Virus record (IMG/VR): IMGVR_UViG_3300046660_000219
Location: 141,909-205,908 of that record
Length of the DNA: 64,000 bases
Reading direction: 5' to 3' (one strand)
Below are positions 1 to 64,000 of the stretch, one piece after another. Positions within the stretch are counted from its first letter, which is position 1, and the number at the start of each line of letters is the position of its first letter. The position numbers were made by a program, and so were the translations under genes. The notes below the pieces were generated by a model. That model had not been told where the DNA came from. It made no database searches and saw nothing but the letters and a program-made list of their open reading frames with translations.

Positions 1-95
1 TCCAGATTGGCGTCGCAGTTGTCCAAGACAAATTGCGCCTGCTCACGCGTGAGTTCGACGAAAACGGTAGATTCATCGTTGTGGTTGGCCGTCAT
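1..95 (-). CDS. Hypothetical protein, 5' part (runs off window)
   Basis: ATG overlaps the TGA of the 92..433 gene; frame open to the window edge. Confidence 0.55.
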   Translation of the reverse strand, partial: MTANHNDESTVFVELTREQAQFVLDNCDANL

Positions 96-433
96 GGCTT
101 CTCTCGCGACGTATTGTAAGTTATGACTGCCTTCCTGTAATGCGCGTTGGCGTATACTGTTTTCGTGGTCTTGGCTATAAACAGTTGATAAGACGGATCG
201 ATTACCGGGTCACTATTTGGCGTACGTCCTGTAATAGTACCAGCATAGTGCCAAACTAAACCAGACGGGCTACGTGGATCAAGCCCAGCTTGCTCGCGAC
301 TGACGAATATTCCTGTACCATTACAGCGACGACAACGAACTAAATCGCCGTAAACACTTAATGCGCCATATTTCCGGCTACTAACGTAGCCGGAGAACCC
401 TGAGCTGTCACAACGTTTGCATTCATAACCCAT
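92..433 (-). CDS. Small Zn-finger protein (DnaJ-like CxxCxGxG)
   Basis: CKRCDSSG and CRRCNGTG motifs; GGAGG before ATG at 433. Confidence 0.6.
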   Translation of the reverse strand: MGYECKRCDSSGFSGYVSSRKYGALSVYGDLVRCRRCNGTGIFVSREQAGLDPRSPSGLVWHYAGTITGRTPNSDPVIDPSYQLFIAKTTKTVYANAHYRKAVITYNTSREKP

Positions 434-447
434 AACGCCTCCATTGC

Positions 448-684
448 TTATACGTAAGCGCGTTCCGCTGTGTCGTGCTCGCGCCAATCGCTAAACGGTA
501 CCACCACGATGATATCATCTTCGTTTTGATCAGTGGCATTTTCTGCTAGCCAACCCTCGATGGCTTTCGCCATGGATGTTGCGGTTACAAAGGAGTTGTA
601 AATAACACTACGATCATCCAAGCCTTCCGTGCTGCCGCTGCGGTACTTAATAAGGTAAGATCGAACGCAACCATGTTCAGACAT
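448..684 (-). CDS. Hypothetical protein
   Basis: AGGAGAAATAGTA leader; packs with neighbours. Confidence 0.65.
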   Translation of the reverse strand: MSEHGCVRSYLIKYRSGSTEGLDDRSVIYNSFVTATSMAKAIEGWLAENATDQNEDDIIVVVPFSDWREHDTAERAYV

Positions 685-695
685 TACTATTTCTC

Positions 696-962
696 CTAAT
701 GCAGCGTGCGTGGTGCGTCTTGCTCGTTGTTGTCAGGCTCTCTGCGCCACATCGCTTCCAACGTGATCTTCCATTTCTTGACGTCATCCACGCTGACTTG
801 ATCGACCATGCCGAAGAACATCGTCTGTAGCTTCTTAGCGTTGATCAGTGCGTATTCAAGGTTGGCTAGAGCTTGTTCCTGCTCCGGCGTCAGATCCTTG
901 GCTTCCTTCAGGAAGAAGTCTAGGAACTCGCGAGCTTGTTCTAGGTCCAGCGATTGTCGCAT
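696..962 (-). CDS. Hypothetical helical protein
   Basis: AAAGGTAAATAGC leader; packing. Confidence 0.7.
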   Translation of the reverse strand: MRQSLDLEQAREFLDFFLKEAKDLTPEQEQALANLEYALINAKKLQTMFFGMVDQVSVDDVKKWKITLEAMWRREPDNNEQDAPRTLH

Positions 963-973
963 GCTATTTACCT

Positions 974-1318
974 TTATGCGTATTGTGGAAGTATTACCGG
1001 GATCAGTTCGTTCAAACTATACCAGCGGTAATACGGCGGGTTTTGGTCCACAATATTCTGACGCAAGAACGCCACGTCGCGAGCCACGCCTTCTGGTGTG
1101 TTAAGGCCGCGTGTGATCAACGATGCTTCCCAGGTTTCCTGTACGTCTGGATTGTACGGTGTGGGTTTGTAGCCGTACTTACGCGCCAGTTCTCGAAACA
1201 CCGGTAAATCTGGAAATGGTATTAAAACTTCGCGGTTGGGTGGATCGTTCGGTTGTCGGAACGGGTTGTTAGGGTTGCTAGCCACCAACACCTTGAACCA
1301 AAAACGGTACACGGTCAT
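974..1318 (-). CDS. Hypothetical protein
   Basis: GGAGG SD before ATG at 1318 (MTVYRF). Confidence 0.6.
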   Translation of the reverse strand: MTVYRFWFKVLVASNPNNPFRQPNDPPNREVLIPFPDLPVFRELARKYGYKPTPYNPDVQETWEASLITRGLNTPEGVARDVAFLRQNIVDQNPPYYRWYSLNELIPVILPQYA

Positions 1319-1407
1319 GCGAACCTCCAGTGAATAACGAAACGCCCCGACCATGAGGCCAGGGCGTTGGATTGATGGGGGATTGTAGTCGATGGTCGCA
1401 GAAGTGT

Positions 1408-1803
1408 CTAGCAGTGCTCCCAACGCTCCTGCATAAGGGCGATTTGCTCTTGCGGCACGCCATGGACGCTCCCCCACGTCCCCGTGGCCGTAATGACCCG
1501 CAAATCGGCCCCGTAGCGCGAAGCCATGGCGTAGTACACGTGCATCTCCCAGAGTGAACAGAAGGTGTTGGCGACCACGACAGAGCTATCGTTACGCAGA
1601 GCTTCATCAACTTGCGCCGCGCACCAGTCGTGAGCGAGCTTCTGGTCTTCACGTCGATAAGTGTAAACACCATCGACAACAAAGAACTGGTCCGCCTCAA
1701 AATGACGAAGCGCCGGGTCGGTGGCGCACATCTGCTGTGCGAGCGTGGTCTTGCCGCTACCTGGCAAGCCACGAATAAGAGTAATGGTACGACGATCGTT
1801 CAC
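1408..1803 (-). CDS. P-loop kinase, AAA_33/polynucleotide-kinase-like
   Basis: LIRGLPGSGKTT Walker A, HFEADQFF, VVVANTF, HGVP motifs; GTG start at 1803. Confidence 0.85.
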   Translation of the reverse strand: MNDRRTITLIRGLPGSGKTTLAQQMCATDPALRHFEADQFFVVDGVYTYRREDQKLAHDWCAAQVDEALRNDSSVVVANTFCSLWEMHVYYAMASRYGADLRVITATGTWGSVHGVPQEQIALMQERWEHC

Positions 1804-1820
1804 AGTGCCCCCTGATTGGT

Positions 1821-2285
1821 TTAATTGTAAGCCCCGCTGAACGGTTCGATCCACACGTAGGCGTCGGCCTTCTTGTCGGATTTCGCCCACATCATATCCG
1901 GCTCACGCCAGGAAAAGGAAAGATCCGCGCGAGCATCCGGATAGGTTTCGAACTCCCAGAAGTCGTGCATCATCTTGATGACCTCGAACGAGGTGAGGCC
2001 AAATCTACCCGGATCAAAAACGATAGGCGGTAGACCCGAGACACGATGCGGCACGTCTAGTTGCCATATCGGATCGCTGTCCCGCTCGATCTTGAATTCG
2101 CGCCGCATGCGAGCCACGAAATTGTTGATCTCGCTCGTGGCTACCTTTCCCATGAAGTCACCGGCGCGGCTGTAAACGTCGTGGTATTTATACCGGCCGC
2201 CTTCTTGCACCGGGTAAGCAACGCCGCACGTGAGCATGATCACCAGCTTGCGCTCGTAGCCTACCAATTTGTCGAACAATCGCAT
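1821..2285 (-). CDS. Hypothetical protein
   Basis: AGGAG SD; packing. Confidence 0.65.
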   Translation of the reverse strand: MRLFDKLVGYERKLVIMLTCGVAYPVQEGGRYKYHDVYSRAGDFMGKVATSEINNFVARMRREFKIERDSDPIWQLDVPHRVSGLPPIVFDPGRFGLTSFEVIKMMHDFWEFETYPDARADLSFSWREPDMMWAKSDKKADAYVWIEPFSGAYN

Positions 2286-2295
2286 AACAGGTCTC

Positions 2296-2700
2296 CTAAC
2301 AACGATCGTAGAGGCGGCCGTTCAGGAATTCGACGATCTTATCCGCGCCGTCCTTCTTGACCAAGGGTCCACGCACAAGGCGCTCCGAGCGGATACCGTC
2401 ATTGCACGTGGTTGCCCGCATGATATGCGCGAATGCAAACACGTCTTCCGCGCCTCTATCTTCCAAATAGTAGGCCGTGGTTGTGCGCGGCTCGTCCATT
2501 TCCGCACTGTCGAAGAAGAAGAGTAGATTTAGGTTCTGTTGGTTGAGGTCGTTGGCCACGCGAATGAGCATGCTGACGATATCGTCCCGGCTGATATCGT
2601 CGTTCATGAACAGCAACGGACCGTTCGTGGTGATCAAGCTAACCAGCTTGCCCGTATCCAGGGCCTTAAGCGACTTGTTGAATTCGGTCGAGTTAGGCAT
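2296..2700 (-). CDS. Hypothetical protein
   Basis: AAGGA SD; packing. Confidence 0.65.
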   Translation of the reverse strand: MPNSTEFNKSLKALDTGKLVSLITTNGPLLFMNDDISRDDIVSMLIRVANDLNQQNLNLLFFFDSAEMDEPRTTTAYYLEDRGAEDVFAFAHIMRATTCNDGIRSERLVRGPLVKKDGADKIVEFLNGRLYDRC

Positions 2701-2917
2701 GTGTCTATCCTTACCTTAAGTTATGCGGTAGTTGTTCAAATCGTTGGCAGCATTGACGCAAACGTTGCACAAAATAAGCACGCTCGCTCGGCAAACGGTT
2801 GCGATGATCAGCGATGTCACGCAACACCAAAACCTGCGTAAGTTTGGCTTTCACTGGTGACAGTAGGACACGCTTACCTTCGCGGATTTCGTGAGTAGGT
2901 TTCATGTCTCTTTACCT

Positions 2918-3226
2918 TTATTGATGTTGCGCGACGAACGCTCGCATGAAGGCCTTAGCCTCGTACGCCTTGTCGAACTTGCGCGTGTGCGTGAGAGTCA
3001 GCCCGTTAGCCGTCTCGTAGGTGAACGTCCACGGCGCACCGCTTTCCGTGGGAACGACTTTACCGGGGCGCAACGGGCGTTGTTCAGCGAGCACGGACAC
3101 TTGATCAGTGATAATAGCTGCGCGGCGCTCCTCGGCGCGCAAATCAGCCAAGCCACGATCGAGTTCGGCCCATACATCATCCTGCGTTGATCGCGGAGCA
3201 TGAAGAAAGAGGCGCTTGAGAGGCAT
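2918..3226 (-). CDS. Hypothetical protein
   Basis: AAAAGGTAAC leader. Confidence 0.65.
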   Translation of the reverse strand: MPLKRLFLHAPRSTQDDVWAELDRGLADLRAEERRAAIITDQVSVLAEQRPLRPGKVVPTESGAPWTFTYETANGLTLTHTRKFDKAYEAKAFMRAFVAQHQ

Positions 3227-3239
3227 GTTACCTTTTCCT

Positions 3240-3470
3240 TTAAATCTCGTCCAAGCGACAAAGCAAATTCAATTGGTCGCGTTGCGCCGTGAAGCTGTAG
3301 ACAGCCCCGTCGCACTTAAACTCGCCGTCAAAGGCCTGTAGGTCACGCGGGGTAACAGTCACCGCCGCACCTTCGAAAATCAGCCCGTCCGCGCAAGCAT
3401 GCGGCCAATCATCGCCATTGATAGCGACGGAGGCTGTAAGGAAAGCAGCCCACTGTGTCTTGTCGATCAT
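3240..3470 (-). CDS. Hypothetical protein
   Basis: GGAAACGGTAAC leader; packing. Confidence 0.6.
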   Translation of the reverse strand: MIDKTQWAAFLTASVAINGDDWPHACADGLIFEGAAVTVTPRDLQAFDGEFKCDGAVYSFTAQRDQLNLLCRLDEI

Positions 3471-3482
3471 GTTACCGTTTCC

Positions 3483-3671
3483 TTATCCCCAAGCGCCGAC
3501 AGCTTCGGCGAGCGCTAGATATTGCCTGACAGCAAACCGCTTCGCGCTGTGATACGGCCCCGGCCGATAGAAGTCGTACGCTGCGCTGTGGTTCGCCAGA
3601 GCGTATGAAGAGCCTTCTTCCTTCATCTGGAAACGGGCGTCACGCTTGGTGTCGTTATATTCGCTGCACAT
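3483..3671 (-). CDS. Hypothetical protein
   Basis: GGAAACGGTAAT leader; packing. Confidence 0.55.
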   Translation of the reverse strand: MCSEYNDTKRDARFQMKEEGSSYALANHSAAYDFYRPGPYHSAKRFAVRQYLALAEAVGAWG

Positions 3672-3683
3672 ATTACCGTTTCC

Positions 3684-4283
3684 TTACAGGTACTTGCCAG
3701 CGCAAATCGGGCCGATCCCGCGCGCGATCGATTCGGCGTTAGTCAGCTCCGCACCGCAGCAGCCACAGATACCCGTACGCTTGCCGAAGGCCACGAAAGC
3801 CGCCTCACGATCCACAGAAAGGGTACGCAGCGCGGTAATCGTGCCTTCCGGCGTCTCATCACGCGGCGTGAACATCCCGTTCAGGTCGATGTGACCGTAG
3901 TACTTCGATTGACCATACGGCCCGCCGTCAGCGACGTGAAAGCCGCCCTTGTTGGCGCGGGTGATCTTCAGCGTGTCACCGTTTTCCGTGGCAATCCAGA
4001 ACGCGGAGCGGCCTTCCGGGTTAGTGCGGTCGAACAATTCGGCGATACCATTACCGACGAGAACAGGGCGACGCCCTTTCTTTTCGGGCGCAGCGTTAGC
4101 CGAGTCGGCCATGTCCGCGCGCTTGGTAGCTTCCGCCGTGAGCTTGATCACCCAATCCCATTGGCGCTGCGACAACGCCTTAGTCTCAGCTTGCGCCAAG
4201 AGGCTTTTAGCAAAGCCCTGTTGGCCGGGAGGCAGTTGCGAAACCACGGCGGCCAAGGCGGCAAGTTCAGCTTGCAGGAACAT
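3684..4283 (-). CDS. DUF6011-like Zn-finger protein
   Basis: C-terminal CGCCGAELTNAESIARGIGPICA signature; first gene after promoter. Confidence 0.8.
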   Translation of the reverse strand: MFLQAELAALAAVVSQLPPGQQGFAKSLLAQAETKALSQRQWDWVIKLTAEATKRADMADSANAAPEKKGRRPVLVGNGIAELFDRTNPEGRSAFWIATENGDTLKITRANKGGFHVADGGPYGQSKYYGHIDLNGMFTPRDETPEGTITALRTLSVDREAAFVAFGKRTGICGCCGAELTNAESIARGIGPICAGKYL

Positions 4284-4315
4284 GGGGTAACCCCTCAAAT
4301 CATCAAGTTGCCACC

Positions 4316-4362
4316 CTTGTAAACCCATTAGCTGTCCATGTCAACCCTAGTCGGAAAAATTG
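4316..4362 (-). promoter_or_regulatory. Early sigma70-type promoter (repeat family)
   Basis: TTGACA(4344-4339)-17 bp-TACAAG(4321-4316) with upstream AATTTTTCCGAC. Confidence 0.8.
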
Positions 4363-4374
4363 CCAATTAAGGGG

Positions 4375-4779
4375 TCAAGCCGCCAAGGGTTGGATATTAA
4401 GGGTAGACAGCGTAACTCCCTCCCTCGTGCTGACACGCTGGCGCATCTCCTCGATAGCCGCGTTGAGCTTAGCGAAATCTACGCCAATCGGATCGAGTTT
4501 GTATGCGGCTTCCGAGTAGTTTCGCACCACCTCGCCAAACTTGTCCCACAACCGATGTGCGTCGAACGACACGATGAGACAGATAGGATTACCGCTCTCG
4601 CTCCACGGAAGACAGATCAACCCCTCACCAAGATTCTTGATCAGGAGGATTGAGGCTACCATTACTTGATTGTAGCCGCATTGCTGCGTGTTGATAACAG
4701 CAACGCCTTTGTTGTCTCCACCGTTCTCCAGTTTTGGAATCAATTTCTCTGCAAGCTCTTCGACTTGTAGTGTTTCCAC
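4375..4779 (-). CDS. Hypothetical protein
   Basis: AGGAG SD, GTG start. Confidence 0.65.
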   Translation of the reverse strand: METLQVEELAEKLIPKLENGGDNKGVAVINTQQCGYNQVMVASILLIKNLGEGLICLPWSESGNPICLIVSFDAHRLWDKFGEVVRNYSEAAYKLDPIGVDFAKLNAAIEEMRQRVSTREGVTLSTLNIQPLAA

Positions 4780-4790
4780 GTGCGTGACTC

Positions 4791-4991
4791 CTATTTTCCG
4801 GTTTGCATGATGCGATAAGCAGCCGCTACCTTTGTTTGCATGCGCTTAGCGACATAGCGGTTTTGATAGGTCTTGACCTTCTCCGGGTTGGCCGCTTGCC
4901 ACCGGCGTGCCTTAGCGGCAAGACATTTGCCGCAATCGCTAGAACGTAAGACGCCGTGTTCGCATGGTTGACCGTGAGCTTTCTTCTTCAT
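4791..4991 (-). CDS. Small basic Cys/His protein
   Basis: CEHG...CGKC; abuts upstream stop. Confidence 0.55.
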   Translation of the reverse strand: MKKKAHGQPCEHGVLRSSDCGKCLAAKARRWQAANPEKVKTYQNRYVAKRMQTKVAAAYRIMQTGK

Positions 4992-5567
4992 TTACCGCTC
5001 TCTCGCGGAATTACCGTGTTCTTTCTGCTGCACAGGATCGTACGGATCGCGCGCCCACGGCCTGTACTTTACACGAGAGCGATCGCGAAATGCTGCACGT
5101 TGTAGGACATACAGTTTCTTGTGCGTGTTCTCTTCGATGACCACGCGACGTGGTAGCGGTTGCATAATGTCTAGCATGTCTGTTAGGTGCAGCAGATCAC
5201 GCGGCGCGAGCAAGGTGCACTCGATGAGAACTTGATAATCCTTGACTATCTGACGAATGAGACCTCCGTAGCTACCAATTTCAATGAATTGGATAGCGCC
5301 AGGAGCCCAGCAATCGTGCGCATGGATGCATACGGTAACGGGCTTCTTGCTACGCGTGTATTTGTTGAACGTTTTCACAGATAGTGCGATCGTACCTTTA
5401 TGCATAGGACAGCCGCAAGCACGACAACCGGTGACGCGTTCAAGCTCCACCGGCTTAGCTGTGTCCTCGCAATCACGCACACGACCATCGCCGTGCGGTG
5501 TAACGATGAGACCACCGGAGCGCATCAACGCGACAAACTCCGGTGGCATGACCTGAACCAGCTTCAT
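4992..5567 (-). CDS. Hypothetical Zn-binding protein
   Basis: CRACG...HAHDC. Confidence 0.6.
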   Translation of the reverse strand: MKLVQVMPPEFVALMRSGGLIVTPHGDGRVRDCEDTAKPVELERVTGCRACGCPMHKGTIALSVKTFNKYTRSKKPVTVCIHAHDCWAPGAIQFIEIGSYGGLIRQIVKDYQVLIECTLLAPRDLLHLTDMLDIMQPLPRRVVIEENTHKKLYVLQRAAFRDRSRVKYRPWARDPYDPVQQKEHGNSARER

Positions 5568-5571
5568 TAGC

Positions 5572-6276
5572 CTATACCTTTTCTTCGTGTTCTAGCGCCT
5601 TCATTTGCAGGAAAGCTTTCGGCGGTACATGGTCGTATTTCGCAGCGTCTTCTTTGAGCTTGGTGTGCGCTGCCATTAACAGTCGTGTCGTACGCAACCA
5701 TTTCACGTCCGGAACAGTGCACGGTGGCCACATCTCGATCAAGTGCTGTCGAAATAGGTAGAACTCAGGAACAGGCCGCATTAGAGCACCGCGCATGTTG
5801 TTGCACGGTTGACAGGCCGCCATCAGGTTCTCCATGGCGTCCGTGCCGCCGTTGCAGCGTTCGACCAAATGCTCGATCGTGTATTGCGAATTGCCGATCG
5901 CCTTGACCATCAGTCCATGGCAATAGCAGCACTTACTGTTTTGGGCTTCGCTTAGAACCCGGCCAACCTGTTTACGCCCAAGAAGGATTGTGCGTGCATT
6001 GCGCGCGGCATCCGCTTCTAGAAGTGCGGCCACTACGGGCGCGTCTTCGAAAAACGGTAGCGGTTCAGTAGGATCGAACTTCTGTCGGTTCTTACACGTC
6101 TGCAATACGGCCATCACCTTTCGCAAGGCTGTATCGCGTCGATATGGCCGCTTGCTGCTACGGTAATTGGCGAAGGTACGTAGCGTCGAGTTGGATAACA
6201 TGTCCAACTTACCATTTGTCTCAATGGTGATCAGAACGTGTGCAATCTCGTTCTCTGTCAGGTGTTGGATATTCAC
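5572..6276 (-). CDS. HNH endonuclease
   Basis: CCYC...TIEHLVERCNGGTDAMENLMAACQPCNNMRG. Confidence 0.88.
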   Translation of the reverse strand: MNIQHLTENEIAHVLITIETNGKLDMLSNSTLRTFANYRSSKRPYRRDTALRKVMAVLQTCKNRQKFDPTEPLPFFEDAPVVAALLEADAARNARTILLGRKQVGRVLSEAQNSKCCYCHGLMVKAIGNSQYTIEHLVERCNGGTDAMENLMAACQPCNNMRGALMRPVPEFYLFRQHLIEMWPPCTVPDVKWLRTTRLLMAAHTKLKEDAAKYDHVPPKAFLQMKALEHEEKV

Positions 6277-6786
6277 GTGCCTTAACTTCTCTTTGTCGCC
6301 GAACTACGGCGTGATTATGTAGGCGGACAGTATGCCGACTATAGACAGCACGACCCACGTCACAGCACCTAGCTTCGACAACACGAAGCACACCTGACGC
6401 ACACGTGGTGATTGGGCGCTCTCGGAGTAGTAAAAGGTAACTGACGTGAACAACATCGTCAGTACCCACCAAGCGGACAGGTTCATGTTCTATTCTCCGC
6501 GTACGTGTTACCGCCGGACCATACCGTTTTGGCCTTGAGCGCAAAATTGATCTCGTTACCAGTCACATAAGCAATCAACCCGAACCATTCCATGGTGGCT
6601 CTCTGCGAGGTTACGCCCATACGAACAGCGCGCACGCTCTTTCCAATGCTGGCGGCGATGTCTGAAAGGGTATACGGCGAACCCAGGATCATCTTAGCCA
6701 TCGACCAGCGCATAACCTGAATGATACCGTCAACACCGGGCGGGTAGATGGTTGGAATGATTGGGTACCAACCGAAAGGATAGCGG

Positions 6787-7245
6787 CTAGTGGACAGCAG
6801 CAACCTGGGTTTTGGCATCTTCGTATTCCTCAATAAAGGTACGCCAATCCGGTAGATTGACGCCGGTGTCTGCGCACATTTCCTTGTGCATCTTGTCGAG
6901 ACCATGTTCCAGATCCGCCAAGCGGCCCGGTTTACGTAACTCGCCCATGTTATATGCCGTGGTGAACAAGCTTTTAGCGTAGTGGCGATACACCGGAATG
7001 ATGTTGAAGCCGATCACAATTGCGCTGATCTCGCGTGGCCCGTTAGACCACGCCAGGATTTTCGGTTCAATGCGGCTAGCGAAATACGAAGACAGCTTGT
7101 CGAGGAACACATTGTAGTGTGTAGGGCTACTTACATTTTTCGGCACACCATTCACACCGGGAAACAGAACGGTGAAACCCTCCGTTGATAGCATGGCAGC
7201 TTCGACACGCGCTGCAAGACGTTTCCATTGGAATTCGAAGAGCAT
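6787..7245 (-). CDS. Hypothetical protein
   Basis: AAAGGTAATACC leader before MLFEF. Confidence 0.65.
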   Translation of the reverse strand: MLFEFQWKRLAARVEAAMLSTEGFTVLFPGVNGVPKNVSSPTHYNVFLDKLSSYFASRIEPKILAWSNGPREISAIVIGFNIIPVYRHYAKSLFTTAYNMGELRKPGRLADLEHGLDKMHKEMCADTGVNLPDWRTFIEEYEDAKTQVAAVH

Positions 7246-7255
7246 GGTATTACCT

Positions 7256-7651
7256 TTAATGCGCCGAGCGTTGATGGAAGGCTTGCCACCCGGCATGATT
7301 TGCTTGCCAGTCAGAGGCAACGGCCGGGCGATGCTTATCACGGTCTTCCGTGTGGAACATGTGCTCACGGTTGGTTAGTATTTCCATTCCACGCTCGATT
7401 TTCTCGAACGCATAGCGCAGTTGCTCGATGCGTGGATCGACAGAGACCCACTTACCTTGTTGGTAAGCGTAATACTGCGCCACGGGGCGCATAGACATCG
7501 GTGCTTGCTCCGCCGTCATGCCTTCAGGTAGGTATGCACGACAGTGAATGACGCGTAACCATACCCTTTGCTGCATGCCCTGTTGTCCAACATCAATCCA
7601 CGCCCAGAGGGTGCGTTGCACACAACGCCAGCGCTGTTTGATCATACCCAT
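7256..7651 (-). CDS. Hypothetical protein
   Basis: AGGAG SD; packing. Confidence 0.6.
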   Translation of the reverse strand: MGMIKQRWRCVQRTLWAWIDVGQQGMQQRVWLRVIHCRAYLPEGMTAEQAPMSMRPVAQYYAYQQGKWVSVDPRIEQLRYAFEKIERGMEILTNREHMFHTEDRDKHRPAVASDWQANHAGWQAFHQRSAH

Positions 7652-7856
7652 CTCCTAAAACGGTAATAACGTAATCACCACCACATAAGTAGCTTACCAA
7701 GCACGCCAAGCGACATGACGCCAAGGATCAACCAATGGGTCCAACCAGGTTTTTCATCGCTGAACCCAAAGGCGTAGGCGGAATAGTCGGAGAGATTATC
7801 AATCTGCCGTTTGAATTCAGGCGTACAGTCTTTAGGGTAGATGCGTTTACTGCGCA

Positions 7857-8444
7857 TTAGGCTGGATCCTTCCACAGTTCGCGCACATCGGGAACTTCTA
7901 GGATACGTTCCAAGTAGCCGTGTCGGTCGTAGAACAACTGAATCAGGCGCTTACCTTTCCAATGAGGTTTGGCGAGGTCGTAGTGACCAGCGAACGGTCG
8001 CACCATGCTACTTGTACCGAGCACGTTACAAACGGAATCATCGGCATTGATCAGCATATCGACAACCATGCCGGCCGCGTTGTGGTTTTCACCGTAGTGT
8101 TTTGCCAACCAACTGGTCTTGGGATTATGCGTGATGATCCCGCCGGTGTAGCCTTCTACTTTGGGTGTGTCTTCAGTGTCGTTACGCTCGATGATCATGA
8201 GTTCATCGTCACGGTACCCTTTGATGTACATGCCGCCGTGAATAGGAGTCATGCAGTCATGGTGAGAGAGGTCGTCTAGAACGGTGCCCGGTGCAACCGT
8301 AAGAGCGTAACGCGGTTCGGGCTTATTATCATTTTTCCGCTCATGCGTCATGTCGTAATACCGCTGCATGACGTATAGGCGAACACCCGTCTCGACGATC
8401 TCGACCAACGCCCCGGTCGGAATGCGATGCTTGGCGATTTCCAT
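7857..8444 (-). CDS. Hypothetical protein
   Basis: GAGGGA SD before MEIAK. Confidence 0.65.
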   Translation of the reverse strand: MEIAKHRIPTGALVEIVETGVRLYVMQRYYDMTHERKNDNKPEPRYALTVAPGTVLDDLSHHDCMTPIHGGMYIKGYRDDELMIIERNDTEDTPKVEGYTGGIITHNPKTSWLAKHYGENHNAAGMVVDMLINADDSVCNVLGTSSMVRPFAGHYDLAKPHWKGKRLIQLFYDRHGYLERILEVPDVRELWKDPA

Positions 8445-8725
8445 AATTTTCGTCCCTCTTGAAATAGTAGCGATTACAGATCGCTGGTGGTGTGCGAAAA
8501 CCGCCAATACTGGCGGATACCCATGCAAACTAGGCAGAACATGCCATAGCCGGTAGTGTAACGGTGTCGATCGCACGGGCACATGGGCGGACCGTCTGGG
8601 ATCGCATAGACGCCTTCGCGTGGAACTACACCCTCACGCACTACGACCTGTCCAGCCGCATTGCGAGTTAGACCAACGACGATTTCTTGTTGAACCATTT
8701 CGGGCATGTTGTCCCTCCAGAACGT

Positions 8726-8763
8726 AAGAAACCCGGAGCGCCAATCAAGGCAGGCTCCGGGTT
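8726..8763 (-). terminator. Intrinsic terminator
   Basis: AACCCGGAGC/GCTCCGGGTT stem followed by a T-rich tract on minus. Confidence 0.7.
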
Positions 8764-8787
8764 AGGAAACAATATTGTACGCAGATA

Positions 8788-9039
8788 CTACACGAGAACG
8801 TCGGACGCACCGTCCACGATCGTGTCGTTGCGGGTGTCCTTGCCGCCTTTATAGGCGACAGGGTGGCTACCACCGTTAAGGATCGTCTTACCTGTAGTGC
8901 GAACCTCTCCACCAGTTACCGTTATCTTGTCGCCGTTTGTAGTGATGCTAGCGCCGCCGGCCGACGTGAACATGAAATCACCAGCGTCAGTAATCTTGAT
9001 CGTCGCACCAGCGTACGACAGCAGCATCTTGTCAGCCAT
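8788..9039 (-). CDS. Small baseplate-spike-like protein (gpV C-terminal/PAAR-like)
   Basis: Gly/Thr-rich beta-strand repeats ending HPVAYKGGKD...IVDGASDVLV, resembling spike-tip motifs. Confidence 0.5.
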   Translation of the reverse strand: MADKMLLSYAGATIKITDAGDFMFTSAGGASITTNGDKITVTGGEVRTTGKTILNGGSHPVAYKGGKDTRNDTIVDGASDVLV

Positions 9040-9118
9040 AACTGTAAGCCCTTGAGTAGATGAGGGGCGGGTTTCGCAGCACCCGCCCCTCTGACTGGAA
9101 AATGGTAGATTTGAAGTC

Positions 9119-9172
9119 TCACAGGTTAATCCACCAAACACGCTTTCGGATACCCGCCACCCCTGAAGTCAT
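9119..9172 (-). CDS. Putative 17 aa leader peptide MTSGVAGIRKRVWWINL
   Basis: Translated by hand; lies between a promoter and a GC hairpin; SD weak. Confidence 0.3.
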   Translation of the reverse strand: MTSGVAGIRKRVWWINL

Positions 9173-9208
9173 GTAGCCGGTTCCCGTTGTCGTGTTTCCA
9201 GACGCGCC

Positions 9209-9237
9209 AGTGTATCACAAGTGCGCTCTAGGTGCAA
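9209..9237 (-). promoter_or_regulatory. Sigma70-like promoter
   Basis: TTGCAC-17 bp-TACACT in an intergenic region. Confidence 0.55.
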
Positions 9238-9254
9238 ACCCATGCGTAGGCGCT

Positions 9255-9755
9255 TTAGTGCGCCGTAGCCCGTATGGATACCTGATATTCACCACGTAGC
9301 AGGCGCGGCATGGGTACCGTGCCTTTGTAGCGCTTCACGTGGTGTGACAGCTCGCCAGTGCTAGTCAGCGGGTGGCGCGTACTGTGCACCTCCAGCTTGC
9401 CCAGCAACTTCATCGCAGCTTCGGCGGCGCTCTTGTGATCGTTGCGTGCGATCTTTGTCTCGACCGAGTCCATACCATTTTCTAGAATGGTGTCCCGCGC
9501 GATTTCATGTTCATCCGTCAAGGCTAGCGCGCACGTGAAGCCGAGACAGAACCCGACCCAAAGCTCATGTATTTCTTTGTTGCGATAGCCATCCGTCTTT
9601 CGCTCGAAATTGATTGGCGTGCGCCGCCCCAGGTGCTCAAACCGCATCGTCAAATTATGTTCGAAAAGGGTATACAGCGCATCACGATCTTCGGTCATGA
9701 GCCGTTCGACCGTGTGCTCTTGGATGTCCGGGGTGAGTTGAGCGAGGTTCAGCAT
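9255..9755 (-). CDS. Hypothetical protein
   Basis: AAAGAGTAAC leader. Confidence 0.65.
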   Translation of the reverse strand: MLNLAQLTPDIQEHTVERLMTEDRDALYTLFEHNLTMRFEHLGRRTPINFERKTDGYRNKEIHELWVGFCLGFTCALALTDEHEIARDTILENGMDSVETKIARNDHKSAAEAAMKLLGKLEVHSTRHPLTSTGELSHHVKRYKGTVPMPRLLRGEYQVSIRATAH

Positions 9756-9791
9756 GGCTGTTACTCTTTTCGCGACAGGAAGATGAAACCA

Positions 9792-10193
9792 CTAGTTAGG
9801 GGTATGTTCTAGGTCTCGACCGTAGACGACGTGGAGGATTTCATCGGCCGTGTTCAGGTACACGGCGCGATAGAATGGTAGTTTAGCGTTTGATTCGTTA
9901 ATCGCTACTTCGAGACGCGATGAACGCTCCCCGTGCAGCTCTGTACTGATACGCAAAGCTAACGTATCCGCCGTGTACTTGTTGGGGTCCAACTCGTCAG
10001 TAGCAAGACGAAATCCAACGATCTGTCCGTGCAGCTTTTCTAGAAACTGGACCGCACCGTCTTTCGGGTATCTGCTGTTATCAGTGTCGTCTAGAAAAAT
10101 GACCTCGATAGCGGAAAGCAGCCCCTCTAGAATGGTAGAAACATCGCGCGGATAAACGATGCACGAAGATGGGATCATGGTGAGTTGGTGCAT
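9792..10193 (-). CDS. Hypothetical protein
   Basis: GAGGGA SD; packing. Confidence 0.65.
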   Translation of the reverse strand: MHQLTMIPSSCIVYPRDVSTILEGLLSAIEVIFLDDTDNSRYPKDGAVQFLEKLHGQIVGFRLATDELDPNKYTADTLALRISTELHGERSSRLEVAINESNAKLPFYRAVYLNTADEILHVVYGRDLEHTPN

Positions 10194-10206
10194 AAAATGG
10201 TGTCCC

Positions 10207-10602
10207 TCAGATCACCGGTAGCATTTGTGGTGGCTGACGCGGTGAATGATTAAAGTGTACGGCCCAATAGGCGATCTGGCGATACGGTTGACGCACACCA
10301 CAGGCCCGCATAGCTATCTTGAACTCAAGATCAGCGCGCGATTTCTCCCACGCCAGTTGCGTAAGGAGCCAATCGTGCAACACGGACGGGGCCAACAAAT
10401 GATCCATGGGCATGAGAAACTGTAAAAGCCTAGGAACGCTAGGGCCGTCTGTCAGAAATCCAGCAGGGATGACGACCGGGTGATTTGAACCCAGGAAGCC
10501 GATTTCGTAAACGATAGGCTGCTGAACGTGCAGCATAGGGAAACCACGGATAGACAGCAGATCAGTACGTTGCGTAATCACCGCCGTGGTAAAGCTGCTC
10601 AC
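10207..10602 (-). CDS. DUF1353 family protein
   Basis: IPAGFLTDGPSVPR...PSVLHDWL...ADLEF...AYWAV signature. Confidence 0.8.
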   Translation of the reverse strand: MSSFTTAVITQRTDLLSIRGFPMLHVQQPIVYEIGFLGSNHPVVIPAGFLTDGPSVPRLLQFLMPMDHLLAPSVLHDWLLTQLAWEKSRADLEFKIAMRACGVRQPYRQIAYWAVHFNHSPRQPPQMLPVI

Positions 10603-10722
10603 GGGCTTATCCTTGCTTGGTGCGCTATCAGTTACCTATAAATTAGCTACGCGCACCCAGACACGGAAAAGGGCGAACCCGCGAGAGTCCGCCCTTACCA
10701 AACAACGCTAGACGTCCGGACA

Positions 10723-11223
10723 CTAGACCGGAGCTTGTTGCTCCGTCCGACCACGATCACGTGCGCGATCCATACGGTTTTGCGACGTCGTCGGCGTAGG
10801 TGGCGCGGAATCGATGAAAGCCGTCATGACGTGCTTGCGCAGCATGTCGAGAGCCAGACTCATACCGCCCGTCTCCGCTTCATGCATTTCGACAGCATCG
10901 GCGGCGATCCTCCACAGGTCTGCGCGGTTCCTATTACGCAGATCCCACATGGCGTCGCTAACGGCGTCGTTACTCTTTCGTAGGACATGGAAGACCACAG
11001 CGCCGTATAGGAGCGCGAGCGTCACGATCATTATGATACCGTTAATCAGAAGGTCGGCCATAGTACTCGGCGACGGCGGCTTGACGACAACCAAGGTGAT
11101 CGTAGCCGTCTGCCACAGCAGCATGGCCACGACGACGAAGATATAGATCAGGCTGGAGCGATGCGCCAGACCGATAGCGGCCCAGCGGAAACGATCCCAC
11201 GTAGTGCTTTCGATAGGTTCCAT
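10723..11223 (-). CDS. Membrane protein (2 TM)
   Basis: Two hydrophobic segments; AAGGAAATAGTA leader; terminator hairpin at about 10666-10697 downstream. Confidence 0.7.
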   Translation of the reverse strand: MEPIESTTWDRFRWAAIGLAHRSSLIYIFVVVAMLLWQTATITLVVVKPPSPSTMADLLINGIIMIVTLALLYGAVVFHVLRKSNDAVSDAMWDLRNRNRADLWRIAADAVEMHEAETGGMSLALDMLRKHVMTAFIDSAPPTPTTSQNRMDRARDRGRTEQQAPV

Positions 11224-11258
11224 TATACTATTTCCTTGTTGAGACGTTGAGAAGTTGA

Positions 11259-11753
11259 CTACTCCAACCAGACGACCGCCATGGTCTCTAGCTGGTCGTA
11301 ACGGGTGTACGGTTCAAGCAACGTCGGATCGAGCACTTGCCCGCGTTCGACGTAGACAAAATGGCTCCCGCTCTGACTGCGTTTACGCAGGCTAGGAACG
11401 AGGTGAATGGCGTTGCGGTGGGTGACACGATCGCGCGTCATCGCGCCCATGTATTGCGGCGCTAGCTTTTCTGGGTGGTGGTAGCGCGGATTATGACCAA
11501 GACGACGCAACAACGTGATCAGTTCTAGAAAGGTAAGCCCATCTTCGTAATACTGAAACGCCATCCCGGCGGCGTACACGTCGTCGTAATCATCACCGGT
11601 TAGCATCGTCACGCAGCACGCCCAGCAATCAGCCGCCTCGGCTTGAAACTGTAGCGGTGGCAAGTTCAGGTAGCGATCGAAGCTATCGCCCATGACGGCG
11701 TGGATCGCAGTTACCGGTTCAGGCCACTTGAAATTAGACAGCATGGCGTTCAT
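11259..11753 (-). CDS. Papain-fold cysteine peptidase (C39-like)
   Basis: Q...DCWACC (catalytic Cys), SHFVYV (His), VLDP (Asp) in C39 order. Confidence 0.65.
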   Translation of the reverse strand: MNAMLSNFKWPEPVTAIHAVMGDSFDRYLNLPPLQFQAEAADCWACCVTMLTGDDYDDVYAAGMAFQYYEDGLTFLELITLLRRLGHNPRYHHPEKLAPQYMGAMTRDRVTHRNAIHLVPSLRKRSQSGSHFVYVERGQVLDPTLLEPYTRYDQLETMAVVWLE

Positions 11754-11761
11754 GTACCGAC

Positions 11762-11959
11762 CTACAGTTTTGGTTGTTGTCCGAAAGGGTCACGCCAAAT
11801 GTACGGGTCACTACTGTCTAGCCGGATGGCGGCGATAACAGCAACGGCGGTGTCCACGCACTCGTCACAAATCAGCGCATTGACGGGCGCAGCCAGCAAG
11901 GTCTTAACCTCGTAGTCCGCCTTGCCACAGAAAGAACAGTAGTTTACTTGCCTGTTCAT
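11762..11959 (-). CDS. Stand-alone ClpX C4-type zinc-binding domain
   Basis: YCSFCGK...VKTLLAAP..ALICDECV, the ClpX N-domain pattern, with no AAA+ module. Confidence 0.88.
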   Translation of the reverse strand: MNRQVNYCSFCGKADYEVKTLLAAPVNALICDECVDTAVAVIAAIRLDSSDPYIWRDPFGQQPKL

Positions 11960-12529
11960 GGTTTACCTTTTCTACGACGACGCATCTTGCGGATAGCAGC
12001 GTGTTCCAGGCGTTGGGCCGCTTTGAGCTTATCGTTATCGACGAGCTTCTGTATAAGCGCGCGTTTTAGCGGGCTAATCTCGATGTACAAACGCCTGTCG
12101 GTATCTACGTCACGCACCTCTAGGAGGGGAACTTTTCGCACGGGAATACCCGCTGCGCAGAACGGACAATCGCAGCCTACCGTAACGCTATGCATCACCA
12201 TGCTGATACCTTTATGCTTCGATAGTCAGCGTCAAAGAGATCCGATCAGCATCGACGCCGATGATTTGCGCAAGCTTCTCGCGCGTCTCATCGCAAATGG
12301 TTTGCATCGTCTTCGGCTCGATCGCCGCGACAAGCTCGACGGCGCGCTCCGTAGGTGTCTTAGTGTTCGGGACGTCAGTGTCGTTCTCAATAGACATTGA
12401 AGCTACCTTTCTTTGCTTATCTTGCGCGATGACGTTGGGGCACTCGCTATAATCATAACCACCGTCACAGCGCAAAAAACATTCGACAAAGCCACATGAA
12501 TTCGGCTCGTGTATAAATGGAAGTTGCAT

Positions 12530-12814
12530 TTAGAGCAAGCGCAGTCCGTACACTCCATCTTCTTGATGGAAACAGGGACCGTGTACCCACGCATCTACGA
12601 GCGTGCCGTCGTACATGTACAGAGCAACAAAACGATAAGGTGAATTCAAACGTTGTTCCGTAGCTAGTGCCACAGTGGCTGTAAAAATCTTGCGGGCTTC
12701 GCTTATAGTCGGATATGAGCTTTCGCCGCTACCATGAGCCATAATCGTTACAACGCGATGCTCGACAGCACCCTCTTCGGGACGTTTAGCCGGTTGGCCG
12801 GGATTGTCACACAT
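12530..12814 (-). CDS. Hypothetical protein
   Basis: AAAAGGTAC leader. Confidence 0.55.
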   Translation of the reverse strand: MCDNPGQPAKRPEEGAVEHRVVTIMAHGSGESSYPTISEARKIFTATVALATEQRLNSPYRFVALYMYDGTLVDAWVHGPCFHQEDGVYGLRLL

Positions 12815-12834
12815 GACATGTACCTTTTCTACAG

Positions 12835-12861
12835 AAAAGGGCGGGCTGTTAGGCCCGCCCT
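12835..12861 (-). terminator. Terminator closing the Ubl operon
   Basis: AGGGCGGGC/GCCCGCCCT stem followed by TTT on minus. Confidence 0.8.
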
Positions 12862-12895
12862 CCGAGTTCCTGCAACAGGGTGCTTGCGCGCCCTG

Positions 12896-13426
12896 TTAGC
12901 CGCCGCGCGCTTGCGTAACGGTAGTGATGGTCTTGTTCTCGTTGATCACAGCCGTCTGCGTCAGCTTGGTGTTGTTGCTGTCACGCAGCATCAGGCCGGT
13001 CGGCGCGCCGGCCTTCTTGAGGTGATCGCCGAGCGTCTTGCCAGTGGACAGCGTGGACGATCCAGCGAACGAACCCGAGAAGGTCACGGTCACGTCTTCC
13101 GTGGTAGCGACAGCCGGAACAGCGGCCGGAGCTTCTTCCGTACCGTTTTCCGGCGGTTGGGCTTCACCTTCCGCGACAGCTTCCGTTTCCGCCGTCTGTT
13201 CCGTGACGGGTTCCTCGGCGGCGACCGTTGCGGTTTCAGCGGCCGGAGCTTCTTCCGTGGTGGCTTCTTCCGACGCGGCGGCCACTTCTTCGGCGACCGG
13301 CTCTTCGGCGACGGGTGCGGCCGATTCTTGAGCCGACGTTTCGGCGCTCGTTTCGTTGGTGGCGGCGTTGGTCTCAGCGGTGTTTTCCGCCGCGCCGTTT
13401 TCCGGCGTTTCGTTTTGATCGGTCAT
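12896..13426 (-). CDS. Ubiquitin-like (beta-grasp) protein with a 110 aa acidic disordered N-terminal extension
   Basis: 66 aa C-terminal domain with beta-beta-alpha-beta pattern ending ARGG-stop; adjacent to ThiF/E1. Confidence 0.75.
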   Translation of the reverse strand: MTDQNETPENGAAENTAETNAATNETSAETSAQESAAPVAEEPVAEEVAAASEEATTEEAPAAETATVAAEEPVTEQTAETEAVAEGEAQPPENGTEEAPAAVPAVATTEDVTVTFSGSFAGSSTLSTGKTLGDHLKKAGAPTGLMLRDSNNTKLTQTAVINENKTITTVTQARGG

Positions 13427-13481
13427 GTGTAGTCCCTAGCTAGGTTGTTGTGTTGGTACGCTTACTATTAACGCAGCCGTC

Positions 13482-14201
13482 CTAAGCTGCGCGCAACACT
13501 GACGAAGGATATCGCTTCTTCAGTATCGTCCAGGCGGAGAGGTCAGCAATGACCTCGTTCGCTTGAAGCTTGTTGTTCAGGGCGTCCATGGCCAGACAAA
13601 TAGTAGTCTGGCTGGCGATCTGCGCCGTAGCCCCGATCGAAATGGTATTACCGCACGTGCCGATGTCGGCGGACGCTTCGGCGTCGTCGTACAGCATTTC
13701 ATAGTACGCGGCTTGTTCGCTCAAGTCAAACGGCCGGTAGGCGAAGCTCATAGCCGTGCGCCCGCTGGTCCTGGCGTCGTAGCCGACGCGGGTGTCGAAC
13801 ACCCATTCGACCTTGGGGTTAAGCTGACAGCCCTCTTGCGCGATCTGCTTACGGACCGTCATCGTGTCCACGCACATGAACACGAGATTGGCATAGACGC
13901 GCCCACCAAGATACCGTTTCTTGTGGCCAGCGATCTCGGTACCTGTGGCCTCATAAACGCGCTGGCGTAACGCATTCACCTTCAAGCGCTCAATATCATC
14001 AGGGCCATAAGGGTACTGGTTAGACAGGTTATGCGGTTCGACCACGTCGTCATCCCACACCGTGATGTTCTCCAGGCCCAGCTTAGCGAGACCCAGGACG
14101 ATGCTCGACCCAACAGCGCCCGCACCGATCACGAGGATCGACTTGTCGCTGAACTTGTGCGGATCGAATGCACTCAGGTGGCGTATCGTTTCAAGAGCCA
14201 T
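13482..14201 (-). CDS. ThiF/MoeB/E1-like adenylyltransferase
   Basis: ILVIGAGAVGS, WDDDVVEPHNLSNQ, LKVNAL, MCVDTMTVRK; candidate catalytic Cys in IGTCG; no CxxC pairs. Confidence 0.92.
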   Translation of the reverse strand: MALETIRHLSAFDPHKFSDKSILVIGAGAVGSSIVLGLAKLGLENITVWDDDVVEPHNLSNQYPYGPDDIERLKVNALRQRVYEATGTEIAGHKKRYLGGRVYANLVFMCVDTMTVRKQIAQEGCQLNPKVEWVFDTRVGYDARTSGRTAMSFAYRPFDLSEQAAYYEMLYDDAEASADIGTCGNTISIGATAQIASQTTICLAMDALNNKLQANEVIADLSAWTILKKRYPSSVLRAA

Positions 14202-14494
14202 TAGCGGCGGCCTTTCTTTGCGGGGTTACCATTCTTGCGCGGTTCCTCTTTTGCGACGAACCGGCGAGCAAGATTGGCGATGTGGGGATGCGCCAGGGAA
14301 TTATCTTCGAACTCCACGGCTAAGTCAAGCGACGCTAAATGCAGCAATTGCTGGACCTTAATCGGCAAGTCTTCGATCCGACTCAACTCGATAGGATGAT
14401 ACGAGCGATCGGAAATGCCAAGTTTGTCCGCCATGGCTCGCTGGGTTAAACCCAGCTCACCACGCAGTTCGAAAAGTGTATTGAAGCGATACAT
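14201..14494 (-). CDS. XRE-family HTH protein
   Basis: LRGELGLTQRAMADKLGISDRSYHPIE; its stop overlaps the E1 start (TAATG). Confidence 0.85.
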   Translation of the reverse strand: MYRFNTLFELRGELGLTQRAMADKLGISDRSYHPIELSRIEDLPIKVQQLLHLASLDLAVEFEDNSLAHPHIANLARRFVAKEEPRKNGNPAKKGRR

Positions 14495-14531
14495 CGGAAA
14501 TCTCCTTCGACGATGAAGCTACTGTTACTAA

Positions 14532-16334
14532 TCAATCCTCGTCATCTTCATCGTCGTCAATTTCTCCCTCGTCATCCTCCATATCGTCTTCTTCATCCGC
14601 ATCGTCTTCTTCATCCTCTTCAGCGGCGAAGTCACCGTTCTCCCAGGTGCGCGGCGTGCCAGCGTCAGCCACAGCCTCGTCTTGGAAGTTACGCAACAGG
14701 CTGTCAGGACCATCTTCACCGAAGGTTCCGATAAGATGCTGCCACACACTTATGTGTACCTTTTTCGGAGGTTCTTTGGAGTCCGGTAAGAGCGACCACT
14801 TTCCAATATGATCCGTGTCGAATGTACGGTAGTACTCCATGATCGCCAAGATCAGGTTATAGTAGTCATTGGTGCGGATCGCTGACTCGAACAATCGATC
14901 GAATGAACCAACGCAACTACCGTGTGGATTACGATAGTCCTTGTTCGGCGACGCGATGTTACGAACGCGTACCGAACCTTCCGTACTGATTTGGATCTCG
15001 AAACGTCCGCAATAGCGCTCCGTCCTATCACGCATCGAAATGCCCAGCATGTTCTTGGTGACGACGATCATGCGAGACGGAGTGAGAGTAAGTGTGTCGA
15101 TTTCACCCATACCTTTAAGACGCTCGATAGATTCGCGCATGGCTCTTACGGTGTCGTCAGCCATGAGATTATAAGCACGTTCTGCGCCCTGGAATTTAGA
15201 GACCGCCTCTAGCATTTTCTTACGCAGCTTCTCCAATTCGTTCTGCGATTCCGCGTAGGTTGTTACGACGGATTTCGCGACGACTGCACCCCACCTAGCC
15301 AGAGACTCTTCCGACACGCCATCATTGGCTTCTAGCCGCTTCTCCAGCGCTAGTAGGAATGCGGCGTGGTTGGGGAACGTCGTGAAAATGACGGGCTTAT
15401 TATTACCCTGCACGGGCACGACAATGTAACCATGACGGAATGGTTCGCCATTAGCCAAGCGCACAGGAGGTGCGGCGTCGCGCGTGACCACGGCATCGAC
15501 GCTGGTGTTGCTTAATTTCGGTCGCGAAATAGTACGACGTGGTGTCACACCCTGCGCTTTAGGATCGGGTCGTTCATCTGACGGATCATAGACCAACGGA
15601 CGAAAACGCTCGCTAGCTTCTTGCCGCATGGCCGCGTGAAGATGCGGCGTCATGTGGTTGTCGAAGTGAATGCCTTCGAACACCACACCGTGAATGTACG
15701 TCGGATATGACGTGGAGCCGATGAAATCGGCATTGAACCGGTTTTCCCAGTTGAGAGTTTCACCACGATTAAAGGTATCACGCATCAATACCGGCATCAT
15801 GTAGCCGAATACCGTCAGACGCGTGGAATAACTACTCTTACGATCGCTCGTGCCCCAGTAAGAATAGTTGGCAAAAACCGTACCACCAGGGAGACGATTA
15901 CGCCACGACGCACGTAACGGGTCCGTGCCGCTGCGGACGTAGGACGAAGTATGCGGTGCTTGGTTGCGCGGCACGTCGTAGCCGTCATTGCCGTCAAGCG
16001 CCAGCACTTCCGTAAGCAAGGGTGACGGATTGATCACCGGGCATTCCGTCCGCTTAACCCAACCGTGAACCTGCGCCAGAGCCGGGATAAGGTAACGACG
16101 CTTCTCTGGCATTTCGTACGCATAGATCGGCAGCGTAGTCGTCGCTTGTAGTTGTTCCATCGTAAGCATGTTGGTAATGCGCGGATGGAACGGTGTGAAG
16201 GCCGGTGCGGGAAGGGTTTTGGCCTTCGTACCCTTCTTCGTGGTTGGATCCGTCTTAAGGTCAGCTTTAGAGAACTTGGCGCTAGCGCCTCCCACGGAAG
16301 GGACAGCTTTCAGGTAGGGGTTTGAACGAGCCAT
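14532..16334 (-). CDS. Multidomain protein with coiled coil, putative E2-like C-terminal domain and acidic tail (paralog B)
   Basis: RYCGRFEIQI...NPHGSCVGSF...MEYYR; paralogous to 16365..18134. Confidence 0.6.
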   Translation of the reverse strand: MARSNPYLKAVPSVGGASAKFSKADLKTDPTTKKGTKAKTLPAPAFTPFHPRITNMLTMEQLQATTTLPIYAYEMPEKRRYLIPALAQVHGWVKRTECPVINPSPLLTEVLALDGNDGYDVPRNQAPHTSSYVRSGTDPLRASWRNRLPGGTVFANYSYWGTSDRKSSYSTRLTVFGYMMPVLMRDTFNRGETLNWENRFNADFIGSTSYPTYIHGVVFEGIHFDNHMTPHLHAAMRQEASERFRPLVYDPSDERPDPKAQGVTPRRTISRPKLSNTSVDAVVTRDAAPPVRLANGEPFRHGYIVVPVQGNNKPVIFTTFPNHAAFLLALEKRLEANDGVSEESLARWGAVVAKSVVTTYAESQNELEKLRKKMLEAVSKFQGAERAYNLMADDTVRAMRESIERLKGMGEIDTLTLTPSRMIVVTKNMLGISMRDRTERYCGRFEIQISTEGSVRVRNIASPNKDYRNPHGSCVGSFDRLFESAIRTNDYYNLILAIMEYYRTFDTDHIGKWSLLPDSKEPPKKVHISVWQHLIGTFGEDGPDSLLRNFQDEAVADAGTPRTWENGDFAAEEDEEDDADEEDDMEDDEGEIDDDEDDED

Positions 16335-16364
16335 GTTACTATTTCCTCTAGCTAGATTCTGCGA

Positions 16365-18134
16365 TCAATATTCGTCGTAGGTGTCAGCGCTGCGACCGCT
16401 TTCGTAATCGTCTCGCAGCTTACCTTCGAATGAATACAGCGCCGACGTAAAGGCCGTGGCGATCGAACTACCGCCGCGCTTCTTGCGTGCCTTACCTTTA
16501 AATACGGCGCTATCCGGCCAATCACCGACGAGAACCTGCCAATCCGACTCATAGGTCTTTTCAGGCCGCTCCTTGCTCTTAGGCAGCAGATCCCACTTGT
16601 GCGTGTGGCCCTTGTCAAAGAAACGGTAGTACTCCATGCTGGATATCACGAGCTGATGGTAGTCCGACATGGCCAGCGCGGATTCGAAGATGCGGGAGAA
16701 CGAACCGACACAGCCGCCATGCGGATTACGGTAGTCCTTATGGGGTGCAGCGATGTTGCGGACACGCACGGCACTCGACAGATGGATTTGGATTTCCATC
16801 TGTCCGCAGTACCGTTCGTCACCGCTGTTGTCGTTGTAGCCCAACATGTCTTTGGAGACGATGATAAGGGTATCACCGTCACATGTCACCGACTCGATCT
16901 CACCAGCGTTGCGAATACGCTCCAGACTGACGTGTAACGTCTTGGCCGTGTCGTCGTTAGCTAGAGACAAGATGCGCTGTGCCGTCGCCCGTTCACCGGT
17001 CAACGTAAGCACCTCCGCCATCTTCTCTTCGATGCGTAGCGTGAGGTGATCGTAGGTGTCCTTAAGCGTGGATGTTACCCTTTGCGCCCAACGATCGGCG
17101 AAGACGTCCAGTACGTCACCGTCCGCGAGTTGCGGCACGCTAACGATACGATGCGTTCGCTCGTGCGCCGTAACGAAGCTCTCAAGCGACGGCGCAGTCG
17201 TAACGACGATCCGGTTGTCGATGACAATGTATCCGTGGCGAAACGGTACACCATTGGCTAGCGCCGGTGTATCGGCACAGCGCAGGGCGTGCACGTTGGA
17301 AAGTCGAGCGTGACGGTTGGTGCTATCCGTCAGCATTTCTTGGATAGAGCCTTGCGGCAGCTCAGAGACCGCCGCTTGCACGTCGCTCGCCAAGAACGAC
17401 AGGTCCCGAAACACGGCGTTAGCCTGGGCGACTACATGCGGGTTGTCGAGGTTGAAATGAATACCCTCGATGAGAACACCGCAGAAATAGGTAAGACGTC
17501 GATGGCTCGACGTGACGTAGTCGTGATTGCGCGAGTTCTCTAGAGCGATCATACCGTCTCGGCTTTGGAAGCACAGCGCCGGAATGGCCAGCCCATAGCC
17601 AAACAAGTTAAGGTAGCGATCATCTGTGTCCGGCTGGGACCACGGAATGAAGTAGCGCGCTAGAGAGCGCGAGTTTACACGCTCACGACAGAAGTCTAGC
17701 AAACTATCGTTTTCCGGATAGTCAGCATCCAAGGCTAGATTAAAGGTACGCGGCACAAGGAAGCACGGGTTCTCCGGACTGCTGGTCAGGGCGATGTAAT
17801 CGCGATCACGCGACACGTCGTCAGGCATGACACTCGTTTGCCACCCGTACGCCTTGGCCAGCAAGCGGAAGTTGGCACGCTCGCTCAGTTTCACCTCATG
17901 CAGATACACTTTCTTGAAATCCGCGCTGTACGGGCTGCGCTGGTCAACGGGCCGCAAATCAATGTGCGACTTGACCGTACGCGGCGTGCGTACCTTTTTA
18001 ATAGGTGACGGACTGCACGCCGCCGTAGCAGGATAATCCGGCGCGTCTCTAGTGGGGGCGGAGGTCTCTGTCATGGCTTCATTTGCGTAAATGCCAGCGA
18101 GCTTGAGCTTAGCGGAGGACTTCTGAGCAGCCAT
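16365..18134 (-). CDS. Multidomain protein with coiled coil and putative E2-like C-terminal domain (paralog A)
   Basis: RYCGQMEIQI...NPHGGCVGSF...MEYYR; shares EGIHF and LANGxPFRHGYIV motifs with paralog B. Confidence 0.6.
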   Translation of the reverse strand: MAAQKSSAKLKLAGIYANEAMTETSAPTRDAPDYPATAACSPSPIKKVRTPRTVKSHIDLRPVDQRSPYSADFKKVYLHEVKLSERANFRLLAKAYGWQTSVMPDDVSRDRDYIALTSSPENPCFLVPRTFNLALDADYPENDSLLDFCRERVNSRSLARYFIPWSQPDTDDRYLNLFGYGLAIPALCFQSRDGMIALENSRNHDYVTSSHRRLTYFCGVLIEGIHFNLDNPHVVAQANAVFRDLSFLASDVQAAVSELPQGSIQEMLTDSTNRHARLSNVHALRCADTPALANGVPFRHGYIVIDNRIVVTTAPSLESFVTAHERTHRIVSVPQLADGDVLDVFADRWAQRVTSTLKDTYDHLTLRIEEKMAEVLTLTGERATAQRILSLANDDTAKTLHVSLERIRNAGEIESVTCDGDTLIIVSKDMLGYNDNSGDERYCGQMEIQIHLSSAVRVRNIAAPHKDYRNPHGGCVGSFSRIFESALAMSDYHQLVISSMEYYRFFDKGHTHKWDLLPKSKERPEKTYESDWQVLVGDWPDSAVFKGKARKKRGGSSIATAFTSALYSFEGKLRDDYESGRSADTYDEY

Positions 18135-18172
18135 GGCGTTGTGATCCCTTGTGTGGAAATAGCAGATAGCAG

Positions 18173-18247
18173 AACGCCACGTCGTGTGGTTCGACGTGGC
18201 GTTTCAAATGCGAAGACACAGTATACAGGAATCGGCAAATTTGCCAA
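18173..18247 (-). promoter_or_regulatory. Promoter and 12 bp inverted repeat upstream of the Ubl operon
   Basis: TTGGCA(18247-18242)-16 bp-TATACT(18225-18220); AACGCCACGTCG-N7-CGACGTGGCGTT at 18173-18203. Confidence 0.55.
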
Positions 18248-18255
18248 TACCCCCG

Positions 18256-18429
18256 CTACTGGACCAAGAAGCTCCTGTAACCACAGGGTTTTCTGGTGTG
18301 ACGCTCCATGCGACCGCTCTGGCCTTGCCGTACGACCCACATGGCGACCTTGTAGGGATCAGCGTTGACGTAAACTTCGCGGATAGGAGACTTGCGGCGA
18401 CGGCGAGCACGAATGGTTTTGATACGCAT
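18256..18429 (-). CDS. 57 aa Arg-rich peptide (not in ORF track)
   Basis: AAAAGGTAG leader; MRIKTIRARRRRKSPIREV... Confidence 0.5.
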   Translation of the reverse strand: MRIKTIRARRRRKSPIREVYVNADPYKVAMWVVRQGQSGRMERHTRKPCGYRSFLVQ

Positions 18430-18662
18430 TAATCTACCTTTTCTGTGTTGTGCTTAAGGCGTGTAGCTAAGACCAGCCGCGTGCAGCACCTCAACGAACT
18501 CGTCCTTGCTCATAGCAGTGAAGCATTGGAAATGATCGTTGTCGCGGTAGACGATGCCGATGGTAACAGTATCGCCGTCGTTCATGATTTCGATGGAGTT
18601 GGGCTTGCCTTCCATGGGTATGCGCACGGTGCACGTGGTAGTGAACTTGCCCGCCATGATGG

Positions 18663-19274
18663 TTACTCTTTCACGTCATCAGTGGATTGCGCGAAACTCG
18701 TTAACGTAGCGCCATTAGCAAGCTTATCCGCACGCCGGCGCAGGTCCGTGATCTGCCTGTTTAGATACTCCGGATCGACGGTGTTGTAATTATTAATAAT
18801 GGTCTGCATGCGATCTAGACGGTCCATACCGTAACGCAGGGCTAGATACCACAGCTTGTAAGACCAACCCATCAAAACCAACCACGCCCAAACACGCGAC
18901 GTGGTGATGACGCCGTTGGTTTTGTGGTGATGTGGATGCACACTGTAGAAGGTCACCAGAGAAAAGGTACGCATCCAATTTCGGTTGACATAGCCACGTG
19001 CCACCTTCACCCGATTAGGATGACCAACATAACCATGTGTGATCGTGAAACTGTCTTCCGCCCAGTGTCGAAAAGTGTAGCTCTCGAACGTGGCGATGCG
19101 TTGGCCAAGAAACACCGCCTGCTGGTCACTGAATGCATAGAAGCCAACAACTTCGTTGTTTTCGGTCTGGACACAGTAGTTAGGGCCGCGTAGGCGCATC
19201 ATACAGCGTTGAAACAGGCTTTGCGCCGGGTCCTTGACGATCAGGCGCTTGGGCGCATTGAGATTGAGCGGCAT
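18663..19274 (-). CDS. Hypothetical protein
   Basis: AGGAGG SD. Confidence 0.7.
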   Translation of the reverse strand: MPLNLNAPKRLIVKDPAQSLFQRCMMRLRGPNYCVQTENNEVVGFYAFSDQQAVFLGQRIATFESYTFRHWAEDSFTITHGYVGHPNRVKVARGYVNRNWMRTFSLVTFYSVHPHHHKTNGVITTSRVWAWLVLMGWSYKLWYLALRYGMDRLDRMQTIINNYNTVDPEYLNRQITDLRRRADKLANGATLTSFAQSTDDVKE

Positions 19275-19283
19275 AGCGCCCTC

Positions 19284-19562
19284 CTAATCTTTGGGTGTCA
19301 TAAAACGGTACGACAAGGCCGTACACCACGAGATGTTGCAGAACCACAGACCGAACGACCAGTGCCAGCCGTCGTAGTACATGTGTTGCGGGCCGAAGTA
19401 GCGCGACTCCTTCGGCAACCAGTTCCACCAATAGAAATAGTAGCTGTAACTGGCCATGCTCGGATACTCGGGAGGGACGAACCATCCCCACTCGACACCA
19501 TCCCACATCCAATGGATGCGCGGTTGCTTTTTAGTCTGCGTTTCAATAATACAAGGCTCCAT
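19284..19562 (-). CDS. Trp/Tyr-rich small protein
   Basis: 11 Trp in 92 aa; AAGGAACCGAGG leader. Confidence 0.55.
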   Translation of the reverse strand: MEPCIIETQTKKQPRIHWMWDGVEWGWFVPPEYPSMASYSYYFYWWNWLPKESRYFGPQHMYYDGWHWSFGLWFCNISWCTALSYRFMTPKD

Positions 19563-20133
19563 TGCCTCGGTTCCTTCTTCTTGCTCTCTAGGTTGTCAAC
19601 ACAGCCCATGGAAACATTAAGCACCATGGGCTGTTAGGATAGCCTAGTCGAAACGCTAATGCGAAGCGTCAAATAATGTCAGATAGCGCTCCACCGGGGT
19701 GTCGAGTTCCGGGGCCTTCTCGTACAGCTCACGCGGCGAATAGGCTTCTAGGCACTGGCCGTCGTTGTTGTACAGGGCAACCAAAAGTGTAGATGCACGA
19801 TCACCACGTGTTTTATACGTATTGAACTGAGCTAGACACGTGATCATCGTGCCTACAGTGATAGCTACGCTATGCGTACCGACGATAACGAGTTTACAGG
19901 CCATGTGGTTACCTTTCAGGATGTTCGCTGATGATATAGTTTTCGAAACCCTCGCCACCGTGTGCGGTGTCGTTAAGGCGCTCAAGCATGTCTTCCAGTT
20001 CTGTGTCATTCATCGCCACGGCTTGAGCGCGAATAGCGCGGCGGGTTTCCTCTTGACGCAGATCAACATATTTTTCTTCAGCGGCTTGCCGCGTCAGGTG
20101 GCGTGTGGATTTAACGCCCATTGGTTACCCTTT

Positions 20134-20445
20134 CTACGTCTGCGCGGTTTTTGTTTCGCGATACTCGGACCACGCTTCTTCTCGTATGACAGCGGCGTAC
20201 TTTAGCATACGCTTATCGAAGTTGTCCAATTCCAGCACAACCCCGTCAATCTTAAGGGGTTCGTACGGGACGCCAAGGAACGCGGCTAGATCGATAGCTT
20301 CGAACAACGAGCGTTCGGGCTTGTAGTGCATCCACGGCGTTATGGTCTCACCCTTGTCGTTGTGAATGGTAACCCAATACTCGTACTTGGTGTCGTCGGT
20401 GCGCGACGTCGTCATACGACCGATAGATACCTTTGTCGCGGCCAT
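20134..20445 (-). CDS. Hypothetical protein
   Basis: AAGGAG SD; coupled to upstream stop. Confidence 0.65.
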   Translation of the reverse strand: MAATKVSIGRMTTSRTDDTKYEYWVTIHNDKGETITPWMHYKPERSLFEAIDLAAFLGVPYEPLKIDGVVLELDNFDKRMLKYAAVIREEAWSEYRETKTAQT

Positions 20446-20852
20446 CAGACGGTCTCCTTGGTTTGAGCGTCTGTGCGTAACTCATCGTACCGTTTAAGAA
20501 TCGATGCATCACACGACGGACAGGTGGCGCTAAGCCCCATACGATCCCAATCGACGCAGCGCATACACGTGCCGACGTCTTGTTGTGCTTTGAGCCATAG
20601 CTCGCGACTAGGTTGGAGGAGAAGGGCCATCAGCTTACCTTTTCACCGTGAAGCCGCAACACGGGCAGATGTCGCAGACGTAGATTCGCGTTTGCAAGTT
20701 GGCAATGACGTTAGGGACGTCAAACAGCGACGCCCCGTCGAGTGCAGCTTGTAGCACGCCCTCATCCGTCACCGGGCTGGTGTCGTAGCGCGCTTCCAAG
20801 CGATGGCCGTCGCGTGCGCAGTTGTGTTTGCGGAAGAACATAGTTGTTACCT

Positions 20853-21059
20853 TTAAACAGGAGACCAGCGCCAGTCATTGGCTTGTTTGTCGTCTTCGGT
20901 TGGTTTGTAACGGTAGCGTTCGCCGATGTCATAAGACTCGGCGAAGATTTCCCCATCCTGGCCTTTGGTGACTTGCTTGCACAGATCGTCATCGATCCAA
21001 GCTTGCCGGGTCATCCAGTTGCCTTGACGGGCCTTGATCATGGCTTCTTCGTAAGTCAC
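20853..21059 (-). CDS. DUF2829/Tad2-like protein (candidate immune-signal sponge)
   Basis: MTYEEAMIKARQGNWMTRQAW...YKPTEDDKQANDW matches the family pattern (F/Y)xEAxxxxxxGxxxxRxxW...PxxxDxxAxDW. Confidence 0.65.
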   Translation of the reverse strand: MTYEEAMIKARQGNWMTRQAWIDDDLCKQVTKGQDGEIFAESYDIGERYRYKPTEDDKQANDWRWSPV

Positions 21060-21147
21060 GGTTGGTTCCTTTCGGAAAATGTAGAGGTTTGGATGAACCC
21101 GCGCCTAAGCACGGGCTCCGCGAAGCATCTACCCTTTCGTGTGAGGT

Positions 21148-21576
21148 TTATTTGTAGAAGCCAGTCTTGGGTTTGTGTCCTCTGGCACGACGAAGACGTC
21201 CGTCTTCATCCTCGTATTCAATATCCGCGTCATCGGACTTCATAGCGCGGATAGCTGACGACGACACATGGTCGGGGTATTCGTAATCGCTACCCTCGTC
21301 GTACAGCGGCTCCTCGTGCCGGTTGTGCGGCACGTCCGCCACCGTCGATAGCCATATGGGGCTGTGCTCGTGCACGCACGTAACCGGGGAGATACCGATC
21401 ACGTTAGCCTTGAGCCACGCTAGGGCGCGGTCTGCGTCAGGCGCATTAGTATAGACCGATGTCCAGGCGAAATTGAGGCTTTGCGCCAGCGATTGCATAG
21501 TGCTGGGATGGCCGGTATCGAAAACAGTAGCACCCTCGACGAAGGTAGCCACCATGCGGCTGTGAGCGAGATTCAT
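21148..21576 (-). CDS. Hypothetical protein
   Basis: AAAGGGTAAT leader. Confidence 0.65.
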   Translation of the reverse strand: MNLAHSRMVATFVEGATVFDTGHPSTMQSLAQSLNFAWTSVYTNAPDADRALAWLKANVIGISPVTCVHEHSPIWLSTVADVPHNRHEEPLYDEGSDYEYPDHVSSSAIRAMKSDDADIEYEDEDGRLRRARGHKPKTGFYK

Positions 21577-21940
21577 GATATTACCCTTTTCGTAGAAGCT
21601 TAGCTAGACACGCACCGGAGTGCGTGCCCGAGAAGCGCCTACAGGTTACCGGCGATGAACTTCGCCATGTCGCCGTACCAGACGGTCCAGACAACAAATG
21701 GATTTTCTGCGTAGTCGCGGTACGGCAGGTTCGGGAAGTTGGCGACGATGTGCGACAGCGAGTCACCTGTCGCGGCGACCTTAGTAACGCGATCGGCAAT
21801 ACCTACTGAACTAAGCCACGCCCGTATGTCGCTGGCTTCTGGTGTCTGGTACGTAATAGTATCCCAACGCTTTTCGTTCGAGTCGGAAGCCAGAACACCA
21901 GGTTCAAAGGTGACGATGATGGTCATGGTGTTTACCTTTC

Positions 21941-22330
21941 CTATCCGATGGTGTCGCTGCGCATCGCGTCGATCAAACCCCAGAACGACTCGTCCTGGCG
22001 AATGGCGGTGTCTTGGCCGATAGCCGCGACACAGGCCGGAGTGTGCGGCTTGCGCCAGCATGCACCAGCCACGAACGCCGTGTGTGCCCGGTTGGCGATG
22101 GCGCACATCGCGTACCATTTCTGCAACTGAGCACGATTGAGCTTCAGGTCGGAGGATTTCAGCCCTTGTTCGGTGCACAGCGCGATTTGCGCTGCGGTTT
22201 GATCGGGCCACGTCTCCCCACGCTCAGCGCGCTCGTCAGGGACGTACCCTTGGTAGTTCTGGGCGCTCACCGTGGAGGCGCTGAAGAGCGCCACGCAGGA
22301 CAGAGACACGAAGAGAAGGCGGCGGATCAT
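21941..22330 (-). CDS. Secreted/periplasmic Cys-containing protein
   Basis: Sec signal peptide MIRRLLFVSLSCVALFSASTVSA; four further Cys. Confidence 0.7.
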   Translation of the reverse strand: MIRRLLFVSLSCVALFSASTVSAQNYQGYVPDERAERGETWPDQTAAQIALCTEQGLKSSDLKLNRAQLQKWYAMCAIANRAHTAFVAGACWRKPHTPACVAAIGQDTAIRQDESFWGLIDAMRSDTIG

Positions 22331-23118
22331 GGTGTTTACCTTTTAGAAAAGATGGACTGCCACACGTGCAACACGTCGAGCGGCAGCAATGAGCGCGCCA
22401 TAAGGGCGGGTATACCATACCCCGTAGTGGCGACGAAGATGATAGCCGGTATCCACATAGCGATTACCTTTATTCGATGTCGTCGTCGGCTTCAACCAAC
22501 GTGGCGAGACACCACACGTCATCGTAATAGTAGATAACAAGCAGCGCGATGATGTGCTCGCGGCCGGGCGCGTCCTCATGGCTGACGACGTACGCCGTTT
22601 TGTTCCCGAGGTACTGATGCAGCAAGACCGTCTGCGGAGCGCCAGTTCGTGCTGCACCGACGTACAGGCTACGAGCTGTGTCGGGAAAAATAGTAAACAT
22701 GTTTCCCACAGCCAAAGGCGTACCTTTGACGTCATTAGGTTGATGACCATGCATGTCGCAGACAGCTCGGCCCCAATAAGCCGAACCATCCATGGTGGCA
22801 GAGTGAAGGTTGATAGTGGCGTAGGCCATGGTTGTTACCTTTTCAGGTGAGAGGGCGTTTAGGGCAACCCGTGGCGCGTTGTCACGAGTTGAGTAGAAAC
22901 GTCCTAGTCGGCCAGGGCGGCGTACCGGGTACGCGTGGCAAAGTCGATCACCTCGCCGTACTGCGCCGGGTCGAAGGCGATCGGCATGGGGTCTTCGTCG
23001 TCGTTGATGTCCTCCCACCGTTGCAGGTCGGCGAGGATCGTATCGACGTCTTCGATTTCGACGTGGACCGGGTTAGCATTGAAGAGAGCGAGAGCCATGT
23101 TGATGTTACCTTTTTGTG

Positions 23119-23688
23119 CTAAGCGCAACGCTTAGCGTGGTTGCGTTGGAATTCTTCCGACATGGCCTTAGCCGTCTGATAGGCGGCGACCGGGTCGTTC
23201 TCGTAGCCAGCTTGCGCTTCCTGGCGCTTCACAGCGTCGGCGTGCGAGAGCTTGTAGTAGTTCTTGTAAAACTCGACAGAGAACGCAACGCGAAACTCGT
23301 GGGCGGCGCTGTCGTACTTAGCCTTCAGACCAAGCGCGTTAATGGCCGCAATAGCGCCCTTAACGGTAGGCTTAGCTTCAGGCGGCAGTGGCGTCGCCAG
23401 ATCGGCACGAATACCCGCGAGTGTACGGCTAGCCAGGGTGACGCCGGCAACGAGGTGTTGCACGCCGTAGAAGCCGCCGAACTCGTTGAAAAGGTAACGA
23501 TTCAGCGCGTAGTGACCGCCTTGGCTGATCTGCACGAAGTATTCGCGCGAACGCCCTTGAAAATCGACGAGCTTGACGCTCACGCCCCGGTCACTGTCTT
23601 GCGTCCAGGGTTGGAACGTGCACGTCGCTTCGGTAATCCCAATATCGGCGAGAAAATTGCGAATGCGTTTGACGAACTGGTTGGACAC
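23119..23688 (-). CDS. Hypothetical protein
   Basis: AAAAGGTAATC leader, GTG start. Confidence 0.7.
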   Translation of the reverse strand: MSNQFVKRIRNFLADIGITEATCTFQPWTQDSDRGVSVKLVDFQGRSREYFVQISQGGHYALNRYLFNEFGGFYGVQHLVAGVTLASRTLAGIRADLATPLPPEAKPTVKGAIAAINALGLKAKYDSAAHEFRVAFSVEFYKNYYKLSHADAVKRQEAQAGYENDPVAAYQTAKAMSEEFQRNHAKRCA

Positions 23689-23708
23689 GATGATTACCTT
23701 TTCAGAGT

Positions 23709-23758
23709 TAACAGTTTGGACAGGTAGCGAGCGGACCCGCTACCCAACGAAACCGTTA
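23709..23758 (-). other. Conserved intergenic RNA stem-loop, copy 1
   Basis: Shared flanks and covarying upper stem with copies at 29550, 33163 and 33560. Confidence 0.65.
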
Positions 23759-24132
23759 TTATACGTCGGCTACGATAGACCCGTCCTCGGCAACTTCAAC
23801 GATCTTGATATGCGCGCCCAGGATCGTAAGCGCGATATTGACTTTTTCGATATTCATTTTCCGGGTGCACGCTTGCGCAGTGCCCGAAAATTCTCGCCAA
23901 CGGGCGTTCACTTTTTGCAGCATTTTGATGCTGATTGTAACGCGGCAATTCCGGCGCGGGTTCGGTACCTGTTCGAAAGCGAGAACGATAGACGAAACAG
24001 TTTCAGCGAAGACGACAGGGTTCCAAGTATCCAGCGGCTGGCAGGCGATACGCTTAACGGTCTTAGCCGGGGTCATGACGGTTACCTTTAACCGGTTGGT
24101 GTTGGGCGGCTGGCGAACCAACCTTGGACACC

Positions 24133-24180
24133 CTTGTAAACCCGATTCCTAACTCTGTCAACTGCTGTCGGAAAAATTGC
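24133..24180 (-). promoter_or_regulatory. Early promoter (repeat family)
   Basis: TTGACA(24161-24156)-17-TACAAG; upstream AATTTTTCCGAC. Confidence 0.8.
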
Positions 24181-24279
24181 CGATTAACACGCGCAACCCC
24201 TTACGGCACAAGGTTTAGCTCAGATACGACAAAGCCGCCCCGATTAAGGGCGGCTCGCGCAGTTACCAGCTTAGGGGCG

Positions 24280-24819
24280 TCATCGCTCACGAATAGGAGC
24301 CGCTTGCTCACGCGCCATACCGACGTGGTGCAGCTTGCGATTAAGTGGAATGCCATTACGGGTAACCACCTTCACCAGATTGAAAAACGCTGTCTCCGAC
24401 ATTGGTTGCATTAACGGTAGAATGCGCTGGCGTAGAAAATCTGTCAACACCATGTCGCCGGGAACTGCGTCCGAATACGTGTACGCACCGCACTGGTTAC
24501 TATTAAATGACGAGTGTATACGCAACTTGATCCCTTCAACCTCAAACACCTGATCAACCAAGTCCGGTAAATAAACAATAAGAGGAGTAGCGAGTGCGGT
24601 AGGACGTGGAGCAACACCGATGACCTCGGGCTCTATCCCTAGATGACGACGCACATAATCCGCACCGTTACCTTTAGCCGCTGTTATCTTCAGCTCTAGT
24701 GGGTATTCGTATGGGAATACCGGGCCGGGCATATCTGTCTTGAGTATAATGGTATCAGGACCGCCCCGATCGTGCGTGACGACGATAGCTTCGACGATGT
24801 TTAGCGTTATAGCAGGCAT
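24280..24819 (-). CDS. Hypothetical two-domain protein (paralog of 24830..25321)
   Basis: DTIILKTD...LELKI...GNGADY vs DTITLYTD...LSLKV...GKGADY. Confidence 0.7.
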   Translation of the reverse strand: MPAITLNIVEAIVVTHDRGGPDTIILKTDMPGPVFPYEYPLELKITAAKGNGADYVRRHLGIEPEVIGVAPRPTALATPLIVYLPDLVDQVFEVEGIKLRIHSSFNSNQCGAYTYSDAVPGDMVLTDFLRQRILPLMQPMSETAFFNLVKVVTRNGIPLNRKLHHVGMAREQAAPIRER

Positions 24820-24829
24820 GTTTAACCCC

Positions 24830-25321
24830 CTACGTGATCTTGCGCATGAGTGTTTGTGGCGATTGCGTCATGCCGGTGTAATCACGAAGCGATGCATAAG
24901 CGTTCTTCGGTAGTAGCGGCTTGATATAGTTGTTGAGGTAATGCCCGATTGTCATATCACGCGGTAGCGGCAACGGAGGTGATTGATAAGGGTACACACG
25001 CGCATCGTACGGATGCACGTATAGCCAAACCTTGTGCTCGGACCAGACGCGATCCATCAACTCAGCAACGGTGGTAGTGGGACCAGTCAACGCACCATCG
25101 TCGGTGACGTACTTAATGACGGTCACTTCATCGCTAAAATATAGCCGCGCGTAGTCAGCACCTTTACCGTAAGGCAAAGTCACCTTCAAACTAAGCACAT
25201 CATTTACGGTGCCACCAAATCTAGGCACATCCGTATATAGCGTAATGGTATCTTGTCCGTCGCCGTCCGGTTTACCTATCTCAACTTCCACCCGGCTGAT
25301 GTTGATAGTGTTTTTCGTCAT
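24830..25321 (-). CDS. Hypothetical two-domain protein (paralog of 24280..24819)
   Basis: AGGAG SD before MTKNT; shared motifs. Confidence 0.7.
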   Translation of the reverse strand: MTKNTINISRVEVEIGKPDGDGQDTITLYTDVPRFGGTVNDVLSLKVTLPYGKGADYARLYFSDEVTVIKYVTDDGALTGPTTTVAELMDRVWSEHKVWLYVHPYDARVYPYQSPPLPLPRDMTIGHYLNNYIKPLLPKNAYASLRDYTGMTQSPQTLMRKIT

Positions 25322-25401
25322 AGCGCTATAGCTCCTATAATTCCGAGCCGCCACTATACCACGCCGATCCTATAGGCCCAAATCGGCCGGACTCCAGGCA
25401 C

Positions 25402-25435
25402 GAAAAAGCCCCTAGAGGATCATCCTCTAGGGGCT
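25402..25435 (-). terminator. Intrinsic terminator
   Basis: AGCCCCTAGAGG/CCTCTAGGGGCT stem followed by a T run. Confidence 0.8.
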
Positions 25436-25464
25436 CGGCCGCTACCGTCTAGGGGTAGAGGTGG

Positions 25465-25641
25465 TTAGGCGGCTTCTAGGGCCGCCAGGGTGGCCTCACA
25501 GCCCTCGGCTTGGGCCTCGCGGGCGTCCGCCTCGGCGCGGGTGGCGTAGACCCCCAGGATCAGGCCCGAACGGGGGTCCGTGGCGGTGTGCAGGGTGGCG
25601 GGGGCGGTCGGGTAGGTAAAGATATCGGCTTGGTAGGTCAT
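25465..25641 (-). CDS. 58 aa GC-rich hypothetical protein
   Basis: GGAGG SD; MTYQADIF... Confidence 0.6.
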   Translation of the reverse strand: MTYQADIFTYPTAPATLHTATDPRSGLILGVYATRAEADAREAQAEGCEATLAALEAA

Positions 25642-25911
25642 GGCGGGTCCTCCGGGAGGGGGTTTCAGGTAGCGGCCGGTTGGCCTGAGACCTATATGGC
25701 ATGATTCCCTACCATATACAACGTGCCTGTAAGGAAAAGGTTGCCTAACCATAGTGTTTCTTAGGTGTGTTGCTACGATACTACACCCACTAAACGCAAA
25801 AACCCCACCGCGCCTAAGCACGATGGGGCTGCGGATACAAGCACGATAGGTCGGGTACGCTCTCCGCTTAGCTATTGCGGGCTCGCCAACGGCTCTCTTG
25901 CATCTAAACGC

Positions 25912-26739
25912 TTAGCTCACAGGAGCATCCACAGACGAGGCTGTGGTTTGACTAGCTACATGAGAGTTAGCGTCTTGGGTGGCGACCTGGCTATCCACGT
26001 GCCTATAACGGGCTATGTGGTCAGCTACGCGGGCGCAATAGGTACTGTTTACACGGGAGTTGCCTAGGCCTCGGTTGTACAGCGACACGGCGCGGCACGG
26101 ATTACCTTTAGCCAACCTATAGGCTTTCGCCAGATAGGCAGTCCCGTATTGCAGGTTCACGCTGGCGTCGAGTAGGCGCGATCGTGCGCCAGTAAAGCCA
26201 ACGGAACGGGCAGTGGACTCCTTGATTTGCATGAGACCTAACGCACTGGTTTGTGCGTGAGGGTTAAAGCCACTCTCTGTAGCGATCACGGCATAGATCA
26301 ACTCAGGTGGCAAATTGTGCGACAATGCTAACTGACGAATGGTAGCGTCATGCGCCGATACGAAGGCGAGAGGCGGACCACGTGTCAACGGTTTACCCTT
26401 TACGGGGTTAGCGGTAATGCTCGGATTGTTGATGTTATATGCGTACTGTTTTTCACTGGACTGGCGCTCCGCTGAGTGTACGCGCTTGGTGACAGCGGGC
26501 GCTTGCGTGGGCGTCGTCGTAGCCTCGTTAGTGTAGATCACGACTTCACGCGGTTTAGAAAAGGTAGTAGATGGCATAGTTACCGTGGGCGCGTTGCGCC
26601 ACAGAATGCCGATGAGCCCGCCGTCATGCATGACGTTCAGGGCTTGTAGGAGAAGGAGAGCTAAGGTCGTCGCGATTACGCCGACCAGACCTCGCGGAGC
26701 TTGTAAGGCTTGTGATTGAACATGCACTAGACTTCTCAT
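25912..26739 (-). CDS. Lytic transglycosylase (SLT domain) with N-terminal membrane anchor
   Basis: LIYAVIATESGFNP, ALGLMQI, NLQYGTAYL, YNRG; start position uncertain. Confidence 0.9.
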   Translation of the reverse strand: MRSLVHVQSQALQAPRGLVGVIATTLALLLLQALNVMHDGGLIGILWRNAPTVTMPSTTFSKPREVVIYTNEATTTPTQAPAVTKRVHSAERQSSEKQYAYNINNPSITANPVKGKPLTRGPPLAFVSAHDATIRQLALSHNLPPELIYAVIATESGFNPHAQTSALGLMQIKESTARSVGFTGARSRLLDASVNLQYGTAYLAKAYRLAKGNPCRAVSLYNRGLGNSRVNSTYCARVADHIARYRHVDSQVATQDANSHVASQTTASSVDAPVS

Positions 26740-26752
26740 TCGATTGTTGATC

Positions 26753-26792
26753 CAAAACACTAGCGGTGGCATTGACGCGCACCGCTAGTGTT
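26753..26792 (-). terminator. Intrinsic terminator
   Basis: ACACTAGCGGTG/CACCGCTAGTGT stem followed by TTT. Confidence 0.7.
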
Positions 26793-26986
26793 GGCGGCTA
26801 CAAATAGTAGCAGCACGACGCTTTAATAGTCGTCGATGGGCGGATGGTACGTCATGACGCAGTCCTTCCTTGTTTACGGTTTCAGCAAGTGTCAGAGAAA
26901 CGACAGGACGAGGTTAGTCGTCCTTGACGGGGAGACGGATCATACGAAACCTCCTCTACTGCTACAGAGTGAACTACCCTGTCAAA

Positions 26987-27613
26987 TTAGCGACGCCGCG
27001 CAATGCGCTCTAGCATGCGCGACAGAAAAGCGCGGATACCGCTTTCGCGCTTAGCCCCATACATGGCGTCGTGGTGCTCTACCAGTGACTGCATCATGAC
27101 TTTGTAAGTCTCTGCCGTGGGGTGCACACAGTCCGAACTAAGCGACGTATAAACATCTACTACCTTAACGTCGTTAGCGGCGCTGTACGGATCTACCATT
27201 TGTTCGAATGTCGGTGCAGCCGTGTCCATGTAGTGAATACGTGGCCCACGGCGACCCGGCCGATGTAGACGGCTTTGTGCTTGGAAGTTAAGATCCGGCT
27301 CGAACGTCACTGGCTCCATTTGGAAGTTCGAGATTTTTGAATAGTCTACCTTTACAGGTATGTCACTGTAGAGCTTCCCTTGAATGAGCGCCAACACATC
27401 CTTAGTGGCAGCCGCATTAACCGCTACACGCGCTGTTACAACGTCCAGACGTTGGATATCAAAGTAAGCGTAGGATTTCTTAGCCTTTCTCAACATCTCG
27501 TCGAGACGACACATTGCCTCTTGTCGCTTGGCTAGTGCGAACGTGGATGTGTTAGCCTGCCACAGCAGCAGCTTTACAAGGCTACGCACGCGTTGCGGCG
27601 CTCGCTTGGTCAT
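26987..27613 (-). CDS. Hypothetical protein
   Basis: ATGA-coupled to upstream gene. Confidence 0.7.
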   Translation of the reverse strand: MTKRAPQRVRSLVKLLLWQANTSTFALAKRQEAMCRLDEMLRKAKKSYAYFDIQRLDVVTARVAVNAAATKDVLALIQGKLYSDIPVKVDYSKISNFQMEPVTFEPDLNFQAQSRLHRPGRRGPRIHYMDTAAPTFEQMVDPYSAANDVKVVDVYTSLSSDCVHPTAETYKVMMQSLVEHHDAMYGAKRESGIRAFLSRMLERIARRR

Positions 27614-27939
27614 GGCAGGTTTCTTTCTTCATCTCGAAAAGTGTACGGAGCATTCTGATACGAATAGTCGTTCCAGAGGACGCCTTGATCATTAAGTACG
27701 TCCCAGGCGTCCTCGGACATACGCAGCCCGGTAAGACTGGTTACATTTTTGTCTTGCCAATCTCGAATAGTCTCGCCGCAACGTTTACAGCAGATACGGT
27801 GCTGGGTGACGGATTCAGCGACGTAGCAAGAAAAAGTATCACGAGATTTGCGATAACCGCGACGCACGGCAACGTGTGTCTTGTGTCCGATGCGTTCGCA
27901 CTTGAGACGTGGCGTACGCAATTCTTTCCACCAACGCAT
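27610..27939 (-). CDS. Hypothetical Cys/His protein
   Basis: CERIGH...CKRCG; AAAGGGTAACC leader. Confidence 0.65.
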   Translation of the reverse strand: MRWWKELRTPRLKCERIGHKTHVAVRRGYRKSRDTFSCYVAESVTQHRICCKRCGETIRDWQDKNVTSLTGLRMSEDAWDVLNDQGVLWNDYSYQNAPYTFRDEERNLP

Positions 27940-29193
27940 AGGTTACCCTTTCTCTTCTGGATCAAACTCCGCACGCAGCGTGTCGAATTCCGCTTGCTCC
28001 TCGTCTGTGAGACCAAACAGTGCGCCATCGTCCCGCAACGCACGAAAACGGCGCTTACGCTTAATCTGCGCAAACGCCACGTCGAAGTCGTCTTGTGTTT
28101 CTTGGGCCACTGCTAGCTCCCGTTGTCGGTTTCCATGTAGACGCTGCCAGTGTTGAGAAACACTAACACGGTGTGCGCCTTCTCTTCGTTCCGCACTCGC
28201 ACGATACGTTTGGACGCGGTGTTGTACGGCGGCTGCGTTGACGTCCGCACATAACCGATTTTCTCCAAGGCCAATATGGCGTCGTCGATCGTCTTGTAGT
28301 TCATGCGCGGCATAATCGCTACCTTTTAATACGCGTCTGTTATGATAGCAGAACGGCGGACACAGATTTTTGCACTGCCATGCCACGTGACCCAACCGCG
28401 AACAGCAACACCGCCCGCTGCCTCACAGGATAGCCTTTGCCGCATATCGGCGGCGTGAGCCTCTACACAAAAGGGTATGATAACTAGAGCAGTCACAACA
28501 CCCGTGATAGCCGCACCAAAAGCCATACGAAATTTTTTCATAGTCGTTACCTCTCGTCTATAGAACCTAAATGGTAGGAACCGGGTTGCCAGCCAAGAAC
28601 GAAAGCCATAGCAGCACCTTGTACCCAAGCGGCGGTTTCGTCGTCGTGACATTCGGTCTTGCGGACGTGTTCGCCCTCAAGAACTTGCACCTTCCACTGA
28701 CCAAAACAGCAGCTCGGGTCACAGCGGCAAGTGACCTTGCCGACTAGGACGCTACGTGCGAAAGCTTTGGCAGACATGGAGAAAGCCCCTACAGCGAGCC
28801 GGTCTGACGACGCGTTGTAGGGGTTATAAGACCCAAAGTGGGTAGGTGTCAATCGATCGAGCTTGGATTCGCCTAGTAGGCGAGTAGCGCTCGTGTAGCT
28901 TGTGCTACCTTTTCTTGCGAATTTTCGCCATGGCTTCGAAGTAGGTATTCAATTCGTTGAACGCCGCTACAGGCATAGTCTCGTTAGCCAAAGCTTCGAT
29001 AGTATCATCGATACCCGGCATATCGCGCGACAAAACAGTAGCCATTGCACCCATACTCGTTAGCGATAAACCTTCATCATCGTAGGTCATCAGGCCAAGC
29101 TCGATCAGGTTAGCGGGCATACCACCAAGCCAGAGCTTAAGAAATAATACTTCATCGCCACTCAAAGCGCGGGAAAGCGGCTGGGTCATGATA

Positions 29194-29526
29194 TTACCTT
29201 TTTTTCGTAATGCCATAGGCGTCGCTCACGGTGATATAGGTGTCGTAGATCGGTTGGCAGACGTCGGCGGGGACGGGTTTATCCTTTTCACGCAGCGGTA
29301 CGGGTTGCACTTGCGTGCAGGACGCGTACAGCCCGCCAATCGCGCTGACGACCTGTTGGCGGCCCTCTTGGCGCGCCGTCTCCATGTTGTTGAAATAGAT
29401 CTGCGAGCCGAAGCCCACGACCATCAGCACGACGCCGAAGATGGCGACCGCGAAGCCTGCGTTGAAGCCACGCGTGGTAGCGCGGTCGTTATAGTAGACT
29501 TGGCCGTCAATGGATTCGGTAGACAT
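29194..29526 (-). CDS. Single-TM membrane protein
   Basis: Hydrophobic segment FAVAIFGVVLMVVGFG; AAGGGG SD. Confidence 0.65.
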   Translation of the reverse strand: MSTESIDGQVYYNDRATTRGFNAGFAVAIFGVVLMVVGFGSQIYFNNMETARQEGRQQVVSAIGGLYASCTQVQPVPLREKDKPVPADVCQPIYDTYITVSDAYGITKKR

Positions 29527-31129
29527 ATGAATTCCCCTTGGTTGATAGATCAGCTTGGCGCGTCACGCGGCGAACCACGTGACTAACGAAACTGGTATAC
29601 TATTACTGTATGATCACATGCGGTGTGACGCCTTCGTCAACGATCCACGCCGCTGTTTCGTGATCACTTACGTTTGCTAACATTTCGTTAGCTTCAGCCA
29701 AGGTATCATAACGATCATAGACAACCGCCGCTAGCGGGTGCTTATCGTACAGGCTATTTAGGTCAGCCGCCCATAGAGCGTACCGTTTAGCTGCTTCGCT
29801 CATGGTTCAAACTCCTTCACGTTGGGCGATGACGCCACTGTTGTAGGCGCAGAGTTGGGCTTGCTGGTTTTCGTCCAGCCAAGGCGAGTAACGGATAGGT
29901 GGGCGCTTACCGGCCTCGCCGTGCAATTCGTCCTGCCAGCCGGCGTAAAACCAACGACGGTGGGGATTGAACAGGCCACCCCATTGTAGCGCCGCCTTAC
30001 GCATACGCTGGCGATCTTGTCGGGAAGCGCTGTTGGTCAAGATGTACCACAGCCGCCAAACCACCAGTGCCACGATTGCGCACGTAACGATGTTGTCAAT
30101 GTTGACGTCAGGCATGACCCTTACCCTTATCAGTTCAGACAGTCTCTTGGCGAACCAAGAGACCAACAGAGCCGATACTATTAATCATCGTCTTCGTCGT
30201 ACTCTTCGGTGTAATCGTGCTCTTCCCAATCATCATCCGTGTCAGCGGTATCGTCGTTGTAGACGACAGGCGGACCCGCCAACCATTTCACGAGAAGATA
30301 GAGTCCGCCAAAGAAGAGAACGGCCAATAGAAAAACCCCTAGAGTGTCCGTGTCCATCGTCCTACCTTTTCTTCTTGAGACGCTTACGCACCTCGCTTTC
30401 CAGCGCGGAGACAACAGCGTTGTGAATTTCGAGTATGCGCGGGTTACTATCGCCGAGACGTGCGGTTTGCACTAAGGTTTGGACGAGAACGTCGTCCGTC
30501 ATGCTCTTAACTTTAAGGATAGTGCTTTCGGCGTTCGCCTGCGTGTTCGCTAGGCGCTTAGCTTCATTGGCGCGAGATTCTTCGCCTTGGGCTTGGATGA
30601 CGTCACTCCAGCTATCGAGACTCATTATCTTACCCTTTTCTGTAGCGCACCACGGTGCGCGCGTTGTTGAAGTACTTGGCCGCAACTTCCCGGCAGGAGA
30701 GTGCGCCACACAGGCCAAACAGCAGGCCGTAGATGATGGGTCCGAAGTGCATGTCAGTTACCTCCCATACGAGCGAGAATGATAGCCTTAGCCTCGTGGC
30801 CGACACGTTCCCAGCCCTTGATTTCCTTGTACGACATAGACGTCTGAACGACGGTCGTTTGCACAGCGATATCGTAGAAGGCCAATAACCGTTCGTTGCT
30901 CACGAGCTTGCGCTTGCTGCGCATCTCAGTAAGCGCGACCTGGAAATCTCGTAGCGACATTTCCGTACGATTGGGCTGTTCACGCGTTTCGTCGTGAGGG
31001 CGCATCATGTGCGGCATAGCGTTTCCTAGATCAGGTGCAGGCCGCGAGCCACGACGGCGCAGCCTAGAGTGATAAGGGTAGCGCCACCAAGAACGGTGCT
31101 GGCAGCGCGAGCGATGTAGGCAACGGCAC

Positions 31130-31645
31130 TCATTGTTCGTTCTCCACCAAAGCAGCGCGCTTCTCAGCTAGCCACACTTGCGCAGCGATTTGCGCCTTGT
31201 TCATCCATTGGACGGCATACGCTACGTCCCACGACTTCGGAGCCGACGCCATCGCCAGCTTGCTAATCAGGGTGTACCCGTAATCGTTAAGGGTACCGTG
31301 CACGAAGCAGACGCCGTTCGGGATCTCCGGGTGCGCGTCAACGAACGCGTTTACTTGCTCCTGCACCACCAGCAGCGACTTGTACGCGCCATGCGGGTTG
31401 AAGTAGTGGAATTGCGCCCGTTGCTTGACGTTCATACCTTTATCGGTCGTCACGGTCTTGCTGATGTCATCCCACGACAACGCCTTACGATTGCGCGCCA
31501 GCTTGAAGTCGTAGCAGTTGGTGCAGCGCCAGCCCTTGCGCATGTCGTCGTTGAAATCCAGCGTATGGGTAACGCGACCCACTTGCGGATAACGATCGTT
31601 AGGCGGGCAGCACGCGCGGCACGGCATCTTCTTGCTGGTAGACAT
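31130..31645 (-). CDS. Zn-ribbon-containing hypothetical protein
   Basis: CRACC...CTNC; GGAGG SD; first gene after promoter. Confidence 0.7.
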   Translation of the reverse strand: MSTSKKMPCRACCPPNDRYPQVGRVTHTLDFNDDMRKGWRCTNCYDFKLARNRKALSWDDISKTVTTDKGMNVKQRAQFHYFNPHGAYKSLLVVQEQVNAFVDAHPEIPNGVCFVHGTLNDYGYTLISKLAMASAPKSWDVAYAVQWMNKAQIAAQVWLAEKRAALVENEQ

Positions 31646-31683
31646 GGCGTTGGCCTCCCGGCCGGTTGATCACCTTGACCACC

Positions 31684-31740
31684 CTTGTATAGGCGCTAAC
31701 GAGACCTGTCAACCCTAGTCGGAAAAATTTCCGACTAGGG
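31684..31740 (-). promoter_or_regulatory. Early promoter fused to a palindrome
   Basis: TTGACA(31712-31707)-17-TACAAG; CCCTAGTCGGAAA-AA-TTTCCGACTAGGG at 31713-31740. Confidence 0.8.
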
Positions 31741-32517
31741 GCGCTTATGCGGCTTAACTGGCTTTAACGGTCTAACGGGACGCACCGGTTTAACAGGCGG
31801 AGCCGGGTCAGGCTTGCGGACTGACTTAGGCCTAGCGTCAACATTCTTGCCGTACACCGGCCGCTCTTTGGTCACGCGCACGGGAGGTGGGTTACCAAGC
31901 GCAGCCTCGCGGCGTACCTTTAATCGCCACAGCAGTTCGCTCTTGTACGCGTTCTTCTGGCGCTCATACAGTGGAAGGAATGCACCAACACCCCGGTTGT
32001 AACACGTCGTCGCCGCAACAAGGCCCTCGACCAAATCAATGTCTTCTTTCTTAGAAATAGTAGCTTCCACTAACAGTGTCAGATCGGTTACCTTTTCCAA
32101 GCGTTCTTGTTCCGCCTCCAACCTGGATTGTCTTTCGCCGCGCGTTTCGTCCTCCGGTCCTGGGCGATTGCTACCATTGGCGATGATGTCGAAAAACCGC
32201 TGATAGTCACCGTCAGCTTCGCCGCTCTTCCGGCGGGCTTTGCGTTCGGCCTTGTCTTGCCGGCTCCATGTACCCTTGTCAGTGGCGAACGCCGATCCGC
32301 TTAAGCTCCAGTGCGACTTTCCGCTACCATTAACAACAGTGTCGTCACTCGGCGCGGCCGTAGTTTCCCCTAGATCTTCTAACACCTTTCGGCGCAGGGA
32401 CGTAGGAACGCCCCGCTTTGGGGGCGGGGCGTGCTTCTTTCCGGCGGACACGTCATGAGCGTGGACCTTAGGTGACGCGAGACTTGGATTGCCTACCTTT
32501 TTCACAGGCTTCTTCAT
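31735..32517 (-). CDS. Basic Lys/Pro-rich hypothetical protein
   Basis: AGGAG SD before MKKPV; PVKP repeats. Confidence 0.7.
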   Translation of the reverse strand: MKKPVKKVGNPSLASPKVHAHDVSAGKKHAPPPKRGVPTSLRRKVLEDLGETTAAPSDDTVVNGSGKSHWSLSGSAFATDKGTWSRQDKAERKARRKSGEADGDYQRFFDIIANGSNRPGPEDETRGERQSRLEAEQERLEKVTDLTLLVEATISKKEDIDLVEGLVAATTCYNRGVGAFLPLYERQKNAYKSELLWRLKVRREAALGNPPPVRVTKERPVYGKNVDARPKSVRKPDPAPPVKPVRPVRPLKPVKPHKRP

Positions 32518-33861
32518 TGGCGCGAATGCTCCTAATCGATAGCCAGACAATACACGCCTTCTCGTGGCGTGTCTAATGCCGGGTTTGTGGCAACACGTAG
32601 TGCCCAATGACAAGTGCACCGCCCCAGGTCATTTGAACGCTGGCGGCAAACGGACTCGCGTTAGTTGCGGCGACCATGGTTTCGTAGAAGCGAAGGGCGG
32701 CCAAACCGTCATCGTAGGCCGCGCAAATCACTTGTACGAGGTCACCGCAACTAGCGCGGGCGGTAACAGTAAACAGCTCTTCCACTAGACGGCGACGCCG
32801 CTTTTACAGAAGACCGCTAGCACGCGATCTTCACTGTCAGTCAGCCGCACGTCGGTAATAGTAGAACCAGACAGCAGGCCAAGTAGCATGTAGCTGCCGA
32901 AGTGTGTAGCGGCATCGGCCGAGTCGGTGTACGTCTGTGAGGTCGCGCTAGTAGTGGAGCGCGCCTCCAGCGTGTAGGTGAGAGCCATAAGAAAAACCTT
33001 TCCTTAGAAGACAGCGCGGAAGGCCGCGATGATACCGACCCACGAGCCGATCACGGCGGCCAGCACGAAGACGCGCGACCAGTGGATGCGCTGATGAAGC
33101 GGAGCGCGCACGGTCTCGACGATAGTGACGTTCATAATGGTAGCTCCTTTGTTTATGTGTTCTAACAGTCTGGACAGCCGGGTGGCGCGCCACCCGGCAA
33201 ACGAGAACGTTAGGCGTAGTGATATTCGCCGCACATATCGGAGTGTTGGCGGCCATTGTCGGGACAACCGCACGGACGGTAATCGTTCTCTTCGTAGAAC
33301 GGTTGCGGCTCGTTAAAAGCGCCTTCTCGTTCTAAGGCCGCGTACAGCGCCGACTGATACAGCATGTCGCGTACGCTGGCGTCGTCTTGCGAAAGGTAGG
33401 CTCGCACGTGGTTGTCATGAAAGCCCATGTGGCCCTCGATCACGTCCACGTCCCACGAACGCTTGCGATCGGCTTCCGTGATGACCGGCAGAAAACCGAT
33501 CGGTCCCAGAGCTTCAAGTTCGGCGACGGTTTGCATCGAAGTGTGTCCTTAGAAAAAGATAACAACTTGGACAGTTAGCGGGACGCGTCCCGCTAACCAA
33601 CGAAGCCGTTAGGCATAGCGGTATTCATCGAATTCGATGGCCCAACCACGCGAGGCTTGCGCACCGCTCATGTAGTGATCGAACTCGTTGCGAATGTCCG
33701 CGATTTGCGGGAGCAAGCCAGTCGAACCCGTTTCCCGAAACTTGCGCAGCATTGCCGCCATCTCTATGCGAGCCATGCGGGCACGATTAAGGTAGTGAGC
33801 TATCCAGCGACGATGCGAGTAGTCAGACATGGTGGTGAGTCCGTGTTGCGTTGTTGAAGCC

Positions 33862-33908
33862 TATGTAAACCCGTTAACCGGCACTGTCAAGCCTAGTAGG
33901 CAATTTTT
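33862..33908 (-). promoter_or_regulatory. Early promoter (repeat family variant)
   Basis: TTGACA(33890-33885)-17-TACATA with upstream A/T tract. Confidence 0.7.
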
Positions 33909-33909
33909 C

Positions 33910-34329
33910 CTATTCAGGCCTTACCGCGTAAAGCTTTCCGTCGTCCCCGATGCTAACGACTGTCCCACGTTCCAAGGGTTCGCCAGCTACGACCACCCTT
34001 GTTTGCGGGCTAACTGCCCATGTGTATGTATATGGCTGCTTACGGATTGGTGTACGCGGATTACGGGCGTTGTACCGCGCTTCGAAGTCATCGAGCTTAG
34101 CGCTAAGAACCGCTGCCCACGCGGTCGTATCGTCGTACACGTCTATATTCGCATTAAGGCTAAGATTTTTACGCTGCGTTGCATCGAGATAGTGAATACG
34201 ATCCCCGCCGACGACAAACCTACGACCACCGACGAAATATGCTCTACCTTCATTTCCAGCAAATATGCGAGCGCTTCTGTCGAGAAAATCTGACACTGGA
34301 TCCCAATTTGATTTATACTGATTGCTCAT
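33910..34329 (-). CDS. Hypothetical protein
   Basis: AGGA SD; terminator hairpin upstream at about 34361-34393. Confidence 0.65.
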   Translation of the reverse strand: MSNQYKSNWDPVSDFLDRSARIFAGNEGRAYFVGGRRFVVGGDRIHYLDATQRKNLSLNANIDVYDDTTAWAAVLSAKLDDFEARYNARNPRTPIRKQPYTYTWAVSPQTRVVVAGEPLERGTVVSIGDDGKLYAVRPE

Positions 34330-34420
34330 AGTGTCCTACTATTAATGTTGATCCATACGAGAAAACCCCAGGAGCAATTCGGCTCCTGGGGTTACAGTTT
34401 ATTGATAGAAGAAGTCCAAC

Positions 34421-35062
34421 TTACAGGTTGTTGCCACCTTCCGTGTAATAGCGCGTCTTGCCTATTGCGTCGCCCAACATAGGCGCTGTGAATTTCTCAC
34501 GTCCGACGATCTCGAAAGCTTCTCGTTGACGGTTGTAAATCACCGATGGGCGCGGGTGATCGATAATGTTTTGAATGGTACGAAGTGCGTGTTGCATGAG
34601 AGCTGACGGTTTCATGTGGCGATAACTATACGTCGATTGACCCACAGCCGTGCAGTACCCACTGTGTAATGGTACATGATTTTCATCATAGTAGTGGCTT
34701 GTAGGTTTAACCGAAGTCCACGCATTCCCGTAACGGCTTGTAGGTGTCACCGAAGTCCACTCATCCATGTGGTCGGCGTAGTAACTACGCTGTGTTATTG
34801 ATGGCCGTCGTCGCTGTTTTGCAACGTACGTTTTGTAGTCCACGATATGACCATTCGGAAACACCACGTCCGCATACATTACAGCATCCCCAATAGTTGC
34901 TACCCCGCGTAGCCATTGATTATACTGTTCTCGCACAGACATACGCTGGCTCTCTGCTATGTCGTAGCGAACCTTAGCCTCGTTGTGTGCTTTGTCGAAC
35001 AGTTCAATCACCACCGGGCTGTGGGATAGCGGATCCGTTACCTTTATCAGTATGCTATACAT
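34421..35062 (-). CDS. Hypothetical protein with an internal 13 aa repeat
   Basis: WTSVTPTSRY / WTSVKPTSHY. Confidence 0.65.
   Translation of the reverse strand: MYSILIKVTDPLSHSPVVIELFDKAHNEAKVRYDIAESQRMSVREQYNQWLRGVATIGDAVMYADVVFPNGHIVDYKTYVAKQRRRPSITQRSYYADHMDEWTSVTPTSRYGNAWTSVKPTSHYYDENHVPLHSGYCTAVGQSTYSYRHMKPSALMQHALRTIQNIIDHPRPSVIYNRQREAFEIVGREKFTAPMLGDAIGKTRYYTEGGNNL
34696..34760. repeat. Tandem duplication with 39 bp period
   Basis: GGCTTGTAGGT....ACCGAAGTCCAC at 34696 and 34735. Confidence 0.8.
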
Positions 35063-35122
35063 GTCTAGTTCCCGATGTTTGCAGTGATCAGTATAGCACA
35101 CGCCTAATGCAGCACCAAATCC

Positions 35123-36409
35123 CTACGCCACCAGTGACAGACGCGGTTCCAATTTACCGCGTGTCAGGTACTTCTCTTCTAATGCTGACGCACCTAGCGG
35201 TAACAGGGGCACGACATGCTGGTCAAACCACCACTCTTCGCTAGCGTCAGGGAAGTAGGCCTTGTACATGCGTCGCGCTACTGTTTCATCGAGAGCCTTG
35301 ACCTCTTCGATCAAGCCAAAGCGGCCGGGACGCAACAGCGCAGGATCTAGTGTTTCCAGACGGTTTGTCGTAATAGCTAGCATACGACCTTCTCGCGAGG
35401 CAATCCCGTCGAAGGCGTTGAGTACACCACCAAGAGTAAGTTCCCCTTCGCGGCGCTCTTTCTTTTTCTCGTCAAGCAGCCCTTTTGTGGAGACACTACC
35501 CTTACGAGGAAGATCGTCGTCAGCTTTAGCGGCCTTGCGCTTGTGCACGACCTCATGCGTGTCGATGTCCTCAATCACACCAAAACCGTTCGGGCCGATA
35601 CCATTCACCGCCGATTGTAAGCCAGCGTCACCGCCAACCTGAGACAGATTGATGATGTAGATGGATCGGTTGATTGCACCAGCGAACGCCGCAATCAACG
35701 TGCTCTTGCCGGTACCGGGTTGGCCAAAGAAACAGTAGCCACGACGATATGGCGTTCCACGCGATCGGTAGACCTCTTTGCTGACGCAGAACTCCCGCAT
35801 GTCGTTGAGAATACGCGCCTTGGTCTCCTCATCCATGAAAATAGTATCTAGCGAGCGCTTGTACTTGTGATCGATCAATATGTAGCCCTTGCCGTCCCAG
35901 TAATGCACCTTCAGCGTATCCGTGCCTTCATGCAGATCTCGGGCGGCTTGAATCAGGTCGCGAATAGGCTGCTGAGAGCGCCCGATAGTGCGAAGAACGA
36001 TGTCCCCGCGCCGACGTCCTCCGAACAGTGAACCTAGGCCGCCCTCATCTTTAAAAACGCGGTTGATCAGGATGATGCTACCTTTATGCCAGATAACATG
36101 CCAGCCCGTACCGATCGTAACGCTCCACGTCCACTGCATTTGGCTGTAGTCGTAGTTTTCGGTCATCATGAGTTCGCGTGAGTTATTGGCCTTGTTCTCA
36201 CGTGCCAACCACGCGCTCATCATACCGTAAACGTCGTCTTCACTGTGCAGCGTCATGGTCACGGTGAAGAAATACAAGAACGCCGACCAGATTTTGGCGG
36301 GAACAGCCTTGAGGCTGTACGTGACCGTACCGGCGATGGTTGCACCAACCAAGCCCACTAGCATTTGGTTGGTCTGAAATTGGTTAGCTACCCAACTGAA
36401 AAGCGACAT
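35123..36409 (-). CDS. BCS1-like membrane-anchored AAA+ ATPase
   Basis: N-terminal TM, GTPYRRGYCFFGQPGTGKS, IEDID, LNAFDG, TTNRLETLDPALLRPGR. Confidence 0.88.
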   Translation of the reverse strand: MSLFSWVANQFQTNQMLVGLVGATIAGTVTYSLKAVPAKIWSAFLYFFTVTMTLHSEDDVYGMMSAWLARENKANNSRELMMTENYDYSQMQWTWSVTIGTGWHVIWHKGSIILINRVFKDEGGLGSLFGGRRRGDIVLRTIGRSQQPIRDLIQAARDLHEGTDTLKVHYWDGKGYILIDHKYKRSLDTIFMDEETKARILNDMREFCVSKEVYRSRGTPYRRGYCFFGQPGTGKSTLIAAFAGAINRSIYIINLSQVGGDAGLQSAVNGIGPNGFGVIEDIDTHEVVHKRKAAKADDDLPRKGSVSTKGLLDEKKKERREGELTLGGVLNAFDGIASREGRMLAITTNRLETLDPALLRPGRFGLIEEVKALDETVARRMYKAYFPDASEEWWFDQHVVPLLPLGASALEEKYLTRGKLEPRLSLVA

Positions 36410-36425
36410 CTCTATTTCCTAAATG

Positions 36426-36842
36426 CTAGTGAGGTCTCGTGGGGAACATGTAGATTACGCGGACGTTTTGGTTTTCGGCCCACTCGATTTCCCTTAGCGT
36501 GCTTTCACCCAAATAATTACCAGGATTGACCACGAAGATCATGTCGCTCATGGCGATCTTGTCAAAGTGTAGACTGTCGAGATCGCGCTTGGCCTGACAG
36601 TCGCCACCGTCACTAGTTAGAAACATCGCGCCAGTGGGAGAATCTGCGTGACCAAAACAAAATAAAGGTAGAACAATAGCACCGGACAACGACAGATGCA
36701 TTGGAGCTAATGCGTGCGCTTCAGGAAAGCGTGAAGAGCCACACAGCGTAATTACCATGCGCTTGTGAGTTTGTTCAACCTCTCGCGTATCCATAGCGTT
36801 CATGGCGGCAGAAATCTCTTTGATAGGAAAACCGGGCGGCAT
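36426..36842 (-). CDS. Nucleoside-deoxyribosyltransferase-fold protein (DUF4406-like)
   Basis: ITLCGSSRF...HFDKIAMSDMIFVVNPGNYLGEST.REIEWA. Confidence 0.65.
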   Translation of the reverse strand: MPPGFPIKEISAAMNAMDTREVEQTHKRMVITLCGSSRFPEAHALAPMHLSLSGAIVLPLFCFGHADSPTGAMFLTSDGGDCQAKRDLDSLHFDKIAMSDMIFVVNPGNYLGESTLREIEWAENQNVRVIYMFPTRPH

Positions 36843-36844
36843 GT

Positions 36845-37294
36845 TTATACCTTTACAGGTGTGACTAGATCGAGTAACCGCGTCCTGACGGCATCCCAAT
36901 CGACCGGCAAGGCGGAACGGTAAAGAATAGTAGCGTAACCACGTAGCGGTCGTAACCCAGGTCTGATGAAAGCGTCTGTGAACATCGGCACGCCGTTCGC
37001 CACTCCGACGATACCGTCAAGAACACCCATGAAACCACCGTCGATTAGGTAGACCTGGGCATTTGTCACGGTAGCCAAGGACATCTGACTTGCCAGCTTG
37101 GGACTGCCTAAGTAGTGTTTGCCGTACGCTTCTGGACTCAACAGGATTGCCGCGACCGTTCCTGTATGCATGAGAGACGACAATGACACCAAGAAACGAT
37201 CATGTGTCTCATCAATGGTGTGCGACGGAATCGCCTGCAATACCATTGTTTGCGCCCACTGTATGGCTTCAGGCGCTGGTATGATAGTAGTCAT
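36845..37294 (-). CDS. Hypothetical protein
   Basis: ATGA coupling. Confidence 0.65.
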   Translation of the reverse strand: MTTIIPAPEAIQWAQTMVLQAIPSHTIDETHDRFLVSLSSLMHTGTVAAILLSPEAYGKHYLGSPKLASQMSLATVTNAQVYLIDGGFMGVLDGIVGVANGVPMFTDAFIRPGLRPLRGYATILYRSALPVDWDAVRTRLLDLVTPVKV

Positions 37295-37989
37295 GCCTGT
37301 ACGTCCTTGCTTATCTTCTCTCTAGCAGCCGCCATTTGCTCAGCTAGGCCCGGCGGGCGTCGTATATCCACAGACACGTTACCATTATCGTGAACGGTGA
37401 CGTGCGCATTGGGACCGAAACGTTCGTGCATGTCTTGCTTTAGTGATTGCTTGTGAGCTTCACTTACCAACAAGGCCACGTAGGCGTTGTGATGACGCGT
37501 TAGCTGTTCGTCCACGGTCAGCGCGTTCATACGCACGAAATCTATGTGTACGTCGTAAGCACGTGCCAGTCGCCCTTCATCAAAATACTGCCGCCAATGC
37601 GCTACTATTTCAGCACCTGTTGCCCCATTGGCTAGCAGTATGCAGCCTTGCCTCTGCATACTGTGTAGGATGCTGTCATTGGCGGACTGATCGCGACCGT
37701 GTTTGTACGCCTCGCTAAGCGTGCGGCCGCCAGTTAGAAAGGTACGAGCACCATGTTGAGTCTTGTCCGCGTACTTAGGGTCGTCGTAATCGTAGTTAGC
37801 TGGGTTGAGCTTGTGTCGTGCGAAGTCAGCGAAAGCCAGATCCGACTCGTAGTCACGATTGCGACGTACAGCCACTTCCGTACCATTACCACCACAACGG
37901 AAACACGGATCCGGACAAAAATGTGCGTCGGACTCGGGGTCGCAACCAGAGCCAGCACAGCGTGAACAATACTGCTTCCGACCAACCAT
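37291..37989 (-). CDS. Protein with N-terminal DnaJ-like Zn finger
   Basis: CSRCAGSG...CFRCGGNG. Confidence 0.7.
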   Translation of the reverse strand: MVGRKQYCSRCAGSGCDPESDAHFCPDPCFRCGGNGTEVAVRRNRDYESDLAFADFARHKLNPANYDYDDPKYADKTQHGARTFLTGGRTLSEAYKHGRDQSANDSILHSMQRQGCILLANGATGAEIVAHWRQYFDEGRLARAYDVHIDFVRMNALTVDEQLTRHHNAYVALLVSEAHKQSLKQDMHERFGPNAHVTVHDNGNVSVDIRRPPGLAEQMAAAREKISKDVQA

Positions 37990-38516
37990 CTTTATTACCT
38001 TTTCTTTGAACGTGACGGTAAATTGGCGCGCGATCGTTCATGTTTACGCTTAAGCCGTGACGTGGCTCGATCTCTGGCTTTACGCACCCTACAGTGGGCT
38101 TCGGGGCTGAAATAAATACGAGTCAGTGGCGAGTAATCCCAGCCGCTAATCTTGTGTAGAACACGTGCACGATCATCGCTAGACAATTCACCCAACGCGA
38201 TCTCAGTAACAACACCACACTGCAATTGTGTTGATATGGGTAAGGAGTTGTACAGGAAGTACATTGTCTCTGACATCTCTAACTACCTATCCTGGCCCAT
38301 GGTAGGTGTCCCTCTTGGCGTGATAGGGACATCTGTCATAGGCGGCGCGCTCGGCTTGTAGAGCAGTGATGGCTCGATCTATCAACCGCTGCGCTTCACT
38401 CGAACTCGTACCATTTACGTGGATACGCGTAGACACATTACCACTAAGCGGTACGCGAACGGTTACCGTTAATCCAGGATCATCAGATATCGTGGAAAGT
38501 TCGTTGTGACTCATGA

Positions 38517-39110
38517 CTAACTCCCTCTGATCTTTATCGGTTTGAACGGCTCCGTGATCCAACCGACTGCGCGTCTAATGTCATCCGTCGTGTTGCACGG
38601 AATAGTAACTACGCGATCAAGCAAGACGTCCGCGCTAGCGACGAGATTTGCCACCTGTGTTTTAGTGGCCTTCAGGAAGCGTTCGGTTTGCACCCGTTCT
38701 TGTTTGCGCCGTGCTTCTAGCACGCGCGGGTGTGCATAGGTCTTGGCTAACCGCACGCTGTAACCAGCCGCTAGACAGGCGGCTAAGAATTTACCATTAC
38801 CAAGACGCGCACCCTCTACCACGTAGTGCCGGAACACTGTGCTGGCGATGAACGCCAAAGCGTGCGGCTGTACCGCTTGCGAGAGGCGATCTGTTCCGGG
38901 GAATTGTTGGGTCGCGTCTTCGTAGCTTTTTCCGATCACGCAGGTGATCCCATCTCGCATGACGTAGTGTGGAGTCCATTTGACGTCGTGGAAGGTAGCG
39001 TCACGTACCAGCTCACGCACAATGGTAGATTTACCTGTGCATGGCTCCCCTACGATCATCGTCACGGATTTGCGCCGCGTGAACATTGGCCCGATAGATG
39101 TTCTGGTCAT
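38517..39110 (-). CDS. P-loop nucleotide kinase (phage modified-base-associated type)
   Basis: IVGEPCTGKST Walker A; GTDRLSQAVQP; EGARL. Confidence 0.65.
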   Translation of the reverse strand: MTRTSIGPMFTRRKSVTMIVGEPCTGKSTIVRELVRDATFHDVKWTPHYVMRDGITCVIGKSYEDATQQFPGTDRLSQAVQPHALAFIASTVFRHYVVEGARLGNGKFLAACLAAGYSVRLAKTYAHPRVLEARRKQERVQTERFLKATKTQVANLVASADVLLDRVVTIPCNTTDDIRRAVGWITEPFKPIKIRGS

Positions 39111-39385
39111 TCCTTGATGCCTCCACAACTACGTACTATTTCAATCAACACGTCCATATGTGATTTTAATGGGTAAATGGAGAAGAACACAGGATCAATG
39201 GGGACAATATGGGTGAGATATGGTCCACCGTCCAGAAACACGCGCTCGCCATCATTGAATACGCACATGTAATTCCAACCCAAAGCGTCAGCGATTTGCG
39301 CAAACAGTTCACGGGTACGTCGATGCGCGTAGTCTAGTATTTCGAAGTGATCTGCGTCTTTAACATACTGCATCGAACGCATCCT

Positions 39386-39829
39386 TTACACAGCTAGGAA
39401 GCCTTTGGCATTCTTTTTCGCGTTGCGCTTGGTGAAGTGTTCAATCGGTTTGGACAACACGCGCTCAAGCTCTGTCGCCACAGCGTTGTCGAAGTCTACA
39501 CCGGCGGCTTGTGCCAGAACCATAGCCGTCACGCCAATGCCACCTAGCTCTTGAAAAATAGTACCAACTGGACGCCGATCGATTTCGTCCAGCAGCTTAC
39601 GCGCCATGACCGGATCACCATCGCAAGCTTGGTAGCCTTCGTAGGCTTCTTCTAGCAGGCGCAGAGCACGTTGCTTGAGGTCAGTTGCTTCCTTGTACGT
39701 GAACGCCGCTATAGCCCACTCAGTGGCCACTGATTGCCGTTCGGGGTGCGCTTCAAAACGCGGCACGCCGTCATTACGGAAGCTGACGAAGGACGCGGAA
39801 AAAGTAATGGTAACTGGTTGTGTGGTCAT
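39386..39829 (-). CDS. MazG-like NTP pyrophosphohydrolase
   Basis: RALRLLEEAYE...QELGG acidic helical motifs. Confidence 0.6.
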   Translation of the reverse strand: MTTQPVTITFSASFVSFRNDGVPRFEAHPERQSVATEWAIAAFTYKEATDLKQRALRLLEEAYEGYQACDGDPVMARKLLDEIDRRPVGTIFQELGGIGVTAMVLAQAAGVDFDNAVATELERVLSKPIEHFTKRNAKKNAKGFLAV

Positions 39830-39881
39830 AGTGTGTCCCTTCGTGTGTCTCGTTCTGAATTAGCGCCGAGGTCCAAACGTA

Positions 39882-39916
39882 GAAAACCCCGTGGCCTTTA
39901 CGGGACCACGGGGTTT
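39882..39916 (-). terminator. Intrinsic terminator after nrdB
   Basis: AAACCCCGTGG/CCACGGGGTTT stem. Confidence 0.75.
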
Positions 39917-39921
39917 TACTA

Positions 39922-40980
39922 TTACTCAGCAGCTAATATGCCGGAGGAGCGCCGGGACAGCAATTGCTCGAATTGCGTCCATACACCTTCTGCGCCATCC
40001 CACTTTCCTTGGGTAGCGCCCTTGCTGTATTCGGTGGCACGCGCTTCGAAGAAATTGGCGTGTTCGACACCGCTCAGCATCGATTGCAACCAATCGAGCG
40101 GGTTAACGCGATTGTCGCCATAAACGGTAGGTAACCGAAGCTGGCGTAACCGCCAGTCGGCGATGAAGCGAATGTAGGCTTTGATGTCGTTAGGCGTCAT
40201 GCCTTGGATGTCACCCGCCTCGAACGCAAGATCGATGAACTTGTCCTCAAGACCGACTACCGTCTTGCAGCAATCAATGATGTCATCCTGAACCGACTTG
40301 GTGACACACCCGGTCTCGGCATTAAAGGTATGGTAGAGCTTGATGATTGCTTCACAGTGCAAGCTCTCGTCGCGGATCGACCACGACACTACCTGACCCA
40401 TACCCTTCATCTTGTTGTGGCGCGGGAAGTTCATCAGCATCGCGAAGCTGGCGAACAACTGTAATCCTTCGGTGAAGCCGCCGAACATCGCCATGGTCCG
40501 CGCAATGTCTGCATTGGTTTCGACGCCGAACGTCTGCATGTAGTCGTGCTTGTCGCGCATGGCTTGATAGTCCATGAACGCGTTGAATTCGCTGTCGGGC
40601 ATACCGATGGTTTCTAGCAACAGCGCATAGGCCGCGATGTGTACTGTTTCCATATTGGCGAACGACGACAGCATCATCTTCACCTCGGTTGGTTTGAAGA
40701 CGCGCGCATACCGTTCCATGTAGTTATCATTGACCTCGATATCCGCTTGCGTGAAGAAACGGAAGATTTGGGTCAATAGGTTGCGCTCCTTGTCGTTGAG
40801 CTTAGTCGCCCAATCCTTCAGATCTTCGCCTAGCGGGATCTCTTCGCCAAGCCAGTGAATCTGTTGCTGACGCTTCCACGCTTCGTATGCCCATGGGTAG
40901 GAAAATGGTTTATAGGCTTTTGACGGTGTTAGGAGCCTAGGAAGTGTACCATCAGAGAGAAGATAAGGGGAGATGGTCAT
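39922..40980 (-). CDS. nrdB: Ribonucleotide reductase class Ia beta subunit
   Basis: YKPF.YPWA, FFTQADIEV, METVHIAAY, EGLQLFASF, RDESLH, NFFEARATEY. Confidence 0.97.
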   Translation of the reverse strand: MTISPYLLSDGTLPRLLTPSKAYKPFSYPWAYEAWKRQQQIHWLGEEIPLGEDLKDWATKLNDKERNLLTQIFRFFTQADIEVNDNYMERYARVFKPTEVKMMLSSFANMETVHIAAYALLLETIGMPDSEFNAFMDYQAMRDKHDYMQTFGVETNADIARTMAMFGGFTEGLQLFASFAMLMNFPRHNKMKGMGQVVSWSIRDESLHCEAIIKLYHTFNAETGCVTKSVQDDIIDCCKTVVGLEDKFIDLAFEAGDIQGMTPNDIKAYIRFIADWRLRQLRLPTVYGDNRVNPLDWLQSMLSGVEHANFFEARATEYSKGATQGKWDGAEGVWTQFEQLLSRRSSGILAAE

Positions 40981-41444
40981 GCGGATACTCTCAAAATGGT
41001 GGCTTGTTCTTCAGCACGGCGTCGTGCATAAACACGCCCGGCTTCTGCGGCAGTATCGTAGTATCCGAGACTAACTCGTCTACCGTTTACATACATACGG
41101 GCTTGATAACGTCCGCTGGTCTTGTGGCAAACAACACCAGGATTTCGCGTACTATTACGTTTAATCTCTTGTGTATTCCAGACATTCATTTGCGGAGTTG
41201 CTCGACGCAAATTCTTTCGTCTGTTATCTACTGTACACCCGTTCTTATGATCACCAAATACACCATCGCGGGGGCGCAAGCCCAACACAAGGCGATGCAT
41301 GTATATCATGTTACCTTTCTTATCCGTGGCTACCACATAATGCTTAGCACCAGTCTTGGTGACACGCCACGTGTATTTGGACACCAGTGCGTGGTCTGCT
41401 TTGTCGTACAGTACCATTACACCGGTTTTGGTGATCAGATACAC
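40977..41444 (-). mobile_element. Free-standing HNH-AP2 homing endonuclease
   Basis: YMHRLVL...DHKNGCTVDNRRKNLR (HNH) plus GV...GRYQARMYVNGRRVSLGYYDTAAEA (AP2); probable GTG start at 41444. Confidence 0.88.
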
Positions 41445-41449
41445 GGCGA

Positions 41450-41554
41450 CTACGCGTACTTGAAAGGTTTGTACGCTTTTGACGGCGTAAGCAAACCCGG
41501 CAGCGTGCCGTCGGCAAGAAGATATGGCGACGAAGCAGACGACAGGAGGGACAT
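41450..41554 (-). pseudogene. nrdB: Orphaned original 5' end of nrdB (34 aa)
   Basis: MSLLSSASSPYLLADGTLPGLLTPSKAYKPFKYA* vs NrdB start MTISPYLLSDGTLPRLLTPSKAYKPFSYP. Confidence 0.85.
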
Positions 41555-41902
41555 GGAAAATCCTTGAACACAAAAGGGTACGCGGCGGACCAAAACTGGT
41601 CGTACCCGGAAGGGTGGGCGGTCCCTAATAAATTACGAGACACGCCCACTCCGTTTACTCATTTACAGAGTGCCTAACAAAAGTATTGCTAGCACACATA
41701 CTCCCGCTGGTAGCCAGAAGATCGTCCAGAAAAGACACGCAAGAAACGATAGGGTTTTGCTGGACTGGCTCTGGAACGTCATGTTGCTACCAACCTGGCT
41801 TTGGTAGAACATCGTACCCAGAGCACCGATCAAAAGGTAGAGAAGTATGCAGATGATCAACACAGGTGGGATGACTAAGGAGACCTGCACGATTTGTTAC
41901 CT

Positions 41903-42835
41903 TTATTTTGATACACTCTTGGCGTATTCGCTGTAGACGATTTCCGAATGAAGCGCGTCGGCTACGTCAACGACATCTTGCGGCGTGACAGGAACAGTGG
42001 GTAACCCACTTCTCTTTGCGGCATCAGCCATCTTGATCATCGCGACTTCGTTTGCGAGTAGAGCCCAATCCACCAAGGCGATCCGCTTGGCGAGAACCTT
42101 GGAGAATTCTTCGCGTACGATGGCGCGCGTGTCGTATGGCGGACGCGTGTTTATCAGTGCACCAACAAACGGTACGAGATTAGCCGGACTGTAGGTCGGC
42201 GGTTTGATGACCTTACCGTATTGATCCTTGTTTGGACGTCCCGTAACCGGATCCATCTTGCTACTATTACTACGATCGACTTCAGCAATCGAACTGTCGT
42301 AGTCGAATCCAAAGGAGATCGCTGCACCAGTGTTGACCACGTCCATGTCACAGAGACCATCGAGGATCTGAACAGCGTCGCCAGCGAAGAAGCCATCATG
42401 GAAGGTTTCGAACGACTCTTCCAACGTCAAGCGAACACGCAGACGGTAATCTTCAGCGGATGGCCATTGCGGTGTAGCAGGGCGCGGTTGCTCGTACTTC
42501 CCCATCAATGCGTACACGCGCGTGTACGTGGTTGGTTTGCTGGAAAAGGTAAAGTGCGAGCTAGTGACAGACAGAGCATCCGGGCGTATCAGCATATTGT
42601 ACGGAATAGCGTCAACATGGACAAGTGAGTCGCCAATTAGCCCAGGCGAAATGACGCAATTCTCACCAGCAGGTAGCACGGCCTTCCCCAAATACGTCCA
42701 CGTAGAGGTATCCTTTTGCGACGACGCTACATCACCTGTACCGCCTTCAAGGAAGGCGCGCGTAGTTTCTGCAACATCAAGCTCCAACTCTTCGTGAGCT
42801 TCGGTGAATTCGGCCGAGCGTGTAGTATCAGACAT
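41903..42835 (-). CDS. MazG/PRA-PH-like NTP pyrophosphohydrolase with extensions
   Basis: RVRLTLEESFE...LDGLCDMDVV...EVDRSNSSK...GKVIKPPTYSP. Confidence 0.8.
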   Translation of the reverse strand: MSDTTRSAEFTEAHEELELDVAETTRAFLEGGTGDVASSQKDTSTWTYLGKAVLPAGENCVISPGLIGDSLVHVDAIPYNMLIRPDALSVTSSHFTFSSKPTTYTRVYALMGKYEQPRPATPQWPSAEDYRLRVRLTLEESFETFHDGFFAGDAVQILDGLCDMDVVNTGAAISFGFDYDSSIAEVDRSNSSKMDPVTGRPNKDQYGKVIKPPTYSPANLVPFVGALINTRPPYDTRAIVREEFSKVLAKRIALVDWALLANEVAMIKMADAAKRSGLPTVPVTPQDVVDVADALHSEIVYSEYAKSVSK

Positions 42836-42852
42836 GTACTATTTCCTTGTTG

Positions 42853-43794
42853 TTAGGCGGAGTTACCTACGCCAAGAGACTCTTCCGTGCAATCCCAATC
42901 GATGTCGTATTCCATCAACGTGGCCATACCATTTGCCGCGCGATGGTGATTGATCCGATTCATCACAGCCTTTCGTGACAGGATACCAACGTCCTGCATA
43001 TAGAAGTGGCCATCCATCGTCTTGTGTACCTTATCACCCTTCTTTACGAGATAGGCGACGGGGCGCAACAAAGTCCTTTGTGGCGTGCCTACGCCCTTAT
43101 CGACGATGACTGACGACGGCGGTTGCGGCCTAGGCGAAGACGGAACTGGAATTGCCGACGCCGCAGAGGCCGTTTTCCGGCCCGTAGAAGCCACGGAAGG
43201 CCTCGGTTGGCGTTCGGCTACCGGCTCCGTCGTTTTGATGGTCTGTACGGCACTCCCGCCCGTGGGCGGCTCTGCGTGTTCGCTGGTGGTGGGCTTGTAA
43301 CCACCCTGCACCTTTTCTGGGCAGTCTTGTTGCGCAACGCTACCTTTATTTGTCTCGCGACTCTGCGAACGTTCTTTGGAGCGTTCGATTGCGTCAACTT
43401 CCTTAGACCACGTGTCAATCGGCAAGGCGATAACGAAATGGTTGGGTGAAGAGTCCACAAGACAGCAAGGCGTTGACCCGCTCTTATGTAGCGGAGACCC
43501 GCGAAAGGACGGCAGGCTCAGCCGCATACCTCCCTTACCGTTACGCTTCGCACCGAAGTTGCCATTAGGATCGTGCGCAACCATCACTTGCCCAGCGTGT
43601 TCGTCCGTGCCGATGTCAACACGCACCTTGAGAAGCTTGTTGGCTTCACCTTCACCGAAACCCGAGACAAAGGTATCTGCCAGATGTAGATCGGTGCGGA
43701 CCTTACCGGTCTTGCTAACACTGGTGGACGTCGCCACCATCGGTGTGCCCTTGATACGCGTGGGCTTACTATTTGAGAGAGTTTCCCAGCCCAT
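42853..43794 (-). CDS. Hypothetical protein with a Pro/Ser-rich linker
   Basis: AAGGG SD; long ORF. Confidence 0.7.
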   Translation of the reverse strand: MGWETLSNSKPTRIKGTPMVATSTSVSKTGKVRTDLHLADTFVSGFGEGEANKLLKVRVDIGTDEHAGQVMVAHDPNGNFGAKRNGKGGMRLSLPSFRGSPLHKSGSTPCCLVDSSPNHFVIALPIDTWSKEVDAIERSKERSQSRETNKGSVAQQDCPEKVQGGYKPTTSEHAEPPTGGSAVQTIKTTEPVAERQPRPSVASTGRKTASAASAIPVPSSPRPQPPSSVIVDKGVGTPQRTLLRPVAYLVKKGDKVHKTMDGHFYMQDVGILSRKAVMNRINHHRAANGMATLMEYDIDWDCTEESLGVGNSA

Positions 43795-45326
43795 TTTGTT
43801 ACGACCCTTGTTGTGCGTTGTTAGTATTTATTGCGGACGGAAGCGACGCTCCGGAATCCACACGCCGTTGACGCGCACCTGACAGCCGCCGACAAACTTG
43901 TAGCGGGTCTGTACACCGTCGTACGCCGTGGCGCAGTTAATGCGCTGCGGCACTTGTTCGATCAACTGAACTGCGCCGATAAACAGCAACAGTGCCGCAA
44001 CACAGAATGTCATGTAGACCCACGGAAGGTCCCAAAATCTGCGCTTATCATTACGAAAAGCAGAACGTAAACCAGGATGAGGGTTCATGCTCATTGTTTC
44101 TTACCTTTATGATTTTTGGACCAAGAGATCCACGGGAGGGATGTTGAGTTCGTGTTGTGCGTTGGCTACGAGACGCAACGTCTCTAGGTCTTGCTGCACC
44201 TTGTCTGGGGCTGCGGAGTCACGCGCCACTAGGCGCAGCAGATCGGTCACGCGAGCAAAACCCTCTGCGACGTCGTTGGACAGCACGATGAATTTGACGT
44301 CGCCGTTGACCTGATACGGAGCCTTGTACAAGCTATCGTTCAGATAACGGTAGAATTTTTTGAGTTGGGTTTTATGCAACGCGGGCGTTTCACCGATACC
44401 GGGCGCTACGACCACGGCTTCATTTTGGCGCAACAGAGCGTTGGCACGGGCCGCTACTTGCGCCCAGGTCTTCTTGACCATGTGGTATCCCTACTATTTA
44501 TGTTAATAGGGCTTCAGACACGAAAAAGCCCTCGGAAGTCCAGAATGAATTAGCTCCGGAGTACCGAGGGCTCTTTAAAGAGCGTGTGCTGGCTTCTGTT
44601 AGGTGTGGATGATCCCGAGGATCATACTAGCCACGACGAGAAAGATAGCTGCGCCAATGACGATGACGGCCACCTTGCGGCTCTTGCTCAGTTCTTGCGT
44701 CACGTTGTGTCGTCCTTGTGTTAGTGGGAAAAAGGTACGCATATAAAGGAGGCTAGGGACGTCCCTAGCCTCCTAAGAAGATGTGATCATCTTGCGATGC
44801 GTCTACCGGCTTTAGAAAGCCTTGGATCGCGCCGTCAACGACGACGGCGGCTAGAAACCATCCATCGCGACTGGCAACCGTACAGTAGACATTGCCTTGG
44901 TGATACTGCCCATACCACCAGTCCATTGAGGTCATGTAAAGGGTAGCGGCAACACGTGTCTCGTACGGAGTTTCGAACAGGCAGATGGGATCGATGGCTT
45001 GATTGCTCCCTACCGTTACTAACTCATAGAGGGTCATTGTCGTCCCCGTCGAATTTCGCGCATGGCGTCGCGCCGTAGGCGCGTGCCGTGTTGTTTGTCG
45101 TACGCCTTGACGACGGTGTCTAGGTTGCCGCCGACCTTGCGACCAAGCGCAAGGTTGAGAGTGGCCGCGCTGCACACCTCACAACGCCTATAGCGCTTCG
45201 GGTCGTACGTATGACCGCAATTGCTGCACGTCGTCTTAACGGGCTTCTGGGCCATATTCGGGTTCCTATTGCCGGGGCGGTTAGGGCGACGCATACCATT
45301 TCTGATATGCGTCGAGTAGAACCGTC

Positions 45327-45770
45327 TCAGTCGTACAGCGCCGACATGTCGAACTTGTCGGCCACGCTCCAGGCTTCCAGCTTGGCGACAAACACGTCTT
45401 GTGCTGCACGTATACGCGCCTGTTTGTCGGCGATGTTGGCGTCACCGGACATGGCGCGACGACAAGACGCCTGCTGATCATTGATGGCTTCGAACAAAAC
45501 CAAGATCGACGGCTTGGCGGCAACCTGCGACAGCTCGCCTTCGAACTTTACGCTCCCTCCGCTAGTGAAACTGAAAATAGTAACGATGCAACCGTTACCG
45601 TCCGCCGCCGCGTGCGACGTGGTCCCCATGTACGCGAATTGGGGGTTAGCCGTCTTCCAGGCTTTAGCCGCCGCTACAGCGACGTCCTTACCGTCGAAGC
45701 GAAACCCACTACCTTTGGTGGCGCTTAGCTCGTAGCTAAACGCAAGATCGGGATGCAGCGCTGTGTCCAT
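45327..45770 (-). CDS. Hypothetical protein
   Basis: AAGGA SD. Confidence 0.65.
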   Translation of the reverse strand: MDTALHPDLAFSYELSATKGSGFRFDGKDVAVAAAKAWKTANPQFAYMGTTSHAAADGNGCIVTIFSFTSGGSVKFEGELSQVAAKPSILVLFEAINDQQASCRRAMSGDANIADKQARIRAAQDVFVAKLEAWSVADKFDMSALYD

Positions 45771-46527
45771 TGATTATTCCTTCCACCATTTCTTGCCCCA
45801 AGGCTTCCACCACGGGTCATCGTCGTAGCCGTAGCCGGGAGGCGGCGAGCCGTTCCACGTCAGTAGAACGATCAGCAGCAAGACAAGCGCAAAAGCGCCG
45901 AGGCCTATAACGAAGCTCATAGGCGCTTTCCTTGAAAGGTATCGACGGTGCGGGCGAAGGTGACGCCGATACCGCACGACAGCGCGCCGGAGAAGAATTG
46001 CGCCGCCGTATGCGGGTCGATTTGCGTGTGCGTAAAAAGGTAGACCTTTGTCGCAGCGATCGCAACGACAACCGGAGTTGCCGCCACCGTACCCAACAGG
46101 TTCATAGCGAAGACGTAGGCGGTGCGTTTCATGCGCGTCACGGTGCTACCCTTTAGTTGAAGTCGAACACCCACGACGGGATCGGCGGGCCGGGAATGGC
46201 GGGGACGTTAGCCGCCAAGATGTGCCACGGCCAAAGCGCCGTGTAGTACGCGACGAACTTCGGGTTGTTGGTGGCGGGCATAGCGTTCTTAGCCATCATA
46301 GCCGGGATGAGGCCGACCATCACGTAAACTGAGATGGCGAGAGCGCCCCACAAAATGCGAGACTCGTTGCGCGCTTTACGAAGAGCGGCACGATCGGAAT
46401 CACTCATGCGCATGGTGTTACCCTTTTCATAGATTTAGACGGTTGGTCTACTGGAAACCCCTTACGCATACTGGGTTGGGGGAGTTCTGCGTAAGGGGAA
46501 ACCGGAAATCCATCCGATGGCCGGGCT

Positions 46528-46545
46528 TTACTCCGGCGGGTACAT
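46528..46545 (-). CDS. Minigene MYPPE*
   Basis: AGGAGG-5 nt-ATG TAC CCG CCG GAG TAA, downstream of an early promoter. Confidence 0.5.
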   Translation of the reverse strand: MYPPE

Positions 46546-46594
46546 GTTAGCCTCCTGTGTTGTCTCCAACGCTTCTTAAGCTTCAACAAGCACC

Positions 46595-46641
46595 CTTGTA
46601 GACCCGTTAGAACACGCTGTCAACAGGGATAGGAAATTTTT
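46595..46641 (-). promoter_or_regulatory. Early promoter (repeat family)
   Basis: TTGACA(46623-46618)-17-TACAAG; upstream AAAAATTTCC. Confidence 0.8.
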
Positions 46642-46645
46642 CTGA

Positions 46646-47152
46646 TTAGCTCTCGCCAGCGTCCGTCACGTTGGAGTTCAGCATGCCTTGCAACATGAGC
46701 TTGATGTTATCGCGATCCTTGTCGTTAAGGTCCGCCGTTGCGTTGTCGCAGAGATCCCGCATGACCTTCAACGTCTCTGCATCTATGGTGTTACCATTTT
46801 CCAGAGAACTGTCAGCCACCTCTACCACGGCTTTAAGCGCCCGCGTGAAGCGATCGTGTCGATAGGTCGTTTCCGCCATCGCCTCTAGATACTGTTTCTC
46901 ATTCTCGACGATAGCTTGCGCACCGCCAATATCCGCACCCAGCGCGATGAGCTGTAGAATGTCCTGTTCACCGACGCGGCGACCCTGCGTGCGGAAGAAC
47001 TGCCGCTGATCAGCGGAGAACAGTTTTTCGTAGGCAGTACGTACGAAGACAGGAAAGGTAACTTTAGGTGAACTAGACTTAACGTTAGGGGTTGCATTTG
47101 TAGACGCGATAATACCGGGGGAGACGGGGGCGGTTACGATAGGGCGGGTCAT
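46646..47152 (-). CDS. Hypothetical helical protein
   Basis: AAGGAAATAGTA leader; ATGA coupling. Confidence 0.7.
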   Translation of the reverse strand: MTRPIVTAPVSPGIIASTNATPNVKSSSPKVTFPVFVRTAYEKLFSADQRQFFRTQGRRVGEQDILQLIALGADIGGAQAIVENEKQYLEAMAETTYRHDRFTRALKAVVEVADSSLENGNTIDAETLKVMRDLCDNATADLNDKDRDNIKLMLQGMLNSNVTDAGES

Positions 47153-47478
47153 TCTGATACTATTTCCTTATTCATGGCGTAATGTTTAGCAAAATAGTCC
47201 GCCCAGTCAACGTGCGGACCGTCGCCAAGACAAAGCGAAAAAACACGTAAGCGCGGGCGTGCTCCAGTGTCCCATGCGCAAATTAGCATGTCGTGTACGT
47301 TATGTCGGGCAATAATAGTAGAGTGACCCAACGAGCAAACCAACGCGCTGTTCAAGGCTCTGTAAGCCAAGGTGCTCAGATCGACAATGTCTGTTAGGTA
47401 ACCGACGTGCTGAATGCGACCTTGCCGCCAGCCCTTACTCAGCTCTATCAACGTAAAGGTATGCATCTATCGTAGACC

Positions 47479-47925
47479 TCAGTTTGGCACGAGGGCGTTG
47501 AGGAGAGGTTGGATCTTGGTGCGTAATGTGCGCGCGTCAACCAGAGCTGACACGTAAGTCAGCATGCGTACCACACGACGCTGTTCATGCGTTAGCAGCA
47601 CCACACGACAGGCCCAATCACGCTCGCGCTGTTCGATGATCTGCAACAAAGAAAAACGTACTGTTTCTCCGGTGACGATGTTGATACGCACGAATTCACC
47701 GGGTCTAGCCACAACGGTGTCACGCCCCGCCAGACCGATGATGAAAGCGCCGTTAGCGCCGGTTGTCGATACGGCGGTACTTGGTAGATTGGCGTTAAGC
47801 CATTGCTGAAACAGTACACGTGTATTGACATCGCCCATAACCGGGACTTCGTGAAAGGTAAAGAGCGCGCCAATAGCGATAGGGCGCGGCGGGGCGTAAA
47901 GAGCGTCAAGGTTGATGTTGGACAT
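47479..47925 (-). CDS. Hypothetical protein
   Basis: AGGTGA SD. Confidence 0.65.
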   Translation of the reverse strand: MSNINLDALYAPPRPIAIGALFTFHEVPVMGDVNTRVLFQQWLNANLPSTAVSTTGANGAFIIGLAGRDTVVARPGEFVRINIVTGETVRFSLLQIIEQRERDWACRVVLLTHEQRRVVRMLTYVSALVDARTLRTKIQPLLNALVPN

Positions 47926-47997
47926 TGGGTTTCACCTAACGGAGTAGCGAAGTCGGTGAGCCTGTAAGACCCACCGACTGAACAACACCGTTACTAT

Positions 47998-49536
47998 TTA
48001 CGCGGCGGCGTTTCGTTGCACAATATGCCAATCCGGCTGACCATAGGTCAACGAATTGGGTGCGAAAGCTTTTTGGAAATCGTAGAGAACGAAAGCGTCG
48101 TCGTTCGCTGCCGTGCTGGTCGCCGCCGCGAAACTTAGGCCGTCAACCGTCCGATAGCAGTTAGCTGCGTTGTTCACATCGGCGAAACGATCGAACACAG
48201 TCTTACAGTAACCCTTGAACGACTTCTTGGTGCCGTCGTCGGTCTTGGGGTCTTTGAACAGCGCGCACTCGACGCCGTTAATGGTAGCGCCCGTGGCTTT
48301 CATTGCAAAACCCCAGGTGTCGCGGGTGTTGCACTGATAGGTGTACGACCCGATACCCAGTACGACGTTGTTCGACGCGAAACCCTTCGCTTCCAAGCGA
48401 ACGAAGATTTGTTCAGCGCGCGGCATGGTGATCGAGTCGCCGTAGATCAGGCCGATGTGCGAGTCGAGTTCTTCGTACCCTTTCGAATTGGTGGTCGTGC
48501 CGAACACTTCCGCAAGGAGTTCAACAGCACCCTTGAACGCAGGCGAACCGGGCTCGGCGTTCGGATCACCGCAGATGATATCGACAGGGTCGCCGCTGTC
48601 AGGACGGATCACCAGCTTACCGTTACGCGCCATGATCTTGCCCTTCAAGCGTGGCAAGATATCGGTCAACACGTTCCAGAAGTCCCAGGTGTCCGAGACG
48701 ATCGAGATGATGCCTTCTGGGTAAATGGTAAGTAGACGATCATACGTCTCGAATTCCGTGGACGAACCACCAGCGCACATGACGCTGTGTTCCGTGGCCG
48801 GGACCGTTCCGTACTGCGACATGTCGAAACCGGTGTACAGTTGTTCAGCGGCGAACAGTGCGGGAATGGTATCCGTGCCGTTGAAGAACAACAGATGGCC
48901 GATGTTGTAGACCATGGCCATCTCCGAACCGCCCATCATGCCGCGCATAGAAAAGTCATGGCATTGGAAGGGAACGAAGCTGCGATCGTTACAGGTTAGA
49001 TCCGCCCAATGGTCGCAGAGCTTGCGGTAGTTGCGAGCAATGGTAGCCATGGTTTGCGAGCCCCACATGAGGTTCGACAGTTCGGTCTCGACGTAGTTGG
49101 TCAACCACGCGAAGTCGTCATGCGTGTTGAAGATGGTGAAGTGCACGACGCCGGTTCGCGTTACCGTTCCTTCGGGAAGGTGAAGGACGTTCAGCGGCAG
49201 ATAGCCCAACGTGTGCAGGGCTTCAACATGCGACAGGTCGGGATTGTCTTGCTTATAGTACGCCTTGTAGAAAGCGTACATTTCTTGCATGACCTCGACG
49301 TTAGGGCGTGCGAACCATTTCGCGAACTCTTCCACGATCGTGCGCGCAGCGTACGAGAAGCCGAAGAACACGACTTCCGGTTCTTGCTGCCAGAGTTGCC
49401 GGTTAGTGAGACGCGCGATCTTGTCGCTACGCGGCGTCCACGTGGACAGCAGTCGGGTCATTCCAGTAGGGAATTGAAACTTGTGTTGACCCTTGTAGCC
49501 GTCAGCCAGCAGCATAGCCGGAATGAAGAATTGCAT
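47998..49536 (-). CDS. Nicotinamide phosphoribosyltransferase-family enzyme (NadV-like; likely NARP1 Namat)
   Basis: ADGYKGQH, CHDFSMRG, VPATEHSVMC, SIVSDTWD, VIRPDSGDP, LIYGDSIT, KDPKTD.GTKKS. Confidence 0.93.
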   Translation of the reverse strand: MQFFIPAMLLADGYKGQHKFQFPTGMTRLLSTWTPRSDKIARLTNRQLWQQEPEVVFFGFSYAARTIVEEFAKWFARPNVEVMQEMYAFYKAYYKQDNPDLSHVEALHTLGYLPLNVLHLPEGTVTRTGVVHFTIFNTHDDFAWLTNYVETELSNLMWGSQTMATIARNYRKLCDHWADLTCNDRSFVPFQCHDFSMRGMMGGSEMAMVYNIGHLLFFNGTDTIPALFAAEQLYTGFDMSQYGTVPATEHSVMCAGGSSTEFETYDRLLTIYPEGIISIVSDTWDFWNVLTDILPRLKGKIMARNGKLVIRPDSGDPVDIICGDPNAEPGSPAFKGAVELLAEVFGTTTNSKGYEELDSHIGLIYGDSITMPRAEQIFVRLEAKGFASNNVVLGIGSYTYQCNTRDTWGFAMKATGATINGVECALFKDPKTDDGTKKSFKGYCKTVFDRFADVNNAANCYRTVDGLSFAAATSTAANDDAFVLYDFQKAFAPNSLTYGQPDWHIVQRNAAA

Positions 49537-49577
49537 GTTTGAGTGTCCCTTTGATGTGAGCGGTTAGAAATGGTATA

Positions 49578-50477
49578 TTATTGATTGCTGTAATCGAACA
49601 GCGACAGCACTTCAGTATAATGCTTCAGCAGCTCGTCTTTGCCTTGTGAGAAGAGGCCATGCGTGACGTAGAGCCGCAGGTTGTAGAAAGTGTACGTCGA
49701 GCGTAACAGCTCGGCGATGCTGACAAACGTTCGTCCGCCGTCGCACAGATCATCGATGACCCAGAACGATGCGCCCGACGGTTGGATATCTACCGTTACG
49801 CCATCCGGCGTTTGCGCCGAAACGATCTTGTGGCCAACGATACGCCCTTCAAGGTCGCGCATCTTATCAGCGTATATGATCCCCGTGCCGTAGTGCTTGG
49901 AGAAGGCTTCGGCGCGGGCCTTAGCGCCTTCATCCACGGCCACCACGAAGTCGCGCGACGATGGCTGGTAACCGTTCTCGCGTTCCATCGTCGCGATGAA
50001 ACAATCTAACGACGACATAACAGTAAGTGAAGACAGCTCAACGCCGTCATGGCCGTCCGTCGACTTAATTGCATTATGCAACACTTTTACGAATACATCG
50101 CTGTGTGGGTCATACACAACAATGTTCCAAAAAACAGTATGCAGCAGAAGTTTTGCCGTAACATCCGCCGCATTAACTTCACCGGGCTTCTTCTGTTTAT
50201 CCGCACGTTGGTCGGGAAACGTTTGGATAACTAGGGTGTGACCTTTCCAGCCGCCGACGTAGTGGGACGGAGGAAGTAGAGCGCCGATCTGAAACAACGC
50301 AAAGACCGCCTGCGGAAGGGTAGTTTTCATTGTTACCGTTATTTCATTAACACTAAACGGTGCGCGGAAGGCAAACGAGCCATCCGGATATTGATCGACG
50401 TCCAGGGCGACAGGCGCACCAGAGACCGTTTCGTGCATCGTGAACCACGTGCGCGCGTCGGGATTGTTGATCGGCAT
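49578..50477 (-). CDS. Ribose-phosphate pyrophosphokinase-family enzyme (likely NARP1 Adps)
   Basis: YPDG, QRADK, YDPHS, VDEGA, KMRD, VIDDLCDGGRTF, LYVTHGLFS. Confidence 0.9.
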   Translation of the reverse strand: MPINNPDARTWFTMHETVSGAPVALDVDQYPDGSFAFRAPFSVNEITVTMKTTLPQAVFALFQIGALLPPSHYVGGWKGHTLVIQTFPDQRADKQKKPGEVNAADVTAKLLLHTVFWNIVVYDPHSDVFVKVLHNAIKSTDGHDGVELSSLTVMSSLDCFIATMERENGYQPSSRDFVVAVDEGAKARAEAFSKHYGTGIIYADKMRDLEGRIVGHKIVSAQTPDGVTVDIQPSGASFWVIDDLCDGGRTFVSIAELLRSTYTFYNLRLYVTHGLFSQGKDELLKHYTEVLSLFDYSNQ

Positions 50478-50955
50478 GGTGTATTGAACCTCAGTGAAGG
50501 GTTGCGCCAATGGCGGCAACGGCGAAAAAGGTAGCTGGTCCCGCAGCGGCTATCATAAAGACTAAATAGAAGGCGCTGAAGGCCCACGGGCTCATCGTAC
50601 TGATATACTTGTCGCACTTGCACGCCACAACCATCGACAGATACGACCACAGAATTGTGGCCACGGTAAATCCAAAGCAAGGCCAATTCATGGTAGCTAC
50701 CTTAATTGGTGCAGTAGACTTGCACGTGGCGTAGATGGCGATCGAGAAGAATACTAGCTAGCGTACCGCGCTGTGCGGCGCTTTCCGCATCAGGTAACGC
50801 GCGTTTAGCCGCGTTACTCACAGGACCACGCGATTTAGTAAGGCTGCGCAATTTCTCGATAGTGATAGTTTCCGGACCCTTCATCGAAGTTCTCCATAAT
50901 AGTAAGATGGTGGCGAGGCCGGTAGGTACCAAAACCTACCGGCCGAACGACGACC

Positions 50956-51165
50956 TTACGTTTGCGGTGTCGCGGTGCGACGGCTAGTCTTACCGCCCTT
51001 CGTACCAGCTAGGGAGGCCAGTTCCCGGCTCTGGGAGAACGAACGCTTAGCCTTCGGCACGGACGCACCGCCCTTGCGGGCGATTTCACGACGGCGATCC
51101 GGGTCCATAGCGGCGAAACCGCGACGACCGCGCGGAGCTTCCGTGGTGTTGGTGGTGTCGGTCAT
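50956..51165 (-). CDS. KGG-repeat general stress protein
   Basis: RGFAAMDPDRRREIARKGG...RELASLAGTKGG. Confidence 0.88.
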   Translation of the reverse strand: MTDTTNTTEAPRGRRGFAAMDPDRRREIARKGGASVPKAKRSFSQSRELASLAGTKGGKTSRRTATPQT

Positions 51166-51418
51166 GTAGATAGTTCCTTCTAGAAAAGGTAGCATTTGCT
51201 ACGGGTTGGAGGTTTACTTGCGCTTCGGCTGGCGGCTGGCTTTCTTAGCGGCCTTGCTACCTTTGTGCTTGCGCTTGTGCGTTGACTTCTTGCGTGGCCG
51301 GTCGTCACGAATGTAACGGTAGTCATCGCTATAATGCGACAACCCAGCGCCAGCGCTAGCTAGTGCGAACGACGCCACGGAAGCAGCCGCCGCCATTAGC
51401 GGCATGATGGTACGATTG

Positions 51419-51820
51419 CTAAACCCCAAGGTACGACTCCACGTTAGTATCCACGTGCAACGGAGCAGGCCGCCAGACGAGGTTTTCCGGCAGTTGATCG
51501 TCGTTCACAGCGCACCAGTGCTTGGTAGAGACGTCGCGCGCCCTCATCATAGCGGCGAAGGAGTGCTTAGTATTTCGCTTCCCTTCGACCTTGTAGTGAA
51601 AGCTGAGAATTTCGTCGGTGGTCTTACCGTAGAAACCCGAACCGGTACGACCCATCCCATCGAGTTCGTGGCGAGCGTACTGCGTGCCAGCCGGAGTCTT
51701 AAGCACACGAATGATCACGCTCGCACTTCTCATATCGAACGTGTTCGCGTCTTGGCGCTGAAAGACGATCGCATCGGCGCGGCCGAGTTCCAGAGCCTCC
51801 AGGGCGTCGTGTAGAAGCAT
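51419..51820 (-). CDS. Hypothetical protein
   Basis: GGAG SD; packing. Confidence 0.6.
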   Translation of the reverse strand: MLLHDALEALELGRADAIVFQRQDANTFDMRSASVIIRVLKTPAGTQYARHELDGMGRTGSGFYGKTTDEILSFHYKVEGKRNTKHSFAAMMRARDVSTKHWCAVNDDQLPENLVWRPAPLHVDTNVESYLGV

Positions 51821-51849
51821 CTTACTATTACTCCGCTAGTGAGTTTGCG

Positions 51850-52632
51850 TTATCCGATTTTCGCGCGAGCGCGGGCCTTAGCTTTTCGCGATTGCGGTGT
51901 GATGATAAAGGCTTTCAGTAGATCCTTCGGCGGGAAGTGAACGCCGACTCGCGCTAAACCTTTACACATGGGCGGATTGGGGGAGTCGGCGGTAACGCCG
52001 TAACCTTCGGTGTAGCCACCGGTGACTGTCCAAATGCTATCGCGCTGTGGATCGGGTTTCTTCTTGAAAGAGAAGCGCACGTCCGGTTTGAATTGTGAGA
52101 AGTCGAAATCGTGATCTTCAGCAGCCAGCGGTTCGGTTTGCAGAAGAATGGTAGCCTGCATCAGTTCTACGTTACTGAGGCGCAACTTATTGCCCAACGG
52201 CGGATTGGTGTCAGGCGACGTACGCACTGCGACTACTTCCCATAGATCACATTCGACGACGCGCCATTCCGTATCACCCGTCTTGGGGTATTTAAAGTAC
52301 ACGCCCGGCACGAATAGCTTACTATTTTCGTGAACGGCTTCACGAGCACGGGCCGTAATAGTTTGAAATTGTTTTTCGAACAACGCCGTGGCGCGGCGAT
52401 AGTCCACGAAGTCGTTGAGCAGTGATGTGCGCTCATCCGGCGTCATACTGTCCCAGTAGATGACAGCGCCAGACAGTTGCTTGGAGTCGGTGTCACCGAG
52501 TTGGTCGGTACCGATATGCGGTACGTCTACCCATACCAATGCACCGTCACGTGCGAGCGCAGCCATCAAGTCTTCGACGAATTGGGCGCGCTGTTCGCGA
52601 GTGAGTTCAGGATACAGTTTCTTGAGCGACAT
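51850..52632 (-). CDS. Hypothetical protein
   Basis: GGAG SD before MSLKK. Confidence 0.65.
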   Translation of the reverse strand: MSLKKLYPELTREQRAQFVEDLMAALARDGALVWVDVPHIGTDQLGDTDSKQLSGAVIYWDSMTPDERTSLLNDFVDYRRATALFEKQFQTITARAREAVHENSKLFVPGVYFKYPKTGDTEWRVVECDLWEVVAVRTSPDTNPPLGNKLRLSNVELMQATILLQTEPLAAEDHDFDFSQFKPDVRFSFKKKPDPQRDSIWTVTGGYTEGYGVTADSPNPPMCKGLARVGVHFPPKDLLKAFIITPQSRKAKARARAKIG

Positions 52633-52774
52633 GATGTGTCGTGCTCCGCAATGAGGTGGCTGTGTGGCGAACACGCAGTGTACCACAGTCAAGGCTATCG
52701 GCAAAATCTCTGTTAAATCAGAGCATTAGATGCACGAAAGGGCGTAGAGCCTAAGCCCTACGCCCTTTCGATTC

Positions 52775-53245
52775 CTAGGAAGTCGCCAACCGTTCCTTAC
52801 GCATATCTGGTAGGGAACGCATAACTTCGCGCACCTCATGTTCCCGGAAGGAATCCGTGAAACCGTCACTACCATTTAACGTGATGATACGATGACTGAC
52901 GGGTGGGAGTCGACGCGGCGACGATGCGTCAACCACCCAGAACACACGCCGTACACCAGCTTGATACAGCCGGGTAAACAATCCAGCTTCTTCGTTGGCT
53001 AACTCAGCAGCCCGCGTAAAACGGTATGCAATGTCTAGCGGAAGTTCTGTTCCGCGTAAGATATTGTGTGCTTGGTTGCTACACCAAACATCCGGCTCTG
53101 TCAGAGCATTGTCTTGCGGTTCAAAAACGGCGACGCTGTCCAACTCCGAGCCAGGAACTTGCGCCAGCATTGCTATCAAGAGAGCGTGCCGTCCGCTACC
53201 CTGCGGTCCTTGGATTACAGTAATATGTGGAGTATCCGTGCTCAT
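52775..53245 (-). CDS. Degenerate P-loop-like protein
   Basis: ITVIQGPQGSGR (Walker A Lys replaced by Arg); AAAGGTAG leader. Confidence 0.5.
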   Translation of the reverse strand: MSTDTPHITVIQGPQGSGRHALLIAMLAQVPGSELDSVAVFEPQDNALTEPDVWCSNQAHNILRGTELPLDIAYRFTRAAELANEEAGLFTRLYQAGVRRVFWVVDASSPRRLPPVSHRIITLNGSDGFTDSFREHEVREVMRSLPDMRKERLATS

Positions 53246-53402
53246 ATGCACTACCTTTATGGACGAGCGCCAAACCAGTAACAGATCGTTTCCCATAGCG
53301 ACAGAAAACGTCCTTGGCCGTCAGGCTCGATGCGCAGTACGACATCGCATTTGCGATGATAGCGAATTTCATTACCTACGTAATCGCTCGCGTGCTGGTC
53401 GC

Positions 53403-54686
53403 TCAAGTAATGGCCTCCCCGTTCTTGGTGATGGTTTGTGTGGCGCGCTTGGCGTAATTGTTTGGCTCGATGCGTACGGTAATGTAGTCCTTCAATTTAC
53501 CTTTTGTCACAGCAACCACATGGTCATGCATTGCCCAGGCACAACGACGCGCGGTCGGATGTACATCAGGCGCAGAACGGCGACTGATCACATACTGTGT
53601 TTGCTCTAGATGCGCCTCGTGATACCCCCACACTAGTGTGGCTAATGGTAGAGATAGTAACGCAACATGGCGATCTAACGTACCAGCATTTACGGCTTGA
53701 TACATCTCCGACCATAGCGCCAGAGCCGCCTGCATAACATCTTGTGACACTTCACCTAAGCGCTGAATGTACCACGAGTGCATACCACCGAAGTTACCAC
53801 TTGCCGGGATCACCGATGCAATCTTGATGTACGAGCCACGATGGCGTTGCAGATCACGATAGCTACCGTAATCGATCTTAAACGGGATCGGCATGGTACC
53901 GAACGCACGCGGGTTCACAGGTTGCTGCGAATCAAACATCTCCCAATCGTGGAAGACTTTTGCCTGTTCTACTCTTTGTGTGAAACGGTGGATATCGTGT
54001 TGCGTCAACGTCCAGTCAAACGCATGTGGCAAACCAAAGTGTTCGTCTGTGCCGAATAGATCTGGAAACACCTCAGCTAGAGCTAGAATAATTTCACGGG
54101 CATCGGCACGAACTTGCGGCTCAGGATGGCCCAACATACAAATGGTATGCTCACGCAGTGTCCGTATAGAGCCAGTCCACGACAACTGTGTCTGCACGCC
54201 GATAGGTAACAAACCGCGCACTACGTCGAAGGTCATAGCCTTCACACCGGCCGCCGAAAGCTCCGGATACTGTTGCGTGTAATGCTCCAGAACCAACGGC
54301 GTTGCTTGCGCGTACAGTCCCATCCAACGCTGATAGTATTCACCGGCGTAAGAAGGAAATGGCTGGTTGGCAAAATCGATGAAACGCGTCGATGTCTCTT
54401 GCCCGTTGTACAGACCGTTCTTAGCTTCTTGAATGGCCTTGGCGGTGAACAGTGAAACGCCTTCTATGAAAACGGTAATTTCGCCGCAATCACCGATACT
54501 CGCGTGGGAGTAACCGACGTAATACTGTTTTAGCGATTGTTTGATTTTGCTGACGTCGAAACCACTGTCTGACAAATCCTTCAGACGAGTCTCGATGCTC
54601 ATGTGCGAGCGAGAGTAGAATGCCGCCAGCATAGCGGCGACATCCGGATGGCCCTGCAATTCAGCAGGAGCTACGAAAACCTTCAT
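53403..54686 (-). CDS. thyX: FAD-dependent thymidylate synthase-like protein (long, two-domain type)
   Basis: YSRS, YSHASIGD, QETSTRFIDF, FDVVRGLLP, YRDLQRHR. Confidence 0.8.
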   Translation of the reverse strand: MKVFVAPAELQGHPDVAAMLAAFYSRSHMSIETRLKDLSDSGFDVSKIKQSLKQYYVGYSHASIGDCGEITVFIEGVSLFTAKAIQEAKNGLYNGQETSTRFIDFANQPFPSYAGEYYQRWMGLYAQATPLVLEHYTQQYPELSAAGVKAMTFDVVRGLLPIGVQTQLSWTGSIRTLREHTICMLGHPEPQVRADAREIILALAEVFPDLFGTDEHFGLPHAFDWTLTQHDIHRFTQRVEQAKVFHDWEMFDSQQPVNPRAFGTMPIPFKIDYGSYRDLQRHRGSYIKIASVIPASGNFGGMHSWYIQRLGEVSQDVMQAALALWSEMYQAVNAGTLDRHVALLSLPLATLVWGYHEAHLEQTQYVISRRSAPDVHPTARRCAWAMHDHVVAVTKGKLKDYITVRIEPNNYAKRATQTITKNGEAIT

Positions 54687-54985
54687 CGGCGTTGTTTCCT
54701 TTCACGGGCGGGCATTGGTGGGCGGCGGCGAATGGTATCATCACCAACACTGTCAGGTGGCGAGTCTTTCGGGCGCTTACCCTTCTTAGTGGGCGGCGGA
54801 CCTAGCACTACAAGTTTGATGCTGTGGCCAGCTAATAGTACCTCGTCCACGTCGTCGAGCTTCTCGAACATGCCATCGTTCTGCGCGATAATAGTAGACT
54901 TGCCCGTGCTAGAAGGTTCTCATGTGCCTAGCGGGACGCGAATGATCAGCGTACCGTTACGCACCCACATTGTGGCGTTCTTCAC
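54683..54985 (-). pseudogene. Small gene interrupted by an in-frame TGA at 54922-54920
   Basis: GTG start coupled to upstream stop; MKNATMWVRNGTLIIRVPLGT*EPSSTGKSTIIAQ continues in frame into the 54683..54871 ORF. Confidence 0.65.
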
Positions 54986-55623
54986 GTCGGCGTCCCCGTG
55001 ACCAAAGTGTTGCCAGAGAAAAGATAATCAAACAAAGCAGACGGCACTTTCTGCCCACGCGTTCCCAGGTACAACGCAGGCAATGGTTTTAGCTTGTCGC
55101 TCTTGTCGTGCTGACTCTGGTAGATCAACGTAATAAGGGTAGCCAATCGCTGTAGAGCCACTTCACGCACTGCACGGTAAAAGGCGCGGTTAGTGACGTT
55201 GAGCATACTACTCGCATAAAAAGCTAGCAGCGCTTCAGCTTCGGCTAAAGCCATACGCGAATACGTGTGGCTCCCGTAAACGACTTGCGCACGTTCTAGC
55301 TTTTCCTTGAACGAGAAGAAGCCTTGCGGCACGAAGCTGCGCCATGACGCCCCGTTGTGCAACACACCGTCAAACAAGAAGTCCTCTTCACCATCCGTAA
55401 GCTCAAGAAAAAGCGTAGCGGCGATGTCGCACGCGTACCAAGCCGCCTTGGAGACATCCTGAATGGCAGTACCTTTATGATCAGCACGCGCCATGTACTT
55501 GTAGGTGTTGCCTACATTAAACGGTACGCTACGGATCACGTCGATCGGTTCCGGTAGCGACAGGTCTTGGTTGTAGTGCGGAGTGGCCGACACGATGTCG
55601 CCGCTAGTGAGGTCACGCGCCAT
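54982..55623 (-). CDS. DUF3310 (SaV-like) domain protein
   Basis: PHYNQ...EPIDVI...FNVGNTYKYMARADHKG..QDVSKAAWY. Confidence 0.85.
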   Translation of the reverse strand: MARDLTSGDIVSATPHYNQDLSLPEPIDVIRSVPFNVGNTYKYMARADHKGTAIQDVSKAAWYACDIAATLFLELTDGEEDFLFDGVLHNGASWRSFVPQGFFSFKEKLERAQVVYGSHTYSRMALAEAEALLAFYASSMLNVTNRAFYRAVREVALQRLATLITLIYQSQHDKSDKLKPLPALYLGTRGQKVPSALFDYLFSGNTLVTGTPT

Positions 55624-55947
55624 ACTACTATTTCCTTAATGAGAGAAAACGGCGATACCACCAACGATGATAGCGATCCAGACAATCATCAGTACCGCGC
55701 ATACACGGTCGCCAACGACGTGGTTACGACTACGTACCTCTTCGTCGCGTTTAATGCGCTCTTCGCGCGCTGCAACAGTGTCCACTGTTGATCCCCTTTA
55801 TGATACAGGCGTAGAAAAGGCGGGCTACCGTTAAGCAACCCGCCTTAAAAATGTTTTGTGCCTACGAGGTTACGGCTACCTCGTTTAAGCGTGGCATACA
55901 CTAACCAGCACTCGTTTTAAGAGCCCGCGCTGGATTGCAGGTACCGT

Positions 55948-56316
55948 TTAGCCAAAAGTGGCTGAAGACCGTTTGCTGTCGCCGTCGTAGTAGGTGCGCA
56001 CGTACTTGTTGCCGAACACGACGCTAGGCCAAAACAGCAGGTAGATGAACAAGAAGATGTTCACGATTGGGACGAAGCCCAGTAAAGCCCACCAACCACT
56101 GTGGTTGCGATCGTGCAGGCGGCGCACCGACGCCGCGACGGACAGCCACAACGACAGGATTAGAAAGGTAACCCCACACAATAGCGCCATCACTGTAACA
56201 TCGGATGCCGGGTGCTGGGTTAGTAAAGATCCGAAATAGTACAACATACCGGTGACGATCGTGATCATAATATAGATCAGGCGCGAAGACACACCGCGAA
56301 ATGAGAACACATCCAT
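55948..56316 (-). CDS. DUF805 (YhaH-like) inner-membrane protein
   Basis: FSFRG...SVRRLHDRNHSGWWALLGFVPIVN...GNKY. Confidence 0.88.
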   Translation of the reverse strand: MDVFSFRGVSSRLIYIMITIVTGMLYYFGSLLTQHPASDVTVMALLCGVTFLILSLWLSVAASVRRLHDRNHSGWWALLGFVPIVNIFLFIYLLFWPSVVFGNKYVRTYYDGDSKRSSATFG

Positions 56317-56333
56317 GTAGATCACTCCCTTTG

Positions 56334-56975
56334 TCAGCGCCCGCGTTGGGTTCCACCTTTGGACGGGCGCGTGTCCAAGATAGATGTGTAGATCGGGCAT
56401 TTGGGATCACGCTTCAATCGTAGCGTAAACAGTCGTTTACCTTTATTCCGATCAAACCAGTGAATCGTAAGGTGGTGCTTGTATAGCGAGCTGATCACTA
56501 TAACTGACGAAACAGATTGCGGGGCCGGTATGCTCACCGGATGCACAGCACCTACTAATTGCAGGCGACGCGTGGCGGGCGTATCTAGTTGTGGCGTAAA
56601 TCCAGACACAGCCAAAAGGGTACGTCCAACGACAGTGGAGACAGCCAGGGTCTCAAACAAGCCGTCGCGGATTTGACCGACTAGGGCGCGGTCATCGCCA
56701 GGGCCGAAGATTGCCGGTAGGCGTCTGCCTACGTTAGCCATAGCCGTAGAACGCTCTGAGAGGCCCGTAGGAGCCAAAAGGCGGGTAATGCGGCGCAGCA
56801 TACCACCCCGGTAGATAGCGACCGCTGGTGAGCCGCCTAGCTGACACGTCTGTGTCTGCCAGCGACCGGGAATACGCATGGTGTGCTTGGCGACGTTCGT
56901 TGTAGCGCTAGGACGTGACGCCGGGCGCTTTGGCTTGCTCGGTTTTATCGGCGGCTTACCTTTAACGTGGCGCAC
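56334..56975 (-). CDS. Basic hypothetical protein
   Basis: GAGG SD, GTG start. Confidence 0.6.
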   Translation of the reverse strand: MRHVKGKPPIKPSKPKRPASRPSATTNVAKHTMRIPGRWQTQTCQLGGSPAVAIYRGGMLRRITRLLAPTGLSERSTAMANVGRRLPAIFGPGDDRALVGQIRDGLFETLAVSTVVGRTLLAVSGFTPQLDTPATRRLQLVGAVHPVSIPAPQSVSSVIVISSLYKHHLTIHWFDRNKGKRLFTLRLKRDPKCPIYTSILDTRPSKGGTQRGR

Positions 56976-57088
56976 TGCGTAACAACCTCATAGATGGAAA
57001 AGACGGGAGGCGTGGCCACGCCTCCCGTCCCACTCAGGTCTGTACGTGGGTAAGTCGCGAGAATACTAGCCCACGCTACTTACCGTTG

Positions 57089-57847
57089 TTAGGCGATCCA
57101 ACCACGCTTCTGCGCGTAGGCAAAGAGCGTGGTGGCCTTAGCCCGGCCACCGACGCCTTCCAGCGCCTTGTCGATCGCGGCGGCACGCTTCGGTTGACCT
57201 TCCAGCAAGAAGGCGCGCATGTCGGCCGTATTCATGGCCTGAACCTTTTGCGCTTGCTTGCTGAGTTTAGGCGATGCAGCCGATGCAGCCGGTACCTTAC
57301 TGTTTTTCACCGGAGCGGCTGGCTTGGCAGCAGGCTTGGCGGGTTTAGCGACGGGCTTTGCCGCACCACGAGCCGGGCGGCGCGGAGCGGGCTCTTCTTC
57401 CTCGTCTTCTTCATCGTCGCCGTCCGCGAAGTCATCGTCATCGCCGTCTTCGCCGTCATCAGCGAAATCGTCGTCATCTTCGTCGTCAGCGAATTCCGAG
57501 TCGGCGTCGTCATCCTCGTCTTCGTCGTCGTTCTCGCTGTCCTCGTCGTCGGCGAATTCTTCGTCCGTGTCGTCACCGTCTTCGCCGTCTTCATCGTCGA
57601 AATCGGTATCGTCAGCGTCGTCTTCAGCGGAGTCTTCAGCCTCGTAGCCGCCTTCGGTTTGAGCGGAAACGGTATTGATGATTGCTTCGATAGCGTCGAG
57701 CGCGCCGCCGATACCCGGCTCGATTAGAGCCATGATCAGAGCTTGCGCTTCGGCGTCAGTACCCGCGATGTCGAGTTCCTTCAGCGCAGCCGCTTGCTTT
57801 TCAAAGCGGCGGCCGAGATCGCGGATCGTACGTTGAACGGAGGCCAT
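57089..57847 (-). CDS. Protein with coiled coil, hyperacidic linker and basic C-terminal domain
   Basis: Long D/E tract; own promoter (TTGACA 57970-57965, TAGACT) and terminator (about 56998-57030). Confidence 0.8.
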   Translation of the reverse strand: MASVQRTIRDLGRRFEKQAAALKELDIAGTDAEAQALIMALIEPGIGGALDAIEAIINTVSAQTEGGYEAEDSAEDDADDTDFDDEDGEDGDDTDEEFADDEDSENDDEDEDDDADSEFADDEDDDDFADDGEDGDDDDFADGDDEEDEEEEPAPRRPARGAAKPVAKPAKPAAKPAAPVKNSKVPAASAASPKLSKQAQKVQAMNTADMRAFLLEGQPKRAAAIDKALEGVGGRAKATTLFAYAQKRGWIA

Positions 57848-58067
57848 ACTATTTCTTCCCTTGCAAGGGTTAGTGTGAGTTGGGAATAGCCGCAAAGAGT
57901 TGCGTCGAGTGTCGCGGCGAAACACCCAACGGAACGAACGAGTCTAAACGACCGTCTGACGCCTTGTCAAATGGCCGTAAAATCGCACGTGTTTCGGTGC
58001 TAGTGGACACAGCGCCTATAGCGCTATAGGCGTCCCTGGCAGCAGGATTGAATTAGGAGTCGTGGTC

Positions 58068-58700
58068 TTATTCGTCGTGGTCATAAGCCGCGTACGTGCC
58101 GCCGTCCTCTTCGTCGTCGTTCTCGCTGTCTTCGTCGTCAGCATCGCCTTCCGTGGCAGCTTTAAAGCCAGCAAAGATGGCGTCACCGTTAAATAGATCG
58201 GCATGGTTAGCCAGCGTACTATTTTCGTTGTACAGCGTATTCAGTTGCGCATAGCACTCGTTGAACGCCTGAACCGTAGCAGCGTCTTCACTTGGCGTAG
58301 TGGCGGCGAGCGCCATAGCCGGGGCTAGCATTGCTAGCATGTCCACGCCACAGCGACGCGCACTGATCAACAGGTGTGCCACGGACAACGTCAACTCAGA
58401 AAAGGTAGTCAACGCATCCGGCGGTGTATCGGTATGCGGCTCATGCTCGTCCGCGTGTTCCTGATCATCATCGTCCACCATATGGTCCGGCGCGAGCGCG
58501 CCGATACACATGTAGATAGACGCAAGAGCCGCACCGATTTGGATGTGTAGGTGTTCGTTGGTCTCTGGGTCGCGCAGGCGTTTCACAGAGGTTGGTACGC
58601 TGGCGTTTGACAGCGCGTCAGATACCCTTTCGCTCATGAGGGCGAATTCCGGCTGTAGCACTTGCGCAAGTGCCTGCGTGCGCTGATCGGTGAAAGGCAT
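58068..58700 (-). CDS. Acidic hypothetical protein
   Basis: GGAG SD; acidic tail DDEDSENDDE shared with the 57089 gene. Confidence 0.7.
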   Translation of the reverse strand: MPFTDQRTQALAQVLQPEFALMSERVSDALSNASVPTSVKRLRDPETNEHLHIQIGAALASIYMCIGALAPDHMVDDDDQEHADEHEPHTDTPPDALTTFSELTLSVAHLLISARRCGVDMLAMLAPAMALAATTPSEDAATVQAFNECYAQLNTLYNENSTLANHADLFNGDAIFAGFKAATEGDADDEDSENDDEEDGGTYAAYDHDE

Positions 58701-58795
58701 GTGCGCGTTACTCCATGACGCAAAAAGTAAGGCGCTAGGATTGCTCCTAGCGCCCCAAAGGGTTCGAGTTGTAGAAAAAGGTAGGCGCCGAACGC

Positions 58796-59506
58796 TTAGC
58801 TAGCGTGGGCTTCTTGAGCCGCCTTCACCGCCTTCATGACGAAGTTGGTCAGGGCGCGGCCGGTCTTACCGTCCGACTTGGCCTTCTGGCCAGCCTTCAG
58901 GGCGGTGCGCATGGCGAAGGTGCGAGCACGCGAGTGCAGACCTTCGATAACGGTAGCCGGATCGACGCCCAGCTTGGTCAGGCGACCGCGCAGTTCGTCG
59001 GGCGTCAGGTCGGCGATGGTGCGACGACCGCCGCTGTTGGCCGAAGCCACGGCTTGGGCCGCCTGGGTAGCGCGACGACGGGTCGGAGCCGGCGCGGGTT
59101 CTTCGTTGGCGGCGGCGAGACGGGCACGGACCTTGGCGATCGACTGGTGCCCGGCGAAATCGTAGCCGTCCAGGTCGGTGACGTAGTTTTCGGTGGGCTT
59201 GCCGTTGGCGGCGACTTCGTAAGCGAAGCCTTCGTCATCGACGTAGATCGCCGAGGTGTCATCGCTGGTGAAATAGTAGCCAGCTTCGTAGTTGTCGCTG
59301 GTGTCGGCGTCGTCGTCATCGACCGTGGTGTCGTCCGCGTCGTCGTCATCGGCCAACAGCACGTCGGCGTCGTCGGTTTCCGGTTCGTCGATATCGATAC
59401 CGTTCTCGGCGAGAGCGGCGCGCAGGGTTTCGAGTTGCGATTCGAGTTGCTCGGTGCGCTCGACTTGCGCGTCCCAGAGCTTCTTGGTCAGAGCGAAAGC
59501 GGCCAT
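58796..59506 (-). CDS. Protein with coiled coil, acidic linker and basic C-terminal domain
   Basis: Own promoter (TTGACA 59590-59585, TATTAT) and terminator (about 58722-58753); strong codon bias. Confidence 0.8.
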   Translation of the reverse strand: MAAFALTKKLWDAQVERTEQLESQLETLRAALAENGIDIDEPETDDADVLLADDDDADDTTVDDDDADTSDNYEAGYYFTSDDTSAIYVDDEGFAYEVAANGKPTENYVTDLDGYDFAGHQSIAKVRARLAAANEEPAPAPTRRRATQAAQAVASANSGGRRTIADLTPDELRGRLTKLGVDPATVIEGLHSRARTFAMRTALKAGQKAKSDGKTGRALTNFVMKAVKAAQEAHAS

Positions 59507-59652
59507 ATCGTTTGTCCCTTATGGCTGTGGAAATGAACTAGGTGGGTAGGTACGAGACGCATAATAACCCGGCAACCGGTCTCGTGTCAAATCGCCAGGA
59601 TAGAAAGGGAGGGCTCGCCTGTTATAGCGAGCCCTCGAAGAAATGGTAGATG

Positions 59653-60420
59653 CTAGTCGGCCAGGGCGGCGTAAGCGGCTTGGCGGGCCTTCGTCGCGTT
59701 GCCGCCGTTGGTGCGAGCGGCCTTCTGGAAGGTGTAGAGCCAGAAGCGAATGACGTCGTCAAACTGGTGCTTCTTATAGCCGTTGGTGATCTTGGCGGCG
59801 TCGCCCTTGTATTCGAGGACGAGGTCGCGCATTTGCGCGCCGTCCATGTCGGCCAGCTTGACCTTCTTGGTCGAGGCGACGGCTTGCGCCGCTTGCGTGG
59901 CCTTGGCCGGAGCCTTCGGCGCGGTCGGCTTCACGGCGCGGGCCGGTTGCGAAACGGTAGCCTTCAGCTCACGAACCATCTTGGAGATGACCGGGGCCAG
60001 CCCGTTCTTAGCCTTCCATTCGAAACCGTCGAGCGAAACGTTCGCGATCGGCACACGGGTGTCACCGTCCAGGCTGAACATGGTGCCGTCCTTGGTCACC
60101 AGAACCGCGTCGCCCGTCGTCGGGTTGAAGTACAGGCCCGAAACGATCTCGTCGGTGTTGACCATGCGGCTCTCGGCGGGCTTGGTGGCCGGTTGCGCCT
60201 TGGGAGCAGCCGGAACCGAAATGGTAGCGGCCTGAGCGACGGTGTTGGCGACAGCGCCTTGAACCAGTTCCGGAAACTTCTTGGCGAAGTATTCCATTTC
60301 GGCCGAGGTCAGGCTGCGACGAACGACGATTTGCTCCAGACGGGCGATGGCCGTTTCAGCGCGAGCCAGACGCTTGGTCAGTTGCTCGTTGGTCAGGGCG
60401 GTTTGGGCTTGGGTGTTCAT
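59653..60420 (-). CDS. Ala/Lys-rich protein related to the 58796 gene
   Basis: Shares ATQAAQAVAS; terminator at about 59603-59635. Confidence 0.8.
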   Translation of the reverse strand: MNTQAQTALTNEQLTKRLARAETAIARLEQIVVRRSLTSAEMEYFAKKFPELVQGAVANTVAQAATISVPAAPKAQPATKPAESRMVNTDEIVSGLYFNPTTGDAVLVTKDGTMFSLDGDTRVPIANVSLDGFEWKAKNGLAPVISKMVRELKATVSQPARAVKPTAPKAPAKATQAAQAVASTKKVKLADMDGAQMRDLVLEYKGDAAKITNGYKKHQFDDVIRFWLYTFQKAARTNGGNATKARQAAYAALAD

Positions 60421-60490
60421 AATGATATCTCCGAGAGAAGGTTGCGTTTGGTTTCTTAAGCGGTGGCGGTGTCGCCGTGTTGATGACGCT

Positions 60491-60538
60491 AAGATACGCA
60501 CCCTACAGCCGGTGTCAACGGCCTTGTCGGAAATTTTT
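60491..60538 (-). promoter_or_regulatory. Early-type promoter
   Basis: AAAAATTTCCGAC upstream; TTGACA(60518-60513)-16-TATCTT. Confidence 0.7.
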
Positions 60539-60600
60539 CGCAATTAGCCGCATTTTCTTTAGCCTGACGCTGCAAAAGCCTTACAGCGCTAGGTTTCAGC

Positions 60601-61206
60601 TTATTCACTTTCTTTGTTGTTACGTGTCCTAGCACCGTATTTAGCGCGTTTGGCCACGTCGCTAACAGACTGCGTACCGCTAACACGTGGCCCGCGCCAA
60701 CGTGATTTACCGCCATCGGCATACGGCAAGCTAACAGGTTTGGTGATGAATGCCGGCAGCGGTGTTGCTTGTGGTTTGATTTCGTCTAGCGCGTTAGCCG
60801 CTGCTTCGCGTGGTTGTCCAGGCCAACCGAACGATTGCGTGTGGATGATCGTGTACAGGCTTTCAGCGTTAGGGGGCCAACAGTCTACCGGATCGTCATC
60901 GCACACTAACCAAAATAGTAAACCAACCTCATGCTCAGTCATAGCACTTAGCAGCTTGGTGTAATCTCTATCCGAAAAGGTAATGTTGTAGGAGAGCCGC
61001 GTTTCCATGGCGATCAGGTTGAACAGCTTCATTGAGCGGTCGAGTGCGGCGAACCCGATGTTACCGACATTGACGATAGGTCGGGCGCGATGGCGCTTCA
61101 CCAGAGCACACGGTACACTTAACGCTTCTTGTTCCTGCACCATAGCCAACGCCACGCGCTGACACGTGGTTAGATTCGGTCCATGAATAACGATCACACC
61201 AGTCAT
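60601..61206 (-). CDS. Hypothetical protein
   Basis: AGGAG SD. Confidence 0.65.
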   Translation of the reverse strand: MTGVIVIHGPNLTTCQRVALAMVQEQEALSVPCALVKRHRARPIVNVGNIGFAALDRSMKLFNLIAMETRLSYNITFSDRDYTKLLSAMTEHEVGLLFWLVCDDDPVDCWPPNAESLYTIIHTQSFGWPGQPREAAANALDEIKPQATPLPAFITKPVSLPYADGGKSRWRGPRVSGTQSVSDVAKRAKYGARTRNNKESE

Positions 61207-61227
61207 GCGGCTCTCCTACTATTTATA

Positions 61228-62481
61228 TTAATCACGGGCGACGTGATTATGCTCAAGGAAACGCGCCACGGACTTTGTCGTTCCCATGCAGATATCAATG
61301 TTGGGGCAGAGCTTGGCTTTGTAAAAGCCGTCAACCATACCCATTGGTTTGTTGAAATCCGCGATAGAGCGACATGGTCGCATACGTGCTACTTCGAACC
61401 AAGCGCGCGGCGTTTTATCTCTGTAGGCATCAGAGAGAGCATCGAATTGGCGCTTTGATCGACGCAAGCGCTTGCGCGTAGCTTCGGCGACCTCTCCCCA
61501 GAAAGGGTAAGGATAGAAAGACCAGTTGGTGATGATATCCGAACCAAGCGGAGACTTCTCCGACAGTTTTACGCTGATTTTGGGTTTAGTGAATTTGCCC
61601 GGTTGTTCGCGCGGGGCGAACATCAAACAGTAACCAATGATCGGTAGGCCTTGCAGCTTGTCACCAAACAGCTCAGCCAAAGCCAAACAGTAAGCTTGTA
61701 ACTGATGATGGTGTTTGCCATCTGCGTCTTCACGCCATCGTTGCGCGTTCTCGCTAGTGGTTTTCCAGTCACAGACCAGCCAACCTCGTGTCGTCTTGAC
61801 GAACAAGTCGATGTGACCGCCGCCCAGGCCACGGAAACCTTCGAACTCCAGCTCTTCATATTTGAAATAGTAATCAGCAGCACCGCACGTGAAACACGAA
61901 CGCGGGATGGGCTTGAACAGCTCCACCGTGTTGCAGCGCGTGCATTTGAAGTTGGCGTAGACCATGCTGCGCGCAACACCGGAACGACACACGAAAGTCT
62001 GTACAATTTCGTGGAAGGCCGTGCCGATGTCGAGATAGAACGATTGCCGGAACGTCGCGGGCTCATTCTTCGTCGCGTCAAGGATCGGGCAGTACGGTAG
62101 ACCGGATGGTCGTAGTTGTCGCCTAAAACGATCGGGCAGCTCAACCGTGTAGATACCATTTGCTACGGCACGAAGTTGGTTCACCGCGTCGCTAAGCATG
62201 TCCGCCGTGGGCGCGGTGTCCATGATAGCAGTGGGTACCAGAGCAGGTGGCTTAGAAATCTTGGTTGTACGTGCAGTTTCTGGTTTACGTACCTTTTTCG
62301 GTACTTCGCCGCGTGCCGATGGTCTCGTCACTGGGCGATCACGGTTAGGTTTACCGTTGGGATCTTTCAGTGAGCGTTGCGGCTTGCGTGGCCGTTCCGG
62401 CGCAGCTACCGTTTTACGCTGACGCTCATCAGGACGTGCAGGACGTTGTGGCTTAATCGGCTTCTTGTTCACGTTCGACAT
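61228..62481 (-). CDS. Cas4-like PD-(D/E)XK exonuclease with a Zn-ribbon insert
   Basis: RPSGLPYCP, GTAFHE, CTRC/CFTC, YEE, GHIDL, DWKT, QLQAY, C-terminal C..CP...C. Confidence 0.8.
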   Translation of the reverse strand: MSNVNKKPIKPQRPARPDERQRKTVAAPERPRKPQRSLKDPNGKPNRDRPVTRPSARGEVPKKVRKPETARTTKISKPPALVPTAIMDTAPTADMLSDAVNQLRAVANGIYTVELPDRFRRQLRPSGLPYCPILDATKNEPATFRQSFYLDIGTAFHEIVQTFVCRSGVARSMVYANFKCTRCNTVELFKPIPRSCFTCGAADYYFKYEELEFEGFRGLGGGHIDLFVKTTRGWLVCDWKTTSENAQRWREDADGKHHHQLQAYCLALAELFGDKLQGLPIIGYCLMFAPREQPGKFTKPKISVKLSEKSPLGSDIITNWSFYPYPFWGEVAEATRKRLRRSKRQFDALSDAYRDKTPRAWFEVARMRPCRSIADFNKPMGMVDGFYKAKLCPNIDICMGTTKSVARFLEHNHVARD

Positions 62482-62571
62482 GGACGCCCCATAGGCACTT
62501 AACAAAGGAAAGCCCCGTGAGCATAAAAGCTCACGGGGCTGGTAGCCTGCTACGAAAATATAGCTAAGCGC

Positions 62572-62958
62572 TTAGCGAGTCTTGGGACGCGGCTTGCCTT
62601 CCGGGGCGCGCTTAGCCTTGGCGGCCGGAGCGGCGTCTTCCGTGCCATAGTCGGCTTCGACTTCAACAAACTTCGGATTGTAGGTCAGGCCGTCCAGCAC
62701 GATACCTTTATCGGTGTGGTTGACGGTACCGACTTGCTTACGGCCAATACGCCCGTCCAGCAGTACGACTAGCTTGTCGTCACCGTAAGCGATAACTCGC
62801 TCGTTGGCGTACGACTTTTCGATCATGCGACGGCCGCCCGACTTGCGGCTCTTGAAAACAGTATGCGTGGCGTTGCGGGCAACCAGCACACCGTCAAGAC
62901 GATGAACTTGCGCCGGAGCAGAAACGTACAGGGTGGATTCGATGGAATTGCGGGCCAT
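62572..62958 (-). CDS. Hypothetical beta-rich protein
   Basis: AAGGGA SD; terminator at about 62508-62540. Confidence 0.7.
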   Translation of the reverse strand: MARNSIESTLYVSAPAQVHRLDGVLVARNATHTVFKSRKSGGRRMIEKSYANERVIAYGDDKLVVLLDGRIGRKQVGTVNHTDKGIVLDGLTYNPKFVEVEADYGTEDAAPAAKAKRAPEGKPRPKTR

Positions 62959-63052
62959 TAGGCGTCCCTTAAAGGTAGGTTGCGGGATAGAACAAGCGGT
63001 TACCAAGGAAGGGCCGCTGTGACCGTGTTAAATTACTATGTGCGGACATCGC

Positions 63053-63667
63053 CTAGCGTAAGCGTTTGGGCGATTTACCCGAGTTCTTATGCTTGGCGAT
63101 AACGGATCTCCAATAGGTGGCTTCGAAGTAGTCCTCTCCTTTTCCGCTGATAGCTTTCTTGAGGTTGCCAAAATCGGTAGCCATGACGACGTCATACAGT
63201 GCCTTGGTCTTACCGCGCTGCGGGGCTAGATGATTTGGGAGGGTAAAATACTTGCCGCGTTTGGGATCAGACAAGAACGCTACTATTTCACCGATAACAT
63301 GCGGCCGAAGATCATGGCGAATATTGGACGACAGCGCAGACAACGCATGCTCGCGATCAACAGCGGTGTTCGATAGCTCCTGCACGATGCGGTTTGGACG
63401 AACCGTAAAGTTTGCCGCTATACCAGGGCGGGCCTGCACATAGGTCTCAACTGCTTCCCAATCTATTTTACCATTTTCGTCAGCCACCAGAGGTTTTTCA
63501 CTCATTGCACTCACGACAAGCTCAGACTCGAACACGAACATACGCTCTGCCCGACCTTTTGCGCGTGAGACGCCGAGAACAACGGAGAAGTTACCCTTCC
63601 AACCCGGATAGTTCTCATTGACATAGTTCATCACCGAGATGGGATCGTGTTTGACAAAGACAAGCAT
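63053..63667 (-). CDS. Hypothetical protein
   Basis: GGGGAG SD. Confidence 0.7.
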   Translation of the reverse strand: MLVFVKHDPISVMNYVNENYPGWKGNFSVVLGVSRAKGRAERMFVFESELVVSAMSEKPLVADENGKIDWEAVETYVQARPGIAANFTVRPNRIVQELSNTAVDREHALSALSSNIRHDLRPHVIGEIVAFLSDPKRGKYFTLPNHLAPQRGKTKALYDVVMATDFGNLKKAISGKGEDYFEATYWRSVIAKHKNSGKSPKRLR

Positions 63668-63800
63668 AAAGGTACTCCCCGTGATGATTTAGCCAATTTC
63701 GGCCTGTGGTGGTCCGAAGTACAGCTCGAAAGTTATGTGCCCGAAGGAAGGCTCTATCGGGCTGCTAAACGCGGCGTTCACACCAAACGCCGCTACGATT

Positions 63801-64000
63801 TTACTCGATGCGTGACAGCGTCTTATCCGCCTCGACACGATATCGACTACCGTGCACCGGGAAATCAGCGAACGATTGCGGCGTAACCACCAACAGATTG
63901 TCGTAACCGTTGTCTAAAACAGTAGGCAACAACTCTGCTAGTGCATGACGATTAGACGCCTGCGAACCGGCCTCGATTTCGTCCAGCACCAGTGTACGCA
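63801..64000 (-). CDS. C-terminus of an SbcC/Rad50 (gp46-like) ABC ATPase, partial
   Basis: LVLDEIEAG (Walker B/D-loop) followed by LLVVTP at the H-switch position. Confidence 0.55.
   Translation of the reverse strand, partial: RTLVLDEIEAGSQASNRHALAELLPTVLDNGYDNLLVVTPQSFADFPVHGSRYRVEADKTLSRIE

What the first reader, a model, noticed from the sequence alone, without database searches (positions are those of the whole stretch)
11762..11959. Stand-alone ClpX zinc-binding domain next to the Ubl operon
This 65 aa protein reproduces the ClpX N-terminal C4 domain with no ATPase. Established: this domain dimerises and docks adaptors and substrates such as SspB, and Caulobacter adaptor-dependent ClpXP proteolysis needs it. 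Inference: a decoy that titrates adaptors or heterodimerises with host ClpX to rewire proteolysis. Its location under 1 kb from the Ubl gene hints at a tagging-to-protease link.
Basis: partly seen in the sequence, partly recalled or inferred. Interest (0 to 1): 0.7.

Follow-up and report, generated by a model that had tools for sequence, protein, structure and literature searches.

The report
Orphan ClpX zinc finger in jumbo phage
A 206-kb rhizosphere phage carries a 65-residue protein that is only the zinc-binding "docking" domain of the bacterial unfoldase ClpX, with no motor. It belongs to a common but untested class of phage proteins that may interfere with host protein degradation, and its position beside a ubiquitin-like gene set appears to be coincidence.

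Summary
Window 11762-11959 (-) is a 65-aa ORF that matches Pfam zf-C4_ClpX (E 2.5e-13, 50 bits, cut-off 27) and the E. coli ClpX zinc-binding domain (ZBD) in the PDB (E 1e-8). All four Cys are present. The phage has no ClpX ATPase, ClpP or ClpS. The neighbouring module is also real: a ThiF-type E1, a beta-grasp protein ending in GG, and a C39-like cysteine peptidase.

The proposed tagging-to-protease link is not supported. None of 47 viral records with a stand-alone ZBD has a ThiF E1. None of 15 viral E1 loci has a ZBD nearby. The one relative with the same E1/Ubl module lacks the ZBD and the three small genes beside it.

Stand-alone ClpX-type zinc fingers are common in phages (48 IMG/VR loci, four PHROGs) and have no recurrent gene partner. 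The new detail is a C-terminal tail, DPYxWxDP, shared only with Caulobacter phage Cr30 and one metagenomic protein.

The best reading is a host-directed ZBD dimer that competes for clients of the ClpX N-domain. It is plausible, because the F16/I46 patch is kept, but it is untested. This is a new member of a known, uncharacterised kind.

The parts
11762..11959 (-). Gene for the 65-aa stand-alone ClpX-type zinc-binding domain protein
   Evidence: ORF. Pfam PF06689 at E 2.5e-13. PDB ClpX ZBD at E 1e-8. PHROGs 12435, 6797, 5259 and 20296.
11834..11941 (-). ZBD core, residues 7-42. Zinc knuckles are C8/C11 (codons 11936-11938 and 11927-11929) and C31/C34 (11867-11869 and 11858-11860). F10 and V41 are equivalent to E. 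coli F16 and I46.
   Evidence: Pfam and PDB alignments. Patch residues are from PMC7804408.
11786..11809 (-). C-terminal tail motif DPYIWRDP (residues 51-58). The consensus DPYxWxDP is shared with the Cr30 ORF and with P0064.
   Evidence: Alignments A1 and A2. Absent from the other short ZBDs examined. Pattern scans.
11965..11970 (-). Shine-Dalgarno-like AAAGGT, 6 nt before the ATG
   Evidence: Read from the sequence.
11956..12201 (-). 81-aa ORF of unknown function. Its stop overlaps the ZBD start as ATGA, which suggests translational coupling.
   Evidence: No family or Atlas lead. Absent from relative G001.
12212..12814 (-). Two small ORFs (105 aa and 94 aa) of unknown function. With the 81-aa ORF and the ZBD they form a variable cassette between the Ubl and the peptidase.
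   Evidence: No family hits. No homologues in the +-7-kb locus around the relative's E1. The 105-aa ORF also has no match in the whole G001 record.
11259..11753 (-). 164-aa C39-like papain-fold cysteine peptidase, starting 8 nt downstream of the ZBD. It belongs to the neighbouring module and is not shown to partner the ZBD.
   Evidence: Weak Pfam Peptidase_C39 match, E 0.042. Cys, His and Asp motifs conserved with the L002 homologue. Atlas structural matches to Peptidase_C39 clusters at TM 0.57-0.65.
12896..13426 (-). 176-aa Ubl: an acidic, disordered N-terminal part of about 105 aa followed by a beta-grasp domain ending in GG
   Evidence: Alignments A4 and A5. AF2 pLDDT 86.6. Foldseek matches to ubiquitin, SUMO and NEDD8 at prob 1.00.
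13482..14201 (-). 239-aa ThiF-family adenylyltransferase (E1-like)
   Evidence: Pfam ThiF at E 8e-19. NCBIfam ThiF/MoeB/Cap2-type hits, all below their cut-offs. PADLOC E1-E2 partial hits.
14201..16334 (-). 97-aa HTH protein (14201-14494) and a 600-aa protein with a poly-Asp/Glu tail (14532-16334), upstream of the E1. The 600-aa protein is conserved with E1/Ubl in the relative.

Best explanation
The gene encodes a genuine ClpX-type C4 zinc-binding domain with no ATPase, followed by a short conserved aromatic tail (DPYIWRDP). It is an independently mobile phage accessory gene, not a conserved part of the adjacent E1/Ubl module. The most likely mechanism is as follows. The protein folds around one zinc ion and, like the ClpX N-domain, forms a dimer that displays the hydrophobic client-binding patch. 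The phage has no Clp machinery, so the protein would act on the host. It would compete with the N-domain of host ClpX for N-domain-dependent substrates or adaptors (the lambda O, MuA, SspB, RssB and CpdR class), shielding chosen phage or host proteins from ClpXP. A less likely variant is that it pairs with a host ClpX N-domain. Shown here: the domain identity, the intact zinc ligands, the kept patch residues, the lack of any phage Clp partner, the lack of a conserved gene partner, and the conserved tail. Inferred: dimerisation, binding of ClpX clients, and any effect on proteolysis. The role of the tail is unknown; it may be a docking peptide.
For: Domain identity. Orphan status: the complete genome (direct terminal repeats, 100% complete) has one PF06689 match and no ClpP, AAA_2 or ClpS. 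The client-binding patch F16/I46 of E. coli ZBD binds lambda O, trigger factor, SspB and RssB (PMC7804408), and it is kept here as F10 and V41 (alignment). An isolated ZBD is a stable protein that binds the XB peptide at 35-82 nM (PMC12373786), so a free domain can capture adaptor tails. The co-fold with Caulobacter ClpX residues 1-62 scored ipSAE 0.41 in all three runs, against a best control of 0.00; partner pLDDT was 66 and contact agreement at least 78%. The tool rates this as weak support: the mark was reached by 51 of 78 solved complexes and 2 of 108 mismatches, but scores of 0.60 or under are more often wrong than right. Stand-alone ZBDs recur in phages: 48 IMG/VR loci under 300 aa, with diverse tails and no neighbour family shared by more than 3 loci. 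This pattern fits a protein that works on host machinery rather than within a phage-encoded complex. In Pseudomonas phage PP9W2 a 65-aa copy lies just downstream of the replication genes, among NinB/NinG-type genes. Lambda O, the replication initiator of phage lambda, is a ZBD-dependent ClpXP substrate. Six of the eight tail positions are invariant among three proteins that are only 48-49% identical overall. Precedents for partial Clp homologues or phage proteins that modulate Clp proteases: ClpC2 (PMC10030653), SPO1 gp53 (PMC6873191), and ClpS in jumbo phages (PMC7824862).
Against: No experiment exists for any stand-alone phage ZBD in the literature I could search. The domain is a promiscuous module. 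It occurs in 2-5x tandem arrays and is fused to TPR, TIR+WD40, LuxR, glyoxalase, Clp_N and ECF sigma factors, so ClpX-related function does not follow from the fold. The helix surface has diverged: the acidic DLCNDIIREE of E. coli is DTAVAVIAAI here, and the loop before the third Cys has one extra residue. Either change could alter dimerisation or client choice. The co-fold support is weak and may reflect memory of the solved homodimer. The host is unknown; TerL is only 33% identical to that of Rhizobium phages, and the source is a rhizosphere metagenome.
Confidence: 0.45

Rival explanations
1. It is a generic small zinc-ribbon interaction or dimerisation module with a target unrelated to ClpX. 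The ZBD fold would be a scaffold, and the DPYxWxDP tail or the Ala-rich helix would bind some other host or phage protein.
For: The domain is reused widely outside ClpX: in tandem arrays and fused to TPR, TIR-WD40, LuxR, ECF sigma and glyoxalase. The helix surface has diverged and the loop has a 1-residue insertion. The tail is conserved and has no counterpart in ClpX.
Against: The residues equivalent to the ClpX client patch are kept (F10, V41). The nearest solved and profile matches are all ClpX. No alternative partner is suggested by conserved gene neighbourhood.
Confidence: 0.3
2. It is an adaptor or rewiring factor. The phage ZBD would heterodimerise with a host ClpX N-domain, or dock on ClpX through its tail, and so redirect ClpXP towards new substrates instead of blocking it.
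For: The heterodimer co-fold scored 0.41 against 0.00 for the controls (weak). The layout of a dimeric body plus a short conserved C-terminal tail resembles SspB, which has a dimer body and an XB tail that docks on the ZBD (established knowledge; PMC12373786).
Against: By my recollection of Wojtyra et al. 2003 (not held in the library), the ClpX ZBD homodimer is very stable, so subunit exchange would be slow. The tail does not resemble known XB or other ClpX-docking motifs. The co-fold cannot distinguish heterodimer from homodimer preference.
Confidence: 0.12
3. It is a component of the neighbouring Ubl system. The ZBD would recognise the Ubl or Ubl-tagged proteins and couple them to host ClpXP, or it would regulate the C39-like peptidase.
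For: In this genome it lies between the Ubl and the C39-like peptidase, on the same strand with short gaps (8 nt to the peptidase). In eukaryotes small zinc fingers often act as ubiquitin receptors (general knowledge).
Against: None of 47 viral records with a stand-alone ZBD has a ThiF E1. None of 72 ZBD loci has a homologue of any operon protein within 5 kb. None of 15 viral E1 loci has a ZBD within 7 kb. The relative that keeps p600, E1, Ubl and the peptidase lacks the ZBD and the neighbouring small ORFs. The two other carriers of the tail motif (Cr30 and P0064) have no E1 or Ubl nearby.
Confidence: 0.07
4. It is a decaying remnant of a phage-borne clpX gene and has no function.
For: Some jumbo phages encode full-length ClpX (PMC7824862). 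About 19 of the 72 viral ZBD loci are full-length ClpX genes.
Against: There is no AAA+ remnant downstream or anywhere in the genome. The frame is intact, with an RBS and a coupled start. All four Cys are kept. The non-ClpX tail is conserved in unrelated phages.
Confidence: 0.02

Closest known systems
[quoted passage not shown]
   Same: Same Pfam family, same C4 zinc ligands, and the CSFCGK and ICDEC knuckles. About 50% identity over 40 residues. Predicted beta-hairpin plus helix. The F16/I46-equivalent patch residues are kept.
   Different: No linker or AAA+ module. One extra residue between the knuckles. The helix is Ala/Val-rich instead of acidic. It has its own DPYxWxDP tail.
Stand-alone 'ClpX C4-type zinc finger' proteins of phages (PHROGs 12435, 6797, 5259, 20296; for example Pseudomonas phage PP9W2 gp081; the Caulobacter phage Cr30 ORF at L003:3995-4183)
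   Same: Same architecture: a ZBD alone, 53-180 aa, in phage or prophage accessory regions and without a Clp ATPase. Cr30 and P0064 also share the tail motif.
   Different: At most 62% identical to any protein in 1.84 billion cluster representatives. Only this copy lies beside an E1/Ubl module. None of these proteins has a tested function.
Mycobacterial ClpC2, a partial homologue of ClpC1 (PMC10030653)
   Same: By analogy only. It is a free-standing partial copy of a Clp unfoldase that binds a ligand of the full-length enzyme (the antibiotic cyclomarin A) and so protects ClpC1-dependent degradation.
   Different: A different domain family and a different unfoldase. It is host-encoded, and it protects against an antibiotic rather than serving a phage.
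Phage-encoded modulators of Clp proteases: SPO1 gp53, an adaptor-like protein for ClpCP (PMC6873191), and ClpS or ClpP encoded by jumbo phages (PMC7824862)
   Same: They show that phages encode small proteins that redirect or block host Clp proteolysis.
   Different: Unrelated folds. gp53 binds ClpC. None of them is a copy of the unfoldase's own docking domain.

Membership tests
zf-C4_ClpX (Pfam PF06689), the ClpX-type zinc-binding domain | Profile match above the curated gathering score | tested here: met
   50.1 bits against a cut-off of 27, E 2.5e-13, profile positions 2-37 of 39. The same result came from the genome search.
zf-C4_ClpX (Pfam PF06689), the ClpX-type zinc-binding domain | Four Cys zinc ligands in two CxxC knuckles | tested here: met
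   C8, C11, C31 and C34 align with the E. coli ligands. The spacing is 19 residues; canonical ClpX has 18, and 20 of the 119 stand-alone copies examined also have 19.
zf-C4_ClpX (Pfam PF06689), the ClpX-type zinc-binding domain | Fold: a beta-hairpin zinc ribbon followed by a C-terminal helix, as in 1OVX and 2DS5 | tested here: met
   The AF2 model has E19-23, E26-30 and H32-47 (pLDDT 68). Its four best Foldseek PDB hits are ClpX ZBD structures (prob 0.80-0.91), but the E-values are weak at 0.03-0.09. Atlas structural matches reach TM 0.69-0.75 to ClpX and ZBD clusters.
zf-C4_ClpX (Pfam PF06689), the ClpX-type zinc-binding domain | Forms a stable dimer | tested here: inconclusive
   Only a heterodimer co-fold with Caulobacter ClpX residues 1-62 was run. 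It scored 0.41 against a best control of 0.00, which the tool rates as weak support and which may come from memory of the solved complex. The homodimer was not modelled.
zf-C4_ClpX (Pfam PF06689), the ClpX-type zinc-binding domain | Hydrophobic client-binding patch (E. coli F16 and I46) that binds lambda O, SspB, RssB and trigger factor | tested here: met
   The equivalent residues are F10 (identical) and V41 (conservative) (alignment; patch from PMC7804408). This is sequence-level evidence only; binding was not tested.
zf-C4_ClpX (Pfam PF06689), the ClpX-type zinc-binding domain | Binds zinc | not testable with these tools
   Needs metal analysis of purified protein.
ClpX unfoldase (NCBIfam TIGR00382 / NF003745) | AAA+ ATPase module with pore loops and a ClpP-docking IGF loop | tested here: not met
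   The protein scores 26-33 bits against cut-offs of 359-371 and covers only model positions 3-45. The genome has no AAA_2 match. It is not a ClpX.
Component of the phage E1/Ubl module | Conserved co-occurrence or synteny with the E1 and the Ubl across genomes | tested here: not met
   0 of 47 ZBD-bearing viral records have ThiF. 0 of 72 ZBD loci have operon homologues within 5 kb. 0 of 15 E1 loci have a ZBD within 7 kb. Relative G001 has the module but no ZBD.
Clp decoy or anti-adaptor proteins (a functional class; ClpC2-like) | Binds ligands, adaptors or substrates of the full-length unfoldase and alters their fate | not testable with these tools
   Needs binding and degradation assays. The only support is indirect.

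The most novel reading that the evidence does not exclude
The ZBD with its DPYxWxDP tail is a bridge between the phage's own ubiquitin-like tagging module and the host ClpXP protease. It would work either as a receptor for the GG-ended Ubl or its conjugates, or as a tail-docking adaptor. If so, this phage would run a miniature 'tag, recognise, degrade' pathway assembled from a host unfoldase domain.
Probability: 0.06. Interest if true: 0.85.

Novelty: new member of a known kind. Interest (0 to 1): 0.4.

Why it matters
ClpXP controls replication-initiator turnover (lambda O), transposase remodelling (MuA), stress sigma factors and, in alphaproteobacteria, the cell cycle. [quoted passage not shown] If phages routinely deploy free copies of that domain, they would form a widespread and unstudied class of small protease modulators. 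This scan alone found 48 such loci in IMG/VR, and four PHROG families exist. Such proteins could also serve as tools for blocking N-domain-dependent degradation. This particular copy adds a rare, conserved tail motif that could be tested. The more eye-catching idea, a link to the neighbouring Ubl system, fails the comparative test, so the finding should not be used as evidence for tag-to-protease coupling.

Tried and rejected
- The word-indexed homologue search with the single sequence returned only the query. The profile version returned 2,582 short ZBD proteins, many of them contig-end or frameshifted clpX fragments. None of the 16 examined has the tail.
- The search for related loci with the single protein found nothing. 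With alignment A2 it gave 72 loci.
- Megablast of the 8-kb region against phages gave no match.
- Looking for a recurrent gene partner of stand-alone ZBDs (all-against-all comparison of neighbours) found no family shared by more than 3 loci.
- Fixed-gap DNA patterns for the second zinc knuckle plus the tail motif found only Cr30 in viral contigs and nothing in metagenome contigs.
- Promoter and terminator scans gave counts close to those of shuffled sequence, so operon boundaries are unresolved.
- Sequencing runs gave only the source rhizosphere metagenome and a trace of the same phage. There was no RNA and no relative.
- Literature searches for any characterised stand-alone or phage ClpX zinc finger returned nothing relevant. 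Wojtyra 2003 and two guessed identifiers for a Thibault 2006 PNAS paper that I recalled from memory are not held.
- The truncated-clpX pseudogene idea was rejected.
- The 81-aa upstream ORF gave no lead in any library or in the Atlas.

Full report
**Context**

The window is the last 64 kb of a complete 205,908-bp IMG/VR virus record. The record has 127-bp direct terminal repeats and 53.8% G+C. The virus is a contractile-tailed jumbo phage with portal, sheath, baseplate and large terminase genes. Its TerL is only 33% identical to that of Rhizobium phages of about 193 kb. The source is a rhizosphere metagenome, where the phage has a word depth of about 321. The host is unknown. Almost every long ORF in the window lies on the minus strand.

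**1. The observation**

Window 11762-11959 (-) is a 65-aa ORF with an ATG start. An AAGG(T) ribosome-binding motif lies 6 nt upstream. The ATG overlaps the stop codon of the preceding 81-aa ORF as ATGA.

- Residues 7-42 match Pfam zf-C4_ClpX at E 2.5e-13, 50.1 bits against a cut-off of 27.
- phmmer against the PDB returns the E. coli ClpX zinc-binding domain (ZBD; 2ds5, 2ds7, 1ovx) at E about 1e-8. The CSFCGK and ICDEC knuckles are identical.
- The single-sequence AF2 model (pLDDT 68) is a beta-hairpin followed by a helix. Its four best PDB matches are ClpX ZBD crystal structures, with prob 0.80-0.91 but weak E-values.
- The Atlas structure search gives TM 0.69-0.75 to ClpX and ZBD clusters.
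- There is no ATPase. The next gene begins 8 nt downstream, and the genome has no AAA_2, ClpP or ClpS match.

**2. The neighbourhood**

Reading along the minus strand, the gene order is:

| Coordinates | Product |
|---|---|
| 16334-14532 | 600-aa protein with a poly-Asp/Glu tail |
| 14494-14201 | 97-aa HTH protein |
| 14201-13482 | 239-aa ThiF-family E1 (Pfam E 8e-19) |
| 13426-12896 | 176-aa Ubl |
| 12814-11956 | three small ORFs of 94, 105 and 81 aa |
| 11959-11762 | the ZBD |
| 11753-11259 | 164-aa C39-like peptidase |
| 11223-10723 | 166-aa ORF with no family match |

The last 72 residues of the Ubl model as a beta-grasp (pLDDT 86.6). The model matches ubiquitin, SUMO and NEDD8 at prob 1.00, and the protein ends in GG followed directly by the stop codon. 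The peptidase has conserved Cys, His and Asp motifs and structural matches to Peptidase_C39 clusters. The 'Ubl operon' is therefore real, and the ZBD start lies 937 nt from the Ubl stop.

**3. Is the ZBD part of that module?**

Four tests say no.

- (a) The only relative with the same module is IMGVR_UViG_3300037313_000284 (140.8 kb, 68% complete; E1 57% identical). It keeps the large protein, the E1, the Ubl (GRGG end) and the C39-like peptidase, but in a different arrangement. It has no PF06689 match anywhere at E<=1. The 81- and 105-aa ORFs have no match in the whole record. The 94-aa ORF was sought only in the +-7-kb locus around the relative's E1 and has no homologue there.
- (b) None of the 72 viral loci with a ClpX-type zinc finger has a homologue of the E1, the Ubl, the peptidase or any other operon protein within 5 kb.
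- (c) None of 47 whole viral records with a stand-alone ZBD has a ThiF-family match. Twenty-two of these records are at least 90% complete.
- (d) None of 15 viral loci with a related E1 has a ZBD-like ORF within 7 kb.

The ZBD and its three small neighbours behave as a variable accessory cassette that happens to lie between the Ubl and the peptidase.

**4. What kind of protein it is**

Stand-alone ClpX-type zinc fingers are common.

- Four PHROG families match. One of them carries the misleading label 'protease'.
- tblastn finds copies in phages of Caulobacter, Pseudomonas, Agrobacterium, Sinorhizobium and Escherichia.
- Of the 72 IMG/VR loci, about 19 are full-length ClpX genes and 48 encode proteins shorter than 300 aa with diverse tails.
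- The exhaustive search of 1.84 billion cluster representatives gives 1,898 hits. None is more than 62% identical to this protein, and many are tandem arrays of 2-5 copies.
- The domain is also fused to TPR, TIR+WD40, LuxR, glyoxalase, Clp_N repeats and ECF sigma factors.
- The neighbours of stand-alone phage copies share no family in more than 3 loci.
- In Pseudomonas phage PP9W2 a 65-aa copy lies just downstream of the replication genes, among NinB/NinG-type genes.

I found no paper that characterises any of these proteins.

**5.

The C-terminal tail, DPYIWRDP, has a conserved consensus, DPYxWxDP. It is shared with a 62-aa ORF of the T4-like Caulobacter phage Cr30. That record annotates only a truncated 41-aa gp170. 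It is also shared with P0064, a 61-aa protein from a contig whose local gene order (a small upstream ORF, the ZBD, then a small downstream ORF) resembles that of Cr30. Six of the eight tail positions are invariant, although the three proteins are only 48-49% identical overall. The tail is absent from the 16 other short ZBDs I inspected and from the other 71 viral loci. Fixed-gap pattern scans found no further carrier. Neither Cr30 nor P0064 has an E1 or Ubl nearby. The function of the tail is unknown.

**6. Mechanism**

Established knowledge:
- The ClpX N-domain dimerises on its own and docks MuA, FtsZ and the adaptors SspB and RssB (PMC5415555).
- It is required for lambda O degradation. A hydrophobic patch that includes F16 and I46 binds lambda O, trigger factor, SspB and RssB (PMC7804408).
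- Caulobacter CpdR binds the same domain (PMC7804408).
- The isolated domain (ClpX residues 1-52) is a stable protein that binds the SspB XB peptide at 35-82 nM (PMC12373786).

In the phage protein the patch equivalents are F10 and V41. The rest of the helix is Ala/Val-rich instead of acidic, and the inter-knuckle loop is one residue longer.

A co-fold with Caulobacter ClpX residues 1-62 and two zinc ions scored ipSAE 0.41 in all three runs, against 0.00 for the best control. Partner pLDDT was 66 and contact agreement at least 78%. The tool rates this as weak support. The mark was reached by 51 of 78 solved complexes and 2 of 108 mismatches, but passes at 0.60 or under are more often wrong than right, and the score may reflect memory of the solved homodimer.

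The phage has no Clp machinery and the gene has no conserved phage partner. The explanation I favour, at about 0.45, is a host-directed ZBD dimer that competes with host ClpX for N-domain-dependent clients. The rivals are:
- a generic zinc module with a non-Clp target (0.30);
- an adaptor or heterodimer that rewires ClpX (0.12);
- a true Ubl-system component (0.07);
- a gene remnant (0.02).

**7. Comparison and novelty**

The protein is a member of the zf-C4_ClpX domain family by profile score, zinc ligands and fold. It is not a ClpX, because it lacks the AAA+ module. It belongs to a class of stand-alone phage ZBD proteins that is already annotated but functionally unexplored. The closest functional analogies are ClpC2, a free partial homologue of ClpC1 that binds the antibiotic cyclomarin A (PMC10030653); SPO1 gp53 (PMC6873191); and ClpS encoded by jumbo phages (PMC7824862).

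My verdict is a new member of a known kind, of moderate interest (0.4). The domain call is solid and the decoy idea is testable.

Noticed in passing
L003:3995-4183 (+) = NC_025422.1 about 81521-81709: Caulobacter phage Cr30 encodes a complete 62-aa ClpX-type ZBD with the same DPYxWxDP tail. The GenBank record annotates only a 41-aa gp170 that starts inside the domain, so the zinc finger is hidden in the annotation.
   Followed up: yes
window 12896-16334 (-), plus L002:4520-7185: The phage E1/Ubl module has three parts: a minimal 239-aa ThiF-type E1; a Ubl with an acidic, disordered N-terminal extension of about 105 aa and a beta-grasp ending in GG-stop; and a 491-600-aa protein with a poly-Asp/Glu tail whose gene is directly coupled to the E1 gene in the relative. 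No E2 or JAB domain was recognised. It is open whether this module conjugates proteins or carries sulfur in the ThiS/MoaD manner.
   Followed up: partly
window 11259-11753 (-); L002:1873-2433 (+): This C39-like papain-fold cysteine peptidase has the motifs DCWACC, SHFVYV and LDP. It lies near the E1/Ubl module in both phages. C39 peptidases cleave after Gly-Gly, so it is a candidate Ubl-processing or deconjugating enzyme. Similar stand-alone proteins form several mostly viral Atlas clusters.
   Followed up: partly
window 47998-49536 (-) and 49578-50519 (-): Adjacent genes for nicotinamide phosphoribosyltransferase (PHROG 448, E 2e-163) and ribose-phosphate pyrophosphokinase. Together they form an NAD-salvage pair, of a kind thought to counter NAD-depleting host defences.
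   Followed up: no
proteins P0002-P0150; P0035, P0108, P0022: ClpX-type zinc fingers occur as 2-5x tandem arrays and in unexpected fusions. Examples are TIR + WD40 + two ZBDs (1,155 aa), Clp_N repeats + two ZBDs with no ATPase (747 aa), TPR + five ZBDs, and LuxR-HTH + ZBD. The domain is a widely reused module whose roles outside ClpX appear to be unstudied.
   Followed up: partly
L004:2801-3198 (Pseudomonas phage PP9W2 gp080-gp081) and hits H14, H18: In Pseudomonas phage PP9W2 the 65-aa stand-alone ZBD gene starts at the stop of a small DksA/TraR-type zinc-finger gene, downstream of the replication genes. Two other Pseudomonas phage records (hits H14 and H18) also annotate a small zinc-finger gene next to the ZBD. 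This may be a recurring two-gene unit in that lineage.
   Followed up: no
window 11956-12814 (-): Three small ORFs (94, 105 and 81 aa) between the Ubl and the ZBD have no match in any library. None has a homologue around the relative's E1, and the 81- and 105-aa ORFs also have no match in the whole relative record. The 81-aa ORF has a CxCxxC cluster and a basic C-terminus, and it appears translationally coupled to the ZBD.
   Followed up: partly

What the first reader, a model, noticed from the sequence alone, without database searches (positions are those of the whole stretch)
23709..33611. Family of intergenic RNA elements with conserved internal loop and covarying stem
Copies at 23709-23758, 33163-33212 and 33560-33611 read on the mRNA as UAACG..UCGUU(G/U)-[hairpin]-UGUCCA...UGUUA; a looser fourth copy is at about 29550-29595. 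Each sits between a stop codon and the next RBS. Upper stems differ in sequence yet keep pairing (GGUAGCG/CGCUACC, GCCGGGUGG/CCACCCGGC, GUUAGCGGGA/UCCCGCUAAC), and no U-tract follows. Similar architecture occurs at about 21080-21130, 21598-21637 and 22853-22903. Inference: RNase III-type processing sites as in T7 early mRNA, antitermination elements, or protein-binding sites.
Basis: partly seen in the sequence, partly recalled or inferred. Interest (0 to 1): 0.7.

Follow-up and report, generated by a model that had tools for sequence, protein, structure and literature searches.

The report
Conserved hairpins between phage early genes
An uncultivated 206-kb soil phage carries at least eight copies of a 50-nt two-tier RNA hairpin wedged between early genes; it most likely marks where long early messages are cut and stabilised, as in phage T7, but no RNA data exist to show this.

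Summary
The window is the right 64 kb of a complete 205,908-bp phage genome from a rhizosphere metagenome.

- **Copies.** Eight copies of a 50-57-nt element lie on the minus (mRNA-sense) strand between window 21 and 51 kb. There is also one divergent copy and a separate two-copy sub-family. Each starts 0-16 nt after a stop codon and ends 11-27 nt before the next start codon.
- **Relative.** Two more copies lie in the only close relative found, an 8.3-kb metagenomic contig.
- **Structure.** A sequence-only alignment of the ten copies supports one fold: 92% of cells paired, 15 of 20 pairs with compensatory changes, slid controls 32-43%.
- **Conserved core.** A U-A pair, a pyrimidine-pyrimidine mismatch that is never a Watson-Crick pair, an invariant G-C pair, then 2-3 non-Watson-Crick U/C-rich pairs. 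This core sits between a 6-9-bp lower stem and a 9-13-bp upper stem, about two helical turns in all.
- **Strand.** G·U outnumbers A·C 22 to 4, so the sense strand folds.
- **Context.** The copies lie inside operons driven by sigma-70-like promoters and have no U-tract, whereas real terminators nearby do.
- **Databases.** No Rfam family matches. The phage encodes no RNase III, integrase or Y1 transposase.

Best reading (about 0.45): cleavage and stabilisation signals for host RNase III. Function is untested.

The parts
23709..23758 (-). Copy A. It starts directly after the stop codon of the 105-aa gene 23759-24076 and ends 20 nt before the GUG start of gene 23119-23688.
   Evidence: dG -25.0, z -5.2. 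R1 scores 69.8 bits and R2 62.0 bits.
33560..33611 (-). Copy B. Its first UAA is the stop codon of gene 33609-33830.
   Evidence: dG -26.9, z -5.7. R1 scores 62.6 bits and R2 57.2 bits.
33163..33212 (-). Copy C. Its first UAA is the stop codon of gene 33210-33536. Its flanks are nearly identical to those of the copy at L009:6256-6308.
   Evidence: R1 scores 66.4 bits and R2 63.4 bits.
29548..29597 (-). It is the positional ortholog of L009:7887-7938, upstream of the conserved 110-aa gene.
   Evidence: R1 scores 61.2 bits and R2 56.4 bits.
30128..30177 (-). Copy E (not in the finding). Here the mismatch is U·U. This copy and the 58-aa gene upstream of it (30181-30357) are absent from the relative L009.
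   Evidence: R1 scores 66.6 bits and R2 59.4 bits.
47937..47993 (-). Copy F (not in the finding). It lies right after the NAPRTase-like gene 47998-49536. The upper stem is 13 bp and the mismatch is U·U.
   Evidence: R1, built without this copy, scores 24.2 bits, E 0.004. (dG -30.9, z -6.2).
50903..50958 (-). Copy G (not in the finding). Its first UAA is the stop codon of gene 50956-51165.
   Evidence: R1, built without this copy, scores 24.4 bits, E 0.003. (dG -29.2, z -6.0).
21082..21131 (-). It has the same U-A / C·C / G-C core and a weaker lower stem. It lies upstream of a gene with a Tad2-like domain.
   Evidence: R1, built without this copy, scores 18.5 bits, E 0.08..
21593..21641 (-). 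The architecture is the same but the core is not kept.
   Evidence: R2 scores 25.3 bits, E 7e-4, and R1 15.8 bits. Fold z-score -4.1.
22853..22905 (-). It is a two-tier hairpin with a conserved CUACU / CCCU internal loop and is not matched by the covariance models.
   Evidence: There is no R1 or R2 hit.
45275..45327 (-). Sub-family 2, copy I. It has the same loop sequences as H, and its lower stem is compensated relative to H (U-A changed to G-C).
   Evidence: dG -24.1, z -4.7.
24133..24161 (-). Context: a sigma-70-like early promoter (TTGACA-N17-TACAAG, followed by ggtg) that heads the operon holding A, H, J and K.
   Evidence: The same promoter type occurs at 31684-31712 (operon of E and D), 46595-46623 (operon of I) and 4316-4344. 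None occurs on the plus strand.
31684..31712 (-). Context: the early promoter heading the operon that holds E and D.
25406..25436 (-). Context: a canonical intrinsic terminator (14-bp GC-rich stem followed by UUUUU). It serves as a contrast to the elements.
   Evidence: Further U-tract terminators lie at 34364-34393, 39883-39917, 44747-44774, 62511-62540 and 25801-25830.

Best explanation
**What it is.** The elements are cis-acting RNA structures on the polycistronic early mRNAs of a jumbo phage.
- Host RNA polymerase starts at TTGACA-N17-TACAAG promoters and reads through runs of small genes.
- Between some genes the transcript folds into a helix of about 23 bp, interrupted by a conserved imperfection: a Y·Y mismatch, a G-C pair, then 2-3 non-Watson-Crick pairs.

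**How it most likely works.** I infer that host RNase III binds this two-turn helix. Because of the imperfection it nicks one strand in or beside the internal loop.
- The upstream message then ends in the stable upper hairpin, which protects it from 3' exonucleases.
- The downstream message begins about 25-45 nt before its start codon with a free RBS.

**Shown versus inferred.**
- Shown: the family, its fold, its strand, its intercistronic and intra-operon placement, its difference from terminators, and its conservation in a relative.
- Inferred: cleavage, the enzyme, and the consequences.
For: **Fold.** The sequence-only alignment A4 of 10 copies gives 92% paired cells, 15 of 20 pairs with double changes and 44 compensated cells. 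No shuffle of 500 reached these values, and slid controls gave 32-43%. RNAalifold finds the same fold.

**Strand.**
- G·U outnumbers A·C 22 to 4.
- Sense-strand covariance-model scores are 48-63 bits, against 18-31 bits on the reverse strand.

**Conserved imperfection.** Across the 10 copies, column 10·49 is C·C in 8 and U·U in 2, and column 11-48 is G-C in all 10. Columns 12·47 and 13·46 are never Watson-Crick pairs.

**Placement.**
- The elements sit 0-16 nt after stop codons and 11-27 nt before the next start codon in the window (62 nt for one L009 copy).
- They lie inside operons headed by promoters found only on the minus strand.
- They lack U-tracts, while at least 6 hairpins in the same region have them.

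**Conservation in a relative.**
- The relative L009 is collinear with the window, with neighbouring proteins 41-61% identical. It has two copies scoring 42.6 and 38.2 bits with a model built without them.
- One of these is the positional ortholog of D. Its lower stem is fully compensated and its core is kept.

**Geometry and literature.**
- The five T7 early intergenic regions folded here show upper stems of 9-13 bp with loops of 3-5 nt. That the known RNase III cleavage sites lie just 3' of these upper stems rests on site positions I recalled from Dunn & Studier 1983, not verified here.
- This family has 9-13-bp upper stems.
- RNase III substrates typically span two helical turns. Internal loops or mismatches restrict cleavage to one strand and leave protective 3' hairpins (PMC3867540 and PMC1540722).
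Against: - There is no RNA evidence at all: no RNA run was listed for this phage.
- The host is unknown, so its RNase III rules cannot be applied.
- RNase III has weak sequence specificity, so conservation of particular loop nucleotides may instead point to a sequence-specific factor. T7 sites are equally conserved among themselves, which weakens this objection.
- There is no sequence similarity to the T7 sites and no Rfam match.
- A third, more distant relative (L146) has lost the 3' half of the element upstream of the orthologous gene, so the element is dispensable there.
- The ten copies are paralogs and orthologs from only two genomes, so the covariation counts are not independent events.
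Confidence: 0.45

Rival explanations
1. The element is a binding or cleavage site for a sequence-specific factor other than RNase III. This could be a phage early protein among the many ORFans, or a host RNA-binding protein or endonuclease. It would recognise the conserved internal loop and control the stability or translation of the flanking genes.
For: - The identity of the loop nucleotides, and not only the non-pairing, is conserved: UCGUU on the 5' side and UGUCCA or UCGCCA on the 3' side. This holds across copies and in the relative, while both stems vary freely.
- The mismatch is always pyrimidine-pyrimidine.
- A second sub-family (H and I) has its own conserved loop. This fits recognition modules.
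Against: - No candidate protein was identified. No dsRBD, RegB or RNase III domain was found in the phage.
- The flanking genes have no Pfam or PHROG match that hints at RNA binding.
- Loop sequence conservation is also seen among bona fide T7 RNase III sites.
Confidence: 0.2
2. The elements are passive intercistronic stabiliser or insulator hairpins that are never cut themselves. They would block 3'-to-5' exonucleases after cleavage elsewhere (selective RNA processing and stabilisation), or uncouple translation of neighbouring genes.
For: - The hairpins are stable (-20 to -31 kcal/mol), lie immediately 3' of ORFs and have no U-tract.
- This general mechanism is documented for operons (PMC10667835, listed; abstract only was read).
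Against: A simple barrier needs no conserved mismatch, no invariant G-C pair and no fixed two-tier geometry. Selection keeps column 10·49 unpaired in all 10 copies.
Confidence: 0.15
3. The elements are factor-dependent transcription terminators, attenuators or antitermination sites (nut/put-like) that time delayed-early expression.
For: The hairpins are intergenic, lie inside early operons and lack U-tracts.
Against: - The apical loops are variable in both sequence and length (3-10 nt), unlike boxB.
- There is no conserved single-stranded boxA-like flank.
- The phage uses ordinary U-tract terminators elsewhere.
- Nothing in Rfam matches.
Confidence: 0.08
4. The elements are DNA-level features. 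They could be borders of mobile gene cassettes (attC-like or PeSL-like recombination sites) or a miniature mobile repeat that folds as single-stranded DNA.
For: - Copy C and L009:6256-6308 are nearly identical in the lower stem and loop, yet they are flanked by unrelated genes.
- The unit 'gene 30181-30357 plus copy E' is present here and absent from L009.
- B and C begin with GCCTAAC, which fits the attC R'' consensus RYYYAAC.
Against: - The phage has no tyrosine recombinase (the control search matched in 14 of 14 genomes) and no Y1 transposase or RAYT.
- Most copies fit neither the R'' consensus nor the R' consensus GTTRRRY.
- The wobble pairs favour the sense strand, 22 G·U against 4 A·C. 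In my recollection attC recombination uses the bottom strand (not checked here).
- Shuffling at conserved intergenic sequences can be a by-product of homologous recombination.
Confidence: 0.07

Closest known systems
RNase III processing signals of the phage T7 early region (R0.3, R0.5, R1, R1.1, R1.3)
   Same: - Both are intercistronic and sit tight against the upstream stop codon, in a polycistronic early transcript made by host polymerase.
- Both have a lower stem, an internal loop and an upper stem of 9-13 bp with a small loop (one search compared).
- Copies within each phage share conserved loop-proximal sequence.
- Neither has a U-tract.
- The expected products are an upstream mRNA protected by a 3' hairpin and a downstream mRNA with a free leader (PMC3867540, PMC1540722).
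   Different: - There is no sequence similarity. T7 copies share ..CAAGGUC..GGCCUUUAUGAU.., while this family shares UCGUU..UGUCCA.
- Here the imperfection is a near-symmetric run of non-Watson-Crick pairs, not an asymmetric loop.
- Here the lower stem is a solid 6-9 bp, often starting with the stop codon itself.
- The host, the enzyme and the cleavage are all unknown.
- The genome is a 206-kb myovirus-like phage with no phage RNA polymerase of the T7 type.
Integron attC sites (ORF plus a 3' imperfect palindrome, folded as a single strand)
   Same: - Both sit right after the stop codon of small promoterless genes that lie in one orientation.
- Both have conserved outer arms, an unpaired central part and a variable terminal stem-loop.
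- There are signs that 'gene plus element' units differ between relatives.
   Different: - There is no integrase.
- Most copies do not meet the R''/R' consensus.
- The sense strand, not the bottom strand, has the better pairing.
- Only about 10 of roughly 80 genes in the region carry an element.
Intrinsic (Rho-independent) terminators
   Same: Both are GC-rich perfect hairpins placed after a gene.
   Different: These elements have no U-tract. They also have an extra lower stem and a conserved internal loop, and they lie inside operons. The same phage has canonical terminators elsewhere.
Lambda nut (boxA/boxB) and HK022 put antitermination RNAs
   Same: Both are cis-acting RNA hairpins in early transcripts.
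   Different: In boxB the loop is the conserved part, whereas here the loop is the variable part. No boxA-like flank is present, and no Rfam family matches.

Membership tests
T7-type RNase III processing signal | Lies between cistrons of a polycistronic early transcript made by host RNA polymerase | tested here: met
   The elements lie 0-16 nt after stop codons and 11-27 nt before the next start codon in the window. They sit downstream of sigma-70-like promoters found only on the minus strand, with no terminator in between. Transcription itself is inferred from sequence.
T7-type RNase III processing signal | Irregular hairpin of about two helical turns, with an internal loop or mismatches at the presumed target site | tested here: met
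   There are 23-27 stacked positions in all: a 6-9-bp lower stem, a conserved run of 5-6 non-Watson-Crick positions with one G-C pair, and a 9-13-bp upper stem. This is comparable to the T7 sites folded. The criterion comes from PMC1540722 and PMC3867540.
T7-type RNase III processing signal | Cut by RNase III at a defined phosphodiester, with ends that depend on rnc | not testable with these tools
   No RNA run was listed for this phage. The DNA runs hold only identical copies.
T7-type RNase III processing signal | Sequence homology to the T7/T3 site consensus | tested here: not met
   The T7 sites share ..AAGGUC..GGCCUUUAUGAU... This family has no such sequence, and there is no Rfam match.
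Intrinsic terminator | GC-rich hairpin followed directly by a U-tract | tested here: not met
   The 3' arm of the upper stem is followed by UGUCCA.. or UCGCCA... None of the copies appears in the terminator scan.
Integron attC | Terminal consensus sequences R'' RYYYAAC and R' GTTRRRY | tested here: not met
   R'' fits only in B and C (GCCTAAC). R' fits in none: the copies read GTTAACT, GTTATCT, GTTAGAA and GTTAGAG. D, E, G and K lack AAC..GTT altogether.
Integron attC | A cognate integron integrase (tyrosine recombinase) is present | tested here: not met
   PF00589 has no match in the complete genome, and the control search matched in 14 of 14 genomes. A host-encoded enzyme cannot be excluded.
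Integron attC | The bottom strand is the functional folded strand | tested here: not met
   On the sense strand there are 22 G·U against 4 A·C. The covariance-model scores on the reverse strand are lower by 17-44 bits.
REP / IS200-IS605-type hairpin repeats | An associated Y1 (HUH) transposase or RAYT | tested here: not met
   PF01797 has no match in the genome, and the control search matched in 10 of 14 genomes.
Lambda nut-like antitermination site | Conserved apical loop (boxB) plus a conserved single-stranded boxA | tested here: not met
   The apical loops differ in sequence and in length (3-10 nt). The flanks outside the lower stem are not conserved.
Any Rfam family | Reaches the family's gathering score | tested here: not met
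   There are 0 matches in the whole window on either strand.

The most novel reading that the evidence does not exclude
The element may be the 3' module of mobile early-gene cassettes ('ORF plus element'). A dedicated, still unidentified phage-encoded factor would read its conserved internal loop. The element would then serve both as an RNA processing or regulatory signal and as the linker at which accessory (for example anti-defence) genes are swapped between related jumbo phages. That would be a phage counterpart of the integron cassette logic, without an integrase.
Probability: 0.1. Interest if true: 0.7.

Novelty: new member of a known kind. Interest (0 to 1): 0.45.

Why it matters
If these are processing signals, T7-style maturation of early messages by host RNase III is also used by a very different phage: a large, uncultivated soil phage. 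They would also provide a compact RNA motif of about 50 nt, with good covariation support, that is not in Rfam. Such a motif could be used to annotate operon structure in related metagenomic phages, and to test how conserved mismatches steer single-strand cleavage. The conserved pyrimidine mismatch next to an invariant G-C pair is a concrete, mutable feature for that test. The finding adds to a known principle and does not overturn one.

Tried and rejected
- **Close phage records.** Megablast of 13 kb and tblastn of a 600-aa protein against 50,697 phage records found nothing. The large terminase is only about 33% identical to cultured Rhizobium, Pseudomonas and Erwinia jumbo phages.
- **Pattern scans.** Scans of viral contigs (0 and 13 hits) and metagenome contigs (117 hits) gave only chance matches. 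No locus scored above 23.3 bits with the models.
- **Covariance model on other phages.** R2 found nothing in four cultured jumbo phages or in one IMG/VR relative. That relative has a terminase 51% identical, is 68% complete and lacks the early genes tested. The positive control on the phage's own genome found 8 copies plus 1.
- **Relatives via the BCS1-like ATPase.** Only L009 is syntenic. The other hits are unrelated siphovirus-like contigs.
- **Relatives via the 110-aa gene.** A word-index search found nothing. A profile search found L146, whose element is degenerate.
- **The 205,604-bp NCBI metagenome contig with a terminase 47% identical (L147).** It could not be searched beyond ±3 kb because the record is not held.
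- **Sequencing runs.** Three DNA runs hold only identical sequence, so there is no population variation. No RNA run was listed.
- **Generic two-tier hairpin scan.** It was not selective: 67 of 167 hairpins on the plus strand and 54 of 157 on the minus strand passed. I dropped it as a criterion.
- **Generic promoter and terminator scan.** It showed no enrichment. The phage's own promoter type has a -10 element that the scan excludes.
- **Tandem duplication of B and C together with their genes.** Rejected: only the last five residues are alike.
- **Loop motif GCTTAGGCGC shared by K and a terminator.** Only two exact copies exist, so it is not significant.
- **Complex prediction with RNase III.** Not run, because any hairpin would beat shuffled RNA.


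Full report
**Where the window lies**

- The window is the last 64 kb (141,909-205,908) of a single 205,908-bp contig. IMG/VR classes it as a complete virus with direct terminal repeats.
- The DNA comes from rhizosphere metagenomes.
- The genome encodes a portal protein, a large terminase, a DnaB-like helicase, a DNA polymerase and a UvsX-like recombinase. Within the window it encodes the ribonucleotide reductase small subunit, ThyX, an NAPRTase and a BCS1-like AAA ATPase.
- The terminase is only about 33% identical to those of cultured Rhizobium, Pseudomonas, Xanthomonas and Erwinia jumbo phages, so this is an undescribed lineage.
- From about 92 kb to the right end nearly all genes are on the minus strand. 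In the window they are small, tightly packed and mostly have no known relatives.
- There are no tRNA genes and no Rfam matches.

**The observation**

- I listed every gap between minus-strand genes and folded each one. This gave more copies with the same layout: 30128-30177, 47937-47993 and 50903-50958.
- It also showed that 21082-21131 shares the core.
- A covariance model (R1) built from five copies was searched over the whole genome with filters off.
  - It scored its five seed loci at 61-70 bits.
  - It scored four loci it was not built from at 24.4, 24.2, 18.5 and 15.8 bits.
  - All of these are on the minus strand between window 21 and 51 kb.
  - The reverse strands of the seed loci scored only 17-27 bits, and the other 142 kb gave nothing.
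- A second model (R2) built from ten copies added only 21593-21641, at 25.3 bits and E = 7e-4.
- The site at 22853-22905 has the same two-tier shape but a different conserved loop, CUACU/CCCU. It shares that loop with 45275-45327, whose lower stem is compensated. I treat these two as a second, two-copy sub-family.

**Structure**

- MAFFT aligned the ten copies by sequence alone, in one register.
- On that alignment the proposed fold has 92% of cells paired. Fifteen of 20 pairs show changes on both sides, with 44 compensated cells, and no shuffle of 500 reached these values.
- Sliding the 3' partners by 1-3 columns drops pairing to 32-43%.
- RNAalifold predicts the same fold independently.
- Single sequences fold this way with z-scores of -2.5 to -6.2.
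- Reading from the base of the hairpin to its tip, the anatomy is:
  - a lower stem of 6-9 bp that always opens U-A, A-U;
  - a U-A pair;
  - a pyrimidine-pyrimidine mismatch (C·C in eight copies, U·U in two, never a Watson-Crick pair);
  - a G-C pair present in all ten copies;
  - two or three U/C-rich non-Watson-Crick positions;
  - a perfect upper stem of 9-13 bp with a loop of 3-10 nt that varies in sequence.
- The helix therefore spans about two turns.
- In paired cells G·U outnumbers A·C 22 to 4. Together with the strand asymmetry of the model scores, this says the sense strand, meaning the mRNA, is the strand that folds.

**Context**

- In nine of the ten copies the element begins 0-5 nt after the stop codon of the upstream gene. 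In B, C, G and one L009 copy the first UAA of the element is the stop codon itself.
- In the window the element ends 11-27 nt before the next start codon, just ahead of the RBS.
- The same strand carries a clear promoter family, TTGACA-N17-TACAAG followed by ggtg, at window 4344, 24161, 31712 and 46623. None occurs on the plus strand.
- A variant promoter at about 33890 was read by eye from the gap folded.
- The same strand also carries ordinary hairpin-plus-U-tract terminators, for example at 25406, 25801, 34364, 39883, 44747 and 62511.
- The elements lie inside these transcription units, one to four per unit, and none has a U-tract after the upper hairpin.

**Relatives**

- Only one close relative was found: an 8.3-kb contig (L009). 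It is collinear with window 37.7 to 29.2 kb, and its proteins are 41-61% identical.
- L009 has two copies on its gene strand. They scored 42.6 and 38.2 bits with the model built without them.
  - L009:7887-7938 lies upstream of the ortholog of the 110-aa gene, exactly where copy D lies. It keeps the core and part of the upper stem, while its lower stem is completely compensated.
  - L009:6256-6308 is nearly identical to copy C in the lower stem and the core, and its upper stem has compensatory changes. The flanking genes are unrelated.
- The unit 'gene 30181-30357 plus copy E' has no counterpart in L009.
- A more distant contig (L146) keeps only the 5' part of the element upstream of the orthologous gene.
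- Scans of IMG/VR and JGI metagenome contigs, four cultured jumbo phages and one partial IMG/VR relative gave nothing.

**Interpretation**

- The conserved imperfection argues against a plain terminator or a plain stabilising hairpin. Neither of those needs a position that is kept unpaired in every copy.
- Variable apical loops and unconserved flanks argue against nut-like sites.
- A DNA-level role was considered because of the cassette-like differences between the two phages, and because B and C start with GCCTAAC. Several results argue against it.
  - The complete genome has no tyrosine recombinase and no Y1 transposase, and both control searches worked.
  - Most copies fit neither attC terminal consensus.
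  - The strand bias is the wrong way round for attC, as I recall the attC mechanism (bottom-strand recombination; not checked here).
- What remains is an RNA signal read on the early polycistronic message.
- The closest known system is the set of five RNase III sites in the T7 early precursor.
  - Folding the five T7 intergenic regions shows upper stems of 9-13 bp with small loops.
  - It also shows sequence conserved among the five sites next to the internal loop, tight placement after the upstream stop codon, and no U-tract.
  - The cleavage positions I marked are recalled from Dunn & Studier 1983 and were not verified with a tool.
- Reviews and experiments on E. coli RNase III report three relevant points (PMC3867540, PMC1540722):
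  - substrates typically span two helical turns;
  - internal loops or mismatches confine cleavage to one strand;
  - single-strand cleavage leaves a protective 3' hairpin.
- The phage itself encodes no RNase III, dsRBD or RegB-like protein, so the enzyme would be the host's.

**What I commit to**

- I commit to host RNase III processing and stabilisation signals, at about 0.45.
- The main rival is a sequence-specific factor that reads the loop, at 0.2.
- The family shares no sequence with the T7 sites, so it works like them in my reading but is not a homologous member.

**Limits**

- There are no transcript data.
- The host is unknown.
- All copies come from two genomes, so the compensatory changes are not independent events.
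- Gene calls are my own simple ORF and RBS calls.

Noticed in passing
whole genome; e.g. window 29598-29604, 30178-30183, 47994-48000 (minus strand), 50895-50901: The 7-mer AATAGTA occurs 152 times over both strands, against about 15.5 expected. In the right arm, 15 of the 36 sense-strand copies sit within 25 nt (mostly 0-10 nt) upstream of a start codon. The 50 antisense copies are mostly inside ORFs and show a frame bias. The motif abuts copies D, E and F on their 5' side and copy G, inverted, on its 3' side. Its function is unknown.
   Followed up: partly
window 4316-4344, 24133-24161, 31684-31712, 46595-46623 (minus strand); about 33856-33890: There is a family of sigma-70-like early promoters, TTGACA-N17-TACAAG followed by GGTG, found only on the minus strand. 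The promoters at 31712 and 4344 are directly preceded by a near-identical hairpin ending ..TTTTTCCGACTAGGG.
   Followed up: partly
window 20853-21059 (minus strand): The 68-aa gene right after element K matches the Pfam Tad2-like (Thoeris anti-defence 2) domain at 26.9 bits, against a cut-off of 25. This suggests the region holds anti-defence genes.
   Followed up: no
window 35123-36409 (minus strand): A BCS1-like AAA ATPase (BCS1_N plus AAA domains) is encoded in a phage early region. Homologs 37-39% identical sit inside the structural modules of unrelated siphovirus-like contigs.
   Followed up: partly
window 22853-22905 and 45275-45327 (minus strand): A second, two-copy family of two-tier intercistronic hairpins has its own conserved internal loop (CUACU / CCCU) and a compensated lower stem.
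   Followed up: partly
L146:479-585 and L146:2192-2269: A distant relative also carries two-tier hairpins between small genes, but with other loop sequences. The one upstream of the ortholog of gene 29194-29526 has lost the 3' half of the element.
   Followed up: partly
window 33609-33830 and 33210-33536 (minus strand): The two genes upstream of copies B and C are unrelated apart from their last five residues, EYRYA and EYHYA. Sequence conservation of the element therefore runs about 15 nt into the coding region.
   Followed up: yes

What the first reader, a model, noticed from the sequence alone, without database searches (positions are those of the whole stretch)
26753..26985. Two strong-SD minigenes (MIRLPVKDD, MTYHPPIDDY) in a small terminated unit
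GAGGAGG precedes ORF 26943-26914 and AAGGAAGG precedes ORF 26855-26823. Both contain GACGACTA (Asp-Asp near the stop), both stop codons lie in hairpin loops (AGGACGA/TCGTCCT; CGACG/CGTCG), and an intrinsic terminator follows. A TTGACA is at 26985-26980 but the -10 is poor. Inference: functional micropeptides (Pro plus acidic end, possibly inhibitors or degron mimics) or ribosome/peptidyl-tRNA-sequestering minigenes like lambda bar.
Basis: partly seen in the sequence, partly recalled or inferred. Interest (0 to 1): 0.6.

Follow-up and report, generated by a model that had tools for sequence, protein, structure and literature searches.

The report
Conserved minigene-terminator cassette before transglycosylase gene
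In an uncultured 206-kb soil phage, a gap between two genes holds one or two tiny, very strongly ribosome-loaded reading frames and then a strong transcription stop signal right in front of a cell-wall-cutting enzyme gene, and because a second phage keeps the same cassette it is probably a translated control switch rather than chance.

Summary
It exceeds chance: dinucleotide shuffles of the region give two or more SD-led minigenes with P = 0.0004. The first SD ties for the best anti-SD match in the whole 206-kb genome.

The decisive evidence is a relative, L010, whose SLT protein is about 60-64% identical. It has the same cassette in front of its SLT gene: AAGGAGG-N7-ATG, MRLPIKDD, stop, hairpins, terminator.
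- Against focal MIRLPVKDD, the differences are an in-frame codon indel, two synonymous changes, V/I, and TAA/TGA.
- The SD+ORF block is 33/40 identical, against 55% at neutral sites (P = 2.5e-4).
- The terminator stem keeps all 13 pairs through four compensatory double changes.

The genes upstream of the cassette are unrelated in the two phages, so the cassette travels with SLT. The terminator ends 16-28 nt before the SLT start, which leaves no room for a promoter.

Best reading (about 0.45): a translated leader minigene plus an attenuating terminator that gates a potentially toxic transglycosylase. The closest known architecture is mccA-mccB. A trans-acting micropeptide stays open (about 0.2), and a bar-like role is unlikely. 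Minigene 2 (MTYHPPIDDY) is a focal-only paralog.

The parts
26981..26991 (-). It marks the 5' boundary of the conserved cassette.
   Evidence: The identical 11-mer lies at L010 568-578, and GCTAATTTGAT lies in an L005 intergenic region. It occurs only once in the focal genome. The -10 is poor and its spacing to the SD is not conserved.
26964..26982 (-). Small hairpin ACAGGGT/ACTCTGT directly after the motif.
   Evidence: Present in the fold. L010 and L005 also have a hairpin at or just after the motif, but of different sequence.
26950..26956 (-). Shine-Dalgarno GAGGAGG of minigene 1, 6 nt before the ATG.
   Evidence: -12.6 kcal/mol against a generic anti-SD, tied for strongest in the genome. 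The ortholog has AAGGAGG at -12.0 kcal/mol.
26914..26943 (-). Minigene 1: ATG ATC CGT CTC CCC GTC AAG GAC GAC TAA = MIRLPVKDD*.
   Evidence: Ortholog in L010 at 638-664, MRLPIKDD*. The changes are an in-frame indel, 2 synonymous substitutions, 1 conservative substitution and a stop-to-stop change. The SD+ORF block is 33/40 identical against a 55% neutral level, P = 2.5e-4.
26905..26924 (-). Hairpin AGGACGA-CTAACC-TCGTCCT with the stop codon of minigene 1 in its loop, followed by GTCGTTTCTC (weakly terminator-like).
   Evidence: (I13).
26864..26871 (-). Shine-Dalgarno-like AAGGAAGG of minigene 2. It is predicted to pair with CCATCC inside the ORF.
   Evidence: -7.5 kcal/mol with 7-8 nt spacing. 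Local fold.
26823..26855 (-). Minigene 2: ATG ACG TAC CAT CCG CCC ATC GAC GAC TAT TAA = MTYHPPIDDY*. It is a focal-only paralog. Its 3' end and downstream flank align with the end of the single L010 minigene.
   Evidence: It shares P-I-D-D and GACGACT with the L010 ORF. No ortholog was found.
26816..26835 (-). Hairpin CGACG-ACTATTAAAG-CGTCG with the stop codon of minigene 2 in its loop.
   Evidence: The L010 counterpart is AGACG...CGTCT, where the outer pair changes from C-G to A-U.
26794..26814 (-). Hairpin GC-T-GCTAC TATTT GTAGC-C-GC.
   Evidence: The GCTAC/GTAGC stem is identical in L010 and L006, while the loop differs.
26752..26792 (-). Intrinsic terminator: 13-bp stem AACACTAGCGGTG/CACCGCTAGTGTT with an 11-nt loop, then TTTTGG.
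   Evidence: dG -24.8, among the strongest of about 30 canonical terminators. Against L010 (GAACCTAGTGGCG/CGTCGCTAGGTTC) there are 4 compensatory double changes, 2 single changes that keep a wobble pair, and 0 broken pairs.
26744..26756 (-). Conserved TTTGGATCAACAA linking the terminator to the SLT start region.
   Evidence: 13/13 identical in L010 and L006.
25912..26739 (-). SLT-domain lytic transglycosylase with an N-terminal membrane segment. The start is ATG 26739 or GTG 26727. It is followed by its own strong terminator at about 25830-25801.
   Evidence: Pfam PF01464, 5e-19. The membrane segment RGLVGVIA.TL is conserved in P0004/P0030, and the start region is conserved with L005 and L010. 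Terminator.

Best explanation
The 250-nt gap is a conserved cassette that sits in the 5' leader of the SLT transglycosylase gene. It has a very efficiently ribosome-loaded 8-10-codon leader ORF of the family M(I)RLP(V/I)KDD. The focal phage has a second, diverged copy, MTYHPPIDDY. The last Asp-Asp codons of each ORF form the 5' arm of a hairpin that holds the stop codon. Two more hairpins follow, and the last is a strong intrinsic terminator that ends 16-28 nt before the SLT start codon.

All transcription reaching SLT must cross the minigene and the terminator. Most transcripts would therefore end there, as a short, hairpin-protected, ribosome-bound minigene RNA, and only read-through would express the potentially toxic cell-wall enzyme.

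I infer that translation of the leader sets how much read-through or SLT expression occurs. That would be a leader-ORF attenuator, architecturally like mccA-mccB. Ribosome behaviour on the Pro and tandem-Asp codons and at the structured stop codon may be what is read out.

Shown: the anatomy; conservation of the SD, ORF, hairpins and terminator; linkage to SLT; absence of promoter space.

Inferred: that the ORF is translated; that translation changes termination or SLT output; and in which direction.
For: Anatomy and coordinates:
- Read directly.
- Shuffle statistics. SD strength.

Ortholog:
- L010 has the same order of parts.
- Its substitution pattern is coding-like. The SD+ORF block is 33/40 identical against 55% at 4-fold sites of the adjacent SLT gene.
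- The terminator shows 4 compensatory pair changes.

Linkage to SLT:
- The upstream genes are unrelated in the two phages: the 208-aa gene is an orphan, and the L010 132-aa protein has no kin in the focal genome or the database.
- The SLT start is fixed by homology 16-28 nt after the terminator, and SLT has almost no SD of its own (-3.1).
- In more distant relatives without the cassette, SLT directly abuts the preceding gene, so SLT is always fed by upstream transcription.

A second unit of the same design:
- A conserved class promoter is followed by AGGAGG-ATG, MYPPE, a stop codon inside a hairpin, a long terminator-like hairpin, and then a gene. This unit lies in a defined 5' leader at 46623-46414.

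Precedent:
- In mccA-mccB, a 7-codon ORF with a strong SD is followed by two hairpins, the second an intrinsic terminator, before mccB. Ribosome binding controls termination there (PMC4231749).

Prior (established knowledge):
- Known functional bacterial ORFs of 10 codons or fewer are nearly all cis-acting leaders.
Against: - No RNA or ribosome data exist. Only DNA contigs of the source sample were found.
- Only two lineages carry the cassette, so coding-versus-RNA selection rests on four substitutions and one indel.
- No antiterminator was found. Complementarity between the SD/ORF region and the terminator is not above shuffles, and the weak alternative pairings seen differ between the two phages.
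- The local folds around the minigenes are not significantly stable (z = -0.9 and -1.6).
- A tandem second copy and conservation of the peptide sequence fit a trans-acting product at least as well.
- The transcription start of the unit is unknown.
- Terminators followed closely by genes are fairly common in this genome, so the terminator may simply be leaky punctuation.
Confidence: 0.45

Rival explanations
1. Trans-acting micropeptide gene(s). The 8-10-residue peptides (Pro core, acidic end) are the functional product. They would be made in large amounts from a short, terminator-stabilised message and act on a host or phage target, possibly related to SLT or the cell envelope. The terminator would set a high-peptide, low-SLT ratio.
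For: - The peptide sequence, not just the ORF, is conserved (MIRLPVKDD against MRLPIKDD) with synonymous changes.
- The SD ties for the strongest anti-SD match in the genome.
- The focal phage has a tandem second copy, which would raise dosage.
- The cassette is co-inherited with SLT.
- The mccA precedent shows an abundant short peptide message before a terminator (PMC4231749).
Against: - Directly encoded, unprocessed peptides under 10 residues that act in trans are almost unknown. MccA itself needs a dedicated modifying enzyme.
- No export signal, no partner enzyme next door and no recognisable motif were found.
- The second copy differs in most residues.
- Peptide-level conservation is equally expected for a regulatory nascent peptide.
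- Not testable by the complex-prediction tool, because the chains are under 30 residues.
Confidence: 0.2
2. Structured non-coding RNA or a mere 3' UTR. The SD-like purine tracts and ATGs would be parts of RNA helices or incidental, the region would not be translated, and selection would act on hairpins that end and stabilise the upstream message and punctuate transcription before SLT.
For: - In all three copies the SD is predicted to pair with a CUCC/AUCC tract inside the ORF, and the AUG sits in a small hairpin.
- Several substitutions are also compensatory for hairpins (AAG to AAA, and the outer pair of the stop-loop hairpin).
- The 3' half folds far better than shuffles (z = -6.2).
Against: - The upstream genes are unrelated in the two phages, so it is not their UTR.
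- No Rfam family and no tRNA were found.
- A near-perfect SD at ideal spacing to an ATG is kept in both phages, while the sequence 5' of it has diverged beyond alignment and carries a 22-nt indel.
- The indel inside the ORF is in frame, and one stop codon is replaced by another.
- Folds around the minigenes are not significant.
Confidence: 0.15
3. A bar-like, or ribosome-destabilising, minigene that aborts translation and sequesters peptidyl-tRNA or ribosomes. It would damp host translation or act as a sensor, as in lambda bar or the DE/P-rich MgtL leader.
For: - Very strong SD on a very short ORF.
- Pro plus acidic residues lie within the first 10 codons in all minigenes, including MYPPE.
- N-terminal DE/P-rich sequences abort translation and release peptidyl-tRNA (bioRxiv 10.1101/2021.02.02.429294).
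Against: - Bar minigenes are 2-3 codons (own knowledge), and the drop-off toxicity assayed in PMC2490762 (abstract) used 3-8-codon minigenes. These ORFs are 8-10 codons.
- Only 3-4 of 8-10 residues are D/E/P, well below MgtL's EPDP run.
- tRNA sequestration does not explain the conserved linkage to a terminator and to SLT.
Confidence: 0.07
4. Microcin-C-like or other RiPP precursor peptide(s), modified by a phage enzyme.
For: - The architecture matches mccA: strong SD, tiny ORF, two hairpins, terminator, downstream gene (PMC4231749).
- The genome encodes a ThiF-family E1-like protein.
Against: - The peptides end in Asp or Tyr, not the Asn that MccB chemistry requires.
- The gene downstream is an SLT transglycosylase, not MccB.
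- The ThiF-like gene is 12.7 kb away, is only 239 aa (too short to hold an extra MccB-type peptide-clamp domain) and best matches generic ThiF/MoeB or Cap2-like models.
- No exporter or immunity genes are evident.
Confidence: 0.03
5. Chance ORFs in a decaying or duplicated intergenic spacer.
For: - Minigene 2 has no ortholog.
- Stop-in-loop hairpins arise in 12-28% of shuffles.
Against: - Shuffle P = 4e-4 for two minigenes.
- The ortholog is conserved well above the neutral level, P = 2.5e-4.
- The terminator shows covariation.
Confidence: 0.03

Closest known systems
mccA-mccB leader of the microcin C operon (ribosome-controlled intrinsic terminator; Zukher et al. 2014, PMC4231749)
   Same: - A tiny ORF (7 codons, against 8-10 here) with a near-consensus SD.
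- A 3' untranslated stretch with one hairpin just past the ribosome and a second that is an intrinsic terminator.
- The next gene starts shortly after the terminator and depends on read-through.
   Different: - The peptide does not end in Asn.
- The downstream gene is a lytic transglycosylase, not the MccB adenylyltransferase.
- No above-chance complementarity between the ORF region and the terminator.
- It is phage-borne, and the focal phage has two ORFs in tandem.
- Ribosome dependence is untested.
Classical leader-peptide transcription attenuators (trpL, pheL, hisL type)
   Same: - An SD-led short leader ORF.
- Tandem identical codons (GAC GAC) kept in all three copies.
- Hairpins, then an intrinsic terminator, then the structural gene within about 30 nt.
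   Different: - No mutually exclusive antiterminator helix could be identified.
- The stop codon lies about 30 nt before the terminator stem, so a terminating ribosome would not touch it.
- The regulated gene is not biosynthetic.
- The host is unknown.
Lambda bar minigenes
   Same: Phage-encoded, strongly SD-led mini-ORFs outside annotated genes.
   Different: - Bar ORFs are two sense codons (AUG AUA stop), and their effect is drop-off of a very short peptidyl-tRNA. These ORFs have 8-10 codons with a conserved peptide and a linked terminator and gene.
- No toxicity data exist.
MgtL-type DE/P-rich leaders (intrinsic ribosome destabilisation; Chadani et al., bioRxiv 10.1101/2021.02.02.429294)
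   Same: A short leader ORF with Pro and acidic residues in the first 10 codons, upstream of a regulated gene.
   Different: - Much lower D/E/P density.
- mgtA control is Rho-dependent and senses Mg2+. Here the terminator is intrinsic.
- Untested.
Cis-acting minigene mg2 of the axe-txe operon (PMC8708949)
   Same: A translated mini-ORF in the leader of a toxic gene that acts only in cis on that gene's expression.
   Different: - mg2 has two codons and acts positively, probably through mRNA protection.
- mg2 has no terminator between the minigene and the gene.

Membership tests
Intrinsic (Rho-independent) terminator | GC-rich stem-loop followed by a U-rich tract | tested here: met
   13-bp perfect stem, dG -24.8, followed by UUUUGG. 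The U tract is short and interrupted, so termination may be partial.
Intrinsic (Rho-independent) terminator | Structure conserved through compensatory change | tested here: met
   Focal against L010/L006: 4 double compensatory changes, 2 single changes that keep a wobble pair, 0 broken pairs.
Translated small ORF | SD at functional spacing, start codon, frame and stop conserved in an ortholog, with coding-type substitutions | tested here: met
   Minigene 1 against L010 638-664: SD -12.6 and -12.0 kcal/mol, spacing 6 and 7 nt, a 3-nt indel, 2 synonymous and 1 conservative change, TAA/TGA. There are only two lineages. Minigene 2 has no ortholog.
Translated small ORF | Ribosome occupancy or detected peptide | not testable with these tools
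   No RNA run holds the sequence. Only two DNA metagenome runs were found.
Leader-peptide attenuator | Leader ORF and terminator lie in the 5' leader of the regulated gene, with no promoter in between | tested here: met
   The terminator ends at 26756. The SLT start is at 26739 or 26727, fixed by homology. The cassette is linked to SLT in two phages that have unrelated upstream genes.
Leader-peptide attenuator | Alternative antiterminator pairing that competes with the terminator and depends on ribosome position | tested here: inconclusive
   Prefix folds show only weak pairings that are not conserved. Duplex energies between the ORF region and the terminator are not above shuffles (fractions 0.25, 0.11 and 0.78).
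Microcin C (MccA/MccB) system | Precursor peptide ends in Asn | tested here: not met
   The peptides end in Asp (MIRLPVKDD, MRLPIKDD) or Tyr (MTYHPPIDDY).
Microcin C (MccA/MccB) system | Adjacent MccB-type adenylyltransferase with an N-terminal peptide clamp | tested here: not met
   The downstream gene is SLT. The only ThiF-family gene is 12.7 kb away, is 239 aa, and matches generic ThiF/Cap2-like models.
Lambda bar minigenes | Two-to-three-codon ORF whose peptidyl-tRNA drops off | tested here: not met
   The ORFs are 8, 9 and 10 codons. Drop-off and Pth dependence are not testable here.
Sigma-70-type promoter at TTGACA | -35 and -10 hexamers at 16-18 nt, with conserved geometry | tested here: not met
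   No site passes the scan. The best -10 is TAGCAG after a 15-nt spacer. In L010 the TTGAC-to-SD distance is 22 nt longer. The site lacks the upstream element and the TACAAGGGTG -10 of the genome's own promoter class.
Any Rfam RNA family or tRNA | Covariance-model match | tested here: not met
   No hit at gathering score in the window. In the region, only E of about 5 to snoRNA models.

The most novel reading that the evidence does not exclude
The phage uses a family of directly encoded Pro-plus-acidic mini-peptides (M(I)RLP(V/I)KDD, MTYHPPIDDY, and perhaps MYPPE at a second locus) as nascent-chain sensors of the host's translation state. The signal could be EF-P or Pro/Asp-tRNA supply, ribosome stability, or Mg2+. 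Each mini-ORF would be coupled to a terminator, so that envelope-active genes (the SLT transglycosylase, small membrane proteins) switch on only when host translation capacity changes during infection. This would be a phage-encoded translational timer for cell-wall attack. An even bolder variant treats the free peptide, released at lysis, as a phage-to-phage signal.
Probability: 0.12. Interest if true: 0.85.

Novelty: new variant of a known kind. Interest (0 to 1): 0.58.

Why it matters
Leader-ORF attenuators and mccA-type ribosome-controlled terminators are bacterial and plasmid devices. To my knowledge, and after a single full-text search that found nothing, none has been described in front of a phage cell-wall hydrolase. 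A conserved example in a jumbo phage would show that phages use host ribosome occupancy to meter a dangerous enzyme.

It would also add 8-10-codon ORFs to the list of selected phage genes that annotation pipelines never call: neither the JGI nor the Logan gene calls list anything here.

The cassette is small and self-contained, about 230 nt plus a reporter. The hypothesis is therefore directly testable in a surrogate host even though the phage itself is uncultured.

Tried and rejected
**Searches for relatives**
- No DNA match in the 50,697 GenBank phage records.
- No close kin in IMG/VR, using three proteins, an alignment and two DNA patterns.
- The single JGI metagenome scan gave two chance hits. 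The GTDB genome scan gave none.
- The upstream 208-aa gene is an orphan, both by word search and by full phmmer over 1.8 billion representatives.
- The L010 upstream protein is also an orphan.
- Run search: two rhizosphere DNA runs only. One is the likely source. The other holds a few identical 151-nt contigs outside the cassette, so it gives no variants and no RNA.

**Readings considered and rejected**
- Stop-codon read-through fusing minigene 1 to SLT. They share a frame in the focal phage, but in L010 the ORF and SLT are in different frames (638 against 761).
- A longer ORF on either strand. The focal 72-aa plus-strand ORF and the L010 38-aa TTG ORF are not conserved.
- An alternative genetic code. 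Nothing in the genome calls for one.
- A mobile element or MITE. There are no terminal inverted repeats and only a single copy.
- Paralogy of the focal unit with the MYPPE unit. Their DNA similarity is not above shuffles.
- An mccA-type antiterminator. Not supported.
- Translational hopping between the two GACGACTA repeats. It was considered only because the stop codon sits in a hairpin, and it was dropped because L010 has a single copy.

**Not run**
- Complex prediction of peptide with SLT was not run, because the tool needs chains of at least 30 residues.

Full report
**1. Setting**

The window is the last 64 kb of a 205,908-bp IMG/VR virus record with direct terminal repeats. It is a jumbo phage assembled from a rhizosphere metagenome. 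The whole region is transcribed on the minus strand.

Its proteins are mostly orphans. A BCS1-like AAA ATPase is about 35% identical to proteins of Caulobacter and Brevundimonas jumbo phages. No tRNA and no Rfam family lies in the window.

**2.

Reading the minus strand gives the following order of parts:
- The stop codon of a 208-aa orphan gene (TAA 26989-26987).
- TTGACA at 26985-26980.
- A small hairpin.
- GAGGAGG at 26956-26950, then 6 nt, then ATG 26943. This ORF encodes MIRLPVKDD and ends in TAA, which sits in the loop of AGGACGA/TCGTCCT.
- AAGGAAGG at 26871-26864, then 8 nt, then ATG 26855. This ORF encodes MTYHPPIDDY and ends in TAA, which sits in the loop of CGACG/CGTCG.
- The hairpin GCTAC/GTAGC.
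- A perfect 13-bp terminator stem at 26792-26756, followed by TTTTGG.

Both ORFs contain GACGACTA.

Three tests show this is more than chance:
- Dinucleotide shuffles of the 247-nt region give two SD-led minigenes in 0.04% of trials, and an SD as strong as the first in 0.02%.
- That SD ties for the best anti-SD match of any 9-mer on either strand of the genome.
- On the sense strands, strong-SD ATGs mostly open real genes. Among about 30 strong terminators, only this one has an intergenic SD-led minigene in front of it.

The stop-in-loop hairpins exist but are weak evidence on their own, since 12-28% of shuffled downstream sequences also give one. Gene callers placed nothing in the gap.

**3. 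What lies downstream**

The next gene is an SLT-domain lytic transglycosylase (PF01464, 5e-19). Homologs fix its start. The membrane segment RGLVGVIA.TL is conserved in P0004/P0030. The start region AACAAyCGAATGAGAAG is shared with L005, and the L010 ATG aligns with the focal GTG 26727.

The SLT gene therefore begins 16-28 nt after the terminator stem. It has no room for a promoter and almost no SD (-3.1 kcal/mol). A second strong terminator follows SLT.

**4. Comparative evidence**

The cluster of the closest SLT homolog contains P0030 on a 1,586-nt contig, L010. L010 has a 204-nt gap in front of SLT with the same parts:
- GCTAATTTGAC.
- AAGGAGG at 624-630, then 7 nt.
- ATG CGT CTC CCT ATC AAA GAC GAC TGA, encoding MRLPIKDD.
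- The hairpin AGACG/CGTCT with the stop codon in its loop.
- The hairpin GCTAC/GTAGC.
- CGCCA.
- The terminator GAACCTAGTGGCG/CGTCGCTAGGTTC.
- TTTGGATCAACAA.
- The SLT start.

Compared with focal minigene 1, the differences are a 3-nt in-frame indel (Ile2), CCC/CCT and AAG/AAA (both synonymous), GTC/ATC (Val/Ile) and TAA/TGA.

The SD+ORF block is 33/40 identical. Four-fold degenerate sites of the adjacent SLT gene are only 55% identical (n = 93), which gives P = 2.5e-4. The sequence between the motif and the SD has diverged and carries a 22-nt indel.

The terminator keeps all 13 pairs through four compensatory double changes and two single changes that keep a wobble pair. The 101 nt of L006 are identical to L010 and may come from the same sample, so I count only two lineages.

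L010 has one minigene. Its 5' half aligns with focal minigene 1, and its 3' end and flank align with focal minigene 2. Either a duplication in the focal lineage or a deletion between the GACGACT repeats in the other lineage explains this.

The genes upstream of the cassette are unrelated in the two phages, so the cassette travels with SLT. More distant SLT relatives (about 51% identical; L004, L005) lack the cassette and have SLT directly behind another gene.

**5. Promoter question**

The genome has a clear promoter class: TCGG-AATTTTTCCGA-N5-TTGACA-N17-TACAAGGGTG, found five times on this strand. The focal TTGACA lacks both the upstream element and that -10. Its best -10 is TAGCAG after a 15-nt spacer, which would put the transcription start inside the SD. 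The distance to the SD is also not conserved in L010.

What is conserved is the 11-mer GCTAATTTGAC, which also occurs as GCTAATTTGAT in an L005 intergenic region. Its role is open. It could be the module boundary, a regulator binding site or a promoter of a type I cannot recognise. The transcription start of the unit is therefore unknown.

**6. A second unit of the same design**

At 46623-46414 on the minus strand, a bona fide class promoter is followed by AGGAGG-N5-ATG TAC CCG CCG GAG TAA, encoding MYPPE. The stop codon again sits in a hairpin built from the last sense codons. A second hairpin follows, then an 11-bp GC-rich hairpin followed by GUUUCC, and then a gene for an 86-aa two-helix membrane protein.

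Here the minigene is unambiguously in a 5' leader. The two units are not similar at the DNA level, so this is recurrence of a design, not a repeat.

**7. Mechanism**

Shown: any RNA polymerase that reaches SLT has crossed a conserved, optimally SD-led mini-ORF and a conserved strong terminator.

Inferred: the ORF is translated. Support comes from the coding-type substitution pattern, the in-frame indel, the stop-for-stop change, and the SD being kept while its 5' flank drifts.

Inferred further: translation matters in cis for how much SLT is made. The closest worked-out case is mccA-mccB. There, a 7-codon ORF with an ATAGGAGG SD is followed by a hairpin and then an intrinsic terminator. Ribosome binding to the ORF switches termination on and stabilises the short RNA (PMC4231749).

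I looked for the matching antiterminator and did not find one. Complementarity between the ORF region and the terminator is within the shuffle range, and the alternative pairings in prefix folds are weak and differ between the phages. The direction and the molecular route of any coupling therefore remain open.

The tandem Asp codons kept in all three copies, and the Pro or Pro-Pro before them, suggest that ribosome pausing or instability on a very short nascent chain could be the signal read out. N-terminal DE/P-rich sequences abort translation (bioRxiv 10.1101/2021.02.02.429294). However, the D/E/P density here is far below that of MgtL.

A trans-acting peptide remains a serious rival, because the peptide sequence is conserved and the focal phage carries two copies. 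A bar-like role is unlikely given the ORF length. An MccA-type precursor fails the Asn and MccB tests, even though the genome has a distant ThiF-like gene.

**8. Verdict**

The finding is real and conserved. The best-supported reading is a leader-minigene plus terminator cassette that gates a lytic transglycosylase, which is a new variant of a known kind of device.

Confidence in the cis-regulatory reading is about 0.45. Confidence that minigene 1 is translated is about 0.75, and about 0.5 for minigene 2.

Noticed in passing
window minus strand, TTGACA at 4344, 24161, 31712, 33890 and 46623: A conserved promoter class with a near-palindromic upstream element: TCGG(A/C)AATTTTTCCGA-N5-TTGACA-N17-TACAAGGGTG (TACATAGG at 33890). 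These are probably host-sigma early promoters with an operator-like site. Four of them lead into genes within 40-65 nt.
   Followed up: partly
window 46623-46414 (-): A second SD-minigene unit behind one of those promoters. It reads AGGAGG-N5-ATG, MYPPE, then TAA in a hairpin loop, a second hairpin, the 11-bp hairpin CCCCTTACGCA/TGCGTAAGGGG followed by TTTCC, and then a cluster of three small membrane-protein genes (46413-45774) with no family match.
   Followed up: partly
window 13482-14201 (-): A 239-aa ThiF-family E1-like protein (PF00899, 8e-19). Its nearest NCBIfam models are ThiF/MoeB and an anti-phage Cap2-like protein. No link to the minigenes is evident.
   Followed up: partly
window 26981-26991 (-); L010 568-578; L005 767-777: The 11-nt motif GCTAATTTGA(C/T) lies in intergenic DNA of three related phage contigs. 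Each time it is within 16 nt after a stop codon and next to a hairpin. It occurs only once in the focal genome, and its function is unknown.
   Followed up: partly
window 26757, 25802, 25407 (-) and about 30 others genome-wide: There are many canonical intrinsic terminators of the form AAGGCGGG...CCCGCCTTTTTTC. Three lie within 1.4 kb and bracket SLT and a 58-aa gene (25641-25465, which has a CCCGGAGGA SD) as single-gene units without recognisable promoters.
   Followed up: partly
window 35123-36409 (-): A BCS1-N plus AAA ATPase (phrog_7485, 5e-88), 31-37% identical to proteins of Brevundimonas and Caulobacter jumbo phages. It is the only clue to the host clade.
   Followed up: no
window 27020-27053 (-): A weak terminator-like hairpin, AAGCGCG...CGCGCTT followed by TTTTCTG, lies inside the last 25 codons of the upstream 208-aa orphan gene.
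   Followed up: no
L003 12555-12627; L004 1565-2041; L005 838-1158: Tad2-like (PF11195) genes, an anti-defence family, lie near the SLT gene in the relatives. A weak hit also lies about 6 kb downstream, in the direction of transcription, in the focal phage.
   Followed up: no
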